From Scenedesmus sp. PABB004 (Eukaryota), in assembly GCA_014905635.1 (NCBI GenBank), contig JABVCE010000009.1, positions 1 through 64,000 on the forward strand: a stretch of DNA of 64,000 nucleotides, read 5' to 3'. Position numbers and translations under genes: made by a program. Below the pieces are notes generated by a model that did no database searches, was not told the DNA's origin, and was given only the letters and a program-made list of their open reading frames with translations. Shown here in pieces: positions 1-64,000 of this stretch (its first letter is position 1; every line of letters starts with the position of its first letter).

Positions 1-2696
1 TTGTTGGCCACGTGGGCGGCGATCTCCTCGTTCATTGCGCGTCGTCCCACTTGGACGCGTCGAGCGGCGCGAGCGCCTCGGTGCGCGTGGCCGGGTCGGG
101 CAAGACCTGCCCCGCGTAGTGCGCGGCGCGGCGGCGTTCCACCACTCACCGGCTTGCGCGACACGCGCCCCGAGCGCGTGATGTGCCGCCGGTGGTGGAG
201 TCGGTGCCGCCGGCGGTCGGCGCCGGCATGTTTGTCGTTGCTCTCGGGCGCCGGGCTCGGCGCGGGCGGCGGCGAGCCGCCCCGGGCTCGAGGGCGGGGA
301 GCCGCCGGGCTCGCGGGCGGGGAGCCGCCCGGGGTGCCCGGCGGGGAGCCGCTCGGCGGCGCACGTCGTGCGCGCCGGAGTCGGGCTCGTCCTCAAAGGC
401 GTCGTCCGCCGGGAACTTCTCGCGGCGTAGCGGGTGATGTCGGGTCGATGAGCGTCGGGGACTTGTAGTTGGCGAAGCTCTGGAGAGCACCTGCTCTCGT
501 CGAAGACGACGTTGCGGCTCAACTTGATGTTGCCGTCGGGCATGAGGATGCGGTAGCCCTTGCCAAAGGCCGGGTAGCCCACCATGATGCCCTTCTCGGC
601 GTGCGGCTCGAGCTTGGTCCTCTTCTCCTTGGGCACGTGGGCGTAGGCCGTGGCGCCAAAGACGCGGAGCGTTGACACGTCGGGCTTGCGGCCGAAGAAG
701 GCCTCGAACGGCGTCTTGGGCTTGCCGCTCACGGGAGAGAGGTTGCGGAGTGGTTGGCCGTCATGATCGCCTCACCCCACGCCGCGGGCGGGAGCTCGGC
801 GGCGTAGATCATGGGGAGCACCTTGTTGAGGAGCGTGCGGTTGAGCCGCTCGGCGGTGCCGTTTTGCTCGGGCGTGTAGGGCATGGGTCTTTGGTGCGCG
901 ATGCCCTTGTCCTTGAAGAAGCCAGAGAGGTCGGCGTTGACGTACTCGGAGCCGTTGTCGGTGCGGACGGCCTTGACGTGGTGGGCGTCGGTTGCTTCTC
1001 CATGTAGGTGAGCACCTCCTTGACGGCCGGCGTGACGTCGGCCTTGCTCTTGAGCGTGCGCACGATGGAGTAGCCCGTCGCGTGGTCGAGATGAAGGTCG
1101 CGGCGTACTTGGCGCCGCCGTAAGAGAGCTCGGTCATGGGGCCGCACACGTCCATGCTCACGAGCGCGAGCGGCGTGTCGTACACCGTCGCGGACTCACC
1201 GAAGGGGAGGCGCGTCGTCTTGCCCATCACGCACGGCTCGCACATGGGAGCGCCTTGAAGTCGGTGGTCGTGAGGTCCATGCCGGTCACCATGCCGTGCT
1301 GCGGCGGCGCGCTCGAGGTTGGCGTAGCCGAGGTGGCCAAGGCGCGCGTGCCACACCTCGGGCGCCTCTTGGGCAATGAGCGCCGGGCTCGGGGAGCCGC
1401 GGAGCGTGTTGCTCACGATGCACGGGATGCCGTTGGGCGCGTCGATGGCGGGTGACGATCGTCTCGCCGCCCATGCGCACGGCGCACTTGTTGCCCTCCA
1501 TGATGAACGTGGCGCCGGCGAGCTTGGCCATCTTGATGGAGACGAGCTTGGCCGCAAAGCCGGGGATGTAGAGCACGCGGCGGAGCACGATGCGCCGCGA
1601 GATGACGTTGGACTCGTGCAAGATGGCGTCGCCCTCGAGCTCGGCGGCGACCACCTCGCCGGTGCCCACGATGACCTTGGTCGAGCACGGCTTGGGGTTG
1701 TTGAGGTCGCCGGCGTCGTTGGTGATGTGGCGCTCGGCCCCCGAGTCGATGAACCACGTGCACGCGTAGTCCGGGTTGTCGTAGTCGGGAGCGAGCGTGG
1801 TGGCGGTCCACGCCACCCGCGGCCCTCGGTGTCGGGCGTGCCCTTGCGCGCCTCGACCGCGGCCGCTCGCCGCACTCACCGATGAAGTGGCCGGGCTTCT
1901 TGCAATAGTAGCACACGTCTTTGGCGTCCTTGGACGCGCCGAAGCGCGGCCGGTTGCCGCCGGGCGAGCCGCCGCCGTTGAACGGGCGCGGCGAGTTGAC
2001 GAAGCGCGACGCGCCGAGCATGGCGCGGCGCGGGTTGAAGGGCTTGTTGAAGCGCGGGTTGAACGTCTTGTTGAGCGGCTTGAACTTGGGCCGCGGCGCG
2101 GTCGCAAAGTAGGCCTTCTCGGTGTTGGCCGGGGTTTGCGCCTCCACGGTCAAGAGCTCGGAGATGACCTCCTCGAGCGTGGGGAAGGGCTTCTTGCTCA
2201 TGATGATCTTCTTGGTGACCTCGTACGCGCTCGGGAGCTTGTCGAGCATGGCGAGCGAGATGTCCATGTCGTCCACCAGGCGCGGCGGAGATGAGGTTGT
2301 CCTTGAGCGCGTACGCGCGGCCGGCAAAGGCCGTGATGGTCTCGGTGTTGCCCTTGGCGAGCGTGCTCAACTCGCGCTTGAAGCGCACGATGCTTGCCGT
2401 GTTTTGGGTGTGGTACATGTTGGCGAGCTTGTCCCACGCTTCCTTGGCGGTGGTGCACGTTTGGATGAGTGGCAAGATCTTGTTGTCGACGGAGAGGACG
2501 ATGGCGGCAAGGGCCTTGTCGTCGCGCGCGGGCGTCGCGCGCCGGGCGCGGCGTCGGCGTCGTTGCCGGGCGGCGGCGCGTCGATGAGCGCGCCATAGAA
2601 GCCCTTGAGCTTGAGGTAGAAGGTAATCTTGGTGCTCCACGTGACGTAGTTGGAGCCGGTGAATCGCTCAACGCCAAACTTTTCAAAGTCCATCAT
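1..2696 (-). pseudogene. copia gag-pol polyprotein, broken by several frameshifts, continues beyond the window
   Basis: Domains are spread over ORFs 2367..2696, 1876..2640, 1413..2327, 1286..2107, 772..1875 and 809..1147 in different frames. Confidence 0.85.
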
Positions 2697-3626
2697 GACG
2701 GTAGCCGCGTTGGCGGGCCGATGGAGTTATTGGCGGATGTCTCCCACGTCACGCCGCGCCGTAGACGCGCGCACGTACGAGGTGTACGGACGCCCCGCCT
2801 AGATGTCCGATGCACGCGGCCGAGACGTACGCACACCTACGTACGGCGCGGGGCGGCGGGCGGACGGCGAAGGGGCAAGGCCCCTTTGAAGTTAGCTCAG
2901 GTTTGGAGACACGAGGCGCGCGCTAGCGTAGCGTGCGAGCGTAGCCGAGGCGCACGCGCGGGCGCAAGAGCGGCCGGGCGCGAGCGCGGCGCGCGTTACG
3001 AGTTGGTCGAGGCGCCGAGGGTCGTAGGGGCGCGAGGGTCGAGGGCGCCGAGAGTCGTAGGGCGCGAGGGTCGAGGGCGCCGAGGGTCGTAGGGGCGCGG
3101 GTCGAGGGATGTCCTCCAACGTCACGCCGCCGTGTAGACACGCACGCCCAAGGTGCACGGACGCCCGCCTTGATGACCGATGCGCACGGCCGGGTCGTAC
3201 GTACACCTGTGAGCGGCGCGGGCGGGCGGACGGGCGAAGGGCCGAGGCCCTTGAGCGCGAGAAGAGGCAAAGTCGGCGCGAGAAGGGCCGACGTCGAGCG
3301 CGCGGCGCCGAGTAGATCGAGCGCGGCGCGGGAAGCGCGACGGAGCGCGACGGAGCGCAAACGAGCACGCGCGAGCAAGCGCGGGCGCGATTTACTGCGT
3401 TTGACGAGGGCGACTCAAGTAAAAGAAGTCGCGGACAAGGGGCGATGCCTCTGCCAAGCGCCAAGTAGACAATAGGGCTCTCGAATAGGACGGTGGAGGT
3501 CGCAGGATCGAATCTGGGGCCTTCTTTTGGGGCCGCTTGACGGAGGCCTCCGGAGCTCCGCGGAGTTGTCGAGTTGCCGGAGCGATGCGCGCGAAGCCTC
3601 CGCGATGCCTTTAGAGCACCGGGGAT

Positions 3627-3637
3627 GGCTCATGACC
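3627..3637 (-). promoter_or_regulatory. Primer-binding site, half-tRNA(iMet) type (GGTCATGAGCC)
   Basis: Lies 3 nt after the LTR end. One mismatch from GGTTATGAGCC, the complement of the initiator-tRNA anticodon arm used by hemivirus-type copia elements. Confidence 0.7.
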
Positions 3638-3640
3638 ACT

Positions 3641-3991
3641 TGGTCGGAGTAGGCGCGGTTGTTGCCGGCTAGAAGAGCGAGTCGACAACGGCGGACAGCG
3701 GCGGTTGGCCAACGAGAGAGCACGGAGACACGAGTGAAGGAGCAAAGGTTACATGTGCGTGGTGAAGAGACTCCTTAGGCAAACGGGGCGGGCGCACGGA
3801 GCTATATAGCCGAAACGGTATCGGTAATCGCAGCTTCTCGGCGGCTGCCGGTAGCTGCGCCGTAAGCAGCTTCCACCGCGGTTAGCACCTTCCACAAGAG
3901 CCCAACTAAGCCCCAAAGTTCCGAGTAGCTTCCTTTAGGCTCCATGCACGCAATGGGGTGAGTGTGCGGCCGAAAACACGCACTCTCATCA
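3641..3991 (-). repeat. 5' LTR of copia A (351 bp)
   Basis: Minus strand begins TGATGAGAG and ends CTCCGACCA (TG..CA with imperfect inverted termini). Contains CTATATAG (3802-3809) and a minus-strand TGTAA (3749-3753). The PBS follows 3 nt downstream. Confidence 0.8.
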
Positions 3992-6900
3992 CGCGGGCCG
4001 CGCCCGCCCGCGCGCGCGCCCGCTCGCCGGCGCCGCGGCGCGGCCGCTGCCGTGCGCCGTTTCCCCTGCCCCGCCGCCCCTGCGGAGCGGAGGTGCGCGG
4101 CTCCAACATGCTGCCCGGCCGCGGGCTGCGCCGCCGAGGTCGGCCGCCGCGGGCCGCGCCGCGCCCGGGCCGCGCGCCGCCCGCCGCGCGCCGCGCTCGC
4201 CGGCGCCGCGGCGCGGCGCTGCCGTGCGCCGTTTCCCCTGCCCCGCCGCCCCTGCGGAGCGGAGGTGCGCGGCTCCAACATGCTGCCCGGCCGCGGGCTG
4301 CGCCGCCGAGGTCGGCCGCGGGCGGCCGCGCCGCGCCGCGGGCGCGCGCCGCCCGCGCGCGCGCCGCTCGCCGGCGCCGCGGCGCGGCGCTGCCGTGCGC
4401 CGTTTCCCTGCCCCGCCGCCCCTGCGGAGCGGAGGTGCGCGGCTCCAACATGCTGCCCGGCCGCGGGCTGCGCCGCCGAGGTCGGCCGCCGGCGGCCGCG
4501 CCGCGCCGCGGGCCGCGCGCCGCCCCGCGCGCGCGCGCTCGCCGGCGCCGCGGCGCGGCGCTGCCGTGCGCCGTTTCCCCTGCCCCGCCGCCCCTGCGGA
4601 GCGGAGGTGCGCGGCTCCAACATGCTGCCCGGCCGCGGGCTGCGCCGCCGAGGTCGGCCGCGGGCGGCCGCGCCGCGCCGCGGGCCGCGCGCCGCCCGCG
4701 CGCGCGCCGCTCGCCGGCGCCGCGGCGCGGGCGCTGCCGTGCGCCGTTTCCCCTGCCCCGCCGCCCCTGCGGAGCGGAGGTGCGCGGCTCCAACATGCTG
4801 CCCGGCCGCGGGCTGCGCCGCCGAGGTCGGCCGCGGGCGGCCGCGCCGCGCCGCGGGCCGCGCGCCGCCCGCGCGCGCGCCGCTCGCCGGCGCCGCGGCG
4901 CGGCGCTGCCGTGCGCCGTTTCCCCTGCCCCGCCGCCCCTGCGGAGCGGAGGTGCGCGGCTCCAACATGCTGCCCGGCCGCGGGCTGCGCCGCCGAGGTC
5001 GGCCGCCGGCGGCCGCGCCGCGCCGCGGGCCGCGCGCCGCCCGCGCGCGCGCCGCTCGCCGGCGCCGCGGCGCGGCGCTGCCGTGCGCCGTTTCCCCTGC
5101 CCCGCCGCCCCTGCGGAGCGGAGGTGCGCGGCTCCAACATGCTGCCCGGCCGCGGGCTGCGCCGCCGAGGTCGGCCGCCGGCGGCCGCGCCGCGCCGCGG
5201 GCCGCGCGCCGCCCGCCGCGCGCGCCGCTCGCCGGCGCCGCGGCGCGGCGCTGCCGTGCGCCGTTTCCCCTGCCCCGCCGCCCCTGCGGAGCGGAGGTGC
5301 GCGGCTCCAACATGCTGCCCGGCCGCGGGCTGCGCCGCCGAGGTCGGCCGCGGGGCCGCCGCCGCGCCGCGGGCCGCGCGCCGCCCGCGCGCGCGCGCTC
5401 GCCGGCGCCGCGGCGCGGCGCTGCCGTGCGCCGTTTCCCCTGCCCCGCCGCCCCTGCGGAGCGGAGGTGCGCGGCTCCAACATGCTGCCCGGCCGCGGGC
5501 TGCGCCGCCGAGGTCGGCCGCCGGCGGCCGCGCCGCGCCGCGGGCCGCGCGCCGCCCGCGCGCGCGCCGCTCGCCGGCGCCGCGGCGCGGCGCTGCCGTG
5601 CGCCGTTTCCCCTGCCCCGCCGCCCCTGCGGAGCGGAGGTGCGCGGCTCCAACATGCTGCCCGGCCGCGGGCTGCGCCGCCGAGGTCGGCCGCCGGCGGC
5701 CGCGCCGCGCCGCGGGCCGCGCGCCGCCCGCGCGCGCGCCGCTCGCCGGCGCCGCGGCGCGGCGCTGCCGTGCGCCGTTTCCCCTGCCCCGCCGCCCCTG
5801 CGGAGCGGAGGTGCGCGGCTCCAACATGCTGCCCGGCCGCGGGCTGCGCCGCCGAGGTCGGCCGCCGGCGGCCGCGCCGCGCCGCGGCGCGGCGCGCCGC
5901 CCGCACGCGCGCCGCTCGCCGGCGCCGCGGCGCGGCGCTGCCGTGCGCCGTTTCCCCTGCCCCGCCGCCCCTGCGGAGCGGAGGTGCGCGGCTCCAACAT
6001 GCTGCCCGGCCGCGGGCTGCGCCGCCGAGGTCGGCCGCCGGCGGCCGCGCCGCGCCGCGGGCCGCGCGCCGCCCGCGCGCGCGCCGCTCGCCGGCGCCGC
6101 GGCGCGGCGCTGCCGTGCGCCGTTTCCCCTGCCCCGCCGCCCCTGCGGAGCGGAGGTGCGCGGCTCCAACATGCTGCCCGGCCGCGGGCTGCGCCGCCGA
6201 GGTCGGCCGCCGGCGGCCGCGCCGCGCCGCGGGCCGCGCGCCGCCCGCGCGCGCGCCGCTCGCCGGCGCCGCGGCGCAGCGCTGCCGTGCGCCGTTTCCC
6301 CTGCCCCGCCGCCCCTGCGGAGCGGAGGTGCGCGGCTCCAACATGCTGCCCGGCCGCGGGCTGCGCCGCCGAGGTCGGCCGCCGGCGGCCGCGCCGCGCC
6401 GCGGGCCGCGCGCCGCCCGCGCGCGCGCCGCTCGCCGGCGCCGCGGCGCAGCGCTGCCGTGCGCCGTTTCCCCTGCCCCGCCGCCCCTGCGGAGCGGAGG
6501 TGCGCGGCTCCAACATGCTGCCCGGCCGCGGGCTGCGCCGCCGAGGTCGGCCGCCGGCGGCCGCGCCGCGCCGCGGGCCGCGCGCCGCCCGCGCGCGCGC
6601 CGCTCGCCGGCGCCGCGGCGCGGCGCTGCCGTGCGCCGTTTCCCCTGCCCCGCCGCCCCTGCGGAGCGGAGGTGCGCGGCTCCAACATGCTGCCCGGCCG
6701 CGGGCTGCGCCGCCGAGGTCGGCCGCCGGCGGCCGCGCCGCGCCGCGGGCCGCGCGCCGCCCGCGCGCGCGCCGCTCGCCGGCGCCGCGGCGCGGCGCTG
6801 CCGTGCGCCGTTTCCCCTGCCCCGCCGCCCCTGCGGAGCGGAGGTGCGCGGCTCCAACATGCTGCCCGGCCGCGGGCTGCGCCGCCGAGGTCGGCCGCGG

Positions 6901-9500
6901 GCGGCCGCGCCGCGCCGCGGGCCGCGCGCCGCGCGGCGCGCGCCGCTCGCCGGCGCCGCGGCGCGGCGCTGCCGTGCGCCGTTTCCCCTGCCCCGCCGCC
7001 CCTGCGGAGCGGAGGTGCGCGGCTCCAACATGCTGCCCGGCCGCGGGCTGCGCCGCCGAGGTCGGCCGCGGGCGGCCGCGCCGCGCCGCGGGCCGCGCGC
7101 CGCCCGCGCGCGCGCCGCTCGCCGGCGCCGCGGCGCGGCGCTGCCGTGCGCCGTTTCCCTGCCCCGCCGCCCCTGCGGAGCGGAGGTGCGCGGCTCCAAC
7201 ATGCTGCCCGGCCGCGGGCTGCGCCGCCGAGGTCGGCCGCCGGCGGCCGCGCCGCGCCGCGGGCCGCGCGCCGCCCGCGCGCGCGCCGCTCGCCGGCGCC
7301 GCGGCGCGGCGCTGCCGTGCGCCGTTTCCCCTGCCCCGCCGCCCCTGCGGAGCGGAGGTGCGCGGCTCCAACATGCTGCCCGGCCGCGGGCTGCGCCGCC
7401 GAGGTCGGCCGCCGGCGGCCGCGCCGCGCCGCGGGCCGCGCGCCGCCCGCGCGCGCGCCGCTCGCCGGCGCCGCGGCGCGGCGCTGCCGTGCGCCGTTTC
7501 CCCTGCCCCGCCGCCCCTGCGGAGCGGAGGTGCGCGGCTCCAACATGCTGCCCGGCCGCGGGCTGCGCCGCCGAGGTCGGCCGCCGGCGGCCGCGCCGCG
7601 CCGCGGCGCGGCGCGCCGCCCGCGCGCGCGCCGCTCGCCGGCGCCGCGGCGCGGCGCTGCCGTGCGCCGTTTCCCCTGCCCCGCCGCCCCTGCGGAGCGG
7701 AGGTGCGCGGCTCCAACATGCTGCCCGGCCGCGGGCTGCGCCGCCGAGGTCGGCCGCCGGCGGCCGCGCCGCGCCGCGGGCCGCGCGCCGCCCGCGCGCG
7801 CGCCGCTCGCCGGCGCCGCGGCGCGGCGCTGCCGTGCGCCGTTTCCCCTGCCCCGCCGCCCCTGCGGAGCGGAGGTGCGCGGCTCCAACATGCTGCCCGG
7901 CCGCGGGCTGCGCCGCCGAGGTCGGCCGCCGGCGGCCGCGCCGCGCCGCGGGCCGCGCGCCGCCCGCGCGCGCGCCCGCTCGCCGGCGCCGCGGCGCGGC
8001 GCTGCCGTGCGCCGTTTCCCCTGCCCCGCCGCCCCTGCGGAGCGGAGGTGCGCGGCTCCAACATGCTGCCCGGCCGCGGGCTGCGCCGCCGAGGTCGGCC
8101 GCCGGCGGCCGCGCCGCGCCGCGGGCCGCGCGCCGCCCGCGCGCGCGCCGCTCGCCGGCGCCGCGGCGCGGCGCTGCCGTGCGCCGTTTCCCCTGCCCCG
8201 CCGCCCCTGCGGAGCGGAGGTGCGCGGCTCCAACATGCTGCCCGGCCGCGGGCTGCGCCGCCGAGGTCGGCCGCCGGCGGCCGCGCCGCGCCGCGGGCCG
8301 CGCGCCGCCCGCGCGCGCGCCGCTCGCCGGCGCCGCGGCGCGGCGCTGCCGTGCGCCGTTTCCCCTGCCCCGCCGCCCCTGCGGAGCGGAGGTGCGCGGC
8401 TCCAACATGCTGCCCGGCCGCGGGCTGCGCCGCCGAGGTCGGCCGCGGGCGGCCGCGCCGCGCCGCGGGCCGCGCGCCGCCCGCGCGCGCGCCGCTCGCC
8501 GGCGCCGCGGCGCGGCGCTGCCGTGCGCCGTTTCCCCTGCCCCGCCGCCCCTGCGGAGCGGAGGTGCGCGGCTCCGACATGCTGCCCGGCCGCGGGCTGC
8601 GCCGCCGAGGTCGGCCGCCGGCGGCCGCGCCGCGCCGCGGGCCGCGCGCCGCCCGCGCGCGCGCCGCTCGCCGGCGCCGCGGCGCGGCGCTGCCGTGCGC
8701 CGTTTCCCCTGCCCCGCCGCCCCTGCGGAGCGGAGGTGCGCGGCTCCAACATGCTGCCCGGCCGCGGGCTGCGCCGCCGAGGTCGGCCGCGGGCGGCCGC
8801 GCCGCGCCGCGGGCCGCGCGCCGCCCGCGCGCGCGCCGCTCGCCGGCGCCGCGGCGCGGCGCTGCCGTGCGCCGTTTCCCCTGCCCCGCCGCCCCTGCGG
8901 AGCGGAGGTGCGCGGCTCCAACATGCTGCCCGGCCGCGGGCTGCGCCGCCGAGGTCGGCCGCCGGCGGCCGCGCCGCGCCGGGGCCGCGCGCCGCCCGCG
9001 CGCGCGCCGCTCGCCGGCGCCGCGGCGCGGCGCTGCCGTGCGCCGTTTCCCCTGCCCCGCCGCCCCTGCGGAGCGGAGGTGCGCGGCTCCAACATGCTGC
9101 CCGGCCGCGGGCTGCGCCGCCGAGGTCGGCCGCCGGCGGCCGCGCCGCGCCGCGGGCCGCGCGCCGCCCGCGCGCGCGCCGCTCGCCGGCGCCGCGGCGC
9201 GGCGCTGCCGTGCGCCGTTTCCCCTGCCCCGCCGCCCCTGCGGAGCGGAGGTGCGCGGCTCCAACATGCTGCCCGGCCGCGGGCTGCGCCGCCGAGGTCG
9301 GCCGCCGGCGGCCGCGCCGCGCCGCGGGCCGCGCGCCGCCCGCGCGCGCGCCGGTCGCTGGCGCCGCGGCGCGGCGCTGCCGTGCGCCGTTTCGTTTTTT
9401 TTTTTTTTGTTACAATGGGTGACCAGACAAGGACCGAGGCCCATGGGCAGCCCATTGATCGTGCGCCGTTTCCCCTGCCCCGCCGCCCCTGCGGAGCGGA
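3992..9500. repeat. 172-bp tandem satellite, ~31 copies, ~88% GC
   Basis: Marker CTCCAACATG recurs at 4101, 4273, 4443, 4615, 4788, 4960 ... 9259 (spacing 170-173). Units are nearly identical. Confidence 0.98.
9394..9459 (-). mobile_element. 66-bp 5'-truncated non-LTR element (family B) with poly(A) tail and 13-bp TSD
   Basis: Minus strand ...GGTCACCCATTGTAAC(A)14. Flanked by CGTGCGCCGTTTC at 9381-9393 and 9460-9472, inside the last satellite unit. Confidence 0.9.
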
Positions 9501-10266
9501 TGCGCGCGGCGGCGTTCATATCGTCGCTTGCGCAGCGCGGCGGCTAGCTGCAGGGGCCGGGGGGGTCCGCGGCCGGGCTTGCTGCGACCCCGGCTGGCTG
9601 CGTGTCGCGCCTCTTCTGCAGCGTGCAAGGTTGGGCGGTGTCCCCCCGTGCCGCGGGGCTGGTGTCTGCGTGTTTGTCGTCGCGCGGCGAGGGGGCTGCA
9701 GCCGATGGGGCCGGCCCCTGGCGCCGCCGGCGTGTTTGGCGGCTGCACGCGCTCCGTGCGCGGCGGCTTGGCGTGCTGCCTGCCCGGTGGGGCGGCTTTC
9801 TCATCGGTGCGCGGCTTTCTCAGGGGTTTTTGCAGCAAAGCCAACTGCTGCCCCCTGGTGTGTGCGTGTGTCGTCGCGCGGCGCGGGGGCTGATGCCGCT
9901 GAGGCCGGCCCCTGCCGCCGCCAGCGTGGATGGCGTTTGCGCGTGATCTCTGCGCGGAGGCTTGGAGCCGGTGCACCTCGCTGCACCGATGCCCGGTGCG
10001 GCTCGCCGCACCGGAAGGGGGGTGTGCGGCCTGATCTGCTGCTGCCCCTTTGATTGCGGGGCATCACCTGGTCTCCTTGGGCGCCCGTTGGGCGTTGGCC
10101 TCTGGATGTGCCGTTGGGTGATGTGTGTGCCCCCTCTCGGGGGGCGCCGGGGCGCGGTTTTTCACGAGGGGTTGCTGCGCTCTTCCCGTTGGAGTTTTTT
10201 TCTATGGGCTGCCCATGGGCCTCGGTCCTTGTCTGGTCACCCATTGTAACAAAAAAAAATAAAAAT
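9501..10266 (+). mobile_element. 5'-truncated non-LTR element family B (long 3' UTR plus A-rich tail)
   Basis: Ends ...GGTCACCCATTGTAACAAAAAAAAATAAAAAT. The last ~160 bp match the copy at 10763-10933. The 5' boundary is approximate and no TSD was found. Confidence 0.75.
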
Positions 10267-10287
10267 CATAAAGTTGGCGGGCATGTA

Positions 10288-12018
10288 TCAAACTCTGCGG
10301 CGTGCATGGAACCCTGCCTCGCATGAGGGCAGCATGAGCGCCGGGCGGCGGCGCGCCGCGCCCGCGGCGCGCCCGCGCGCGGTCCACGGCCGGCGCCGTG
10401 GCCCCGCCGGCGGGGCCAGCGCCGGCGCCGCCGGCAGCGCCGGCACGCCCGCTGCGGTGAGCCGGAACTCCATTGTGAAGCGGCCCCCGTGCTGGCCCGT
10501 GCGCGCGATGACCCCCCGGTGGCACCACCGGCGTTCGAAATCTGCCTGAGTGAGCTCCTTGCCGGAGCCCGACAGCCAGGAGCGCGGCACGCCCGCCAGC
10601 GCGCGCACGTCCATCGCTGCCTTGCGCCAGTCCAGCACGACTGCGTCGCGCACCGAGTACACAAAGATGCGAATCGCCGCCACAGGCGCGTGCCCGGGCT
10701 CGCCGCCGCCGTGCCGCGCGCGCGCGGCGAGCAGGGCGCGCAGCAGCAGCAGGCGGAGGTGCGTCTTTTTTTTTTTGTTGTTGTTACAATGGGTGACCAG
10801 ACAAGGACCGAGGCCCAGGGGCAGCCCACTGAAAAAAGCTCCAACGGGAAGAGCGCAGCAACCCCTCGTGAAAAACCGCGCCCCGGCGCCCCCCGAGAGG
10901 GGGCCCACACATCACCCAACGGTACAGCGAGAGAGGCGGAGGTGCTTCCAGAGCTGCTGCAGCTCCGGCGCGACGCCCGACCTGGCAAAGTCGTCCGCCA
11001 GCATCACCCTGGGCGGGGGCGGCGCGCGCGGGAAGCCCGGCTGCAGCCGTGCCCACAGGTGAGCAAACCACTGCAGCACCGCCGCCGCCACGGGGCAGCC
11101 GCCGAGGACGTGGCCGAGCGTCTCCAGCGGCGGCTGCTGCTGCGCGCGGCAGAGCGGGTGCGGGCACGCCAGCTCCGCCAGCTCCGGCGCCGCGCGCTGG
11201 TAAGAGAAGACCCTGTCGCCGCTGACGCGCACCCCGCCGTGCAGCAGGCTCCAGCCAAAGTGTCGCAGGGCGCGCGGCATGCGCGCCTGCTGCGCGCGCG
11301 CGTAGCAGGCGGCCCAGGCGGGCGGCTCCGCGCGCTCGCCGGCGCGCGCCGGCGCAGTCGCACCAGTGAGCGGGTCGACGAGGTCGTTGGCCGCCAGCTC
11401 CTGAACCAGGGTCCTGCGCTGCTCCAGCTGCTGCTCCCGCCACTGCTCCTGCTCCTCGCTCCGCGCCGCGGCGGCAGCGGCCGCCGCCGGCCCGACGCGC
11501 TCCATGACGTGGCGCCGCGGGGGCGAGACTTTCTGCCACGCCGGCAGCCCAGGCTCCGGGTCTGGCGTCTCGGCTCGCTGCCGCACCGCCCAGCTGCGCT
11601 TCCGGCCCGCCTCCCGCCGCGCGATGGCGCTGGCCGGGCATGCCTGGCCGTAGCCGGCGCGCCAGAGGCCCGGCACGCAGCCAACGCCGGGCGTCCAGCC
11701 CCGTGCCGGCGTGACCTCGCGCGCGCAGCGCAGCTGCAGCAGCCGCAGGGTCGCGCCGCGCACCGTAAACTGCATGACCGTGGCCGCGTGCCCGAGCCCC
11801 CACACGGAGGGGTCGACGCGGACGCCAGGCCAAAAGCCCACGAGGAACCAGCGCCGCGCCCTGCTGTGCATCTCCGGCTGCTCCGCCGGCGCCGCTGCCC
11901 CGGGCGCTCCGGCCGCCGCGCGCTGCGCGCCCGCCGCTGGCCGCGGCGCCTGCGCCGCGTCCACCACGCAGCAGTCCTCCCACCCCCCCGCCGCGACTGC
12001 CTCGGGCGGGGGCTCGGC
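10288..12018 (-). mobile_element. 5'-truncated L1-like LINE, ORF2 C-terminal region with zf-RVT-like CCHC motif
   Basis: FGWSLLHG...CPHPLC...LETLGHVLGGCPVA...LWKHLRL. The reading frame resumes after the insertion as HLRLLLLRALL...VVLDW. Confidence 0.75.
10763..10933 (-). mobile_element. 171-bp 5'-truncated family B copy with 12-bp TSD, inserted in the L1-like ORF
   Basis: AGGCGGAGGTGC at 10751-10762 and 10934-10945. Tail TGTAACAACAAC(A)11 on the minus strand. Confidence 0.9.
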
Positions 12019-15000
12019 GGTGCGGCACGCCTTGTGCTTGACCTCGGGCAGCCCCTTGGTCAGCACATCGGCGACCATGTCAGCGGTTGGCAGATAGGCA
12101 AAGCTCACCTCCCCGCGCACGACGCGCTCGCGCGCAAAGCAGTACGCGACGTCAATGTGCTTGGTGCGGGCTGAGCTGATGGGGTTGTGCAGCAGCTTGA
12201 TGGCTGCTTGGTTGTCGGCCCATATGCTGATGGTGTTGGCGTTGCGCGAGCCCAGCTCACGCAGCAGGTTGCGTAGCCAAAGGGCCTCTTTGACCGCGGC
12301 AGCGGCAGCCACATACTCAGCCTCGGCCGTGGAGACCGAGACGGTCTTCTGCCGCTGGCTGCACCAGGAGACAGCGCCGCCGCCCATGGTGAACACAAAG
12401 GCGGAGGTGGAGCGGCGCGTGTCGGGGCAGCCCGCGTAGTCTGCGTCGGTGTAACCGACCAAGTGCAGGCCCGCGGGGCCGCCCGAGTAGTTGATGCCCA
12501 ACTCAGCCGTGCCTGCGAGGTAGCGCAGCAGCCCCTTGGCTGCCTGCCAGTGCACGGTGGTGGGCTTGGCCATGAAGCGCGCCAGCACGCTCGCAGTGTG
12601 CGCGATGTCGGGTCGCAGCGAGGTGGCGAGGTACATAGCAGCGCCGACCAGCGCAGAGTAGTGGAACTCCTCGGTGTTGAGGGGCTCGCCGCTGGTGTTG
12701 GAGAGGTGCAGGCCCGCCTGCATCGGCAGGCGGCGGGGCTTGACGTCGCCCATGTCGAAGCGCTCCAACAGCCCGTAGATCAGCCTCGGGTTGCAGAGCT
12801 TCATGGTGCGCGCGGCGCGGTTGCGCTCGATGGTCATGCCGAGGAAGCAGCTCGCGGGGCCGAGGTCGCGGCCCTCGAACGCGTTGAGCAGGCGCGCGGT
12901 GAAGTGCGCGGCCAGGTCAGCGCGCGGCGTGACGACCAGGATGTCGTCGACGTAAACGAGCAGGATGATGAAGGAGCCCTCCTTGTAGAGGTAGTACACG
13001 CAGGGGTCAGCCGCGGTCTGGGCAAAGCCCATGGCAACCAGCTCGGCGTGCAGCCGCTGGTTCCACACGCGCGGCGCCTGCTTGAGGCCGTAGAGCGAGC
13101 GCCGCAGGCGGCAGGCGAGCGCAGAGCCGTGCTCACCAAAGCCGGGCGGCTGCTGCATCCACACCTCTTCTTCAAGGTGGCCGTTGAGGAAGGCGGTCTT
13201 GATGTCCAAGTGCCTGACCTCCCAGTCGTGCGCGGCCGCGGCGGCCATCAGCGCGCGGAAGGTCTGATACTTGATGACGGGGCTGAACACGTCGTTGTAG
13301 TCGATGCCGGCGCGCTGGTGAAAACCCTTGATGACCAGCCGCGCCTTGAAGCGCTCGATGTTGCCGGCGGCGTCGCGCTTGAGCGTGAAGACCCACTTGC
13401 ATGGGATGGCCTTGACCCCGGGCGGCTTGGTCTGCAGCTCCCACGTACGGTTGGCGTGGAGAGAGGCCAGCTCCTCAGCCATGGCGGCGATCCAGTCTGC
13501 CACCTGCGGGGAGTTGATGGCCTCGTCGTAGCTGGTAGGCTCGACGATGCTGCTGCCAGACGTGTCGGTGGTGAGCAGCGCGCTCTGCGGCTGCTCCACC
13601 ACAGGGAAGGCGTCGGCGCGCAGCTGCCCAGGAATCGCAAGCGGCTGCACAGGAACTGCAGACCGCGCGGCGATGCGCGCGCTGCGCCTGGGCGCCGTGA
13701 CCAGCGGCTGCCTCTCAGCGGGCGCGACTGGCTGCCGCTGCGACTGCCCAGGAATCAGCCTCGCTGCGTTGCCGCCGCTGCTGGGCGAGTGCCCAGAGCT
13801 GCTGGGCGCCTGACCAGGGCTGTCGCCCGAGTCGCCAAATGAGTCGCCAACGCTGACAAATGTGTCGCTGGCGCTGCTGTAGCTGCTGATGCTGCTCAGG
13901 TTGCCTGACTCGCTGCTGCAAAGCGCGCCGGCAGTGTCGCCAGCGTCGCCAGGGTCGCCGGCAGCGTCGCCAGCGTCGCCAGCATCGCCGGCAGCAGCGC
14001 CCGAGCTGCTGGGGGGGCTGAGAGAGCCACCAGCGCCGGTGTTGCCTGCGGGCAGGAGCGGCACGCCGCTGCCGATCACGAGCGGCGAGCTCGGGGGCGA
14101 GCTCACCAGGTTGGCGTCGGTCGCGCCGGCAGTCGTGCGCGCGCGGCCGGGCAGGTCAGACTCGTCGAAGCGGACGTGGCGAGAGGTCACGAACTTGCCG
14201 TTGTCGAGCCGCACGCGCCAGCCGTCGGTGGTGCTCACACCAAAGGAGGGGTAGCCGAGGAACACGCCGGGCTGAGCGCTGGGCTCCAGCTTGGTACGCA
14301 GCGCGGCAGGCGTGTGCACGTAGGCGCGGCAGCCAAACACGCGCAGGCGCGAGGCGTCGGGCTTGGTGCCAAAGAAGAGCTCCCACGGCGTCTTGGACTT
14401 GCCGTCCGCGGGCAGCACGTTGCGCAGAAAGTTGGCGGTGTGGAAGGCCTCAGCCCACACGGTCTTGGGCAGGCCCGCCGCCTTGAGCATCGCGACGGCG
14501 CTCTCGAGCAGCGTGCGGTTGAGCCGCTCAGCCTTGCCGTTGGAGGCGGGGCTGTAGGGCGTGGTGAACTGGTGGCTGGTGCCCTTGGTGGCGAGGTAGG
14601 CGTGCAACTCGGTGGAGTTGTACTCGCCTCCATTGTCCGAGCGCAGCACCTTTACACGGTTGCCGGTCGCGGTCATGATCAAAGGAATGGTCTCTTTGAG
14701 GAAGTTCGTCACGTAGCTCTTGGAGGCCAGCGGCACGAAGAAGGAGAAGCCCGTCGCGTCGTCAATTAGAGTGACGTGGTAGCGGCTGCCGCCGGCTGAG
14801 CGTACGCCGGTGTCGCCGACATCGGTGTGCAGCAGCTCACCTGGCCCAAAGTTGTTGGGGCCGGTCGGCTTGAAGGGCCGCTCGCTGGACTTGACCATGG
14901 CGCAGGTAGGGCAGATGTGGGAGGCGCCGTAGTCCTTGACCGTGGAGGCAGACAGCGGGAAGTTGACGGCCAGGTCGTCGCGCGCGATCCGCGCGATGCG

Positions 15001-15578
15001 GTCGCAGCCGGCGTGGCCGTAGCGCGCGCGCCAGAGGCGGCACTCGCTCTCGGTGTCGTGGAGCGTGAGCAGGCTGACGGGCTCGTAGCAGAGGCTCTTG
15101 AGGTTCTCGAGCGACGGGACGTAGTCGCAGGTGAAGCTGCACACGCCGTTGGCGCTGCGCTGCGCGCGCAGCACGGGCAGCGTGTCGTCGTCGCTGTAGA
15201 TGAGGGTCGCCGCGCCCTTCATCATGACGCTGTTGGCGGCGAGCTCGGGCACGTAGAGCACCGTCAGCCCATGTCGGTGACCTTGGACAGGGAGAGCAGG
15301 TTGGCGGCGAGCTCGGGCACGTAGAGCACGTTGAAGAGCGCAAACACGCGCTCGTTGGGGATGGTGATGAAGATGTTCCCGATGCCCTTGATCTCGATGG
15401 TCTCGCCGCTCGTGGTGTGCACCACGCCGCCGCTCGGCCGGAGCTCGAAGAAGGCCTCCCGGCTGCAGCACATGTGCTGCGTCGCGCCGGAGTCGGTGAA
15501 CCACTCGCGGTCGTCGCGCGGCGCGGGCGCGTCGCCCGTCGCCATCCACGCCACGTTGAGGCCGGCGTTGTTGCCCAT
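12019..15578 (-). mobile_element. Ty1/copia element B pol (protease-integrase-RT-RNase H), no LTRs seen
   Basis: WFTDSGATQHM, LLHTDVG, LRSDNGGEY, NGKAERLNRTL, HLDIKTAFLNG, SLYGLKQAPR, VYVDD, YTDADYAG, RTKHIDV and MVADVLTK. One frameshift near 15265. Confidence 0.95.
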
Positions 15579-15583
15579 GGGCC

Positions 15584-15930
15584 GTGAGCGCCGTCATCAA
15601 GGGCGAGTTCCACACGTACCGGACCACTGCCGACGTGTGGGCTGCGCTCGAGGAGCAGAACGCTGAGATCGCCTCCGCGCGCACCGGCGACTCCCTCGAG
15701 CAGCTCGCGACCATCACCTTCAACCCGAGCTCCGGCATGCCCGACTACATCAAGCGCGCCAAGGCCCTGCGCACCAAGCTCGCCAAGGTGGACTTCCAGG
15801 TCGAGGACCACATCATGATCACCCACCTGCTGCGGGGGCTCCGGCGCGCGCCGGAGTACACCTTCACCTGCGAGTCGATCGGGAAAGACCTCGCCCGTGG
15901 GCAGATCGCGCTGCAGGAGGTGTACCAACA
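15584..15930 (+). pseudogene. copia gag (UBN2-like) fragment, inverted relative to the adjacent pol
   Basis: TTADVWAALEEQ...MPDYIKRAKALRTKL...MITHLLRGL resembles the copia gag core. Confidence 0.7.
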
Positions 15931-17653
15931 CTCGCGCCAGGCAGCACCACGAGCTGACCTCCCATCGGAATGCTCTAATTTTTCAGCACGCGCCCATGTA
16001 GCCCCCAACCGCCCCCGCAGGCCGCCGGGCCTGCGGGCGCTCCCTGCCCGCGCTGGACGCTGCGCGCGGCCCGCAGGGGATAGCCGCCAACTCGCTTGTC
16101 GCTCCTGGGGGGCGCGCGGCTGCGCGCGCGGGCTGCATCGACGGATCTGGATGGTGCCGGTACCCTATGATGCAACGCGCCACCCGCGCCCAGCGGCGCC
16201 CCCTGGCCGACCTGCGGGCTCCCTGGATTGTGGACACGGTGATCGGGAACCACCTCCTTAGTACTCGCGCCCGGGAGGCTTCTCTGGCAACCCGCGCCCT
16301 CGCCATCGATCCCTGGACGGTTGGCGCCCCTGCGGACTGACCTGGGCGAGCAAGCGCCCCAGCCTTGCACCGGAGGAGCGGCTCTCGCCGGCGCGCAGCC
16401 TGGTGCGCGCCGGCGGGGGGCTGCGCATCACAGGCGGCGGTGGGGCGGCAGCAGCACGGCCGGCGGCGCCGGACGGAGAGGGCGTCCCCGGCGTGCGTAG
16501 AGGTGCACGCCGAGCCGTGGCGTGTTGCTGCTGCGTGACCTTCATTTGGTGCTGAGCTGGGCGCGGCTGGCTCGGGGCGCGGCGCGCGCGTGGGTGTGGG
16601 CGGCGGTGGGGGGAGCGTGGGCGGGCTTGCGGCAGGCTTCTTGGTGGTGGGCGGTGCGTGCGGCTGGCCTTTTGGCTGAGCCGCCCGCGGGTCCTGGAGG
16701 GGGTTGGAGCTGGTGGGCGTTGGCCGGCGCGGGGCGGCGGTCGCCGCGGGCCACGGCCCCGCGCGCGACGCCCAGCCGGCGCACGCCGGCCCTGCAGTGT
16801 TGAGTCCACAGAGTATCCACTAGCCGCCCTGCACGGCCTACTCGCGTCTACCGGTCATCCTTCCCCAAGCTCCTAACATTCGGTGCACCACGTCGCAGGG
16901 GGCGCGACTCTGCGAGTGCTTGTTTTCCCCCGCTGCCCCTGTGGCCCGGTAGGGCCTGCGCGGCGTGGTTGCACGGGTCAAGAGGACCAGCTACCGTCCT
17001 TAAGGGGCGCGGGGCGCGGGCGCGGGGCGCGGGCCCGATGTGCGGTAGCGGCGACTCTCGACTCTCGAGACACACACACACGCGTCCAGCAACATCGCTG
17101 CGTCCAACAACATCGCTGCGTCCAACAACTTGGGGTGGCTCCCGGGCGGCCATTGCGTGCCGAAAAGCCAGGACCAGCGCCACACCAGACCCGATCTCAA
17201 CCCACACGCGCAGCGCCAGAGGCGCGCGAGCCCGCGCGGAGACAGTCGGCCGTGGCGGGCTGCCCGCCAACGGCTAGTTCCGTTCGGCCGCGCGCGCGCC
17301 CGCGAGGGCGCGCGCGCCTGCTCAGAGCGCGTTTTCGTGAGGCTGGAGGCGTGAGGGCAGCCGCGGCGGGCCCGCCGCGCACGCGGCGGGCCTGCAGCGT
17401 GCGGCAGCAGCAGCGCAGCGACCACGGCAGCGGCAGCGGCGACGGCAAGGCGACTGACGGCGTGCCCAGCGCAATGCGGACCCCTTGACCTTCAAGGGGG
17501 CTGCACTGCGCCAGAGACGCACGCTGTCGGTCACGCTGGAGCAACGGCAGCAGCGGCGGCAGCGGCAGCGGGCGGGTGCCCCGAGAGCGACAGCGCTGGC
17601 GCAGGAGACGTCTGGCCCGCCAGCGGCAGCGTGCACACCCCTAAGACGCGCCA

Positions 17654-17812
17654 CGTTATCTGCTTGGTGACCTGCTGCAGGATCAGCTTGCTGTTCACTC
17701 TGTGGCAGATTATGTGATGGACATCCGGAAGATGCGGGACACCGTCCTTAAGGGGCGCGGGACCAATGGGCGCGAGCCTGTGGTGTAACTATCTTTATCT
17801 TTATCTTTATCT
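17654..17812 (+). mobile_element. 3'-terminal fragment of LINE family A with (TATCTT)n tail
   Basis: Matches 22791-22943 with 2 substitutions in the body. Confidence 0.92.
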
Positions 17813-20800
17813 AGCTCGGCTGGCGCCTCGTGGTATGCGAGGACGGCCGCGCCCTGCCTGCTCAGCCGCCCCTGCCCACAGACGCCAACCCCTACGCAGC
17901 GCTCGCCGATGCTGCCGCCGCCGAGGCGACGCCGGACAGCGGCGCCGAGTGCAGCACGGCTCCCCCGCGCCTGCACGGCAGCATCGTGTGCAAGCACTTT
18001 GCTGGCCACGGCGACTTCTACGGCGTGGTGCTCAAGATCCGCGGCGCCCGCGGCCCCTACGCCTACCGTGTGCACTACACCGACGGCGAGGACGAGACGA
18101 TGACGGAGGAGGAGGCGCGGGGCCACCTTGCCGGCAGCGTGCCAGCAGCGCACGCGGTGCACGCGCTGCGCGCGCGCCTGCTGCCGCCGACGCCCGCAGA
18201 TGGCGTGGTCGTCAAGAAGTACTTCCGGTCGCACCGGCAGCACTTTTACGGCGTGCTCACTGTCCGGCCGCCCTTCTTTGCCGTAGCCTACACCGACGGC
18301 GACGCGGAGGACATGGACGCCGGCGAGGCTGCGCGGCACGCGGTCGCCGACGCGCCCGAGCTCGCGCCGCACGGGGCTGGGCTCGCCGCGCGCGGCGCGC
18401 GCGCTGACCTCTACCCCCTTGCCGCCGCCGCGGCCGCTCAGCTCGCGCTTGGCGCCGACGCGCCCGAGGCGGCGCCGGCCGCTGCGACCGCCGCCCCGGC
18501 TGCCGGGGCGGCGGCCGCCGACGTGCCGCTCGCACCGGAGCGCGCCCCGGCGGCCGACGACGCAGCGCGGGCGCGCCGCGCGTGCCCCGCCTACACCGAC
18601 CGCCGCATGCGCCGCCGCCACGCAGGCCTCGTACGCGCCGCCAACCTGGCGTGGGCCCGCGCGGGGCTCCGCGTGGCGTGCATCAACGTCTGCGGCATGA
18701 CCAGGCTGAAGGCTGCCGAGCTCGCCGCTGCTACGACGGCGCTCTGCATCGACATCCTCGCCGTCGTCGAGACCTGGGAGGGCCACCCCTGCGTCGCCCA
18801 CGAGCTGCCTGGCTACACCTTCATTGGCAAGCCGCGCAGCCGGGGGCAGGGCGGGGGCGTGGGCTTTTACGTCGCGCGCGCGCGCTGGCCCCGCTCGTGC
18901 GCGCACACGCCGACACGCAACTGCCCGAGGCGCTCTGGCTGGAGCTTCGCCGCGGCGGCAGCGCCGCGGCCGCGCGGCCGGCGTTTGTCGGCGTCGTCTA
19001 CCTGCCGCCGGCGTCGCTGGAGAGCGCCGCGCTGCGGGCCGACACCTACGCGCAACTGCAGACGGACATCCAGAGGTTCCAGGAGCGGGGCGAGGTGCTG
19101 GTGCTTGGCGACTTCAACAGCTCCGTGGGCAGCAGCGCGCCAGCGGAGCAGCAGGCGGACCAGCCGCCGGCGCGCATCGGGCAGTGTGGGGAGAGCGGCG
19201 CGCCCGACGCGGCGGGCCAGGCCCTGCTGGCCATGCTCGACGCCACTGACCTGTACGCCCTCAACGGGCGCGCGCCCACCGCCACCGGCCTGCCTGCCTA
19301 CACCCGCGCCCGCCTCGTGTGCGGCGCTGACGGCACGCACACCGAGCAGTGCTCGGTGCTCGACTACGTCCTCGCGCCCGCGGCGTGGGCGCTCCCCTCC
19401 AGCCGCGGCCCGGCGCCCTGCGCCCTGACCGTGGCCGACGATCGGCGCATCACCAAGTCTGACCACCTGCTGCTGTGGACCTGCCTGCCTCACCCCGCCG
19501 CCCGCGCGCGCGCCCCCGCGGGCCTGCGCCGCCGCGTCGCGCGCACCGACCTGCTCAAGCCGGTCCCGGGGCAGCGCGATGCGGGGCATGCCGATGCCTA
19601 CCGCGCGGAGCTCGCCGACGCGCTGGCCGACTACGCCGACGACGTGGCTGCCCTCGCCGACCAGGTGGGCAGCGCGCTGCTGCCGGCGCGCGAGGCGTGC
19701 GCGCGCGCCAAGGCTGCGCTGTGCGATGCCACTTGGACGGCGGTCGATGGCAGCGTCGGCTACAGGGAGGTGCGCTCGGGCGGTGGCGGCGGCAGCGCCG
19801 CCGCCGCGCGGCGCATCTTCACGCCGGTGGTCCAGGCCGCCGTGCAGGCGCGCCGCGACGCCGATGTCGCGCTGGCGGCCGCCCGGGGGGCGGCCGCCGG
19901 CGGCGACGCTGACGCCGCCCCTGCCCAGGCTGCTGCCGAGCTTGCCGCCGCGCAGGACCAGCTGTGCGCCGCACAGCGGGCTGTCAAGTCTGCCGTGGCG
20001 GCTGCGCGCGCAGCGGAGCTCGGCCGCCGCGTTGACGCGGTTCACGCCCGTCACGCGGCAGGCGACGGCAAGGGCATGTGGGAGCAGCTGCGCCAGATTG
20101 CCGGCACTGCCAGGCGGGGCCCTGGCGGCCCCGCAGCGCTGCGCGCTGCTGACAGCACTGGCATGGTTGTGGGCGAGCGGCAGATCGCAGACGCCCTGGC
20201 AGCGCAGTACGCCAGTGTCAGCGACCCCGCGGCGTTTGCTGCCGGGGCAGACTTTGACGAGCAGTGGCGCGAGCAGGTCGAGGCGGACGTGGCGCGCTAC
20301 CGCGCCGCCGCCTCTGACCCCAGCGGCAGCGACAGCGATCAGGACCCCCTCAGCGCCGACATCACCGCCGCCGAGGTCGCAGCCCAGGCGCAGGCCCTCT
20401 CCAACAACAAGGCCCCCAGCCCGCTCGACGGCGTCACCAACGAGCTGCTCAAGTACGGCGGCGAGCCCCTTTGGGGCGCGCTGGCCGCCTTCTTCAACCT
20501 GCAGCTCACCCTGGAGACCAAGGCCCAGACCGCCGGCGTCATCACCCCGATCTGCAAGCGCGGCGACCCGACCGACCCCGCCAACTAAGATAAAGATAAA
20601 GATAAAGATAGTTACACCACAGGCTCGCGCCCATTGGTCCCGCGCCCCCTAAGGACGGTGTCCCGCCAACTACCGCCCCATCACGCTCGGCTCCGCGGTG
20701 GACAAGCTCTACAACCTCGTGCTCAACAAGCGCCTCACCGACCACCTTGAGGGCCACGGCCTGCTGCACGACGCGCAGCAGGGCTTCCGGCCCGGGCGCA

Positions 20801-22943
20801 GCGCCGCCGACAACATCTTCATGCTCACCTCCTGCCTCGACGCCCGCGCCGCGCAGGGACTCGACACCTACGTACTGTTCCTTGACATCGCCAAGGCCTA
20901 CGACACCGTGTGGCGCTCCGGCCTGCTTCACAACCTCTGGCGCGTGGGCGTGCGCGGCCGCATGTTCCGCGTGCTCGCCAACATGACCGACCGCACGCGC
21001 AGCATGGTGCGGCACCGCGGCGCGCTGTCGACAGCCTTTGAGCCGGGCCTTGGGTGGGAGCAGGGCGACACGCTGGCGACTACGATGTTCAACGTCTTCA
21101 TCAACGCCGTGCTCCAGGAGGTGTGGGCCGCCTGCCCGGGCGTGCCGCTGCCCGCCGCGCCCGCGCCCGCGCCCGCCGCGCCGCCCGCGCCGCCCGCCGG
21201 CGCGGCGCCACCCGCGCCCGAGCCAGGCGCCGCCGACGACAAGCTGGTCGCGCTCCTCTTTGCGGACGACTGCGCGAGCCTTGCGGCCGGCCCGGCGGAG
21301 ATGCAGCAGCTCCTTGGCGCCACGCGCGCCGCGCTCGCCCGCTGGCGGCTCAAGGCCAGTGTCAGCTCGGCGGACGCGTCCGCCGAGCTGACAGCGGTGA
21401 CGGTGGTGCCGGGGGCCGCACCCGGCGTGCCGTCGCTGCGGCGGCTGCTGCCGCGGCGGCCTACCAGTGGTCGTGGGGCGCGGAGCAGGTGCCGCGCGTC
21501 ACTGGGTACAGGTACCTGGGCGCGTGGCTGACGGCCGACCGCAGCGCCCGCAGCTGGGACGCCCACCTGCAGCGCCGCAAGGCTGCTGCGGACAAGGCGT
21601 TCTGGGCTCAGTCGGCGGTGTTGCGCGAGCGGCGCCTGCCGCTGCGCCTGCGCCTGCTCACGCTCACGGGCGTGGTGCAGCCTGTGTTGACGCACGCGGC
21701 CCAGGTCTGGGCACGCCCCACGGTCGAGCGCCGCGCGGAGCTCGACTCGTGGCAAGCGGGGCTGGTGGCGCGCGCGACCGGGTGCCCGCCCAACGTGTCG
21801 CACGCGTGCCTGCAGCAGGAGCTGGGCATCACCCCGCTGCATGTCGTCTGCGACACCCTCATGCTGCGCTACTGGCACCGCCTGCGCGCCCTGCCAGCCG
21901 ACCGCCTGCTGCGCCGTGTTGCCGACGCCTGGCCCGCCACGCCGTGGTGGAAGGGCGTGGGCGGCCTCCTGCGGGACTACGGCGTCGATGTTGTGGCTAC
22001 TGCTGGCATGAGCCGCAACGAGTTTGCTGCTCACCTTTGCGACCTTGCTGGCGACCACATCGATGGCGCCTGGGAGGCCGCCGCCGGCCGCGGCTCGGTG
22101 GCGCGGCGCTACCGGGAGGCCTTTGGCAGCGGCGTCTTCTCTACTCGCTCCTTCACGCGCCGCGCCGGCGTGCCGTGCGCCCGGGACTACCTGGGCTGGC
22201 TTTGCAGCCCCGGCGGCCCGCGGCGCGGCCGGCCGGCGGAGCTGCTCATGCGCCTGCGCATGGAGTGCCTCCCGCTGCGCGCTGCCCACAGCCACGCGCG
22301 CCGGGGGGAGTCGATCGCGCAGCAGGCGGAGCGGGAGCGCTGCCCCTGCTGCGCGGCGCGCGCGCCCGAATCGGCCGCGCACTTTCTCTTTGAGTGCGGC
22401 GCGCCCGGCCGCCCTGCACGCCTCGTTGCGCTGCTTGCGGACCTCCGTGCCAGCGGCGGGGGCGCGCATGCTGGCGCGCTGGCTGCGCACCTGCGTGCGG
22501 CTGGTGTTGAGATGGCGGCTAGCGGCAGCCAGGAGCTGGAGGCTGGAGCTGGCGGCGGCGGCAGCGGCAGCGTCAGCGACCCCGGCGTCGTGGCTAGCGC
22601 GGCGGCCCCTCGGGCTGCTGACGCAGGCGCGGCGGTCAGCGATAGCGGCGTCACGGCTGATACGGCGGCCCCTCGGGCTGATGATGTCAGCGCGGCGGTC
22701 AGCGTCAGCAACGTCTCTGCTGGTGCGGCGGCCCCTCGGGCTGCCGTTACCGGCGCGGCGAGTCGGTGTGCAGCACTAGAGCAGGCTCGGCGTTATCTGC
22801 TTGGTGACCTGCTGCAGGATCAGCTTGCTGTTCACTATGTGGCAGATTATGTGATGGACATCTGGAAGATGCGGGACACCGTCCTTAAGGGGCGCGGGAC
22901 CAATGGGCGCGAGCCTGTGGTGTAACTATCTTTGTCTTTGTCT
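17813..22943 (+). mobile_element. RTE/RTEX-like LINE (family A): tandem Tudor-like domains - AP endonuclease - RT - CCHC
   Basis: APE motifs INVCG, IDILAVVETW, GGGVGFYV, VLGDFN, LDYV, SDH. RT motifs NYRPITL, QQGFRPGRS, FLDIAKAYDTV, QGD, LFADD, YRYLG. C-terminal CPCC..ESAAHFLFEC. Microsatellite tail. Frameshifts near 18880 and 21430 and an insertion at 20588. Clade assignment is tentative. Confidence 0.92.
20588..20661 (-). mobile_element. Antisense 3'-end fragment of family A inserted into its own RT, 11-bp TSD
   Basis: Reverse complement of ACACCGTCCTTA.GGGGCGCGGGACCAATGGGCGCGAGCCTGTGGTGTAAC(TATCTT)n. CCCGCCAACTA at 20577-20587 and 20662-20672. Splits DPAN|YRPITL. Confidence 0.93.
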
Positions 22944-22989
22944 ATGTGCGCGAGCATACGGGGTAAATGACCTTGACTTTGACCTTGAC

Positions 22990-23785
22990 CGCGCGCGGGC
23001 GTGCGGCGGGCGCGCCGCGGCGCGCGGCCGGCGGCGCGCTTGGCGCCAGTGCTGCCGGCGCTGCGGCCTTTCTGAATGGCCCGCGCCCCCAGGCGGTGCC
23101 AGGGCCCTCTCTCTCCGCGCGGCATGGCCGCCAAACACTCTCCGCGGCGCTGCGCGGCACGGCGGGGCCGGCCGTGGGACCGCGCGCGGTCCCACGCGGC
23201 GCGCGGCTGGCGGCGCGCCCGGCGCCAGCGCCTGTGCTGGCTGCCCGCGGCCTTTCTGAATGGCGGCGCCCCCCAGGCGGTGCCAGGCCCTCTCTCTCCG
23301 CGCGGCATGGCCGCCAAACACTCTCCGCGGCGTTGCGCGGCGCGGCGGCGCCGGCCGTGGGACCGCGCGCGGGCGTGCGGCGGGCGCGCCGCGGCGCGCG
23401 GCCGGCGGCGCGCCCGGCGCCAGCGCCCGTGCTGCCGGCGCTGCGGCATTTTTGAATGGAGCGCGCCCCCCAGGCGGTGCCAGGGCCCTCCCTCTCCACG
23501 CGGCATGGCCGCAAAACACTCTCCGTGGCGCTGCGCTGCGCGGCGGCGCCGGCCGTGGGACCGCGCGCGGGCGCGCGGCGGGCGCGCCGCGGCGCGCGGC
23601 CGGCGGCGCGCTTGGCGCCAGTGCTGCCCGCAACCCTTTCGAGTGGCGCGCGCCCCCACGCGGTGCCAGGCTAGTCCCTCTTTGCGCGCATGGCGGCCGA
23701 ACACTCTCCGTGGCGCTGCGCGGCACGGCGGCGCCGGCTGTGGGACCGCGCGCGGGCGCGCGGCGGGCGCGCCGCTGCCCGGCGC
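22990..23785. repeat. Diverged tandem repeat, ~183-198-bp unit, ~4 copies
   Basis: AACACTCTCCG recurs at ~23134, 23317, 23515 and 23700, each with GCATGGC upstream and TGGGACCGCGCGCGG downstream. Confidence 0.88.
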
Positions 23786-23982
23786 GGGTGTTGTTGTTGT
23801 TGTCGTCGATGCTGTGCCGGCAGCGCAGGGTTTACATGCCTGCCGGCTGCCCTTTCCGCGGTTGGCACGCCGTACGTGAGCAAGCAGTGCGCTCCGACCC
23901 ACCACTATGACCGTTCAATGCGCTCGCAGTCCCGCAACGGCGAGCACACCCACCGCATCCACGCCGCGCGTGCCCTATGCGC

Positions 23983-25150
23983 CTACACGTTCTTGGGGTA
24001 GCAGCGCTCGGAGGCATCAAACATCGCCTGCAGGCGCTTCAGCTGCGCCGGGAACGACTGCACGGGGCCCGAGGCGCTGCGATAGTCCCCCTCGCTGGGC
24101 GGCCACTGCTCCGGCGTGGGCAGCGGCTTCATGCCCACCATCTTGCCCGTCAAGTCGTGAGGGATGCCGTAGAGGCCTGCGGCGGCGGGTGAGCGACGGG
24201 CAGGCGCGTCAACTGCCGCGCTGGGCGCGCGCCCGCAGTCCCGGCTTCCCCGTCCCCAAAACGCATGCGCAGACGCACGCGCGCCGCCGATTCAGAGCCC
24301 GCCCGCGCTGGCGCGCGCGGCCGCGTCGCGCCCGCCAGCGCACCGGTGTACTCGAGGAAGCGGCGGGGGTCGCCGCCGATCTCGGGGTCGAACGCGGCGG
24401 CGATGATCAGGGGCATCGCGTAGCCGTAGGCGTGGACCTGGATGAAGTCGGTGACCTTGTTCTCCGTGCTGAAATAGTGCACCTGGTTGCGGGGGCTGTA
24501 GAGCATGTCGCCCTTCTTGATCGACGCGGCGCCCATCTTGTTCACCGGCGCGTTGTGGCCCGGTAGCTGGCCGGGGAAGTAGGCCTTGGGCTTGTGGCCC
24601 GCGTACATGCGCACGCTGCCCTCGCCAATGACAAAGAACCCTGCGCGCCGGGCGGCGGGCATAGTGTGCTGAGCGCTGCGCGGCGCGGCGCGGCGCGGCG
24701 GGGCCGGCGCGCACGCTCACACTCGTCGTCGTAGTAGTGCACGTGAGGCGGCGGGCCCTGGCCTGCGGTGAGCAGCTCGCCGTTAAGGATGTCAAAGAGA
24801 CCGCACGTGTCGTCGTAGGTGCGGCGGAAGACGTTGCCCGAGGTCTTGTTGGTCGGGAGGAAGCTGCGCGGCGGGGCGAGTGCCCGCACCGTCAGCGCAG
24901 CGCGGCACGGCGCGCATCGTGCTGCCCGGGGCCCGTCGTCGGCGGGGAGGGGCAGGGCAGGGCAGGGCGGGGCGCGCGCGCCGCGGCTGGCTCACCGCGG
25001 CAGGCGCAGCGCGAACGTCTTGCCGTCGCCGACGTCGATATCCACGACGACGCGCTCCTTCACAAACCGATCGCCCGCGGCCGCCGCGGGCGCCGCGGCC
25101 GACAGCAGCACAGCGCACGCCAGCGCCAGGCAGGCGGTCGTCGCGCGCAT
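23983..25150 (-). CDS. Secreted cupin-domain protein (4 exons)
   Basis: Signal-like MRATTACLALACAVLLSAAAPAAAA. Cupin motifs GPPPHVHYYDDE-WFFVIGEG and YSPRNQVHYF. Ends ...CYPKNV*. Confidence 0.8.
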
Positions 25151-25947
25151 CGTGGCCTGCGGGCGGGCGGGGTCGGCGCCGCAGCGGAGGCGCGGCCCCC
25201 GGTGCCAGCCCCCGCCGCGCCGCGCTGCCGAGCGTGTGTGACGCGCCCGTGCGTCCGCAGGCCGCTGCAGGGCGCGCGGGACCGGGCGCGGGCGCGCGTG
25301 GGGGCGCTCACCCGTGTGCTGGCGCGCAGGGGGCTCGCGGGATGACGGCAGGGGGTCAGGCGGATGTAAGGATGCGATCACAGACGGTCTGCGGTGCGCT
25401 GACAGCGTGGGCGCACCTGTGCGAAACTCCTGGAAAAGGTCGCGGCGATGGCGCGCGCGGCGGACTGATGCGCTGGGGGCTGCTGGTCAGCAGCGGCGCC
25501 GGCGGCCGGCGGTGGGCTGCGGCAGCGCGGGCGCCGGCCCGTGTCGCGCAAGGCGCGTCCATCCAGCCTTCGCACCTGTAGCTCCGCCGGCTGGCCAGAG
25601 GGTCACGAGGCCGCCGCAGCGGCGCCTGGGTTACACAAACGCGCTTGCCGCCAGCCGCGGGCGACGTGCCGCGCGCCCGCCAGAGCACCGCGACACGCGA
25701 ACGAGGTGCGGCTCGCTGGAGCCAGAACCGGAGCCGGCAGCTGCGGCGGCCGCCGACAGCCAGGCGGGCCGGCCGGCCGCGGCCTCTCGGGGGGGGGGGG
25801 GGCGGTCTGCGCGGGGGCGGCGCGCGGCGCTCGGCGACGGCACGGCGTGGCTGGCGCGCAGCGCGGCCGCGACCCACGCACCTCACGCGTGTCGCAGCAG
25901 GGACGAGGGGAGGGGGCGGGGGGGGGGAGCGGGGAGGCCAGCCGCGC

Positions 25948-28270
25948 TCAGCTGCCGTGCGCGGCCTCCAGCTCCGCGACGGCCGCCTTGTAGGCGGGGC
26001 TGGCCGCCGCCCAGGCGCGCAGGCGGTCGTCCTGGGGCGTCCAGGGGATGCTGAGCCCCGGGTGCTCGTCGTCGCGCGGGAAGAGGTGCATCAGCGGCAG
26101 CAGCCCCCGCGCGCGCCCAGCTCCGCCGACACCTCGCCCAGCCCCACAGGCCGGCGCATCGCGTCCTGCGCGCGCGCGCGCGCGCGGGGGGGGGGGGGGG
26201 GAGCGTCACTCGGCGGCTGGGCTGGGCTGGGCTCGGCGGCTGCGCGCGCGGCGGCGCCGCGGCGCGCCTCGTCAAAGCCGTGGTCGTGGAGGCGCAGCAG
26301 CGCAAACGTGTCGGCCACGAACGCGCCCTTCTGCGCGGCGATGAGCTCCGCGGTGGGCGCGTGGTCGTGCGCAACCTTCATGCTGGGCGTCGCGTTGACC
26401 TCCATCAGCCAGGGCCGCCCCGTGCTGTCGAGCAGGAAGTCCAGCCCAAAGTACTGGAAGCACTGCCGCGGCCCCAGGTGCAGGGCCGCGTGCACCTCAC
26501 CGATGCGCCGCAGCGCGCTCGCAAACACGAGCGCCGTCGCGCGCGCGAGGCGCGCCCACAGCGGCTGCGCGGCGCGCGGCGCGCGCAGGCGCGCGGCGGG
26601 CGCGGGCGCGTGGGCGCGTGGGCGCGGGGCGCGGGGCGCGCGGGCGCGCCGCGGGCGGGCGCGGGGGCGCACGGGCGCGCGCGCCTTCCACGCGCTGTGC
26701 CCCATGTGCGCCGCGAGCGCGGGCAGGTCCCACACGTCGCCGTTTTCGTTCTGCGCGTAGTTGGTGATGTGCCCGCACCCCCAGTCGCCGCGCACCGCGT
26801 CTGCGCGCGGCGCGCGGGGCGGGCGGGCGCTCGGCGGCCGCGCCGCGCCGCGCCGCGCCGCGGCCGCGGCCGCGGCCGCGCGGGCGCGGTGTCACCCGCG
26901 GGCGCGTAGGGCGCGGCGCTGAAGAGGGCGAGGCCGTTGGTGTGCAGGTAGACGCGGAGCGGGTCCACGCCCGGCAGCGTGACCCAGAGGCGGATGCCAA
27001 ACTTGCGGGCGTTGATGAGCAGCGGGTCGGCCACGTACTGCTGCGCTAGGTACCAGCGGTACAGGGGCACGCCCTCCAGCCCGGGGCGGGTCGTGGTCTC
27101 AAAGCACGCCGCCAGCGCGCCGCGCGTCGGCACGAGGCGCAGCCCCGTGCCGCGCTGCTTGTTGTTCTTCAGCATCCACAGCCCAGTGTCCTGGCCGCGG
27201 CGCCGCGCGCGGGGGCGGCACGCGGGGCGTGCGCACGCGTCGGCGGCGGGGCGCGCCGCGGCGGCCGCGCGCGCCGCGTGCGCGCCTCCCCGCGCGCCTG
27301 CCCGCCGCCCCCCTGCCGGCCGGCCGCCGAACCTGGTCGGGGTGCGCGGCCAGCCAGTCGGCCCAGGCGTCGAGCTCGTCGGGCAGCTTGAACGTGCGCG
27401 GCACGATGCTGAACGCGAGGTCTGGGCCGTAAGCGTTGAGCAGGCTGCGCACGAGGCTGGTCTTGCGGCTGATGGCCAAGCAGCCCGGCACGATCGACAC
27501 GACCTGGTGCGGGCGCAGCACCTGCGGCGCCGGCTCGGCGCGGCTCCGACACGCGGCGCGGCGCGGCGCGGCGCGGCTCTGACACGCGGCGCGGCGCCGG
27601 CGCGTCGCCCGCGCGCACCTCTGCTGCGAGCATGGCCTTTGCGGTGATGCTGAGCAGCAGGTCCCACGCGTCCATGTGCATGTAGCCGTAGTCCCGGATC
27701 TTCTGCACCGCCGCCGTGACCGGGTCGAGCTTGGGCGGCCCCCCCGTGCGCACGCCGCCGAGCGCCGCGAGCGCCGCCTCGGGCAGCGCCGCGCTCTCGG
27801 GGCTGCTGAAGGCCTGGAAGTCGATCCAGAAGCGAAAGCCCCGCGCCAGCGGCGCCAGCGGGCGCGGCACGGCGGCGGCGACGGCGAGGCCTGTGCGCCG
27901 CGGCGGGCGGCGGGCGGCGGGCGGCGGGCGGCGGGCGGCGGTCTCGCCCCCGGCGGCGGCACCGGGCGGCTGCGGGCCCGGCCGCCGGCGCGCGGCAGTG
28001 CGCCGAGCACACACCCCGCACGGCGCCGGTGGCGCCGCTGGTCAGGGCGAGCGGCGCCGCAAAGGCGTTGAGCCGGTCCACAATGAAGCGCAGCAGCGAC
28101 GCCTCCGCCGCTCGTCGGCGCGCGCCGCGCTCGCCGGCGCCGGCGCTTGCGCTCGGCCGCTGGCGCCGCGGCTGCCGCGCGCCGTGAGCCGCGCTAGACC
28201 GCTCCAGCTCCGCCGCCGGCCGGGCGCGGCCGCCGGCGGGCGGCGCCGCCGCGCCGCCGCAGCCTGGCAT
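25948..28270 (-). CDS. Tubulin-tyrosine ligase (TTL/TTLL) family ATP-grasp protein, multi-exon
   Basis: VPRTFKLP, WMLKNNKQRGTG, QQYVADPLLINARKFGIRLWV, HITNYAQN, FGLDFLLD..PWLMEVNATPS. Apparent frameshift near 26105. Start uncertain. Confidence 0.88.
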
Positions 28271-28492
28271 GGCGTGCGGATCGAGCAGAGACCGGTTTAG
28301 GGGTGAAGTGATCGCCCCGGCCTCGGGTGTGCACGGGCCGCGCCCTGCGCGGCGGGCTGGCCAGTGACGCCACTGACGGCCCGCTGCTGCTGCACCGCCG
28401 GGCGAGCCCTCTGCGCGTGCGCCGCGGCGGTCGTGTGCCCACTCTCCCTGGCCCTCCGCCGCGCCTGCCCTGGGGCAGCGGCCTCGGCCGCC

Positions 28493-29662
28493 ATGGCAGC
28501 CGCGGGCGCGGCGGCGCTGCAGCCGGCGGCGCTCGTGAGCGGCCGCGCGGCGGCGCGGCTCACGCTGGGCGAGGCCTGGGTGGCGCACGTGGCGCCGGCG
28601 CACGTGGGGGCGCTCATGAAGGCGCTGCAGACGGAGCTGCCGCTCGGGCCGCTGGCGCACCTCAAGCGCGTGAAGCCAGACGGCGACGGCGTGGCCGTGC
28701 TGCTCCGCCTCAGGGCGCAGGAAGAGCAGCACCAGCAGCAGCAGCTGCATCAGCAGCAGTCGCAGCAGGCGCAGCAGCCGGCGCAGCAGGCGCAGCAGCC
28801 AGCGCTGCCGCCGGGCACGGCCGCGCTGCTGGCGGCGGGCGGCGCGCGGCTGGGCGTCGCGGCGGTGCCGGTCGTGCCGCCCGACAGCAAGGCGCAGTGG
28901 GCGGAGTGGAGCAGGATCTGGCCCATGCCCTGGCGCGTGCCGCCGGGCGCGGAGGAGCGCGACGGCGAGCCCGCGCCGCCGGCCGAGCAGGCCTACTTTG
29001 CGCGGCACATGGCCGCCGCGCTCGCGGCGTCCGCGGCAGCGGGCGGGCGCAACGCCGCGCTGCTGGTGGACCCGCGCAGCGGCGCGGTGCTGGCGCAGGC
29101 GCTGGACGCGAGCGACGCGCACCCGCTGGACCACGCGGCCATGGTCGCGGTGGAGGCGGTCGCGGCGCGCGACCGCGCGCTCTGGCCCTTCAACGGCTTT
29201 GCGCACGCAGGCCGCCACGCGCACGCGCCCGACGATGCCGGCTACGCCGCGGTGCCGCCGCCGCAGCACGCGCACGCGCCGCGCCGCGGCGACGGCGAGG
29301 AGCTCGGCCGGCCGCCCAAGAAGCAGCGCCCGGCGGGCGGCGGCGACGGCGGCGGCGGGCCGGCGCAGCTGCAGGAGGAGCTGCAGCCGCTGGAGGCGCA
29401 GCTCGCGGGCGGCGGCGGCGGCGCCGCCGACTGGGCGGCCAAGCCCTACCTGTGCACCGGGTACGACGCGTTCCTGGCGGCCGAGCCGTGCACGATGTGC
29501 GCGATGGCGCTCGTGCACAGCCGCGTGGCGCGCGTCGTCTACTGCCGGCGCGACGCGGCGCGCGGCGCGCTCGGCGGCGCGTCGCGCCTGCACGCAGCGC
29601 GCAGCCTGAACCACCACTATCGCGTCTACCACATGCCGCTGGCGCAGGCAGACGGGCCCTGA
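28493..29662 (+). CDS. TAD3: tRNA-specific adenosine deaminase non-catalytic subunit (single exon)
   Basis: LAHLKRV, HPLDHAAM (no catalytic Glu), YLCTGYD, EPCTMCAMALVHSR, LNHHYRVY. Confidence 0.93.
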   Translation: MAAAGAAALQPAALVSGRAAARLTLGEAWVAHVAPAHVGALMKALQTELPLGPLAHLKRVKPDGDGVAVLLRLRAQEEQHQQQQLHQQQSQQAQQPAQQAQQPALPPGTAALLAAGGARLGVAAVPVVPPDSKAQWAEWSRIWPMPWRVPPGAEERDGEPAPPAEQAYFARHMAAALAASAAAGGRNAALLVDPRSGAVLAQALDASDAHPLDHAAMVAVEAVAARDRALWPFNGFAHAGRHAHAPDDAGYAAVPPPQHAHAPRRGDGEELGRPPKKQRPAGGGDGGGGPAQLQEELQPLEAQLAGGGGGAADWAAKPYLCTGYDAFLAAEPCTMCAMALVHSRVARVVYCRRDAARGALGGASRLHAARSLNHHYRVYHMPLAQADGP

Positions 29663-29921
29663 ACGAGCGCGCGCACCATTGCGCAGCAGTGCGGCGGCGC
29701 CGCGCGGCGCGGTGCTGCGACACGCACCCCGCGCGGCGCTGGTCGGGGGCCTGGGCGGGGCGAGCGAGCGTGACCAGGGCTGCTAACGCGTGTGGGTCGC
29801 CACTGCCGTCCGCCGGCCCCTCGCAGCAAGCCTCTACCTAACGCCAGCCCGCACACCAAATGGACAGGGCCCGGGCCCACCGCGCCGCGGCCCAGGCGCC
29901 GCCGCCCCGCCGCTGCGCCGC

Positions 29922-32900
29922 TCACTGCCCCGCCGCCGCCGCCTGGCGGCCCGCCTCCTGCTGCGCCAGCAGCTGGTCGCACATGGTCATGAGCTCGGCG
30001 TTCTCAGCCGCCGCCGCCGCGACGCGGGCCTCGGCCTGCGGGCGGGCGCAGCTCACTCGCAGGCGCGGCGCGCCGCGCCGCGCGGCGCCGCAGCGCGGGG
30101 GCAGCGCCCCCGCCCTGCCGCCCCTGCCCCCCTGCCTCACGGGCGCACCTCCTTGAGCGCCGCCGACTTGGCCGCGTACTTGTGCTTCAGCGCCGCCGCC
30201 TCGGCGCCGCGCTTCTCGCGCTCCGCCAGCAGCGCCTGCCGCTCCGCCATGAGCTGCGCCACCTTGCCAGACTCCTCGGCCGCCTGCGCGCGCGGCGGCG
30301 CGTCGGCCGCGGCCGCATCGGCCGCGCGGCGGCGCGGCGAGCGCGCTCGTGCCGTGCGCTGCGGCATCGTTGGCGCGGGGCGGCGTCGGGGCCCACCTTT
30401 TGGCGCGCGTGCTCCTTGTTGGTGTCGGCGGCGATCATCTGGGCCATGGCCTTCTCCAGCCGCGCCTGCGCCTCCACCTGGCTGCGCGCCGCCTCTGCCA
30501 GCTCCTGCGCGCACGCGCGGCGCGGCGCGGCGGGCGCGTCGCGCGGCGCCGCGGGGGCAGGCGGGGCGTGGCCGCGCTGCGCCACAACGCAGCCCACGCC
30601 GCACCCGGTCGCGCGCGGCGAGCGCGTCCTGCAGCTCCGCCGCGTGCGCCTGCTGCGCCTCCAGCGCGGTGTTGAGGTCGGCCGTGTTGCTGCGCATCGC
30701 GGTGACCTGCGCCCGGGCCGGGGCGGGGGTCGCACGAGCGCAGCGCGGCGGCGCGGCGGCGCGCGGGGCGCCGGGGGCGGCACCTGCATGTCCAGCAGGT
30801 TCACACGGTCCTGCGCCTCGTTGCGCTCGGCGCGCAGCTGCGGGGCGGCGGGGCGGCGTGAGCGCCGCGAGCGACCCGCCGGCCGCGGCCGCAGAGGCGC
30901 GGGGCCAGCGCTCGCGCGCGCTCGTCCCTCGTGCCCTGCCCTCCCCCCGCGCACCTGGTTGACGGTGTCCGCCAGGCCCGCGTGCTGCTGGCGCAGCGCG
31001 TCCGCCTCGGCGGCCGCCTGCGCCTGCAGGCCCTCAAACTCTGCCCGCATCGCCGCCACCGCCGCCGCCTGCGCCGCCTGCGCGGCCATGAGCGCCTGCA
31101 CCTCCACCTGCGACGCGGCGAGCTGCTCCTCCGCGTACTGCCGCGCTGCCCGCTCCATCTCCTCCTGGCTGTTGAGCTCGGTCTTTTCAAACTCGTACAT
31201 CTCCACCTGCGCCCAGCGACGACGCGGCGGCGGGGCAGCGTGGGCGGGCAGCACGGGGGCGGCCCGGGCCGCGCGCCAGCGCGCGCGCGCGCGCAGGGCG
31301 GCGGCGGGCGCGGGCAGGGGCGCGGGCCGCGCCGCGGCGCCGCGCGCCTGCTCGCGCAGGCGCAGGTTGTCGCCCTCGAGCTCGCGCAGGCGCTTCTGCA
31401 GCTCCGCGAGCTGCTTGGTGAGCATGACGACGTGCAGGTCGCGCAGCTCCTCGGTCGGGCTGCCGCCGCCCGCACTGCCGGGGCTGCCGCGCGCGCCCGG
31501 GATGGCCACCGGCGGCGTGCGCGCTGCATGGGCAGGCGCGGGCAGGCGGGCGCGGGGGGCCTCGGCGCGCGCGGCCGGCGCAGCAGTCGGCCGCCGCCGC
31601 CCGCCGCGCAGCCCGTCCCCGCGCCGCGGCCACGCACCCGGCGACGCGCCAAAGCCGCCCGCCGCGGCCGCGAGGTTTGCGGCCACGCGCTGCGCCTCGT
31701 CGGCGAGGCACACCGTGTCGAGCCCGGCGTCGCCCTCGGCGAGCGAGAAGGGGCTGCTGTCCACGAGCGGCGCCGCGAGCGCCGCGTCGACGGGCAGCGC
31801 CGCGAGCGCGCCGCGGAAGGGCGTGGCCATGAAGCGCGTCGCATACACCGCGCTCGGGCTCGCCGCCACCGCGTCGAGCAGCGAGGGCGTGCCGCCGTCG
31901 CCGCCCTGCGCGGCGCAGCGGGCGCGGGGGGCTGGCGGTCGGCGGCGCGTGCGTGCGCGGCGGCGGAGCGAGGCACCGCGCGCCGCGGGCGTCACCTTGT
32001 CCGCCGCGCCGGCGGCGCCGCCGGGCATGAGCAGTAGCGTGGGGCTGGCCTCGGGCAGCACGGCGAGCGCGGGGCTCAGCTCCAGGCCGCCCACGGGCGG
32101 CGAGCGCGCGCGGATGACCGACCCGACCGCCGATGACGCGGCGCTGCCGGGCGTCGCGCGGGCCTGCGCCGGGCCGCCCGCCCCGCCGCCCATCGCCAGC
32201 GTCGGCGTGCTGTAGGCGCTGCCGGGCGTCAGGGCGAGGTTGGGGCTGCCGCCGCGCGCCGGGGGCGTGGCCTGTGCGCCCGCGTCGGCGCCGGGGCTGC
32301 CGCCCGCGCTGAGCCGGCTCGGGCCGAGCGGCGGCGAGCCGGCGCTGGGCGAGGCCGAGGCGCAGCGCGAGTTGGGCGCGGAGCCGTCGCCGCTCGCGCT
32401 CCTGCGTGCGCGGCCGAGCGCGTGTGAGGTGGCGGGCGGGGCTGAGCCGCTCGCGGTGCGGCCGCGCCGGCCGGTCTCACCCCTCGGGGATGGGGCTGCA
32501 TGCGAAGGAGCCCTCAGCCACCGGCTCCAGGTCGCTCGCAAAGGCGCTGCCAGTGCCGCCCGCGGCCGCGGGCACGCGCTGCGGCCCGCCGTGTGCCAGC
32601 AGCCGCGCCGCGGCGCCGGCGGCGCCCCGCCAGGCGGGGTTGCCGGCCAGCTGCTGCATGTCCTGCGCATCCAGGCTCTCCTCCTCGCCCTCCAGTGCCA
32701 GGGGGGACCCCATGGCGTGCGAGGGGTCGGCCAGGAACAGCGGCATGCTCTCGCGCACCAGGCTCGCGGGCGAGCGCCGCGCGCGCCGGCCGGTGCTCAG
32801 CGGCGTGGCGCCGCCGGCGCCCGCGCCGCCGGTGCCCCGCGGCGTGTTCACGGGGCTGGCGCTGCCGGCAGGGCTCGCCAGGCCGGCCGCGCCGAGTCCC

Positions 32901-34175
32901 GCCGCCGTGGGGCTGCTGGGCTCCGACAGCTCCGCGCTGTCTGCAGGCAGGGGCAGCTGCGTGGCGGTGCCGGGGTCGCTGGCGGCGTCTGCGGTGCGGA
33001 GGAGGGGCGCGCGGAGCGAGCCGTGAGGCGGCCGCTGCGTGCGCGGCAGGCCCTGGGCACTTTGGCAGCGAGCCGCCCCTCGCCGCCGCTCCTCACCGGA
33101 TGCCCCACACTCGGACGCCAGCGGCGACGAGCAGCCGGCCTCCTCCATCAGCTGCAGGCTGTCGGCGCGCTCCGGCGCCACCACCGCCAGCGCGGCGGGG
33201 CTGCCCGAGCCAGCCTCCTCGCCGGCCTCCACCAGCGCAGCCGCCTCGCTGGTCTGGGAGCCGGGCGCGCCCACGGAGGCCGTCCGCTCGGCCTCGCCGG
33301 CGGCGCTGCTGTCCTGCGCCAGCTGCTCTTGCCACGCTGCCGACTCTGCGGCCGGCAGCAGCGCCGCGAGCGCCGCGGCGTCCGCCGCCACCGCCGCCTC
33401 GGCAGCCTCAGCCGCTGCTTCGGCCTCCATGGCGGGCGGCGCAGCGCACGCCTCGTCTTGCCCAGCCTGTGGCGCAGGGCTGCCCTCCAGCTGCTGCTGC
33501 GGCTCAGACGCGGGCTCTGGCGTCGTGCACGGGCTGGCTGAGCGGCTCGCGGGCGCGCTGCCCCCGACCCGGTTCGCCACAGCCGCTGGGCTGGCTGCCG
33601 CGGCAGGGCTGGCGACAGCCGCAGGGCTGGCGACGGCCGCGGGGCTGGCGACCGCGGTGGGGCTGGCCACTGCCTCGGGGCTGGCCGCCGCCTCAGGGCT
33701 GGCCACCGCCGTGGGGCTGGCCACCGCGGCAGGGCGGGCGACAGCCGCAGGGCTGGCGACAGCCACGGGGCTGGCCACTGCCTCAGGGCTGGCCACTGCC
33801 TCAGGGCTGGCCACCGCGGCAGGGCTGGCAAGCCTGGCAGCCGCCTCGGCGGGCTCCAGAGCAGCGCCGCGCGGGCTGACAGTGGCCGCCTCCTCAACCG
33901 GCGCCGGGGCCGGCAGTGCGCTGCCGGCGTCCATCTGCAGCTCCACCTCGCTGCTGCACACGGGCGCGCCCGCCTCCTCGGCCAGCGCGTCATCCGGCGC
34001 CTCGGCCGGCGGCGCGGCCGGCGCCTGCTGCTGCTCCTCCTCCTCCTCCCGCGGCTGCAGCAGCATCGCGGGCACGTCGTACATGAGGCCCGCCTGCTCC
34101 AGCTGCGCGCCTGACACGAGCGCGACCGTCGGCTCCAGCCCCGCCGCCGCGGGCGTGTCCGGCTCGCCCCGCGCC

Positions 34176-34213
<38 letters not shown>

Positions 34214-35229
34214 CGCCTGCTCCAGCAGCGCGCTGAAGCCGGGCGTGAACACCTCCTCAGGCAGCTCGCCGCGCAGCGCCGCCAGCGGCGTCGCGTCGCC
34301 GTACACCGCGCGCAGGTCGAGCGTGTCGCCCGGCAGCGCGGGCGAGCCGACGTCCTCCGAGCCGAGCGGCGTGGAGTAGCACGACGCCGCGCCCTCGCCG
34401 CTCGCGCCGCGGCTCGGCGGCGTGGCGGGGCAGCCGCCCTGCAGCGCCTCGGCCGACAGGCTCGGCGACGGGCTGCCGCGGCTGCTCGTGCCTAGGCTGG
34501 GGCTGCTGGGCACCGCGGGGCTTGCGCCGCTGCGCGCCTTCTTCTTGCCGGACAGCAGCTTGCTGAACAGCCCGCGCGTGGGCGTCGACAGCGGCCCGCC
34601 CGGGCTCGCGCCGCCGGGGCCCGGCCAGCTCGCGTGCACGCCCACGCCGCCCTCCTGCCCCGCCGCGACCCACGCCGCCGACGGGCTGTCGTCCACGCCG
34701 CCGCCCAGCGGCAGCGACGCGTCGGGCGGCAGCGCGCCGTCGCCGCCGGCCGAGCTCGCGCGCGCGAACGCCGCGGCCTTGCCGGGCTTCACCTTGCCGC
34801 CGTGGCCGGCGTTGTGGCTGCGGCTGCGCGCGCGGTCGGGCGTCTGGTCTGCTCGGCGGGCAGCGGGCGGCGGGCGGCGGTCAGCAAACAGGCGCGGCGG
34901 CTGCGGCGCGCGCCCCGCTCCGTCCCGCTCCCGTCGGCTCACCCCCGGTGTCCATGGAGGCCTGCTTGTTCAGCAGGAAGGGGAACATGCCCGCCAGCGA
35001 CGAGCGCTTCGCGCCGCCGTCGCGCGGCTCCGGGCCGCCGCCGGCCTGCGGCGGCCGGCGTGCGGGCGGGCGGGGCGGGGGGCCGCGGCTCGGTGGATCG
35101 GCGCCCGCGCCAGGCGCCCCGGGCGGACGCTGCGGGCGGCCGCAGTGGGTCCGTCGGCCGTCCGGCGCCCTGCTGCCGCGCCGCGCCCCGCTGCCGCGGC
35201 CCCAGCGCGCGAGACCGAACCTCCTCCAT
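29922..35229 (-). CDS. Large low-complexity/coiled-coil protein with TACC-like C-terminus, multi-exon
   Basis: Long Ser/Pro/Ala-rich exon (32477..34942 ORF), several coiled-coil exons, and terminal ENAELMTMCDQLL. The exon model is approximate. Confidence 0.65.
33575..33826 (-). repeat. Coding 18-bp minisatellite, 14 x S-P-x-A-(V/A)-A
   Basis: SPAAVASPEAVASPEAVA... in the ORF translation. Confidence 0.9.
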
Positions 35230-35625
35230 GCCGCCGAGCGCAGGCGGGGCGCCGCGGGCGGCAGCGCGCGAGGGGCGCGCGACGAGCGCGAGTGTTGGTG
35301 TGGCGCGCGCGGCGGGCGCCCGGAGCGGCCCAGCGCGCGCCCTGCGGTGTTGTGCGTTGCGGCTGCGCTACTGGTGTGGCGGTGGGACGGAGCTGTCGCG
35401 GCGACTTTGTGTTCGGGGCCCAGGGATGCCAGCGGTCGCAGGGGCGCGCGGGGCCGGCAAACGCACCAGCCGCCCCTCCGATCGGCAGCCCACACGCTGC
35501 CGCCGGTCTCCGCCCGGCGCCCGCGGCCCGTCGGCCCCGCACCAGCCCGCCGCGGCCCGCCATCGCTGCAGGCCTCGCCTGGCCGCCCCCTGCGCAGCAG
35601 CTGGGGCCCCGCCCCCCACAACGCC

Positions 35626-37208
35626 ATGACGGCGGCGGCTGCGGCGGGCGCCATGACGGCGGGCGTGGGCAGCGCGGGGCTGCCGCTGTACAGCGCGGCG
35701 GCGCTGCAAGACAGCCCCAGCGCCAGGGACGGCCTGGAGCCACACGTGGAGGCGCAGTGGCGCCGGCAGTACACGCACTTCATCATCGACGTCGGCCGCA
35801 GCCTCAGCGTGTGAGCGGCGGGCGGCGCGACGCGGCGGCGGCGGCGGCACGCCGCAGCTGCTGCTGCCGCCCTCCGACCGCGCCCCCGCTCGCCCGGCCG
35901 CCCGCAGGATGCAGCTGACCATCTACACCGCCGTCTTCCTGTGCCACCATTACTTCGCCAAGCGCTCCATGAAGCGCAACGACCGCTACGTGCGCGGCGG
36001 CAGCGGGCGGCGGCGCCGGGCCGCGGCAGCGGCGCCCGCCCGACGCGGCAGCGCGCTCACGCCTGCCGCCCCGTTCCCCCTCTCCCTCGCTCGCAGCTGA
36101 TTGCGACGGCGTGCCTCTACCTGGCGTGCAAGGTGCAGGAGACGCCAAAGTACCTGCGCGACGTGATCAAGCAGGCGGAGATCAAAAAGTGGCAGCGCTG
36201 GTGCGCGGCGCACCCGACGGAGCCGCGGAGATGGGAGGACATTGTGAGCCGCGGCGGCGCGCGCCCGCCGCCGCGCTCGGCGCGCCGCGGCCGCGCGGCT
36301 GGCCGGCCCGAGCCCGCGCCGCCGCCCGCGCCCGCGCCGCCGCCCACGCGCCGCGGCGCGGCCGTCCGCGCGCGCCCGCCTGCCCGCGCAGAGCCACCTC
36401 GAGGCGATGCGCGACCAGGTGCTCGTCGCGGAGCGCGCGGTGCTGTACTCCATCGCGTTCAGCCTGCGCGTCAAGGTGCCCTACCCCGACCTGCTGGCCA
36501 TGCAGGACCTCGTACCGCCCGGTCAGCGCAGCGAGGTGGTCAACATCGCGTGGAGCATCATCAACGACAGGCGCGGCGGGCGCGGTGCGCGGGCAGGCGC
36601 AGCAGCGTGTGGCGGGCCCGGCGGCCGACTGACACGCGGCGCGCCGCCGCCGCGCGCGCGCAGCCTGCAGACGCAGGTGAGCCTGGCGCACGCGCCCGAG
36701 AAGCTCGCGGCGACGGCGCTCTTCCTGGCGCACATGATGCAGGGGCTGCCGCTGCCGTCGCGCGACGGGCGCGGCTTCTGCGCGCTCGCCAACATCACGC
36801 ACGAGGAGCTGCAGGGTGCGCGGCCGCGCTGCGCCGCGCCCCCGCGGGCGGGGGGGGGGGGGGCGGCGCCGCTGCCGGCGCGGCTCAGGCTGCTGCCGCC
36901 GCTCGCGTGCCGGCGCGCACGCAGAGATCTCGGACCAGATGCTGGACGTGTACATCACGGTGCTCTGCCCCGACAGCGTGCCCGCCACGCCCGGGCACGC
37001 CGCCGACGACCCGCGCCCGCCGTCGCCCGGCGGCGGCCGCCTCGAGCTGCAGGAGAACCGCGTGCGCCTGATCCAGGCCGGCGCGCAGGAGCGCGACGGG
37101 GCGGCGGCGGCGGCGGCGAAGCCGCAGCAGGGGGAGCAGCAGCAGCAGCAGCAGCAGCAGCCGCGGCGAGAGCCCGCCGACGGAAGCGGAAGCGCGGCGG
37201 GCACGTGA
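35626..37208 (+). CDS. Cyclin T/K-family transcriptional cyclin (6 exons)
   Basis: SPSARDG, TAVFLCHHYFAKRS, IATACLYLACKVQETPKYLRDVI, ERAVLYSIAF, AWSIINDSL. Confidence 0.9.
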
Positions 37209-37501
37209 CGTCCGCCGCTCGCGTGGTGACACTGGCTTTGAGGCGCCGCGCCCGGCTGGGCTCACCATACTCTCTCGCCAGCACACGCACGCACAGCCCA
37301 GCCGCGCCGGAGCAGCCGCCGGCGCACACAGCCGCCGCCGCGCTGCTCGACCGCCGCGCTGCTCGACCGCCGCGCGCACAGCGCACGCCCAGACGTGCGG
37401 CGCGCCTCCAGCAGTAGCTGCGCGTCGTCACAAGCCCGCCACCATGGTGCGGGAGCCGCGCGCGCCCGCCCGCGGCCGGCGGCGGCGGCAGCAGCCGGCG
37501 A

Positions 37502-38251
37502 ATGCCTCCGGCGCCGCAGGCGGACAACAGTTGGATGTTCTGCCCCATCTCGGGCTACATGCTCGAGTTCGACGCCGTGCGCGGCGTCGCGCACTGCCCC
37601 CAGACGGGCTACACCAAGCGCCTCGAGGGTGCGCCCGCCGCTGCCCGCCGCTGCCCGCTGCCGCCGCGAGCGGCGCTCGCCGCGGCCAGCCGCCCACGCC
37701 GGCGCGTCCGCAGACTTGCAACACATCAAGCTCATGACGCGCACCAACATGGAGGTGCGCGCCGCCGCCGCCGCACGGCCGCTGGAGCCGGCGCAGCCGA
37801 AGCTCACGCCGCGGCGGCCGCCGCCCGCGCGCCGCAGGACTACCGGCGACAATACAAGCTGGAGCCGCTGGTCAAGGAGGAGCTGCTGCAGAAGCAGCAG
37901 ACGCGCGTGCGCGCCACGGTGAGACCGCGGCAGGGGTCGGCGGCGCGCCGCGGCCGCGCGCGACGGCTCACCTCCCCGTCCCTCCGCCCCGCGCCGCCAG
38001 GTGGACGAGACGTGCCCCGGGTGCGGCAACCGAGGCATGGAGTTTTACACGATGCAGCTGCGCTCCGCGGACGAGGGGCAGACGGTTTTCTACGAGTGCA
38101 CGAAATGCGGGTGCGCCCACGCCGCTGCTGGGGCCCCGCCGCGCCGCGCAGCTCGCGGGGGGCGTGCCCCGCCCCTGACCGCCTGCGCCGCGTCCCTGAC
38201 CGCCCGCGCCGCGCCGCGCCGCGCAGGCACAAGTACTCCACCAACACGTGA
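37502..38251 (+). CDS. RPA12: RNA polymerase I subunit RPA12 (5 exons)
   Basis: RATVDETCPGCG...[24 protein letters not shown]. Confidence 0.92.
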   Translation: MPPAPQADNSWMFCPISGYMLEFDAVRGVAHCPQTGYTKRLEGAPAAARRCPLPPRAALAAASRPRRRVRRLATHQAHDAHQHGGARRRRRTAAGAGAAEAHAAAAAARAPQDYRRQYKLEPLVKEELLQKQQTRVRATVRPRQGSAARRGRARRLTSPSLRPAPPGGRDVPRVRQPRHGVLHDAAALRGRGADGFLRVHEMRVRPRRCWGPAAPRSSRGACPAPDRLRRVPDRPRRAAPRRHKYSTNT

Positions 38252-38477
38252 CGCGGCAGCAGGCGCTGCTTGCCCTGCCGGGGCACCGCGCGGTGGCCGG
38301 CTGTACATCAGAGCAGCGAGCGAGCGAGCGAGCGGGGAGGGCCGGCAGCAGCGGCTGCTGGGCGAGCTGCTCACGCGAGGCGCTGCGAAGCGACTGCGAT
38401 TGCAAAGCCCCCCCCCCCCCCCCCCGCGTGCCGCGCCGCGTGTCGCAGCTGCGCTGGCACCGAACGAACGCGCCGCG

Positions 38478-39401
38478 TCACGCCGGCCCGGCGGCGCCCA
38501 TCCAGCCCTTTAGGTGCTCGTACAGCGCCCAGCTGAGCGCGCAGCCCGGCGCGATGTTGAGCACGCGGGGCGCGAGGCCCGCCCAGAAGCTGGCGGCGCC
38601 CTCGGCCGCGAGCTGGCGCCGCGCAACGCCGAGCGCCGTGAGCGCCGCGCCGCCCTCGGCCGCGCTGAGCACCTGCAGGCGCGTCTTGACCACGTCCAAC
38701 GGGTGCGTCGCGACCGCGGCGGCGCCCGCCGACGCCGCCGACGCGCCCGCGACCGCCCAGGCCGGCAGCGACGCGGGTTCGCCGCCGCACAGCGCGTCGG
38801 CCGCCGCGCGGCGCAGCGCCTCGTAGCCGGCCACGTACAGCGCGTTCCAGGGCAGCCACACCGCGTTGGTCGCCCAGTAGCCGCGCAGCGGCCCGCCGCC
38901 GCGCGAGGCGAGCGCCGCAAACGCGGCGCGCGCGTTGGCGGCGAGCGGCGCGCCGCCCGCGCCGCGCACGAGGCCGCCCGCCTGCAGGCGCTCCTTGGCG
39001 ATGTCGAGCGGCGTGTAGACCAGGCCCGCGAGCAGCTGCGCGGCGAGGCCGGACGCGAGGCCGCCCGCGCCCGCGCTCGTGCCCGGCGGCAGCGCCGCGC
39101 GCGCGGCCTCGTAGCCGCCAAAGTAGGCGAGGTTGGCGGGCACCACGCCCAGCAGCACCGCGCCGAGGCCGCGGTAAAACGCGGGCAACCCCTCCGCGCG
39201 CGCCATGTGCGCTGCGGCGGACAGCGTCGACGCGTACGCGCGCGGCGCGCCGGGCACCGCGCCGGCGAGCTGCATGCGCGCCTTGAGCGTGTCGGCCGGG
39301 TAGGTCACCAGCCGCGCCGCGAGGCCCGACGCCGCGCCCGCGACGGGGCCGTGCCACAGCGCCGGCGCAGCGGGCGCCTCCGGCCGCTCGGCGGCGGCCA
39401 T
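38478..39401 (-). CDS. Mitochondrial carrier family protein (single exon)
   Basis: Three PxD/ExxK motifs: YPADTLKARMQ, TPLDIAKERLQ, HPLDVVKTRLQ. Confidence 0.93.
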   Translation of the reverse strand: MAAAERPEAPAAPALWHGPVAGAASGLAARLVTYPADTLKARMQLAGAVPGAPRAYASTLSAAAHMARAEGLPAFYRGLGAVLLGVVPANLAYFGGYEAARAALPPGTSAGAGGLASGLAAQLLAGLVYTPLDIAKERLQAGGLVRGAGGAPLAANARAAFAALASRGGGPLRGYWATNAVWLPWNALYVAGYEALRRAAADALCGGEPASLPAWAVAGASAASAGAAAVATHPLDVVKTRLQVLSAAEGGAALTALGVARRQLAAEGAASFWAGLAPRVLNIAPGCALSWALYEHLKGWMGAAGPA

Positions 39402-39791
39402 CTGCTCGGCGGCGTCCTGCCCGGGGGGCAATCCCCCTCGCCGGCCTGGGCAAGAGGCCCGGGGAGGGGCTGCAACTGCTGCCCTCGCCGCGCTCGGCGG
39501 CAGCAGCGGCGGCACGCGTCGCCAAAAGTGTGCGTGCGGCTGAGTGGGCGGAGGCGAGACTAGGCGACCATGTGGAGGCGGGCAATGTCGTCGCGCACGT
39601 CCAGCTGGGTCGCAGCGCAGAACCTCGCCGCTGCGGCGCCGCGCGGCGCGCGCCGCGCTCTTCCCGGCGCGCCACCGTGCGCCCCACACTGCCTGCGCCG
39701 CTCCCCTCCACTCCTACGTAGCCCGCAGCGCATCAGGCGGCGCTCGCGCGAGCAGGCAGGCGACGCACAACGAGAGCCCATCCCGGCTTGA

Positions 39792-41535
<1,744 letters not shown>

Positions 41536-41866
41536 GCGCGCGGGGCGCGCGGCGGCGCCCGCCCCGCGGCCACGCCCCGTGCGGAGCGGCGGGCGGCGCG
41601 GACGCGGCTGCAGCGGCAGCCGCGGCGGCGCCAGCGCGGGGCGCGAGCCGTGTAACTTTGATTGCGTCCGGGGGCGCGGTGCGCTGTTACCCGCGCCGGT
41701 CAGTCCCGCCGCAGCTGGCCCGCCGGCCTGCCGCAGCTCCCCGCGCCGCGGCCCGGCCGCTGCTGCCGCGCCCCCCAGCAACGGCGCTGCGCCCACTGCC
41801 TCGCCGCGGCGGCAGGCCGCGCCGCGCCGCGTGCTCTCGTGTGTCTGACAGGCACACTGTCTGTGG

Positions 41867-42763
41867 TCAGAAGACGTGGCAGACGTTGAAGAAGAGCATC
41901 CACAGCAGGATGTACGACAGGATGGCGGTGCTGGAGAACACGTGCTCCAGCGCGACCTTGTCCCTGCGTGTGGCGCACGGCGCGTGGGCGGCATAGGCGG
42001 CACGTGCGCGCGCGGCTCGGGCGGCCGCAGCGTGCCGGCGGCGGGCTGGGCGGCGCGCGGGCGCTGCTGCCCTGCCCCCCGCCCCTGCTGGGCGCTGCCC
42101 CCCCCCCCCCCCCCCCGCGCACCAGGAGGTGAAATACTTCCGATAGTCGCCGCCGCACTTGGCCAGCAGCGGCGCCGTCGCCTGGCGGCGCGGGCGGCGC
42201 GGCGCGCGGGGTCGGGGCCCGGGCGCGCCCGCGCGGGGGCGGCTGGCCGCGTGCGCCGCCGCCGCGCGCTGCAGACGCCGCGCGCGCCAGACGCCGCGCG
42301 CTGCAGACACCGCGTGCTGCAGACGCCGCGTGCGCCGCCGCGTGCGCCGCCGCCGCGCCGCCGCCGCCGCGCGCCGCACCGCGAGCTGGCTGGCGAGGTA
42401 GACCAGGAAGCCGCCCCAGCCCTCCAGCCCCGCGATGCCCGCCGCGGCGCCCGCCACGATCGTCACGTAGATGCGCCTGCGCGGGCCGCGCGCTCGAACG
42501 CCGCGCCGGTGCTGCTGCGCCGCCCGCGCGCGGGCCCCGCGGGGCGCCAGCCGCGCGACCGCGGCGCGCGCCGCGGCCACTCACAGGTAGTACACCACGC
42601 CCAGGTTGTTCTTGAACGCCGCCGGCACCTGGACGACCGGCCCCTGGAGCGCCGCGGCCACGGCTGCGGCGCGCTGCTTCTCCGCCGCCGCGCGCCGCCG
42701 CGCGGCGTCGCCCCCGCCCACGGCGGGTGGCGGCGGCGGTGCGCCCCGGCCGCGGCCCGACAT
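41867..42763 (-). CDS. EMC6: ER membrane protein complex subunit 6 (4 exons)
   Basis: NNLGVVYYL-RIYVTIVAGAAAGIAGLEGWGGFLVY...KYFTSW...SYILLWMLFFNVCHVF. Confidence 0.88.
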
Positions 42764-43266
42764 GGGGCGGGGGCCGCGGCGGCTGCTCGCTGCCGCGGTG
42801 CGCGGCGGCGCCGCCGCTGTTGGCGCGCGCGCGCTGCTGCTGCTGCCGCTGCGGCCGAGCTCTTCCACAAAGAGCCGTCGCGGGAGAGGTCGTCAAGGGC
42901 GATCCGGGGGCGCGATCAGGAGCGCTGGCGCTGCGACTGGGGCTGAGCTGAGATGGGATGGTCTGCCGAACTCGCAGCCGCGGGGCCGCAGGGCACCAGG
43001 TGCGCTCTCGGGCGGCGAGTGGCAGCGCGTTGCGGCGCCCGCTTGCCCGCGTTCCCGCGTTGGCGTCGCGGCGTGCGGGCGGCGTGCCCGCGGTGTGACG
43101 GTCGTGCCGCGGCGCGCACGCGCTGCGCCCCGCCGCGCGCGCCCTCCCACTCGCCCCGCTCGCGTCGCCCCGCACTTTACGCGCCCCCGCCGCCCCTCGC
43201 GACGCCGCAGCAGCCGCCCGGCACACCAGCACGCCCGCGCCCGCCTCCCGGCACGACCGCGCCGCC

Positions 43267-45604
43267 ATGGGGAGCGAGCAGATCATGGACGGTCAGGCGC
43301 CAGCTCGGAGCGCGTCACCCGGCCACTGCGCGGGACTGGGAGCGCGCCGGCGCGGCGCGCGCCGGCCTCGCTCGACCTGCTGCTGCTGCCCCGGCCCCCG
43401 CGCCGCGCGCAGGCTTCTCCGCGACGCAGCTGTTCGGGCAGGGCGTGAGCTACACCTACGACGACGTCATCATGCACCCGGGCCACATCAACTTCGCCGC
43501 GCACGAGGTGCGGCGCCGGCAGTTGCGCCGGCGGCCGCTGCTCGCCCCCCGCGCCGCCGGCGGCGGCCCGCCGACGCGCCCGGCGCGCCGCCGCGCAGGT
43601 CGACCTGACGGCCAACGTGACCAAGAACATCAAGCTCCGCGTGCCGATCGTGAGCTCGCCCATGGACACCGTCACCGAGGCGGAGATGGCCGTCGCGATG
43701 GCCCAGGCGCGCCGGGGCGCCGCCGCCGCCCCGCGGGCGGCCCCGCGCCGGCGCCGCAGCGCGCCGCAGCGCCCGCCGCGCGGCCGCGTCGCCGCCGGCT
43801 CACGCGCCCGGCCGCATGCCCGCGCGGCGCTCTCCCTTGCAGGCGGGCGGCATGGGCTTTGTGCACTACAACTGCACCGTGGCGGAGCAGGTCGCGGCGG
43901 TGGCCAAGGTGAAGGCCCACATCCCGGGCTTTGTCGTCACGCCGGTCTGCATGAAGCCGACCGACCCCATCAGCGCGGTCGACGCGCTCAAGGTGCGCCC
44001 GCCCGCCCGCCCGCCCGCCCGCCAGCCCGCGGAGCTGCTGCGCCGCCCGCCTGGCTGCTGCGCCGCCCGCCTGGCTGCTGCGCCGCCCAGCGGCCGCGCG
44101 CGCCGGCGGCGCGTGGCGCGCGGCGCGTGGCGCCGGCCGGCGGCGGCCTCGTGCGCGCGCCCACACGGCTCCCCGCCGCGCGCCGCGGCAGGTGACCAAG
44201 AACTTCAGCAGCGTGTGCGTGACCGACACGGGCGCGCTCGGCGGCGTGCTGCTGGGCCTCGTCACCAGCCGCGACATCGACTTCGTGGCCGACCGCGGCA
44301 CGCCGCTGTCTGACGTCATGACCAAGTGAGCGAGCGCGCCCAAGGGGCCCCGACGACGCACGCCGGGCGCACAGCGCCGGGCAGGGGGCGGCTGGCACGG
44401 CGGCCGCCGCGCGCCGCGCGCTCCCTGACGCCGCGCGCGGCGCGCGGCGCGGGCGCAGGGAGCTCGTCACCGCGCCGCGCTCGACGACCGCCAAGGCCGC
44501 GGCGGAGGCGCTGCGGGCCAACAAGAAGGGCCGGCTGCCGATCGTGGACGAGGCGGGGCGGCTCGTCGGCCTCGCGACGCGCGCCGCGTTTGTCGCGGAG
44601 CGCCACCTGCCGCCGCAGGGCGCGCCGACGCTCGACGCGCAGGGCCGGCTGCGCGTCGGCGCCGCGACGGGCACGCGCGAGGGCGACAAGGCGCGCATCG
44701 CCGCGCTCGCGGCCGCGGGCGTGGACGCGGTCATCCTTGACTCCAGCCAGGGCGACTCGACGTACCAGCTGGAGATGCTGGCGCACATTAAGGCCGCCCA
44801 CCCGGGGCTCGACGTCATCTGCGGAAACGTCGTCACCTCGGCCCAGGCGCGCCGCCTGATCGAGGCCGGCGCCGACGGCCTGCGCGTGGGCATGGGCAGC
44901 GGCAGCATCTGCACCACGCAGGAGGTGCGCGCCGCCGCGGGCTGGCGGCCGTCGCCGCCGCCGTCGGGCGCACGGGCCGAGCGACGCGCGCCGGCCGCCG
45001 CGGCGCGTCCCGCGCTCACCCGCGCTCACCCGCGCCGCGCCGCGCCGTTTGTGCTGCCAGGTGTGCGCTGTGGGGCGCGGGCAGGCGACCGCGGTGTACC
45101 AGGTTGCGCGCGCCGCGGCGCAGCTGGGCGTGCCGATCATCGCCGACGGCGGCATCCAGAACAGCGGCCACATCTGCAAGGCCCTCGCGCTCGGCGCGAG
45201 CGCGGTCATGTGCGGCAGCCTGTTTGCGGGCACGTCCGAGGCGCCGGGCGACTACTTTTACATCAACGGCACACGCGTCAAGGCGCGGCGGGCCCGGGCG
45301 CCGCAGCGCGCGAGCACCGGCGCGCCCGCCGGCCGCGCGCCGCCACGCGCCGCCCGCGCGCCCCGCGCGCCGCGCCCCGCCCGCCTCTCAACTGTCGCCC
45401 CTTGTGCCCCCCCCCCCCCGCCCTGTCCCACCCGTCGGCGCGCAGAAGTACCGCGGCATGGGCAGCCTGGAGGCGATGGCCAAGGGCAGCGAGGCGCGGT
45501 ACCTCAGCGACACGCAGAACCTCAAGATCGCGCAGGGCGTGAGCGGCACGGTCAAGGACAAGGGCAGCGTGCGCAAGACGGTGCGCCGCCGGCCGGCCGC
45601 GCGC

Positions 45605-45638
<34 letters not shown>

Positions 45639-45898
45639 AGCCGCCGCTCGTGTGCTGCGCAAGGGGTGTGCCGCGCCGCCCACCCGCCCGCGCCGCCCGC
45701 GCGCGTCTCTGCCGCCCGCAGGTCCCCTACCTCGCGCAGGCCGTGCGGCAGGGCTTCCAGGACCTGGGCGTGGCGGACATCGCGGCCGCGCGCGCGGCGC
45801 TGGCCAACGGCACGATGCGCATGGAGTGCCGCACCGGCGCGGCGCAGGCCGAGGGCGGCGTGCACGACCTGCTCACGTATGAGAAGACACCCTGGTGA
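43267..45898 (+). CDS. IMPDH: Inosine-5'-monophosphate dehydrogenase (9 exons)
   Basis: [19 protein letters not shown] region, [36 protein letters not shown]. Confidence 0.98.
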
Positions 45899-46438
45899 TG
45901 TGGTCACAGCGCGTGCGCCGCAGCTGCAGCAGCGGCCGGCCGGACCGGGGGCGCATGCTGGCGCGCTGGCCGGCGGGGGTGGGCGGCGGCGGGGGGCGGC
46001 GGGCGGGGGCGGGCGGGGGGCGGGCGCGTGCGGCAGCTGGCGGCACTGAGACCACGCCCTCGCGACGCGGCCGCGCGGCTGCAGCCTCAGCGCGCGCGGC
46101 TGCGGATCTTGGACCCTTTTTGTGCTGCCAAGCCGGGCGTTTTTCATCGCGCGCCGGCCGTGATCCCTCACCGCCGATGCGGGCGTGCGTTGACTCAACA
46201 CATTCTGTCGCCGGGCCCGCGCCGGGGCCCTGGCGGAGGCCTGGCTGCGCGGGCCGATGGTGCCTCGCCCCTCCCGAGCGCGCTGTGTGTGTGTTCGCGC
46301 AACGGGCAGGGGCCTGGCCCCGGCGGCGCCGGCGCGTTGCAGGAGCGGCGACGAGGCTGGCGCGTGCGTGCCTCTGACTAACCATCGTGTCCCACGCTCC
46401 CGAGCCAGCAGCCAGGCAGCAGCAGCCCCGGCGGCGCG

Positions 46439-47941
46439 TCAGTTTGTGGGCAGCACGCTGAGGTTGACGCTGCTGCCCCGCCCCAGCTTCTTGTTGGCCG
46501 CGGCGGCGAGCTGCGCCTGCAGGAACATGTCCGCGCTGCCGGCGCCGGTCTGCTTGCCCTTGCCGAACGCGGCGGTGTAGTTGCTCTGCCGCGCGGGGCC
46601 GTCGCCGTCGCCGCCCGCGAGCGAGATGTGCGACCCGCGGCCCGCGACCTTGACCGCGGCGGCGGTGTCGCGCCCTGCGCACGCGGCGCGCCGCTGAGCC
46701 GGGGCTCCCTCGCGGGAGCTCCCGCTCGCGGCCAGCCCTGGCGGCGGCCCCGCACCGGTGAGCTGCCGCAGGGCGCCGGCGGTGCTCCCGGCCGCCGCCG
46801 CCGTCTGCCAGAAGCTCTCGACGTCGCTGTTGCGCGCGTCATTGCTCGTGGGCGCGGCGCCGGGCCGCCACCACGCGGCGGCGGCCAGGTCCTCCGCGCC
46901 GGTGCCCTTGGCGCCGGGCGTGGCCAAAGGTGAACGCGCAGGGCTGCTTGGCTGCGCCGGGATTGGAGCCTGTGGTGCGCGAGTAGCGGGAGGGCGCGAG
47001 TGACGAGTGAGCGAGCACCGTGCGGCGCGCTGCGCTCGCGCGGTGGCGGCCGGCGCCGCTCGCTCACAGGCCGCGGACTGGGCCAGTCGAGCTGCCGGTC
47101 CCGGCGCTCGGTCCAGGCCCGCTCCTGCTCCTCCTCCTGCTCCTGCTCCTGCGCTCCGCGTGAGCAGCAGCACCTCAAAGCCCTCCGGGTTGTTGCGCAG
47201 CTGCTCAAAGTACACGTGCTTGTGGGACTTCTGCGAGCGGCGGCGTGGGCGCGAGGCGCGCGCGCGGCGGCGGCCTGAGCGGCCAGTCGCCGCGGCGCGC
47301 GGGCCGGCCCGCGCCTGCGCGACGCACCTTGAGCCAGCACGCGTCGTCGTCGCCCGGGAAGAGCTTGCTCGCCAGCGCCGCCGCGCGCACGCGGTCGGCC
47401 TCGGGCAGCCCGTCGCCGTAGACGATGCTGGCGCTGAGCCCGGCGCCGGCGTCAAAGTTGTGGCGCGCAAAGCCGGCGAACGCGCGGGCCGCGCGGTCCG
47501 CCTTGTCGGCGCGCTGCACCGCCGCGCTGGCGGCGTACGCCGCAACCGAGCCCGAGCGGATGGGCTCCTGCTCGTCCCTCAGGTACGCCGGCGGCTGGCT
47601 CGTGCGCTGGCTCTTGCGCGGGGCTCAGCGTCGGCGTCGCTGCGCGCCATCGCCTCGGCGGGCGGCGGCAGCGTGACGCACACGCTGGCGGCAAAGCCGA
47701 GCGCCCGCACGCCGAGGCTCCACGCGCGGCCGCCGCCCGCCGCGCCGCCGCCGCTGCCGCTGCCGCTGCCGCTGCCGCTGCCGCTGCCGCTGCCGCTGCC
47801 GCTGCTGCCGCCGCGCGGGTCCCGCGCCGCGCCGCCGGCCGTCGCCGCCGCCGGCAGGGCATGCGGCAGGGCGCACAGCTGGGCGCGCGGCAGCGTGAGC
47901 CTGAGCCGCGCCGCGGCCGCCAGCCCCACACGCATCATCAT
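46439..47941 (-). CDS. Hypothetical protein (possible transit peptide, Gly-Ser repeat); model uncertain, may be two genes
   Basis: Coding-like segments (FARHNFDAG...ACWLK; KSHKHVYFEQLRNNPEGFEVLLL; SDVESFWQ; SADMFLQAQL) separated by GT-AG introns. Needs a frameshift near 47620. Confidence 0.4.
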
Positions 47942-48729
47942 CTCGCTCCTGCGGGCGCGGTCGGCGTGGCGCGGCGGTGTGCGAGCGTCACGGTTCGGGC
48001 GCGTGCCGCGTGGCTGCTGCGCGCGGCAGCCGAGACGGGCGCGGCGCCGGCGCGGCCCGCGACGCGGCGCCCCGCCCGCTGCCGCGGCGGCGCCGTGCGC
48101 GGCCAGCGCACGCCCTGCCCGCCCTCGAGAAGCACGGACGGCCTCTCCGCCACGCCTGGCGGCGGGCTGGGCACGCGCCTGCGGCCCGGCGCTGGTCTTG
48201 GAGCGGTCGCCGAGGTGAGGTCGTCTGCAGCGGGCGAGCGGGCGAGCGGGCGAGCGTGCGAGACCTTGGCGTGGTTCACGAGACGCTGGCAGCGGGGCGG
48301 CCGGGCGGGGCTGGGAGCGGCGTGGCCGGCCGGGCGGGGCTGGCAGGGCTTAGCGCGGCCCGCCATCCCGCCGGGCGGCAGGCCCGGGCGGGGAGCTGCT
48401 CTTGTGGTCCGCGCTGAGGGCGCCGAGGGCGCGCGTCGCAAGGGGACGCAGGCGTCATGCTGCGCGGGGCCCGGGCGCAGCCGGGGCGGCCGGCGGCGGC
48501 GCCGGCGCCGCTGGCTGCCCGCCGCGCGCCTCTCGCACTCGCTCGCGGCCGCGCTCTGAGTGGCGGGTTACCCGCAGAGCAGCAGCTCTCCGTCACAGCG
48601 CTCGATCACCACAGCCGCGGGCTGTCCGCTGCGAGGCGCTCGAGGTCCGGCCCCAGGTGCGCCGCGGCTCGCGCGTCGGCGTCGAGCCGCGCGAGCGCCG
48701 CCATCGGCGCCGCGCACCACTCGCCCGGG

Positions 48730-48763
<34 letters not shown>

Positions 48764-49082
48764 GCCGCGCGCCGCAGCGCGTGCAGCGCGCGCCGCAGCT
48801 GCCGCTGTGCGTGACGGCGAGGCTCGTGAGCTGCGTGAGCTCGCGCAGCCGGGCCACGTCGGCCACGCAGTCGGCGCCGGCGCTGAGCGGGGCGGGGCGC
48901 GCTCTCTGGCGCGGCTCGAAACAAGGCGCGTTGCGTCGCGAGCTGTGACGGGCGGCAGCGAACTGCTCGCGGCGTGGCGGACTCGCGGGGCGGTCACAAG
49001 CAGCGCGGCTGTAGCCCGAGTAGCGCGCGCGGCTGCAGCGCTGCTGCCCCGTCCGCTGCACTCCGCCCAGCGCGTGGCCCCG

Positions 49083-50787
49083 TCACTGCTGCTTCTCCTC
49101 GCCGCCATCGCCGCCGCCGGCGCCGGGCTCGCGCGCGGCGCCGCCGCCGCCGCCCGCGGCCGCGAGCGCCGCGGCGACGCCCGCGGCGGGCGGCTTGCTG
49201 AACTCGCGCTCCAGCTGCTCGGTGTGGTACAGTATGGCGGTGAGGGCCTCCGCCTCGCGCTCGCCCACGCCTGCGGTGAGCACGTCGAGGTCACGCTCGC
49301 CCGCCCAGAGCGCGAGCAGCGGGTCGCGCAGGCGCCACCCGACCTCCTCCAGCGTGCCCAGCAGCCCCACCGCCACGACGCCGCGCAGCTCCCGCTCGTC
49401 CACGTCGGCGTCGTCCAGCCAGGGCACCTGGGCGACCCCGCGGCGGTCGCGGCGGCGGCGGCGACGTGGCGCAGCCGCAGCGCGCGCGCGCCCGCGCAGC
49501 CGTCCGCGCGCCCGCGCAATCACGGCGGCGAGCCGCCGCGGCACGCAGCGCTCTCCTCGCCGCACCTTGGCGAGGACCTCGTAAATCTCATCCATGTCCT
49601 TCAGCTGCGCCGTCACCGCGTCCTGGTCGGCGTATCGCTCCTCCAGCGGGCTCAGCGTCAGTGCCTCGTCGTCGTCGTTGCCGCCCTCGCCCTCGCGGTC
49701 GCCGCCGTCGCCGCCGCCCGCGCCGCCCGCGCCGCGGTTGGCGTCGGCGATCTGCTGCGCGATCTCCGCGGGCGACTGCCGCGTCGTGCCCCAGCTGTCG
49801 CCGTCCGCCGCCGCCAGCAGGTGCTCCAGCTGCTCCCGCACCTGCTGGCCCACGGTCTGGCCGTGCGGCTGCCCCGGCGCGTCCGCCACGGCCGGCCGCT
49901 GCGCGGCCGCGGCCGCCTGCGCCGCGCCGCTGCTGCGCCCGCCCGCCTTGCCCGCCGAGACGAGGCGCTTTGCCGCCCTGACCAGCTTGGCGCGCAGCAG
50001 CTGCGCGTCGGTTCTTGGGGCCGACGTGTGCTGGTCCTCGCCGCCGCCCGCGTGCGCGGCCGGCCCGCGCGGCGCGGCGGCGCCGCCGCCGTGCTCTGGC
50101 CCCAGCAGCTCCTGCCAGTCGCGCCGGTCGGCCTCGGCGTCCCGGTCGCGCTGCGCGCGCCGCTGCGCCGCCACGCTGTCAGGGTGGACCTTGAGGCTGA
50201 TGCCGAGGGGCATGCCGCGCGACGACATGAGCATGCCCAGCGGGTCACGCATCGCGTACCGCGCGACGTGCTCCGGCAGCTGCGCCGCCTCGCGCGCCGC
50301 CGCGCCCGCGGCGACCGCCTCGCTCGCGCGCTCGATCGCCGCCTGCAGCGCCTGCAGCTGCTCCGTCGGCGGCGGCGGCGCCGCCGCGTCGCCGCCGCCG
50401 CCGCTGCCGTCGCGCTCGGCCGGCTTGTCGGCGGCGCCTTTGCTGGCTGCGTCGCCCTCCTCGTCGTCGCGGCCGCCGTGGTAGGAGTGCGCCGCGCCGT
50501 AGCGCGCCGCGGCGGGGCTGTGCAGCCAGCACTGCTGCAGCCCGCCCCGCAGCGCCGGCGCCGGCGGTGCCGCGCCGATGCAGCACTCCTGTGAGCGGTG
50601 GTCCAGGCGGTGCCGCAGCGCCCTCAGCACGTGGGGGCGGGGGCCGCCGCATGCGGCGCACGCGGCGGGCGCTGCCGCAGCAGCAGCAGCAGCAGCAGCG
50701 TCGGCGCACCTGCGCCGCGACCGGCCCGCCACGCGCCGCCAGCTGCTTAGCCAGCCCCGCCAGCGGTCGGGCCAGCGCTCGGGCCAT
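49083..50787 (-). CDS. Hypothetical, probably organelle-targeted protein (about 3 exons)
   Basis: MARALARPLAGLAKQLAARGG N-terminus, a long open exon, and C-terminal LEEVGWRLRDPLLALWAGERDLDVLTAG. Confidence 0.6.
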
Positions 50788-51331
50788 GGCACTGCTTCGG
50801 GCGACCGGCAGACCCGGCAGGAGGGCCGTCGCGGGCGGGGCGCGAGGGGCGGCGATGCCTGCGCTGCCGTGTGCTGCCTGCGGTGCGTGGGCCGATGACG
50901 CTGCAGCTACGAGGAGCCCAGATCGTGGGGGAGCCGGTAAGCGGCGCAGCGAAGGCCGGGCGGGAGCGTGCAGGTGGCAGGGCCGCGGTTTTCCGGCCTG
51001 CTGCTGTCAGCGCGCCGATCCAGTGCGCGGGGGCTGCATGGCATCGCCTCCACGCTTTCCCCCAGACGCCCACAACCCAGCATCCCCCCAGACACCGCCC
51101 GCGTGTGAACGCCGCCGACCGCCGCACGCCGCGCCGCCCGCTGCTGCCGCGCGCCGCGCGCCGCGCGCCGCGCGCCGCGCGCCGCCCGCCGCCCGGCTGG
51201 CCGCCCGGAGCAGCGCGCCCCGTCCGCCCCGGCGGCGGGGCGCGTGAGGAGCCGCCGTCCGCGCGGCCGCCGCCGCGCGGCGGGGGCGCCGCCGCACCTG
51301 CTGCTGCCGGCGGCGCCGGCGCCGCGGCGCC

Positions 51332-51782
51332 ATGAAGTTCGTCCTGGACGGCCTCACGGTGTACTTTCCCTATGAGTTCATCTACCCCGAGCAGTACCGG
51401 TACATGCTGGAGCTCAAGCGCGCGCTCGACGCCCATGGGCACTGCCTGCTCGAGGTGCGCCGCCGCCGCGCGGCCGCCGCCCAGCCCCGCGCGCGCCGGG
51501 CGGCGCGACGCGCGGCCGGTGCGGGCTGCAGCTCGGCGCGGGCTGCAGCCCGGCGCGCTCGCGGGGCTGCAGCCCGCGCCACGTGCGCACGCGCGTGCGC
51601 GCGCCGCAGATGCCCACGGGCACCGGCAAGACCATCACGCTGCTCTCCCTCATCACCAGCTACCAGCTGGCTCACCCAGAGGTGCGGCGCACGCGCCCCG
51701 CGCCTGCGCCCCGCCCCCCGCTGCGCGCGCCTGGGCCTGCGGCGCGTGCGCCCGTGGCATCCGCGGCCGCGGCGTGCGGCGA

Positions 51783-51813
<31 letters not shown>

Positions 51814-54800
51814 CAGTGCCAAGCTGACGCGTGCCGCGGCGCGCCGCGGGGGGCGCCGGCAGGTGGGCAAGCTGGTCTACTGCACGCGCACAGTGCCGGA
51901 GATGGAGAAGGTGCTGGCGGAGCTGCAAGTGCGCCGCCGCCGCCGCTAGGGGCGAGGAGCGGCTCGCTCGCTCGCGCCCCGGGCGGCGCCGGGGCGGGCG
52001 CGCCTCGTGAGGCTCGTCCTGGGCCCCCGCGTGGGGCCGGGGGCTCACTGCCCGTGCACGCGTGCCGCTCGCCCCGGCCGCTCACCCCCCACAGGAGCTG
52101 GTGGAGTACCGAAAGAAGTACCTCGGCCCCTCGCCGCCGCCCATCCTTGCGCTCGGCCTGAGCTCGCGCAAAAACCTGTGCATCCACCCCAGCGTCGCGG
52201 GTGCGCCGCGCGGCGGCGCGCACGCCCGGCCCCGCCCGCCGCAGCCGCCGGCCGGGCCGCGCCGCCGACCCGCCGACGCGGCCCGCGCCCGCCGCCCGCG
52301 CCCGGCAGAGGAGGGGTCGCGCGAGAGCGTGGACGCGGGCTGCCGGCGCCTGACCGCGAGCTGGGTGCGCGAGGCCGCGGCGGCGGGCGGCGACGTTGAG
52401 ACGTGCGGTTTCTTCGACGCCCACGAGAAGGCCGGCCAGGAGGCGCTGCTGCCGCCAGGTGCGCCGCGCCGTGCCGCGCGGCGCCTGCTCTGCCCTCGCC
52501 GCCGGCCGGCCGCCTCGCTCGCTCGCTCGCTCGCTCGCTCCCACCTCTCCCTCCTTCCCCTCCACGCCTCCCTCTCACGCGCACGCCCCGCTCTCGCCCC
52601 CGCTCCTCCCTGCCTCCCTCCCTCCCTGCCTCCCTCCGTCCCTGCCTCCCCCGCCACTCCCCCCCCCCCCTGGGGCAGGCGTGTACACGCTGCACGACCT
52701 GCGCGTGTACGGGCGCAAGGCGGGGTGGTGCCCCTACTTCCTCGCGCGCCACATGATGGCCTTTGCAAACGTGGTCGTCTACAACTACCAGTACATGATC
52801 GACCCAAAGGTCTCACAGGTGCGCTGCGCGCGTGGCGCGTGTGTGGACCGCGCAGCACACCAGCGGGACCGGGGGGGGGGGGGAGCACAGCACGCACAGC
52901 ACGCACAGCACGCACAGCACGCACAGCGCGCACAGCGCGCAGGTGCTTGCAGAGCGCGGCGCGGCAGAGTGCAGCGCGGCGGCGCAGAGCATGGCAGAGC
53001 CGGCTTGGAGTCGGGGGACCGGGGGCGCGTGGGGCACGCTTTGCGGGCTGAGAGGGTGCGTGTCTGGCGTGCGCGCGCAGATGGTGTCGCGGGAGCTCGA
53101 GAAGGAGTGCGTGGTCGTGTTTGACGAGGCGCACAACATCGACAACGTCTGCATCGAGGCCCTCAGCGTCAGCCTGCGCCAGCAGACGCTCAACGCCGCG
53201 CGCCGCAACATCACGCGACTCGAGGGGGTGCGAGCGCCGCGCGCGCACACAGGCGGGGGCCCGCGCGCGCGCGTCCCGCGGCCGTGCCGGCGCGGCGCCG
53301 CCGACCGCGCCGCGGCTGCGCCGGCGCTGCCGCGCAGGAGGTGCGCAAGGCGCAGGCGAGCACGCGCGCGCGGCTGGACGAGGAGTACCGCCGCCTGGTG
53401 GGGCACCTGGTGGAGGCGCAGCAGCTGCGCGGCGGCGAGGAGTGGCTGGCCAACCCGGCGCTGCCCGAGGACATCGTGGCGGAGAGCATGCCGGGTGGGT
53501 GTGGGTGTGGGTGTGGGTGTGGGTGTGTGGGGGGGAGGGGGTCTGCTCCGCGACGCACGCTGTCAGCCTGCGGCCTCGGCCGCCCGCCGCGGCCTTCTCC
53601 CGCCGCCCGCCGCCCGTCCTCACCCGTCACGCCGTGGGGCCCTGCCTCCCTCCCTCTCCCTCGCTCTCCCTCCCTCTCGCGTCCAGGCAACATCCGGCGC
53701 GCGGAGCACTTCATCGCCTTCCTGCGCCGCTTCATTGCGCACCTCGCGGAGCGCATGCGCACGCCGTCGGTCGTGAGCGAGGGCCCCGCCAGCTTCCTCG
53801 CGGGCGTGCAGGCCGCGGTCGCGGTGGACGCGAAGACGCTGCGGTGGGCAGGGGGGATGCGGCGGCGGCGCGCGGCGGGGCCGGGGTCGGAGCCTGCCGC
53901 CGCCGCCGCCGCTGCCGCCGCCGCCCGGCGCGCGCGCGCCCACGACCTTCCTCGCCCCGCTGCTCCCCCGCCGCAGCTTCTGCTACGACCGGCTCTCCAG
54001 CCTGCTCAAGGCGCTGCAGGCGCGCGCGGCCGCGGGCGGAGCTCGCCCGCGCGCCGCCCGCGCGCGCACGCTCGCACGCAGGCACGACACCCACAAACGC
54101 ACGCGCGCATTCTCACGCGCCCACGCGCGGCGCCACGTGCCGCGCCCTGGCCACAGGTGACCAACACCGACGAGTACGGGGCGCTGCAGCTCGTGGCCGA
54201 CTTTGGCACGCTGCTGGGGACGTACACGCGGGGCTTTGCCGTCATCATCGAGCCCTTTGACGAGCGCCTGCCACACATACCAGACCCCGTGCTGCAGCTC
54301 AGGCGCGCGGCGCGGCCGCGGCGCCGCCCCGGCCGCCGCCCCCCGCGCGCCCAACGCCCCCCGCCGCCGCCGCCGCCGCCGCCGCTGCCGCCGCCGCCGC
54401 CGTGGCACGCCCTCCGCCCGCGCCGCCTCACCGCCGCCTCCCTCCCGCCCGCCTCACCTCGCCCGCCCGCCCGCGCGCCGCGTGCCCGCGCCGCCGCGCA
54501 GCTGCCTGGACGCGAGCCTCGCGATGCGGCCCGTGTTTGGGCGCTTCCAGAGCGTCGTCATCACAAGCGGCACGCTGAGCCCGCTGCCTCTCTACCCGCG
54601 CATCCTTGACTTCCACCCCGTGGCCATCGCGAGCCTTAACATGACGCTCACGCGCGACTGCCTCTGCCCCGTCGTGCTCACGCGCGGCACCGACCAGGCG
54701 CGCCGGCGGGGGTTGGACGTTTCGCGGGCCGCGCCGCCGCCGAGCGCGCGGCGCGCGCGCGCGCGCTGCGCCTCAGGCGGCGCAGCGCACGCGTGCGGCC

Positions 54801-56333
54801 CCGCAGACCGCCGTGTCGACGCGGTACGAGCAGCGCCTGGAGGAGGGCAACCTGCGCAACTACGGGCGCATGGTCGTGGAGCTCGCGGGCGCGGTGCCAG
54901 ACGGCATGGTGGTCTTCTTTGTGTCGTACAGGTGTGACCCATTGGAGGCTTGGGTGTTGCGTGTGTGCTGCGCGTGTGTGTGAGGGTGGGGCAGCATGGG
55001 CTCGACCCCCACGGGCAGGCGCGGCGCGGTGCAAGCGCCGCGCCGCGAGGCCCCGCCCGCCGCACCGCGCTGAGCTCTACGCACCGCGCCAAACCCTGCC
55101 CCCGCAGCTACATGGATTACGTCATCGCGCGCTGGCACGAGGAGGGCCTGCTGGCGGAGCTGATGGACCACAAGCTCATCTTCATCGAGACACAGGCGAG
55201 AGAGGGTTTAGCTCTGGGGCTGGGAGAGCGGCCTGGCGCGAGAGAGAGGGGGGGGGGGGGCGGCGCGCGCGGGCCCGGGCGGCGTGGGCGAGCGGGCCGA
55301 CGCGCGCCGCCGCGCCGCGCCGCGCCGCCGCAGGACGTGCTGGAGACGACGCTCGCGCTGGACAACTTCCGGCGCGCGTGCGACGCGGGGCGCGGCGCGG
55401 TGTTCTTCAGGTGCGTGTGCGCGTGTGTGCTGTGTGTTGTGCTTCGTGAGGGCTGGCCGCCGCCCCGCCCCGCCCGCCCTCTCCTCCCCCTGCGCCGCGC
55501 CCCTCTCCCCTCCCCCCTCCCGCCTGCATCTCACGCCCTCCGGCCTCCCACACCCCACCACACACACACTAATCCACGCACGCACGCGCGCGCGCGCGCA
55601 GCGTCGCGCGCGGCAAGGTGGCTGAGGGCATCGACTTTGACCGCCACTACGGCCGCGCCGTGGTCATGATCGGCGTGCCCTACCAGTACACGCTCTCCCG
55701 CGTCCTCCGCGCCCGCCTCGACTGGCTGCGCGAGAGCTGCCAGATCGCGGAGGCTGACTACCTGGCCTTTGACGCGATACGCCAGGCCGCGCAGTGCGTG
55801 GGGCGCGTCATCCGGTCAAAGGCCGACTACGGCCTCATGGTGCGTGGGCGGGGCGTGTGGGTGGGCGTGGTTCGGGGGAGGAGGGGGAGGGCCTGCTGCG
55901 TGGTCAGCCCCGCGCGCGCGTCGCCGCCGCAACCTGCGCTCACGCACATGCACGCCCCCGCACACGCCCCCCCCGCCCCCGCCCACACACAAAACGCGCT
56001 GCGCAGGTGTTTGCGGACAAGCGCTACCAGCGCGCGGACAAGCGCGACAAGCTGCCGCGCTGGATCACCGCGCACCTCAGCGAGGCGCACATGAACCTGA
56101 GCACAGACATGCTCCTCGTCGTCGCGCGCGCCTTCATGCGCGCGATGGCGCAGCCCGTCGACGCCGCCGCCGCGCGGCGCGGGCTGCTCGGGCAGGACGC
56201 GGTCGATGCGATCTGGGAGCAGCAGCAGGCGCAGGCGCGGGCCGCGGCCGGCGGCGGCGGCGCGCCGGGCGGCGGCGGCGGCGCGGCGGCCGCGGCGGCG
56301 GCGCAGGGCGCGGCGCCGATGGAGGTGGGGTGA
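51332..56333 (+). CDS. XPD: TFIIH helicase XPD/ERCC2 (17 exons)
   Basis: [79 protein letters not shown]. Confidence 0.98.
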
Positions 56334-56599
56334 GGGCGGCGCGGCCGGTCGCGCGCGCGCGGCGCGGTGGGCCGCAGGCGCTGCCCCGCGCCCGTGCGCG
56401 CGCGCTGGCTGCCACGAGTTGGCTGCGGTTGCTGATGCGGCAGTTGCCGCAGCGCGGCAACTGGCGGCGAGTTGCGGCCGCCCGGGGCGCGGCTTACTTG
56501 CTCGGCGACCCGCGCGGCACGCGCCGCCAGCTCGCCCCCTGCGCCGCGCAACTAGGAGCCGGCCGCCCCACACGCCCCCGCTGAGACCAATCAAGCGCG

Positions 56600-59500
56600 T
56601 CAGCCGCTGCGCCGCGCGCCCGGCTTGCCGCCCTGCTGCTGCTGCCCGTGCGGCGGCGGGCGCGCCTCGCCGATCGCGTCGAGCAGCAGCGGCGGCGCGC
56701 AGCGCGGGTGCCCGCCGTTGGCCTCGCAGTCCTCGCAGAAGGAGAGCAGCACGGTGTCAATGGCCAGCTCGTACACGGAGAAGAAGATCTGCGGGCAGGC
56801 GGCCAGCGGGGAGGGGCAGCGGGTGAGGTGAGTCAGGGTCAGGTGGGTCAGGGTCAGGTGAGTCAGGGGCGTCAGGTGAGTCGGGTGGCGTCAGCGGCTG
56901 GACCGGCCCTGGCCGCGGCCACCCCCTGCCAGCCCAGCCAGCTGCCTAGGCTCCAGCTGCAGCCCGCCCGCCCGCCCACGCACCGCCGCGACGGCGTAGC
57001 CTGTGAGCGCCGCGAGCGCGATGGGCAGCAGGCCGCTGGAGAGGTACGTCGCAGGGTAGGCGGCCGCGTCGGTGTAGTAGGGCGCGCGCGAGAGACCAAA
57101 CGCGGCGACGCCGCAGCTCGCGGCGACGCCGAGCTTGCCCAGGAAGAGCAGCGCGTCGCCCACGATCGTCACCGCCGCGAGGCGCAGCGCGTTGGACACC
57201 ACCAGCGTCACCGCGCGGCCCGCGCTCGCGCAGTAGCCGCTGCCCTTGGCTGTAGCGCGCGCGCGCGGGCGGCGGGCGGGCGTTGGCACATCGGGCGGTC
57301 AACGGCCTCGGCCGCAGCTGCGGCGAAGCTGCGCGTGCTGCGACTGGTGTCGCGGCGCGGGTCAGAGTGACTGGCTGGCTGGCTGGCCGGCGTGCCTCAC
57401 CCGCGACGAGGATGAAGGCGTTGCGGTTGATGAACGCGACGACCTTCTCCAGCAGCCACAGCAGGCCCCGCACGAGGCACATCAGCCAGCCCGCGATCTT
57501 GTTCTGCGCCTGCAGCGCCCGGCTCTTCTTGTCCACGTACTCCAGCAGCAGCCGCACAAACTGGATGACCGCGATGACCAGCGACCCCAGCGCGACGCTG
57601 CCGAGGTGGAAGCACGCCGCGACGCGCATCGCGCGCAGCACGGGAAATCGCGCCTGCCTGCGCGACCACGAGCGGGCGGCGGGGGCGGCGGGCCGCGTCG
57701 GCCGGCCGCGCCCGGCGCGCCGCGGCGCCCGCCGGCGCGCGTGCGCCCCCGCCGGACCGCCCGCCCGCGCGGCCGCCGCGGCACGCACGCCCGCGCGTCG
57801 CCGCGCGCCCAGTAGAAGCCCGCGACCGCGCCGGCGACGACGACGCTGGCAAAGCCTATGATGAACTGGTTGGTCCAGAGCAGGCCAAAGAGGTGGAACG
57901 CAAACGCGTAGCGCAGCCGCGCGTCCCAGTCAAAGCTCACGTAGCAGTCGGGCGACGCCGAGCACGCGGCCAGGCGCTCCTGCGCGGCGCCGCGGGGCGG
58001 CGCGCGGCCGCGGGCGTCGGTTGGCGCGGGGCACACAGGGCCGCGGGGCAGCGCGGCTGCGCGGCGGCCGGCCGCGGAGCCGCGCGGCGCACGTCGCGGG
58101 TCCAGCCGGTCATGTTTGGCGCGGCCGCGGCCGGCGGCGGCGGCGCGGTGGCGTTGCCGAGCATGAGCTGGGCAAGGCCGAGCGGCGCCGCCGCGTCGGC
58201 GGCGCCCGCGGGGCGCCAGTGGTCGGCGGGCAGGCCTGCGGAATAGAGCACGGCGGTGACGGCGACCCAGTAGATGACGAGCCCCACCTCCAGCATGAAG
58301 GGCAGCAGCGGGAAGAGCAGGATGCTGGGCATGGTCGCCACGGCCTGGCTGGCCACCTGTCGGAGCAGGGTTTAGGCGGCGGCGGCGGCGGCGGCGGCGT
58401 GCGTCAGCGAGGTGCAGCGGCACGCGCGGCTGCGGCGTGCGACGGTCAGCGGCGGGCGGGCGTGGGGCGCGCCTTGATGCAGGCGACCGCGACCTTGACG
58501 CGGCGCAGCATGACGAGCGTGAAGAGCGCGACGAGGGCGGTCAGGCCGGTCAGGCCGTACGCGACGTACGCCCAGTGGTCGCGGCTCAGCCCTGGCGGCG
58601 CCGGCGGCGGCTGGTCATGCGGCGCCGGCGCGCCGCGGCTGCCGTGGCAGGTGCGGCGGCGCCCGGCACGTGCTGCACGCGCGGCGCACGGCAGCGCACC
58701 CGTGGGGTCGGCGTCGGCGGGCAGCTGCGCGGCGATCGCGGCGCCCCAGGCGCCCTTAGTCGCGAGCAGGCCGGCGGTGTTGTAGGCAAACAGGGTGCAG
58801 CCGAGCAGCGCGGCGCTGACGACCGCGATGGTCGCCCAGACCATGAGCCCCGAGAAGAAGCGCAGCACGAGCATCCACGCCTGCGTCGTCGGCGGCGGCA
58901 GCAGTTAGTCGACCAGCTGGGGGCGGTCCGGTCCGGCTGCGGCAGCAGCACCGCCGCCCAGCGACCGCGCACAGCCTTTGCCGCGCACGGCCTCACACGC
59001 GCACCAGCGACATGGCCACGCCGCAGCCGAGGCCGCCGGCGACCACGATGAGCACGCCCTTGCTGATGTCGGCGACGTACGTCCCGAACCGCGGCCCCGC
59101 CGCGCCCCAGCGCTCGCGCAGCAGCGACGCCGCGCCCGCGCCTACGCCCGAGGTCGCATCGAGCAGGGACGCCACGCTGCCGGTGAAGTTGGCGGGGAAC
59201 TTGGGGAAGCACCTGCGGCGCGGCGCGCGGGGCGCGCACGTCGCACAGCATGCGCAGCACGCATGCGCGGCGCTGCGGACCGGCGCGCGAGCGACCACGC
59301 ACAGCGCAGCCGGCCCCGTCGCACCGGTTGAAGTAGGGCACGGTCGCTGCCCACACGGGGTAGCAGGGGCCCTTGCCGGGAAACTGGCTGGACGCCTGCA
59401 GGTATCGCCCGCCCACGCCCGCGCCGGGCGCCGCGTCGCACGCGTCGACGGCCACGCCAAACGCGCTCAGGTTGAGCCCCGCCGCGCCCTGCGCTGCCTG

Positions 59501-60540
59501 CGCGGCGCGGCGCACCGGCGGGCGCGCGGCACGCGGGGCTCGGCCGCCGCGCGGCGCCATGCTCGGCGGGCCCGGCCCGCGCGGTCTGGTCTCCCGCAGC
59601 CAAGCGCGGGCGCTCACGGCGAGGAAGGAGCCGTCGCAGCTGTCGAGCGTGGCGGTGGGCAGCTGGTCCCAGTAGGCGACGGCCGCGGTGTCGTTCACCG
59701 CCGCCAGCTTGCCCCACAGCCCGCCCTCCACCAGGCGGTAGTAGGGGCACCTGCAGGCGCAGGGGCGGCGGCGGCGGTGAGGAGCAGCTTGCACGGGCGC
59801 GGCGCCCGCCCGCTTGCTGCCGCCGCCGGCTGCCGCCGGCCCCCTTCCCCTTGCCCCTAGCCGTGCGCGCGCCGCGCACCGGTACTGCTCGTTGCGCGTG
59901 CAGGGGAGCGCGCCGACGTCGCAGAGCTCCTCCGCGGTGGGGCAGGCGCTCACACACACGCTCTTGGCGTAGGGCAGGTTGGACGGCGTGAGCAGGTCCA
60001 GGGCGTTGAGGTAGTATAGGTTTGGGCGGTCGGTGAGGTCGATCGTCGTGTTGCCCACGGTGTTGACGCTGCCGCACAGCAGGCCGCTGGAGTCGACGGC
60101 GTACACGAGGCGGTTGGGGTCGCCTGCGGCGCGGCCGCGCGGCGGCGCTCCGCGGGGCGCGCGCGCGCGCTGTGCGCGCCGCGCTGCGCCCCACTGCCGG
60201 CGGCGGCGCGCGCCTGCGGCGAAGGCGATGCCGCACACCACATACATGCCCGCCCAGTAGGCCACGAAGAGCAGCAGGAACAGCACGTCGCGGCAGCGCC
60301 GCCCCTCGACCACGCCCTGCGTGGTCACACGCGCGGCGCAGGCGGGTGCGCCGCGCTCAGTGCGCTGCGCATCATCGCCGGTGCCAGCTGCTGCGCGCGC
60401 CCAGTCGGCGTTACAGCGCCCCGGGCGTGGCTGCCGGTGATTTGGAGGCGCGGCGGCGGCGCGGCGGCCGCGAGCCGCTGTGCTGCGCTGCTCGCCTGCT
60501 TGCCCTCATCGTCCGCGCCCCCTCCGCCGCAGCAGGCCAT
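56600..60540 (-). CDS. Choline transporter-like (CTL/SLC44) protein, multi-exon
   Basis: RRCRDVLFLLLF, GDPNRLVYAVDSSGLLCG, HLFGLLWTNQF, FHLGSVALGSL, FINRNAFI, AIDTVLLSFCEDC. The first exon MACCGGG is inferred. Confidence 0.93.
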
Positions 60541-60872
60541 CCTGACCGCTCGGAATGCGTGCTGGACGAGCGTGCAGGCTGCAAGGGGCAGGCGACAGGC
60601 GGCCGCAAGGGGCAGGCGACAGGCGGCCGGCGGCCGGCGCAGGCAGTCAACGCTGCTCGGACCCAGCAGCGGGCAGGACGCCGGCGAGACGCGCCCGCGG
60701 TTGATGCGTGCGATTGGAGGTTGCCGGCAACGCACGCTCGGGTGTTGTTCACGCGTGTGCGATGCGCGGTGGCGGCGGCGCGGTGAACCCTCGCCGGCGG
60801 CGCTCGCGCTCGAACGCAAACGCGCCGCCGCCGGCGCCGCACCGCGCACACTCCCGGCCCCCGCTCGCCGCC

Positions 60873-63800
60873 ATGGCGGGCGTCGATGGCGACAACCCGA
60901 TCCTGGCGGGCTGGCGCTTTTGGCGGGGCGTGCTGCAGCAGGTCGGGGCCGGCTCGCGGCGCTGCTGCTCGCTGCGCGGGCCGCCGCCGCTGAGCCGCCC
61001 TGCCTCCGCGCCGCGCCCAGGACGACGATCGGCACAGGGCTGCTCAGCACGACCAGGAGGAGCAGAGGTGCGCGGCGCACGGCGCAGCGGCGGCGGCGCC
61101 CAACCTCGCGCACCGGCCCACGCGCGCCGCCGCCCGCCGCAGCCCGCAGCCGCTGCCGGAGCCGCTGGCGGGCCAGCAGCTGCTGCAGCCCAGCCCCGGC
61201 GCGCCCTGGCAGCCGCGGCTGTCGGCGCCGCGGCTGCAGCAGCAGAGCACGCTCTGGCGCAGCGGGGGCGGGGCGCGGCGCGGGGCGCCCCTGGCCGACG
61301 TCAGCAACCGGCAGGAGGGGAGGCAGCAGCATCAGGAGTGGCAGCAGCAGCAGCGAGAGGACAAGCAGCAGGAGTGGCAGCAGCAGCAGGAGCGCAAGCT
61401 GAGCTGGGGACGCGCGGCGCAGCACGCGGATTTGCTTGCGCGGCCGCTGCAGGCGCCGCCGCCGCCGTCCGCCGCCGACGCGCGGCGGCGCGCGGCGCTG
61501 CTGCTGCAGCGCCTGGAGCAGTTTGCTGGCGACAGCGCGGCCGGCCCGGCCGCGGCCGGCAAGCGCTGGCCCTGGCTCGCGGGCGAGCGCCGCGACGCGG
61601 CGGGGCGGCGCCCGGGTGCGGCGGCGGCGTGCGCTGCACGGCGCGGGGGCTGGCCACGCCGCCGTGCTGCGCGCGTCCAGACGCACGCGCCGGCTCGTGC
61701 GCGCGTGGGCGCCGCGCGCCCCGCAGGCGAGCCCGGCTACGACCCGAGCACGCTGCACGTCCCGCCGGCGGCGCTGCCGGGGCTCACCGCGCTGCAGCGC
61801 CAGTGGTGGGGCATCAAGGCCGCCGCGATGGACCTCGTGCTCTTCGTGCGCCACGGCAGGCGCGGCGGGACGCGCGCGCGCGCAGCGCGCGCGCGTGCCG
61901 GCCGCACGCGGCGGACGCGGCGCGCGCGCGCACCAGCCGGCCCACGCCCGCCGCCCCCCTCGTGTCCGCGACACGCAGCTTCTACAACCTTTGGGACATC
62001 GACGCCGACGTCGGCCTGCGCGTGGGCCTGAACCTCAGCGGCGGCCCCGCCGCCAACTTCTGGAAGGCGCGCGCGCCATTCGACGCCCCCCCCCCCCCCC
62101 CCCCAGCGCACGCGTGCTCGCGCCTCAGTTGCTGCCGCCGCCGGCCCCGCCGCCGGCGGCGCCGCAGGTGGGCTGCCACAAGGACCACTTTGCTGTGTGG
62201 GCGGCCAAGGTGCTTGCGCGCGGGTACAGCGTCGGGCGCGTCGAGGAGCTGCCTGGCCACGAGGGCGGCGCCGGCCGCGGCGGCCTGCTCGTGCGGCGGC
62301 TAGTGCAGATCTACACGCCCGGCACCGCGGTCGGCGGCCTGCTCGCGGTGAGGCTCTGGCAGCGGGCAGCACGGCGCGCACGCCGAGCTGGCAGCGGCGC
62401 GCCGCCGGCAGGCAACGCGGCGCCGCGCGGCGCCGGCGCCTCGCAGGACGAGCTCGACCACCGCGCGCGCCCCATCCTCTGCCTCGTCGAGCTCCCGGCG
62501 TCGGGCGGCGTCGCCGCCGGGCCCGCCCTCAAGGCGAGCGTGATCGGGTTGTGCGCGCTGGACGCGGCGTCGGGCGCCGCGCACGTAGGCTGCTGCGCCA
62601 CTGCCGGCGCGTCGCGCGCGGCGCTCGCGGCGGCGCTGCTGATGGCCGACCCGGCCGAGGTCGTGGTGCTGCGGCACAACCTGCAGCCCGCCACGCTCGC
62701 CCTCGTCGCCCGCCACTGCGCCGTCAAGGGCCGCCCGGGCGACGCCGGCGGCGGTGGCGGCGCCGGCGGCGCGGCGCAGGGTGGCCACGTGCCGGGGCTG
62801 TCTTGGCTGCCGCAGGCCTCGGCCGGCGGCGTGCTCGACGGCCCGCTTCAGCTGCTGGGCGCGGCGCTGCCCGAGGCCGCGGCGCCCCAGGTGCATGCTG
62901 CGGCCGAGCACTGCGCCAGCAGCGCTGGCGGCGGCGTCGCGGCGGCGGCGGGCCTCGCCGCGCTGGCGCTGGCGGTGCGGCAGCTCCAGCGGTGCAGCCT
63001 GGCGCACGTGCTGCCCACGCTGGACGTGCGCCCCCTGCTCGGCCTGGGCGGGCCCTTGGCGCTGGCGCCAGGTGCGCCTGCACGCGGCGAGGCGAGGCCG
63101 GCCGCCGTGCGGCTCACGCGCGCCCGTGCGCGTGCGCGCTCCCATGCCAGGCCGCACCTGCCGCGCGCAGGCCGCCCGCTGCTGCTGGACGACAAGGCTC
63201 TGCTCTCGCTGGACCTGCTCGCGCCCAGCAGCGCCGGCGCCGGCGGCGGCCTCAGCGGCGCGGCGCCGCCGGCCGTGGGCGGCGGCGGCCCGCCCGGCTC
63301 GCTGCTGCAGCTGCTTGACCGCGCCGTCAGCGGCGCGGGGCGGCGCAAGCTGCGTGACTGGATCTGCAGGTGCCTCCCTCGCACGCGTGCCGCCGCCGTG
63401 GCTCGTGCGGCGGCGGCGTTGCCGACGCGCCCGCGCGGCCCTGACCCGCGAGCGCCCGCGCGGCCCTGACCCGCGCGCGCGCGCCGCCCGCTGCCCGCAG
63501 GCCGCTTACGCTGGCATCGGCCATCGACGAGCGCCTGGACGTGCTCGACCTGTTCCTGGCTCACGGGGGCGCCGTGCGTGAGCTGCAGGGCCAGCTCGCT
63601 GCGCTGCCGGCGGACGCCGAGCGGCTGCTGCCCAAGGCCGCGGCGGCGCTGCGCGCCCTGCGGCAGCAGGCGCGCGTCGGCGACGGCGACGGCGGCGCCG
63701 ACCCCAGCGACGCCTGCGGCGCGGAGGCGAGCAAGGCGGCGTGGCGCGCGTTGCAGCTCCTGCCCGCATGCCTCATGGGTGAGCCCGCACGCCGGCCCGC

Positions 63801-64000
63801 CGCCGCCCGCGCTCATGCGCTCCCTATTCTACGGCGGCCGCCACCCCGCGCGCGCCACCCTCGCAGGCTGGTGAGCGCGGTGGCCCTCCTGCACCGGCAC
63901 CTGCAGCAGCACGGTGTCGCCTCGGCCAAGCTGCCGTTGCTCCACCGCGCGCTGCTCGCGGCGGCGCGCGCGGCGGAGCCGGCCAAGGCCCTGCACCGCA
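60873..64000 (+). CDS. MutS homologue, MSH6/MSH7-like, divergent; continues beyond the window
   Basis: RRDAAGRRP-GEPGYDPSTLHVP, QWWGIK, GSFYNLWDIDA, GYSVGRVEE, RRLVQIYTPGT, GSLLQLLD..SGAGRRKLRDWICRPL, IDERLD. Confidence 0.88.

Follow-up and report, generated by a model that had tools for sequence, protein, structure and literature searches.

Target choice by LINEs is usually credited to the sequence preference of their endonuclease. Integration guided by a chromatin reader is established for LTR elements, namely the chromoviruses, and we know of no LINE with a histone-reader domain. Elements of the L1/Tx1 type carry a Cys-His motif C-terminal to the reverse transcriptase (RT) and have an RRM-type ORF1 protein. 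RTE and RTEX elements have a short single ORF of about 1,000 aa, which opens with the APE endonuclease and has no C-terminal Cys-His domain. Zepp, a self-nesting green-algal LINE, was reportedly described by Higashiyama in 1997. The tail of Zepp is poly(A). According to Craig et al. 2021 (PMC8226300), the green-algal L1/Tx1-type LINEs include the self-nesting Zepp and ZeppL. Gypsy-10_Ec32 of Ectocarpus bears a Tudor domain, and its authors claim that it is, to their knowledge, the first TE with one (PMC12477816, 2025).

Here we describe a LINE with Tudor modules upstream of its endonuclease. The window is the whole stretch of DNA that was analyzed, 64,000 nucleotides in length. The host of this LINE family is a very GC-rich chlorophycean alga. 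The best explanation, with a probability of about 0.55, is a conserved, Tudor-bearing, single-ORF LINE lineage whose modules would serve as a chromatin reader that guides insertion. The conserved Tudor-APE-RT combination seems to be undescribed for LINEs. The earlier note knew of no such element, and no Tudor LINE was found in the literature searched, which included the accessible parts of PMC12477816, PMC8226300, 10.1101/2025.03.28.645958, PMC12636532, and 10.64898/2026.05.21.726589. The literature found on Zepp and ZeppL did not contain the word Tudor.

The main copy lies at 17813 to 22947 on the plus strand. It is a 5'-truncated, recently decayed member of a young, multi-copy, single-ORF LINE family. 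It begins at ...LGWRLVVCEDG and lacks about 310 codons and the 5' UTR relative to protein P0043. It is defective, with two frameshifts and one 79-bp self-insertion. The reading frame opens at 17815, behind a TAG stop at 17812 to 17814, and extends to 19428. It spans both Tudor modules and the start of APE. There is no ATG before the modules in this frame because the copy is truncated at LGWRL (17815).

The frame starts with the remnant of an RRM-like region and an NRF-type motif (17815 to 17964, plus strand), assigned from the alignment and from the fold of the homologous region of locus L002. LGWRLVV is the last strand of the RRM-like region, and the motif reads NPYAALAD (17887 to 17910). Tudor module 1, the distal one, occupies 17965 to 18138 (plus strand, ORF aa 51 to 108) and was recognized by a module HMM (50 bits) and the strands of the model. 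It is followed by the helical linker VPAAHAVHALRARLLP at 18139 to 18189 (plus strand; alignment and model helix 72 to 82). This linker is the counterpart of the W..VP...L..L helix found behind each module in the relatives. Tudor module 2, the APE-proximal one, occupies 18190 to 18351 (plus strand, ORF aa 126 to 179) and was recognized by PF21743, the module HMM (77 bits), and VIA-align. An Ala/Pro-rich linker, placed by alignment, extends from 18352 to 18666 on the plus strand and contains a terminal basic stretch, RRMRRRH (18601 to 18621). In the relatives this stretch is an RRRRRR run, and it is possibly a nuclear localization signal.

The APE endonuclease is encoded at 18667 to 19500 on the plus strand (PF03372, 25.8 bits), with the SDH motif at 19458 to 19466. 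Its start, LRVACINV (18667 to 18690), lies 852 nt (284 codons) downstream of 17815 in frame. The earlier note placed two related Tudor modules in the frame of the APE start, and both do lie in the ORF that contains position 18667. The claim that APE itself is in frame with them holds for its start; farther on, the frame of the window copy shifts near 18873, where a (GC)n run (about 18873 to 18881) is 2 bp too long. The 2 extra bp at 18873 were absent from the contigs of three of four sequencing runs, and the fourth run had no cover there.

The RT is encoded at 20668 to 21530 on the plus strand (RVT_1, PF00078, 88.3 bits), with NYRPITL at 20668 and FADD at 21259 to 21270. It contains small indels and a frameshift at 21382 to 21410. 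A C-terminal Cys-His knuckle, CPCCAARAPESAAHFLFEC (CxxC...HxxxxC), was recognized as a sequence motif at 22341 to 22397 (plus strand). Its zf-RVT match was weak: the cutoff is 27.5 bits, whereas the window gave 12.1 and P0078 and P0080 gave 17.5 to 18.7. The copy ends with a TAA stop and the short degenerate tail CTATCTTTGTCTTTGTCTATGT (22923 to 22947, plus strand).

Two additional 5'-truncated fragments (159 bp and 79 bp) were found in or abutting one 5.3-kb copy. The 159-bp fragment of the same LINE is at 17654 to 17812 (plus strand) and forms a direct repeat (17654 to 17806 versus 22791 to 22943, 97%). It contains the last 44 codons, a TAA stop at 17786 to 17788, and a (TATCTT)n-type tail, and it adjoins the 5' end of the main copy. 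The 79-bp fragment is on the minus strand at 20580 to 20674, which comprises the 5'-truncated copy (20588 to 20666, 98.7% identity) and its target duplication. The 8-bp duplication GCCAACTA flanks it at 20580 to 20587 and 20667 to 20674. The insertion splits the RT motif between ...DPAN and YRPITL. Its empty site (joint from 20576 to 20662) was retrieved from all four sequencing runs. The self-insertions reported in the earlier note are thus real, one with its duplication and empty site and the other abutting. The family inserts into and beside its own copies. Full-length copies were also found at the 3' end of another LINE. Self-insertion may stem from the sequence preference of APE or from tail annealing, without a reader.

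The island around the copy is 24 kb long and contains two Copia coding stretches and a 172-bp satellite. Beyond the right end of the element, host genes begin after about 3 kb, the nearest being TTL at 26.4 to 29.8 kb. The description of the surroundings as a gene-free satellite/TE island is therefore right for the left 24 kb of the window but not for the sequence farther right, where the host genes begin. Named gene models of the family are on six different contigs, and one RT fragment is inside a host gene model (P0099).

The ORF of the window copy matched the Pfam-A profile PF21743 (PTM_DIR17_Tudor) in two stretches with 35.2 bits and an E value of 1.1e-08. The gathering cutoff of this profile is 27.2 bits. 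The strongest stretch was aa 130 to 171, which is in module 2. The profile was also above cutoff in P0001 (31.9 bits), P0011 (41.6 bits), P0078 (36.5 bits), and P0082 (40.1 bits). It was at or above cutoff in just 5 of 26 scanned LINE proteins, with 3 more below cutoff, which would explain why the architecture was missed by routine annotation. The secondary Pfam families in the relatives were Tudor_3/Crb2, LBR_tudor, Tudor_5/SETDB1, Agenet, and SGF29. The PTM/DIR17-like identity that had been proposed for the modules is borne out by this profile match, and the predicted fold agrees with Tudor domains. To train a module HMM, only APE-proximal modules were used, taken from 12 family members. This HMM gave 77 bits for module 2 of the window copy, and it also picked up the distal module, scoring it at 50 bits there and, in P0001, at 47.6 bits (E value 3.8e-15). 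The two modules are therefore kin well beyond chance.

The key residues of the modules (F, aromatic-G-V, and Y-x-D-x-D-x-E) are conserved, whereas the linkers diverge. In module 2, F137, G146, D161, and D163 do not vary among the 12 rows of alignment A1. Of 40 modules, 80% or more keep three aromatic columns and an Asp, whose aligned counterparts in the lamin-B receptor Tudor domain are W/Y/Y/D. These columns are at canonical cage sites: an aromatic that ends beta1, an aromatic before G-V in beta2, and Y and D in beta3-beta4. The fourth canonical cage position is Asp or Glu and not aromatic. The three aromatics and the Asp are candidates for the cage that the earlier note proposed. The candidates in module 1, numbered from 17815, are F62, Y69, Y88, and D90. 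The residue numbers given before (F57, F63, Y79, Y83, and D85) match an ORF whose count begins at 17830, five codons past the 17815 start. A phmmer search of the tandem Tudor region against the PDB gave no match at an E value of 10 or less. With the module profile, the best PDB match covered the entire domain and was to the lamin-B receptor Tudor; its E value of 0.082 is not significant.

The same domain family is present in host PTM/DIR17-type Tudor proteins (PF21743) of algae and plants. These are cellular chromatin or silencing proteins and, unlike the LINE, have no APE or RT. The multi-Tudor proteins of host type that were matched, at 32 to 42% identity, are P0015 to P0018, P0022 (SET), P0030 (Myb), and P0038 (RdRP). 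No account of a ligand was found in the literature that mentions PF21743.

The AF2 model of the tandem region had a mean pLDDT of 79.6. It contains two four-stranded SH3-like barrels with a helix after each. The strands of module 1 are at model residues 17 to 56 (pLDDT 82 to 91), and the VIA-align range for module 2 covers model residues 85 to 146. The top Foldseek matches in the PDB were the tandem Tudors of BAHCC1 with H4K20me1 (E value 5.5e-04) and of 53BP1, the SETDB1 Tudors, and the AGDP1 Agenet domain. The SH3-like/Tudor fold, for which the earlier note had proposed structure prediction as a check, was thus recovered as two barrels with tandem Tudor readers as top PDB matches. VIA-align gave Z scores of 5.0 to 5.7 and rmsd values of 2.0 to 2.6 A over about 50 residues for the Tudors of BAHCC1, TDRD2, JMJD2A, RDM15, PHF1, PHF20, and SMN. 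All VIA-align Z scores were below 8, and values this low may mean only a shared arrangement. The Spt5 KOW domains and a PWWP-ssDNA complex, each with Z 5.5, tied with the Tudors, so the fold by itself would not discriminate between them. The marks read by the structural neighbors also vary (H4K20me1/2, H3K9me2, H3K4me1, H3K36me3, and methyl-arginine). With the KOW tie, this means that the fold gives neither the ligand nor the ligand class.

Among named proteins, gene models of Scenedesmus sp. PABB004 come closest, and these reach 1911 aa. P0043 (1911 aa) and P0001 are 97 to 99% identical to the window copy, with P0001 at 97%. The NCBI gene models are partly chimeric: P0070 is a Copia-like exon with a LINE, and P0069 is two LINEs joined. 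Intact ORFs were retrieved from environmental assemblies. They are continuous, 1700 to 1937 aa long, and have the same layout as the PABB004 models. A further 14 clusters at 90% had ORFs of at least 1700 aa. The named organisms among the protein matches listed were Scenedesmus sp. PABB004 and Chlamydomonas sp. UWO 241, the latter with one protein that lacks the module.

The intact proteins open with a short beta domain, after which come an RRM-like domain, NRF(A/S)xL, Tudor, an Arg-rich stretch, APE, RT, and the Cys-His knuckle. Each contains one or two Tudor modules, perhaps three, with a helix after each, and 430 to 680 residues precede APE. The metagenome locus scan (alignment A3) gave 15 loci. 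L002 alone spans the Tudor region, and the other 14 match the APE part. The DNA of L002 has a single open frame (572 to 4900) that encodes the N terminus, two Tudor modules, APE, and RT. Modules in one ORF with APE and RT, as had been suggested, are thus found in the intact relatives and in this frame. The predicted RRM-like domain of L002 matched the RRM of human L1 ORF1p with Z scores of 5.7, 5.4, and 5.2, tied with generic RRMs. Foldseek gave no match for the N-terminal domain model at an E value of 0.001 or less.

The module HMM found the module in 23 of 23 LINE representatives, 14 with two clear modules, 3 with a weak second one, and 6 with a single one. Module-bearing representatives extend down to 33 to 44% identity. 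All 20 Tudor rows of the RT tree are in a clade with an SH-aLRT value of 100, and the module is present in 20 of 20 clade members with a preserved N terminus. The 11 rows without the module all start at or within APE. Sequencing runs with the element were listed in 14 rows from 8 studies, none of them RNA. We also compared the window copy with metagenome contigs from four runs of one study. Of 62 differences, 40 were listed and 37 classified; 3 in an indel zone were skipped. Synonymous changes numbered 21 of 37, whereas these change types would lead one to expect 8.1 (P about 5e-06). This excess indicates that the LINE ORF evolves under purifying selection. Two of the listed differences are within the modules, and both are synonymous. 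With only 2 of 37 differences in the Tudor region, selection on the modules proper rests on the conservation between families. The expectation that the architecture would be one conserved ORF under purifying selection agrees with these results. The retention in 20 of 20 members and the synonymous excess together argue that the domain is an old and selected part of the lineage. The contrary case foreseen in the earlier note, a one-off host capture, fails because the modules are kept across the whole RT clade.

As in APE-type LINEs, one protein contains both enzymes, with APE ahead of RT, and the element shows 5' truncation, a target duplication, and a 3' tail. It looks L1-like rather than RTE from its domain content. 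The RTE/RTEX assignment that had been suggested was rejected on the length of 1700 to 1937 aa, the 430 to 680 residues before APE, and the C-terminal knuckle. The NCBI names of the relatives are "LINE-1 reverse transcriptase-like" and "transposon TX1 protein." In the PDB comparison, the RT of P0043 matched L1 ORF2p with an E value of 2e-15 and R2 with 2e-13, and with a profile R2 was slightly ahead. These scores do not discriminate between L1 and R2, and only the annotation names favor L1/Tx1. The RRM-like part is fused into the single ORF here, and there is no separate ORF1.

The element shares with Zepp/ZeppL-type LINEs the order of APE and RT, and it has a candidate C-terminal Cys-His knuckle and an upstream domain predicted to be RRM-like, as they do. 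It also shares frequent 5' truncation, nested arrays of 3' ends, and a repeat island. It differs from them in that all domains are in one ORF and Tudor modules lie between the RRM-like part and APE. Its tail is of the (TATCTT)n type and not poly(A) as in Zepp. The feature in common with chromoviruses is a reader fold of the royal family joined to the protein that makes the integration cut. Chromoviruses are Ty3/Gypsy LTR elements with a chromodomain at the C terminus of the integrase, whereas this is a non-LTR element with Tudor modules N-terminal to the nuclease. Targeting has been demonstrated for chromoviruses, and for the Tudor LINE we infer it by analogy. Chromovirus membership was rejected; LTR, integrase, and chromodomain are all absent by Pfam, and the likeness is a functional analogy only. 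Gypsy-10_Ec32 belongs to the LTR elements, comes from a brown alga, and has its one Tudor domain at the C terminus, whereas this green-algal LINE has one to two N-terminal modules.

If the modules are chromatin readers, they would tether the LINE protein or RNP to nucleosomes or to proteins with a particular methyl mark. With the protein or RNP tethered, both the nick by the neighboring APE and target-primed reverse transcription would take place in a favored type of chromatin, probably silent and repeat rich. The outcome would be a LINE counterpart of the chromodomain-integrase of chromoviruses. Heterochromatin targeting by the modules is plausible on this analogy, although the nearby host gene TTL and the RT fragment inside P0099 weigh against it. 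It is a more tentative proposal that tandem Tudors across the lineage steer target-primed reverse transcription to a specific mark, such as H4K20me or H3K9me, at satellite/TE-rich and possibly centromeric islands. A different role is unlikely but deserves serious weight. The modules may bind a methylated non-histone partner, such as Arg-methylated RNP proteins, or another host factor, and have no part in target choice. They would in that case be part of an ORF1-like N-terminal half and act in the assembly of the RNP, in its nuclear import, or in shielding from silencing. In favor of this, they lie directly after the RRM-like domain that matches L1 ORF1p (see the Z scores above). The Tudors of SMN, TDRD1/2, Tudor-SN, Krimper, and Papi equal the histone readers, with Z scores of 4.8 to 5.5, and the acidic DxDxE could suit methyl-arginine or a basic peptide. 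However, PF21743 and the secondary Pfam families are chromatin-reader types, and the host proteins that share the domain (SET, Myb, and RdRP) are enzymes of chromatin or silencing. The model also has no predicted extended-Tudor SN-like scaffold.

The KOW and PWWP-ssDNA ties, with all Z scores below 8, would also suit SH3/KOW-like barrels that bind nucleic acid, hold the LINE RNA or target DNA, and read no mark. We consider this quite improbable, since the Tudor-family sequence match is above a curated threshold and the conserved columns are canonical cage positions rather than basic surface residues. The chimeric gene models P0070 and P0069 could suggest that the Tudor region is a one-off host capture or an artifact of gene prediction or assembly, without a role. 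The window DNA itself has the Tudor modules and the APE start in one frame, L002 and many intron-free ORFs on short contigs show the same architecture, and neither the module in all 23 representatives nor the excess of synonymous changes fits such an origin. It is very improbable, and one-off capture and prediction artifact are both refuted as far as these data reach.

Reader-guided target-primed reverse transcription can be tested directly on the conserved Tudor-APE fusion. The family is young and has many copies, the candidate cage residues are clear, and the domain to be made as recombinant protein is small. The fusion bears on the origin of LINE-rich, centromere-like islands in green algae, and it adds one more epigenetic module to the growing list of those co-opted by transposons. 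If the reading is true, this would be the first non-LTR retrotransposon guided by a chromatin mark. It would also help to explain mechanistically why LINEs of the Zepp kind accumulate in single repeat islands. A Helitron (P0026) carries the same reader family, which would then indicate repeated capture by unrelated classes of TE.

The LINE copy is damaged and lies at about 17813-22947 (+). Its frame on the + strand starts after a TAG at 17812-17814, ends at 19428 and contains both Tudor modules. Module 1, distal from the APE endonuclease, was placed by the family HMM at 17965-18138 (+; LHGSIVCKHF...YRVHYTDGEDETM). Module 2, proximal to APE, is at 18190-18351 (+; DGVVVKKYF...VAYTDGDAEDM). The APE start, LRVACINV at 18667 (+), shares its frame with both. 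GC content is extremely high across the window, at 0.65-0.89 per 2 kb. Pfam-A retrieved PF21743 (PTM/DIR17-like Tudor) in two stretches; its 35.2 bits (E 1.1e-08) exceed the gathering score of 27.2. A module HMM trained on the APE-proximal modules alone, from 12 family members, gave the distal module of this copy 50 bits. The Tudor likeness is not a chance resemblance, and the two modules that the earlier note read in frame with APE are borne out. A conserved helix, W(S/E/D)xVP...L..L, trails every Tudor module (18139-18189 and its equivalents in relatives), which makes the repeat unit some 75 residues long rather than 50.

The AlphaFold2 model of 17935-18372 was built with a family alignment of 12 rows and had a mean pLDDT of 79.6. 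It predicts two SH3-like barrels, each of four strands then a helix. In the PDB, Foldseek matched the model best to tandem or triple Tudor readers: BAHCC1 with H4K20me1 (E 5.5e-04), SETDB1, 53BP1 and the AGDP1 Agenet domains. TM-scores were low because the orientation of the two barrels differs. With single barrels, over about 50 residues, VIA-align reached Z of 5.0-5.7 at rmsd of 2.0-2.6 A; its Tudor matches were BAHCC1, TDRD2, JMJD2A, Arabidopsis RDM15, PHF1, PHF20 and SMN. Spt5 KOW domains were level with these, so the fold by itself says SH3-like barrel and no more. Predicted fold and curated sequence match together identify the domain as Tudor. When 18 proximal modules were combined into a profile, it aligned over the whole domain with the lamin-B receptor Tudor. 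This match was not significant (E 0.082); it sets conserved module F, Y, Y and D opposite receptor W, Y, Y and D. The fourth cage position of the modules is acidic.

An exhaustive HMMER protein search with 17815-18885 (E <= 0.001) retrieved 42 proteins. The best match, P0001, contained 1763 aa and was 97% identical. It clusters with P0043 (1911 aa) and P0044, and all three are Scenedesmus sp. PABB004 gene models under the name 'LINE-1 reverse transcriptase-like'. The same family includes P0069 and P0070, and the P0070 model tracks the breaks of the window copy. Some of the gene models of this LINE family in PABB004 are chimeric, so the better evidence for one ORF comes from outside them. On short contigs from Logan, ENA and JGI, ORFs called without introns gave unbroken proteins of 1700-1937 aa with the order of parts unchanged (P0002/P0047, P0005, P0006, P0056, P0068, P0071, P0073, P0078, P0080, P0082, P0086, P0088, P0089 and P0093). 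At the DNA level, L002, a metagenome contig locus of a related LINE (59.5% GC), contains a single open frame at 572-4900 with a Met at 857. It encodes the N-terminal region, two Tudor modules, APE and reverse transcriptase (RT). Tudor, APE and RT are one ORF in these relatives.

The module HMM found at least one Tudor module in 23/23 LINE representatives, which are 33-44% identical to the window copy over the Tudor-APE part. Two modules were clear in 14 representatives, a second was weak (6-9 bits) in 3, and 6 had one. The consensus of 40 modules (@, aromatic) was g..v.kr@.......@GVa...p....P@v@.v.YtDgd.Etm...eV. The linkers between modules did not align among family members. For a quick IQ-TREE of RT (LG+G4), coverage of at least 400 RT residues left 51 proteins; 8 were dropped (near-duplicates and one chimera; skip list of ten ids), giving 43 rows. 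All 20 module-bearing rows fell within one clade (SH-aLRT 100), which puts the module at the clade base at the latest. The clade also holds 11 module-less rows that are uninformative either way because they all start at or inside APE (RT start at residue <=586). Twelve rows fall outside the clade; none has the module, but just one of them has a long N-terminus.

Between the metagenome contigs and the window copy there were 62 differences; 40 were listed, and 37 of these were classified. Of the 37, 21 were synonymous and 16 were not, against 8.1 synonymous expected with the same change types randomly placed in the ORF (P about 5e-06). Purifying selection has acted on the ORF. The listed differences within the modules (18141 and 18261) were both synonymous third positions. 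For the modules specifically, it is the conservation between families that argues for selection.

The damage to the window copy was read against four freshwater-metagenome runs from one study, whose contigs were aligned to the element. The APE frame is shifted by 2 surplus bases in a (GC)n run near 18873; these were absent from 3/4 runs, and the fourth had no cover there. At 20588-20666 the element carries 79 bp of its own 3' end, a 5'-truncated copy inserted in reverse orientation and bordered by an 8-bp duplication, GCCAACTA. Taking it out regains ...DPANYRPITL, and the empty site (joint 20576 -> 20662) was present in 4/4 runs, which upholds the self-insertion noticed earlier. The RT is thrown out of frame by small indels at 21382-21410. 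Directly upstream, at 17654-17812, is a 159-bp truncated LINE copy (last 44 codons, stop and (TATCTT)n tail), so the main copy begins right at the tail of another. It begins at LGWRLVV; relatives extend about 310 residues further N-terminally, and one metagenome contig reaches 423 nt farther 5'. The lack of an in-frame ATG ahead of the Tudor modules is due to this 5' truncation. In P0069 and P0001, on different contigs, the Tudor-LINE start comes directly after the C-terminus of a different LINE that has its own Cys-His knuckle; in P0069 this start includes the full N-terminus. Such junctions suggest that copies nest at the 3' end of a second LINE family, or else that a composite was duplicated.

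For the homologous N-terminus of L002, the model shows a beta-alpha-alpha-beta-beta-alpha-alpha-beta domain, with pLDDT 93-96 at residues 100-205. Foldseek with this model gave no match at E <= 0.001. VIA-align against 48,161 chains ranked generic RRMs and three human L1 ORF1p RRM structures at the top. The latter scored Z 5.7, 5.4 and 5.2, which is middling, so the domain is called no more than RRM-like, and its predicted tie to L1 ORF1p is a lead only. Ahead of it, at the extreme N-terminus of full-length members, is a short predicted beta-hairpin domain with a conserved GP...V/W..AWR (L002:1013-1150 and the N-termini of P0043, P0005, P0056 and P0071; pLDDT about 90 or more). It had no Pfam match. 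A CxxC...HxxxxC knuckle is C-terminal to RT at 22341-22397, with sub-threshold zf-RVT matches. PDB matches to the RT did not tell L1 from R2. The element had been suggested to be RTE/RTEX-like; size, N-terminal extension, knuckle and annotation names fit L1/Tx1-like better.

Chromatin-reader domains built into a lineage of LINEs appear to be undescribed so far. An Ectocarpus Gypsy element with Tudor is the first TE reported with the domain to its authors' knowledge (2025; PMC12477816). There the Tudor is at the C-terminus, whereas in the Scenedesmus LINE it is N-terminal to the nuclease. The word 'Tudor' was absent from the texts of the papers found that mention Zepp or ZeppL. No Tudor LINE appeared in the texts of papers found on Tudor with LINE, non-LTR, chromodomain, algae or PF21743. 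Outside the window, a 9412-nt Logan contig encodes a 2363-aa Helitron-type protein (P0026) with Helitron_like_N and PIF1 helicase. Its C-terminal end contains three PF21743 Tudor stretches (84.7 bits), so the reader family is also carried by an unrelated TE class.

This young, self-nesting LINE carries a conserved, selected Tudor reader fold that is fused to its nuclease on the N-terminal side. By tethering the LINE protein or its RNP to chromatin of a methyl-marked type, the reader may bias where APE nicks, in analogy to the chromodomains of chromoviruses. We give such reader-guided targeting by the Tudor modules a probability of roughly 0.55. A firmer claim is held back because the structural neighbors read many different marks, because the fourth cage position is acidic and because self-insertion is open to other causes. 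It could come from APE sequence preference or tail annealing instead of the reader. The modules possibly serve a non-histone partner or an RNP role, a reading to which we give distinctly less weight. Plain nucleic-acid binding by the barrels is unlikely, and an artefact is very improbable for a region found in unbroken ORFs and in every representative.

The island noted earlier around the element is real, but it is small and borders on genes. The leftmost 24 kb, with the LINE itself in it, is a repeat island, and host genes adjoin it from about 26 kb (TTL, mitochondrial carrier, proteasome subunit, IMPDH, XPD-like helicase and choline transporter). It contains gag and pre-integrase pieces of a Copia-type LTR retrotransposon at 775-2667 (-) and a Copia pol ORF of 1610 aa at 10915-15744 (-; rve, SH3_retrovirus, RVT_2). 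These two stretches of Copia coding sequence flank a satellite at 3889-9500 with a 172-bp unit (88% GC; about 31 copies, mostly 95-100% identical to one another). Its period is near nucleosome size. Directly 3' of the LINE tail, at 22987-23900, is a tandem array of 4-5 units, each about 180-198 bp long (67-97% identical). Elsewhere in PABB004, P0099, a 2222-aa 'CA1' gene model, encodes a P-type ATPase and other host domains. One stretch of it is 97% identical to 26% of the 501-residue RT query. Either a LINE fragment lies in or next to a host gene here, or the gene model is a merged one.
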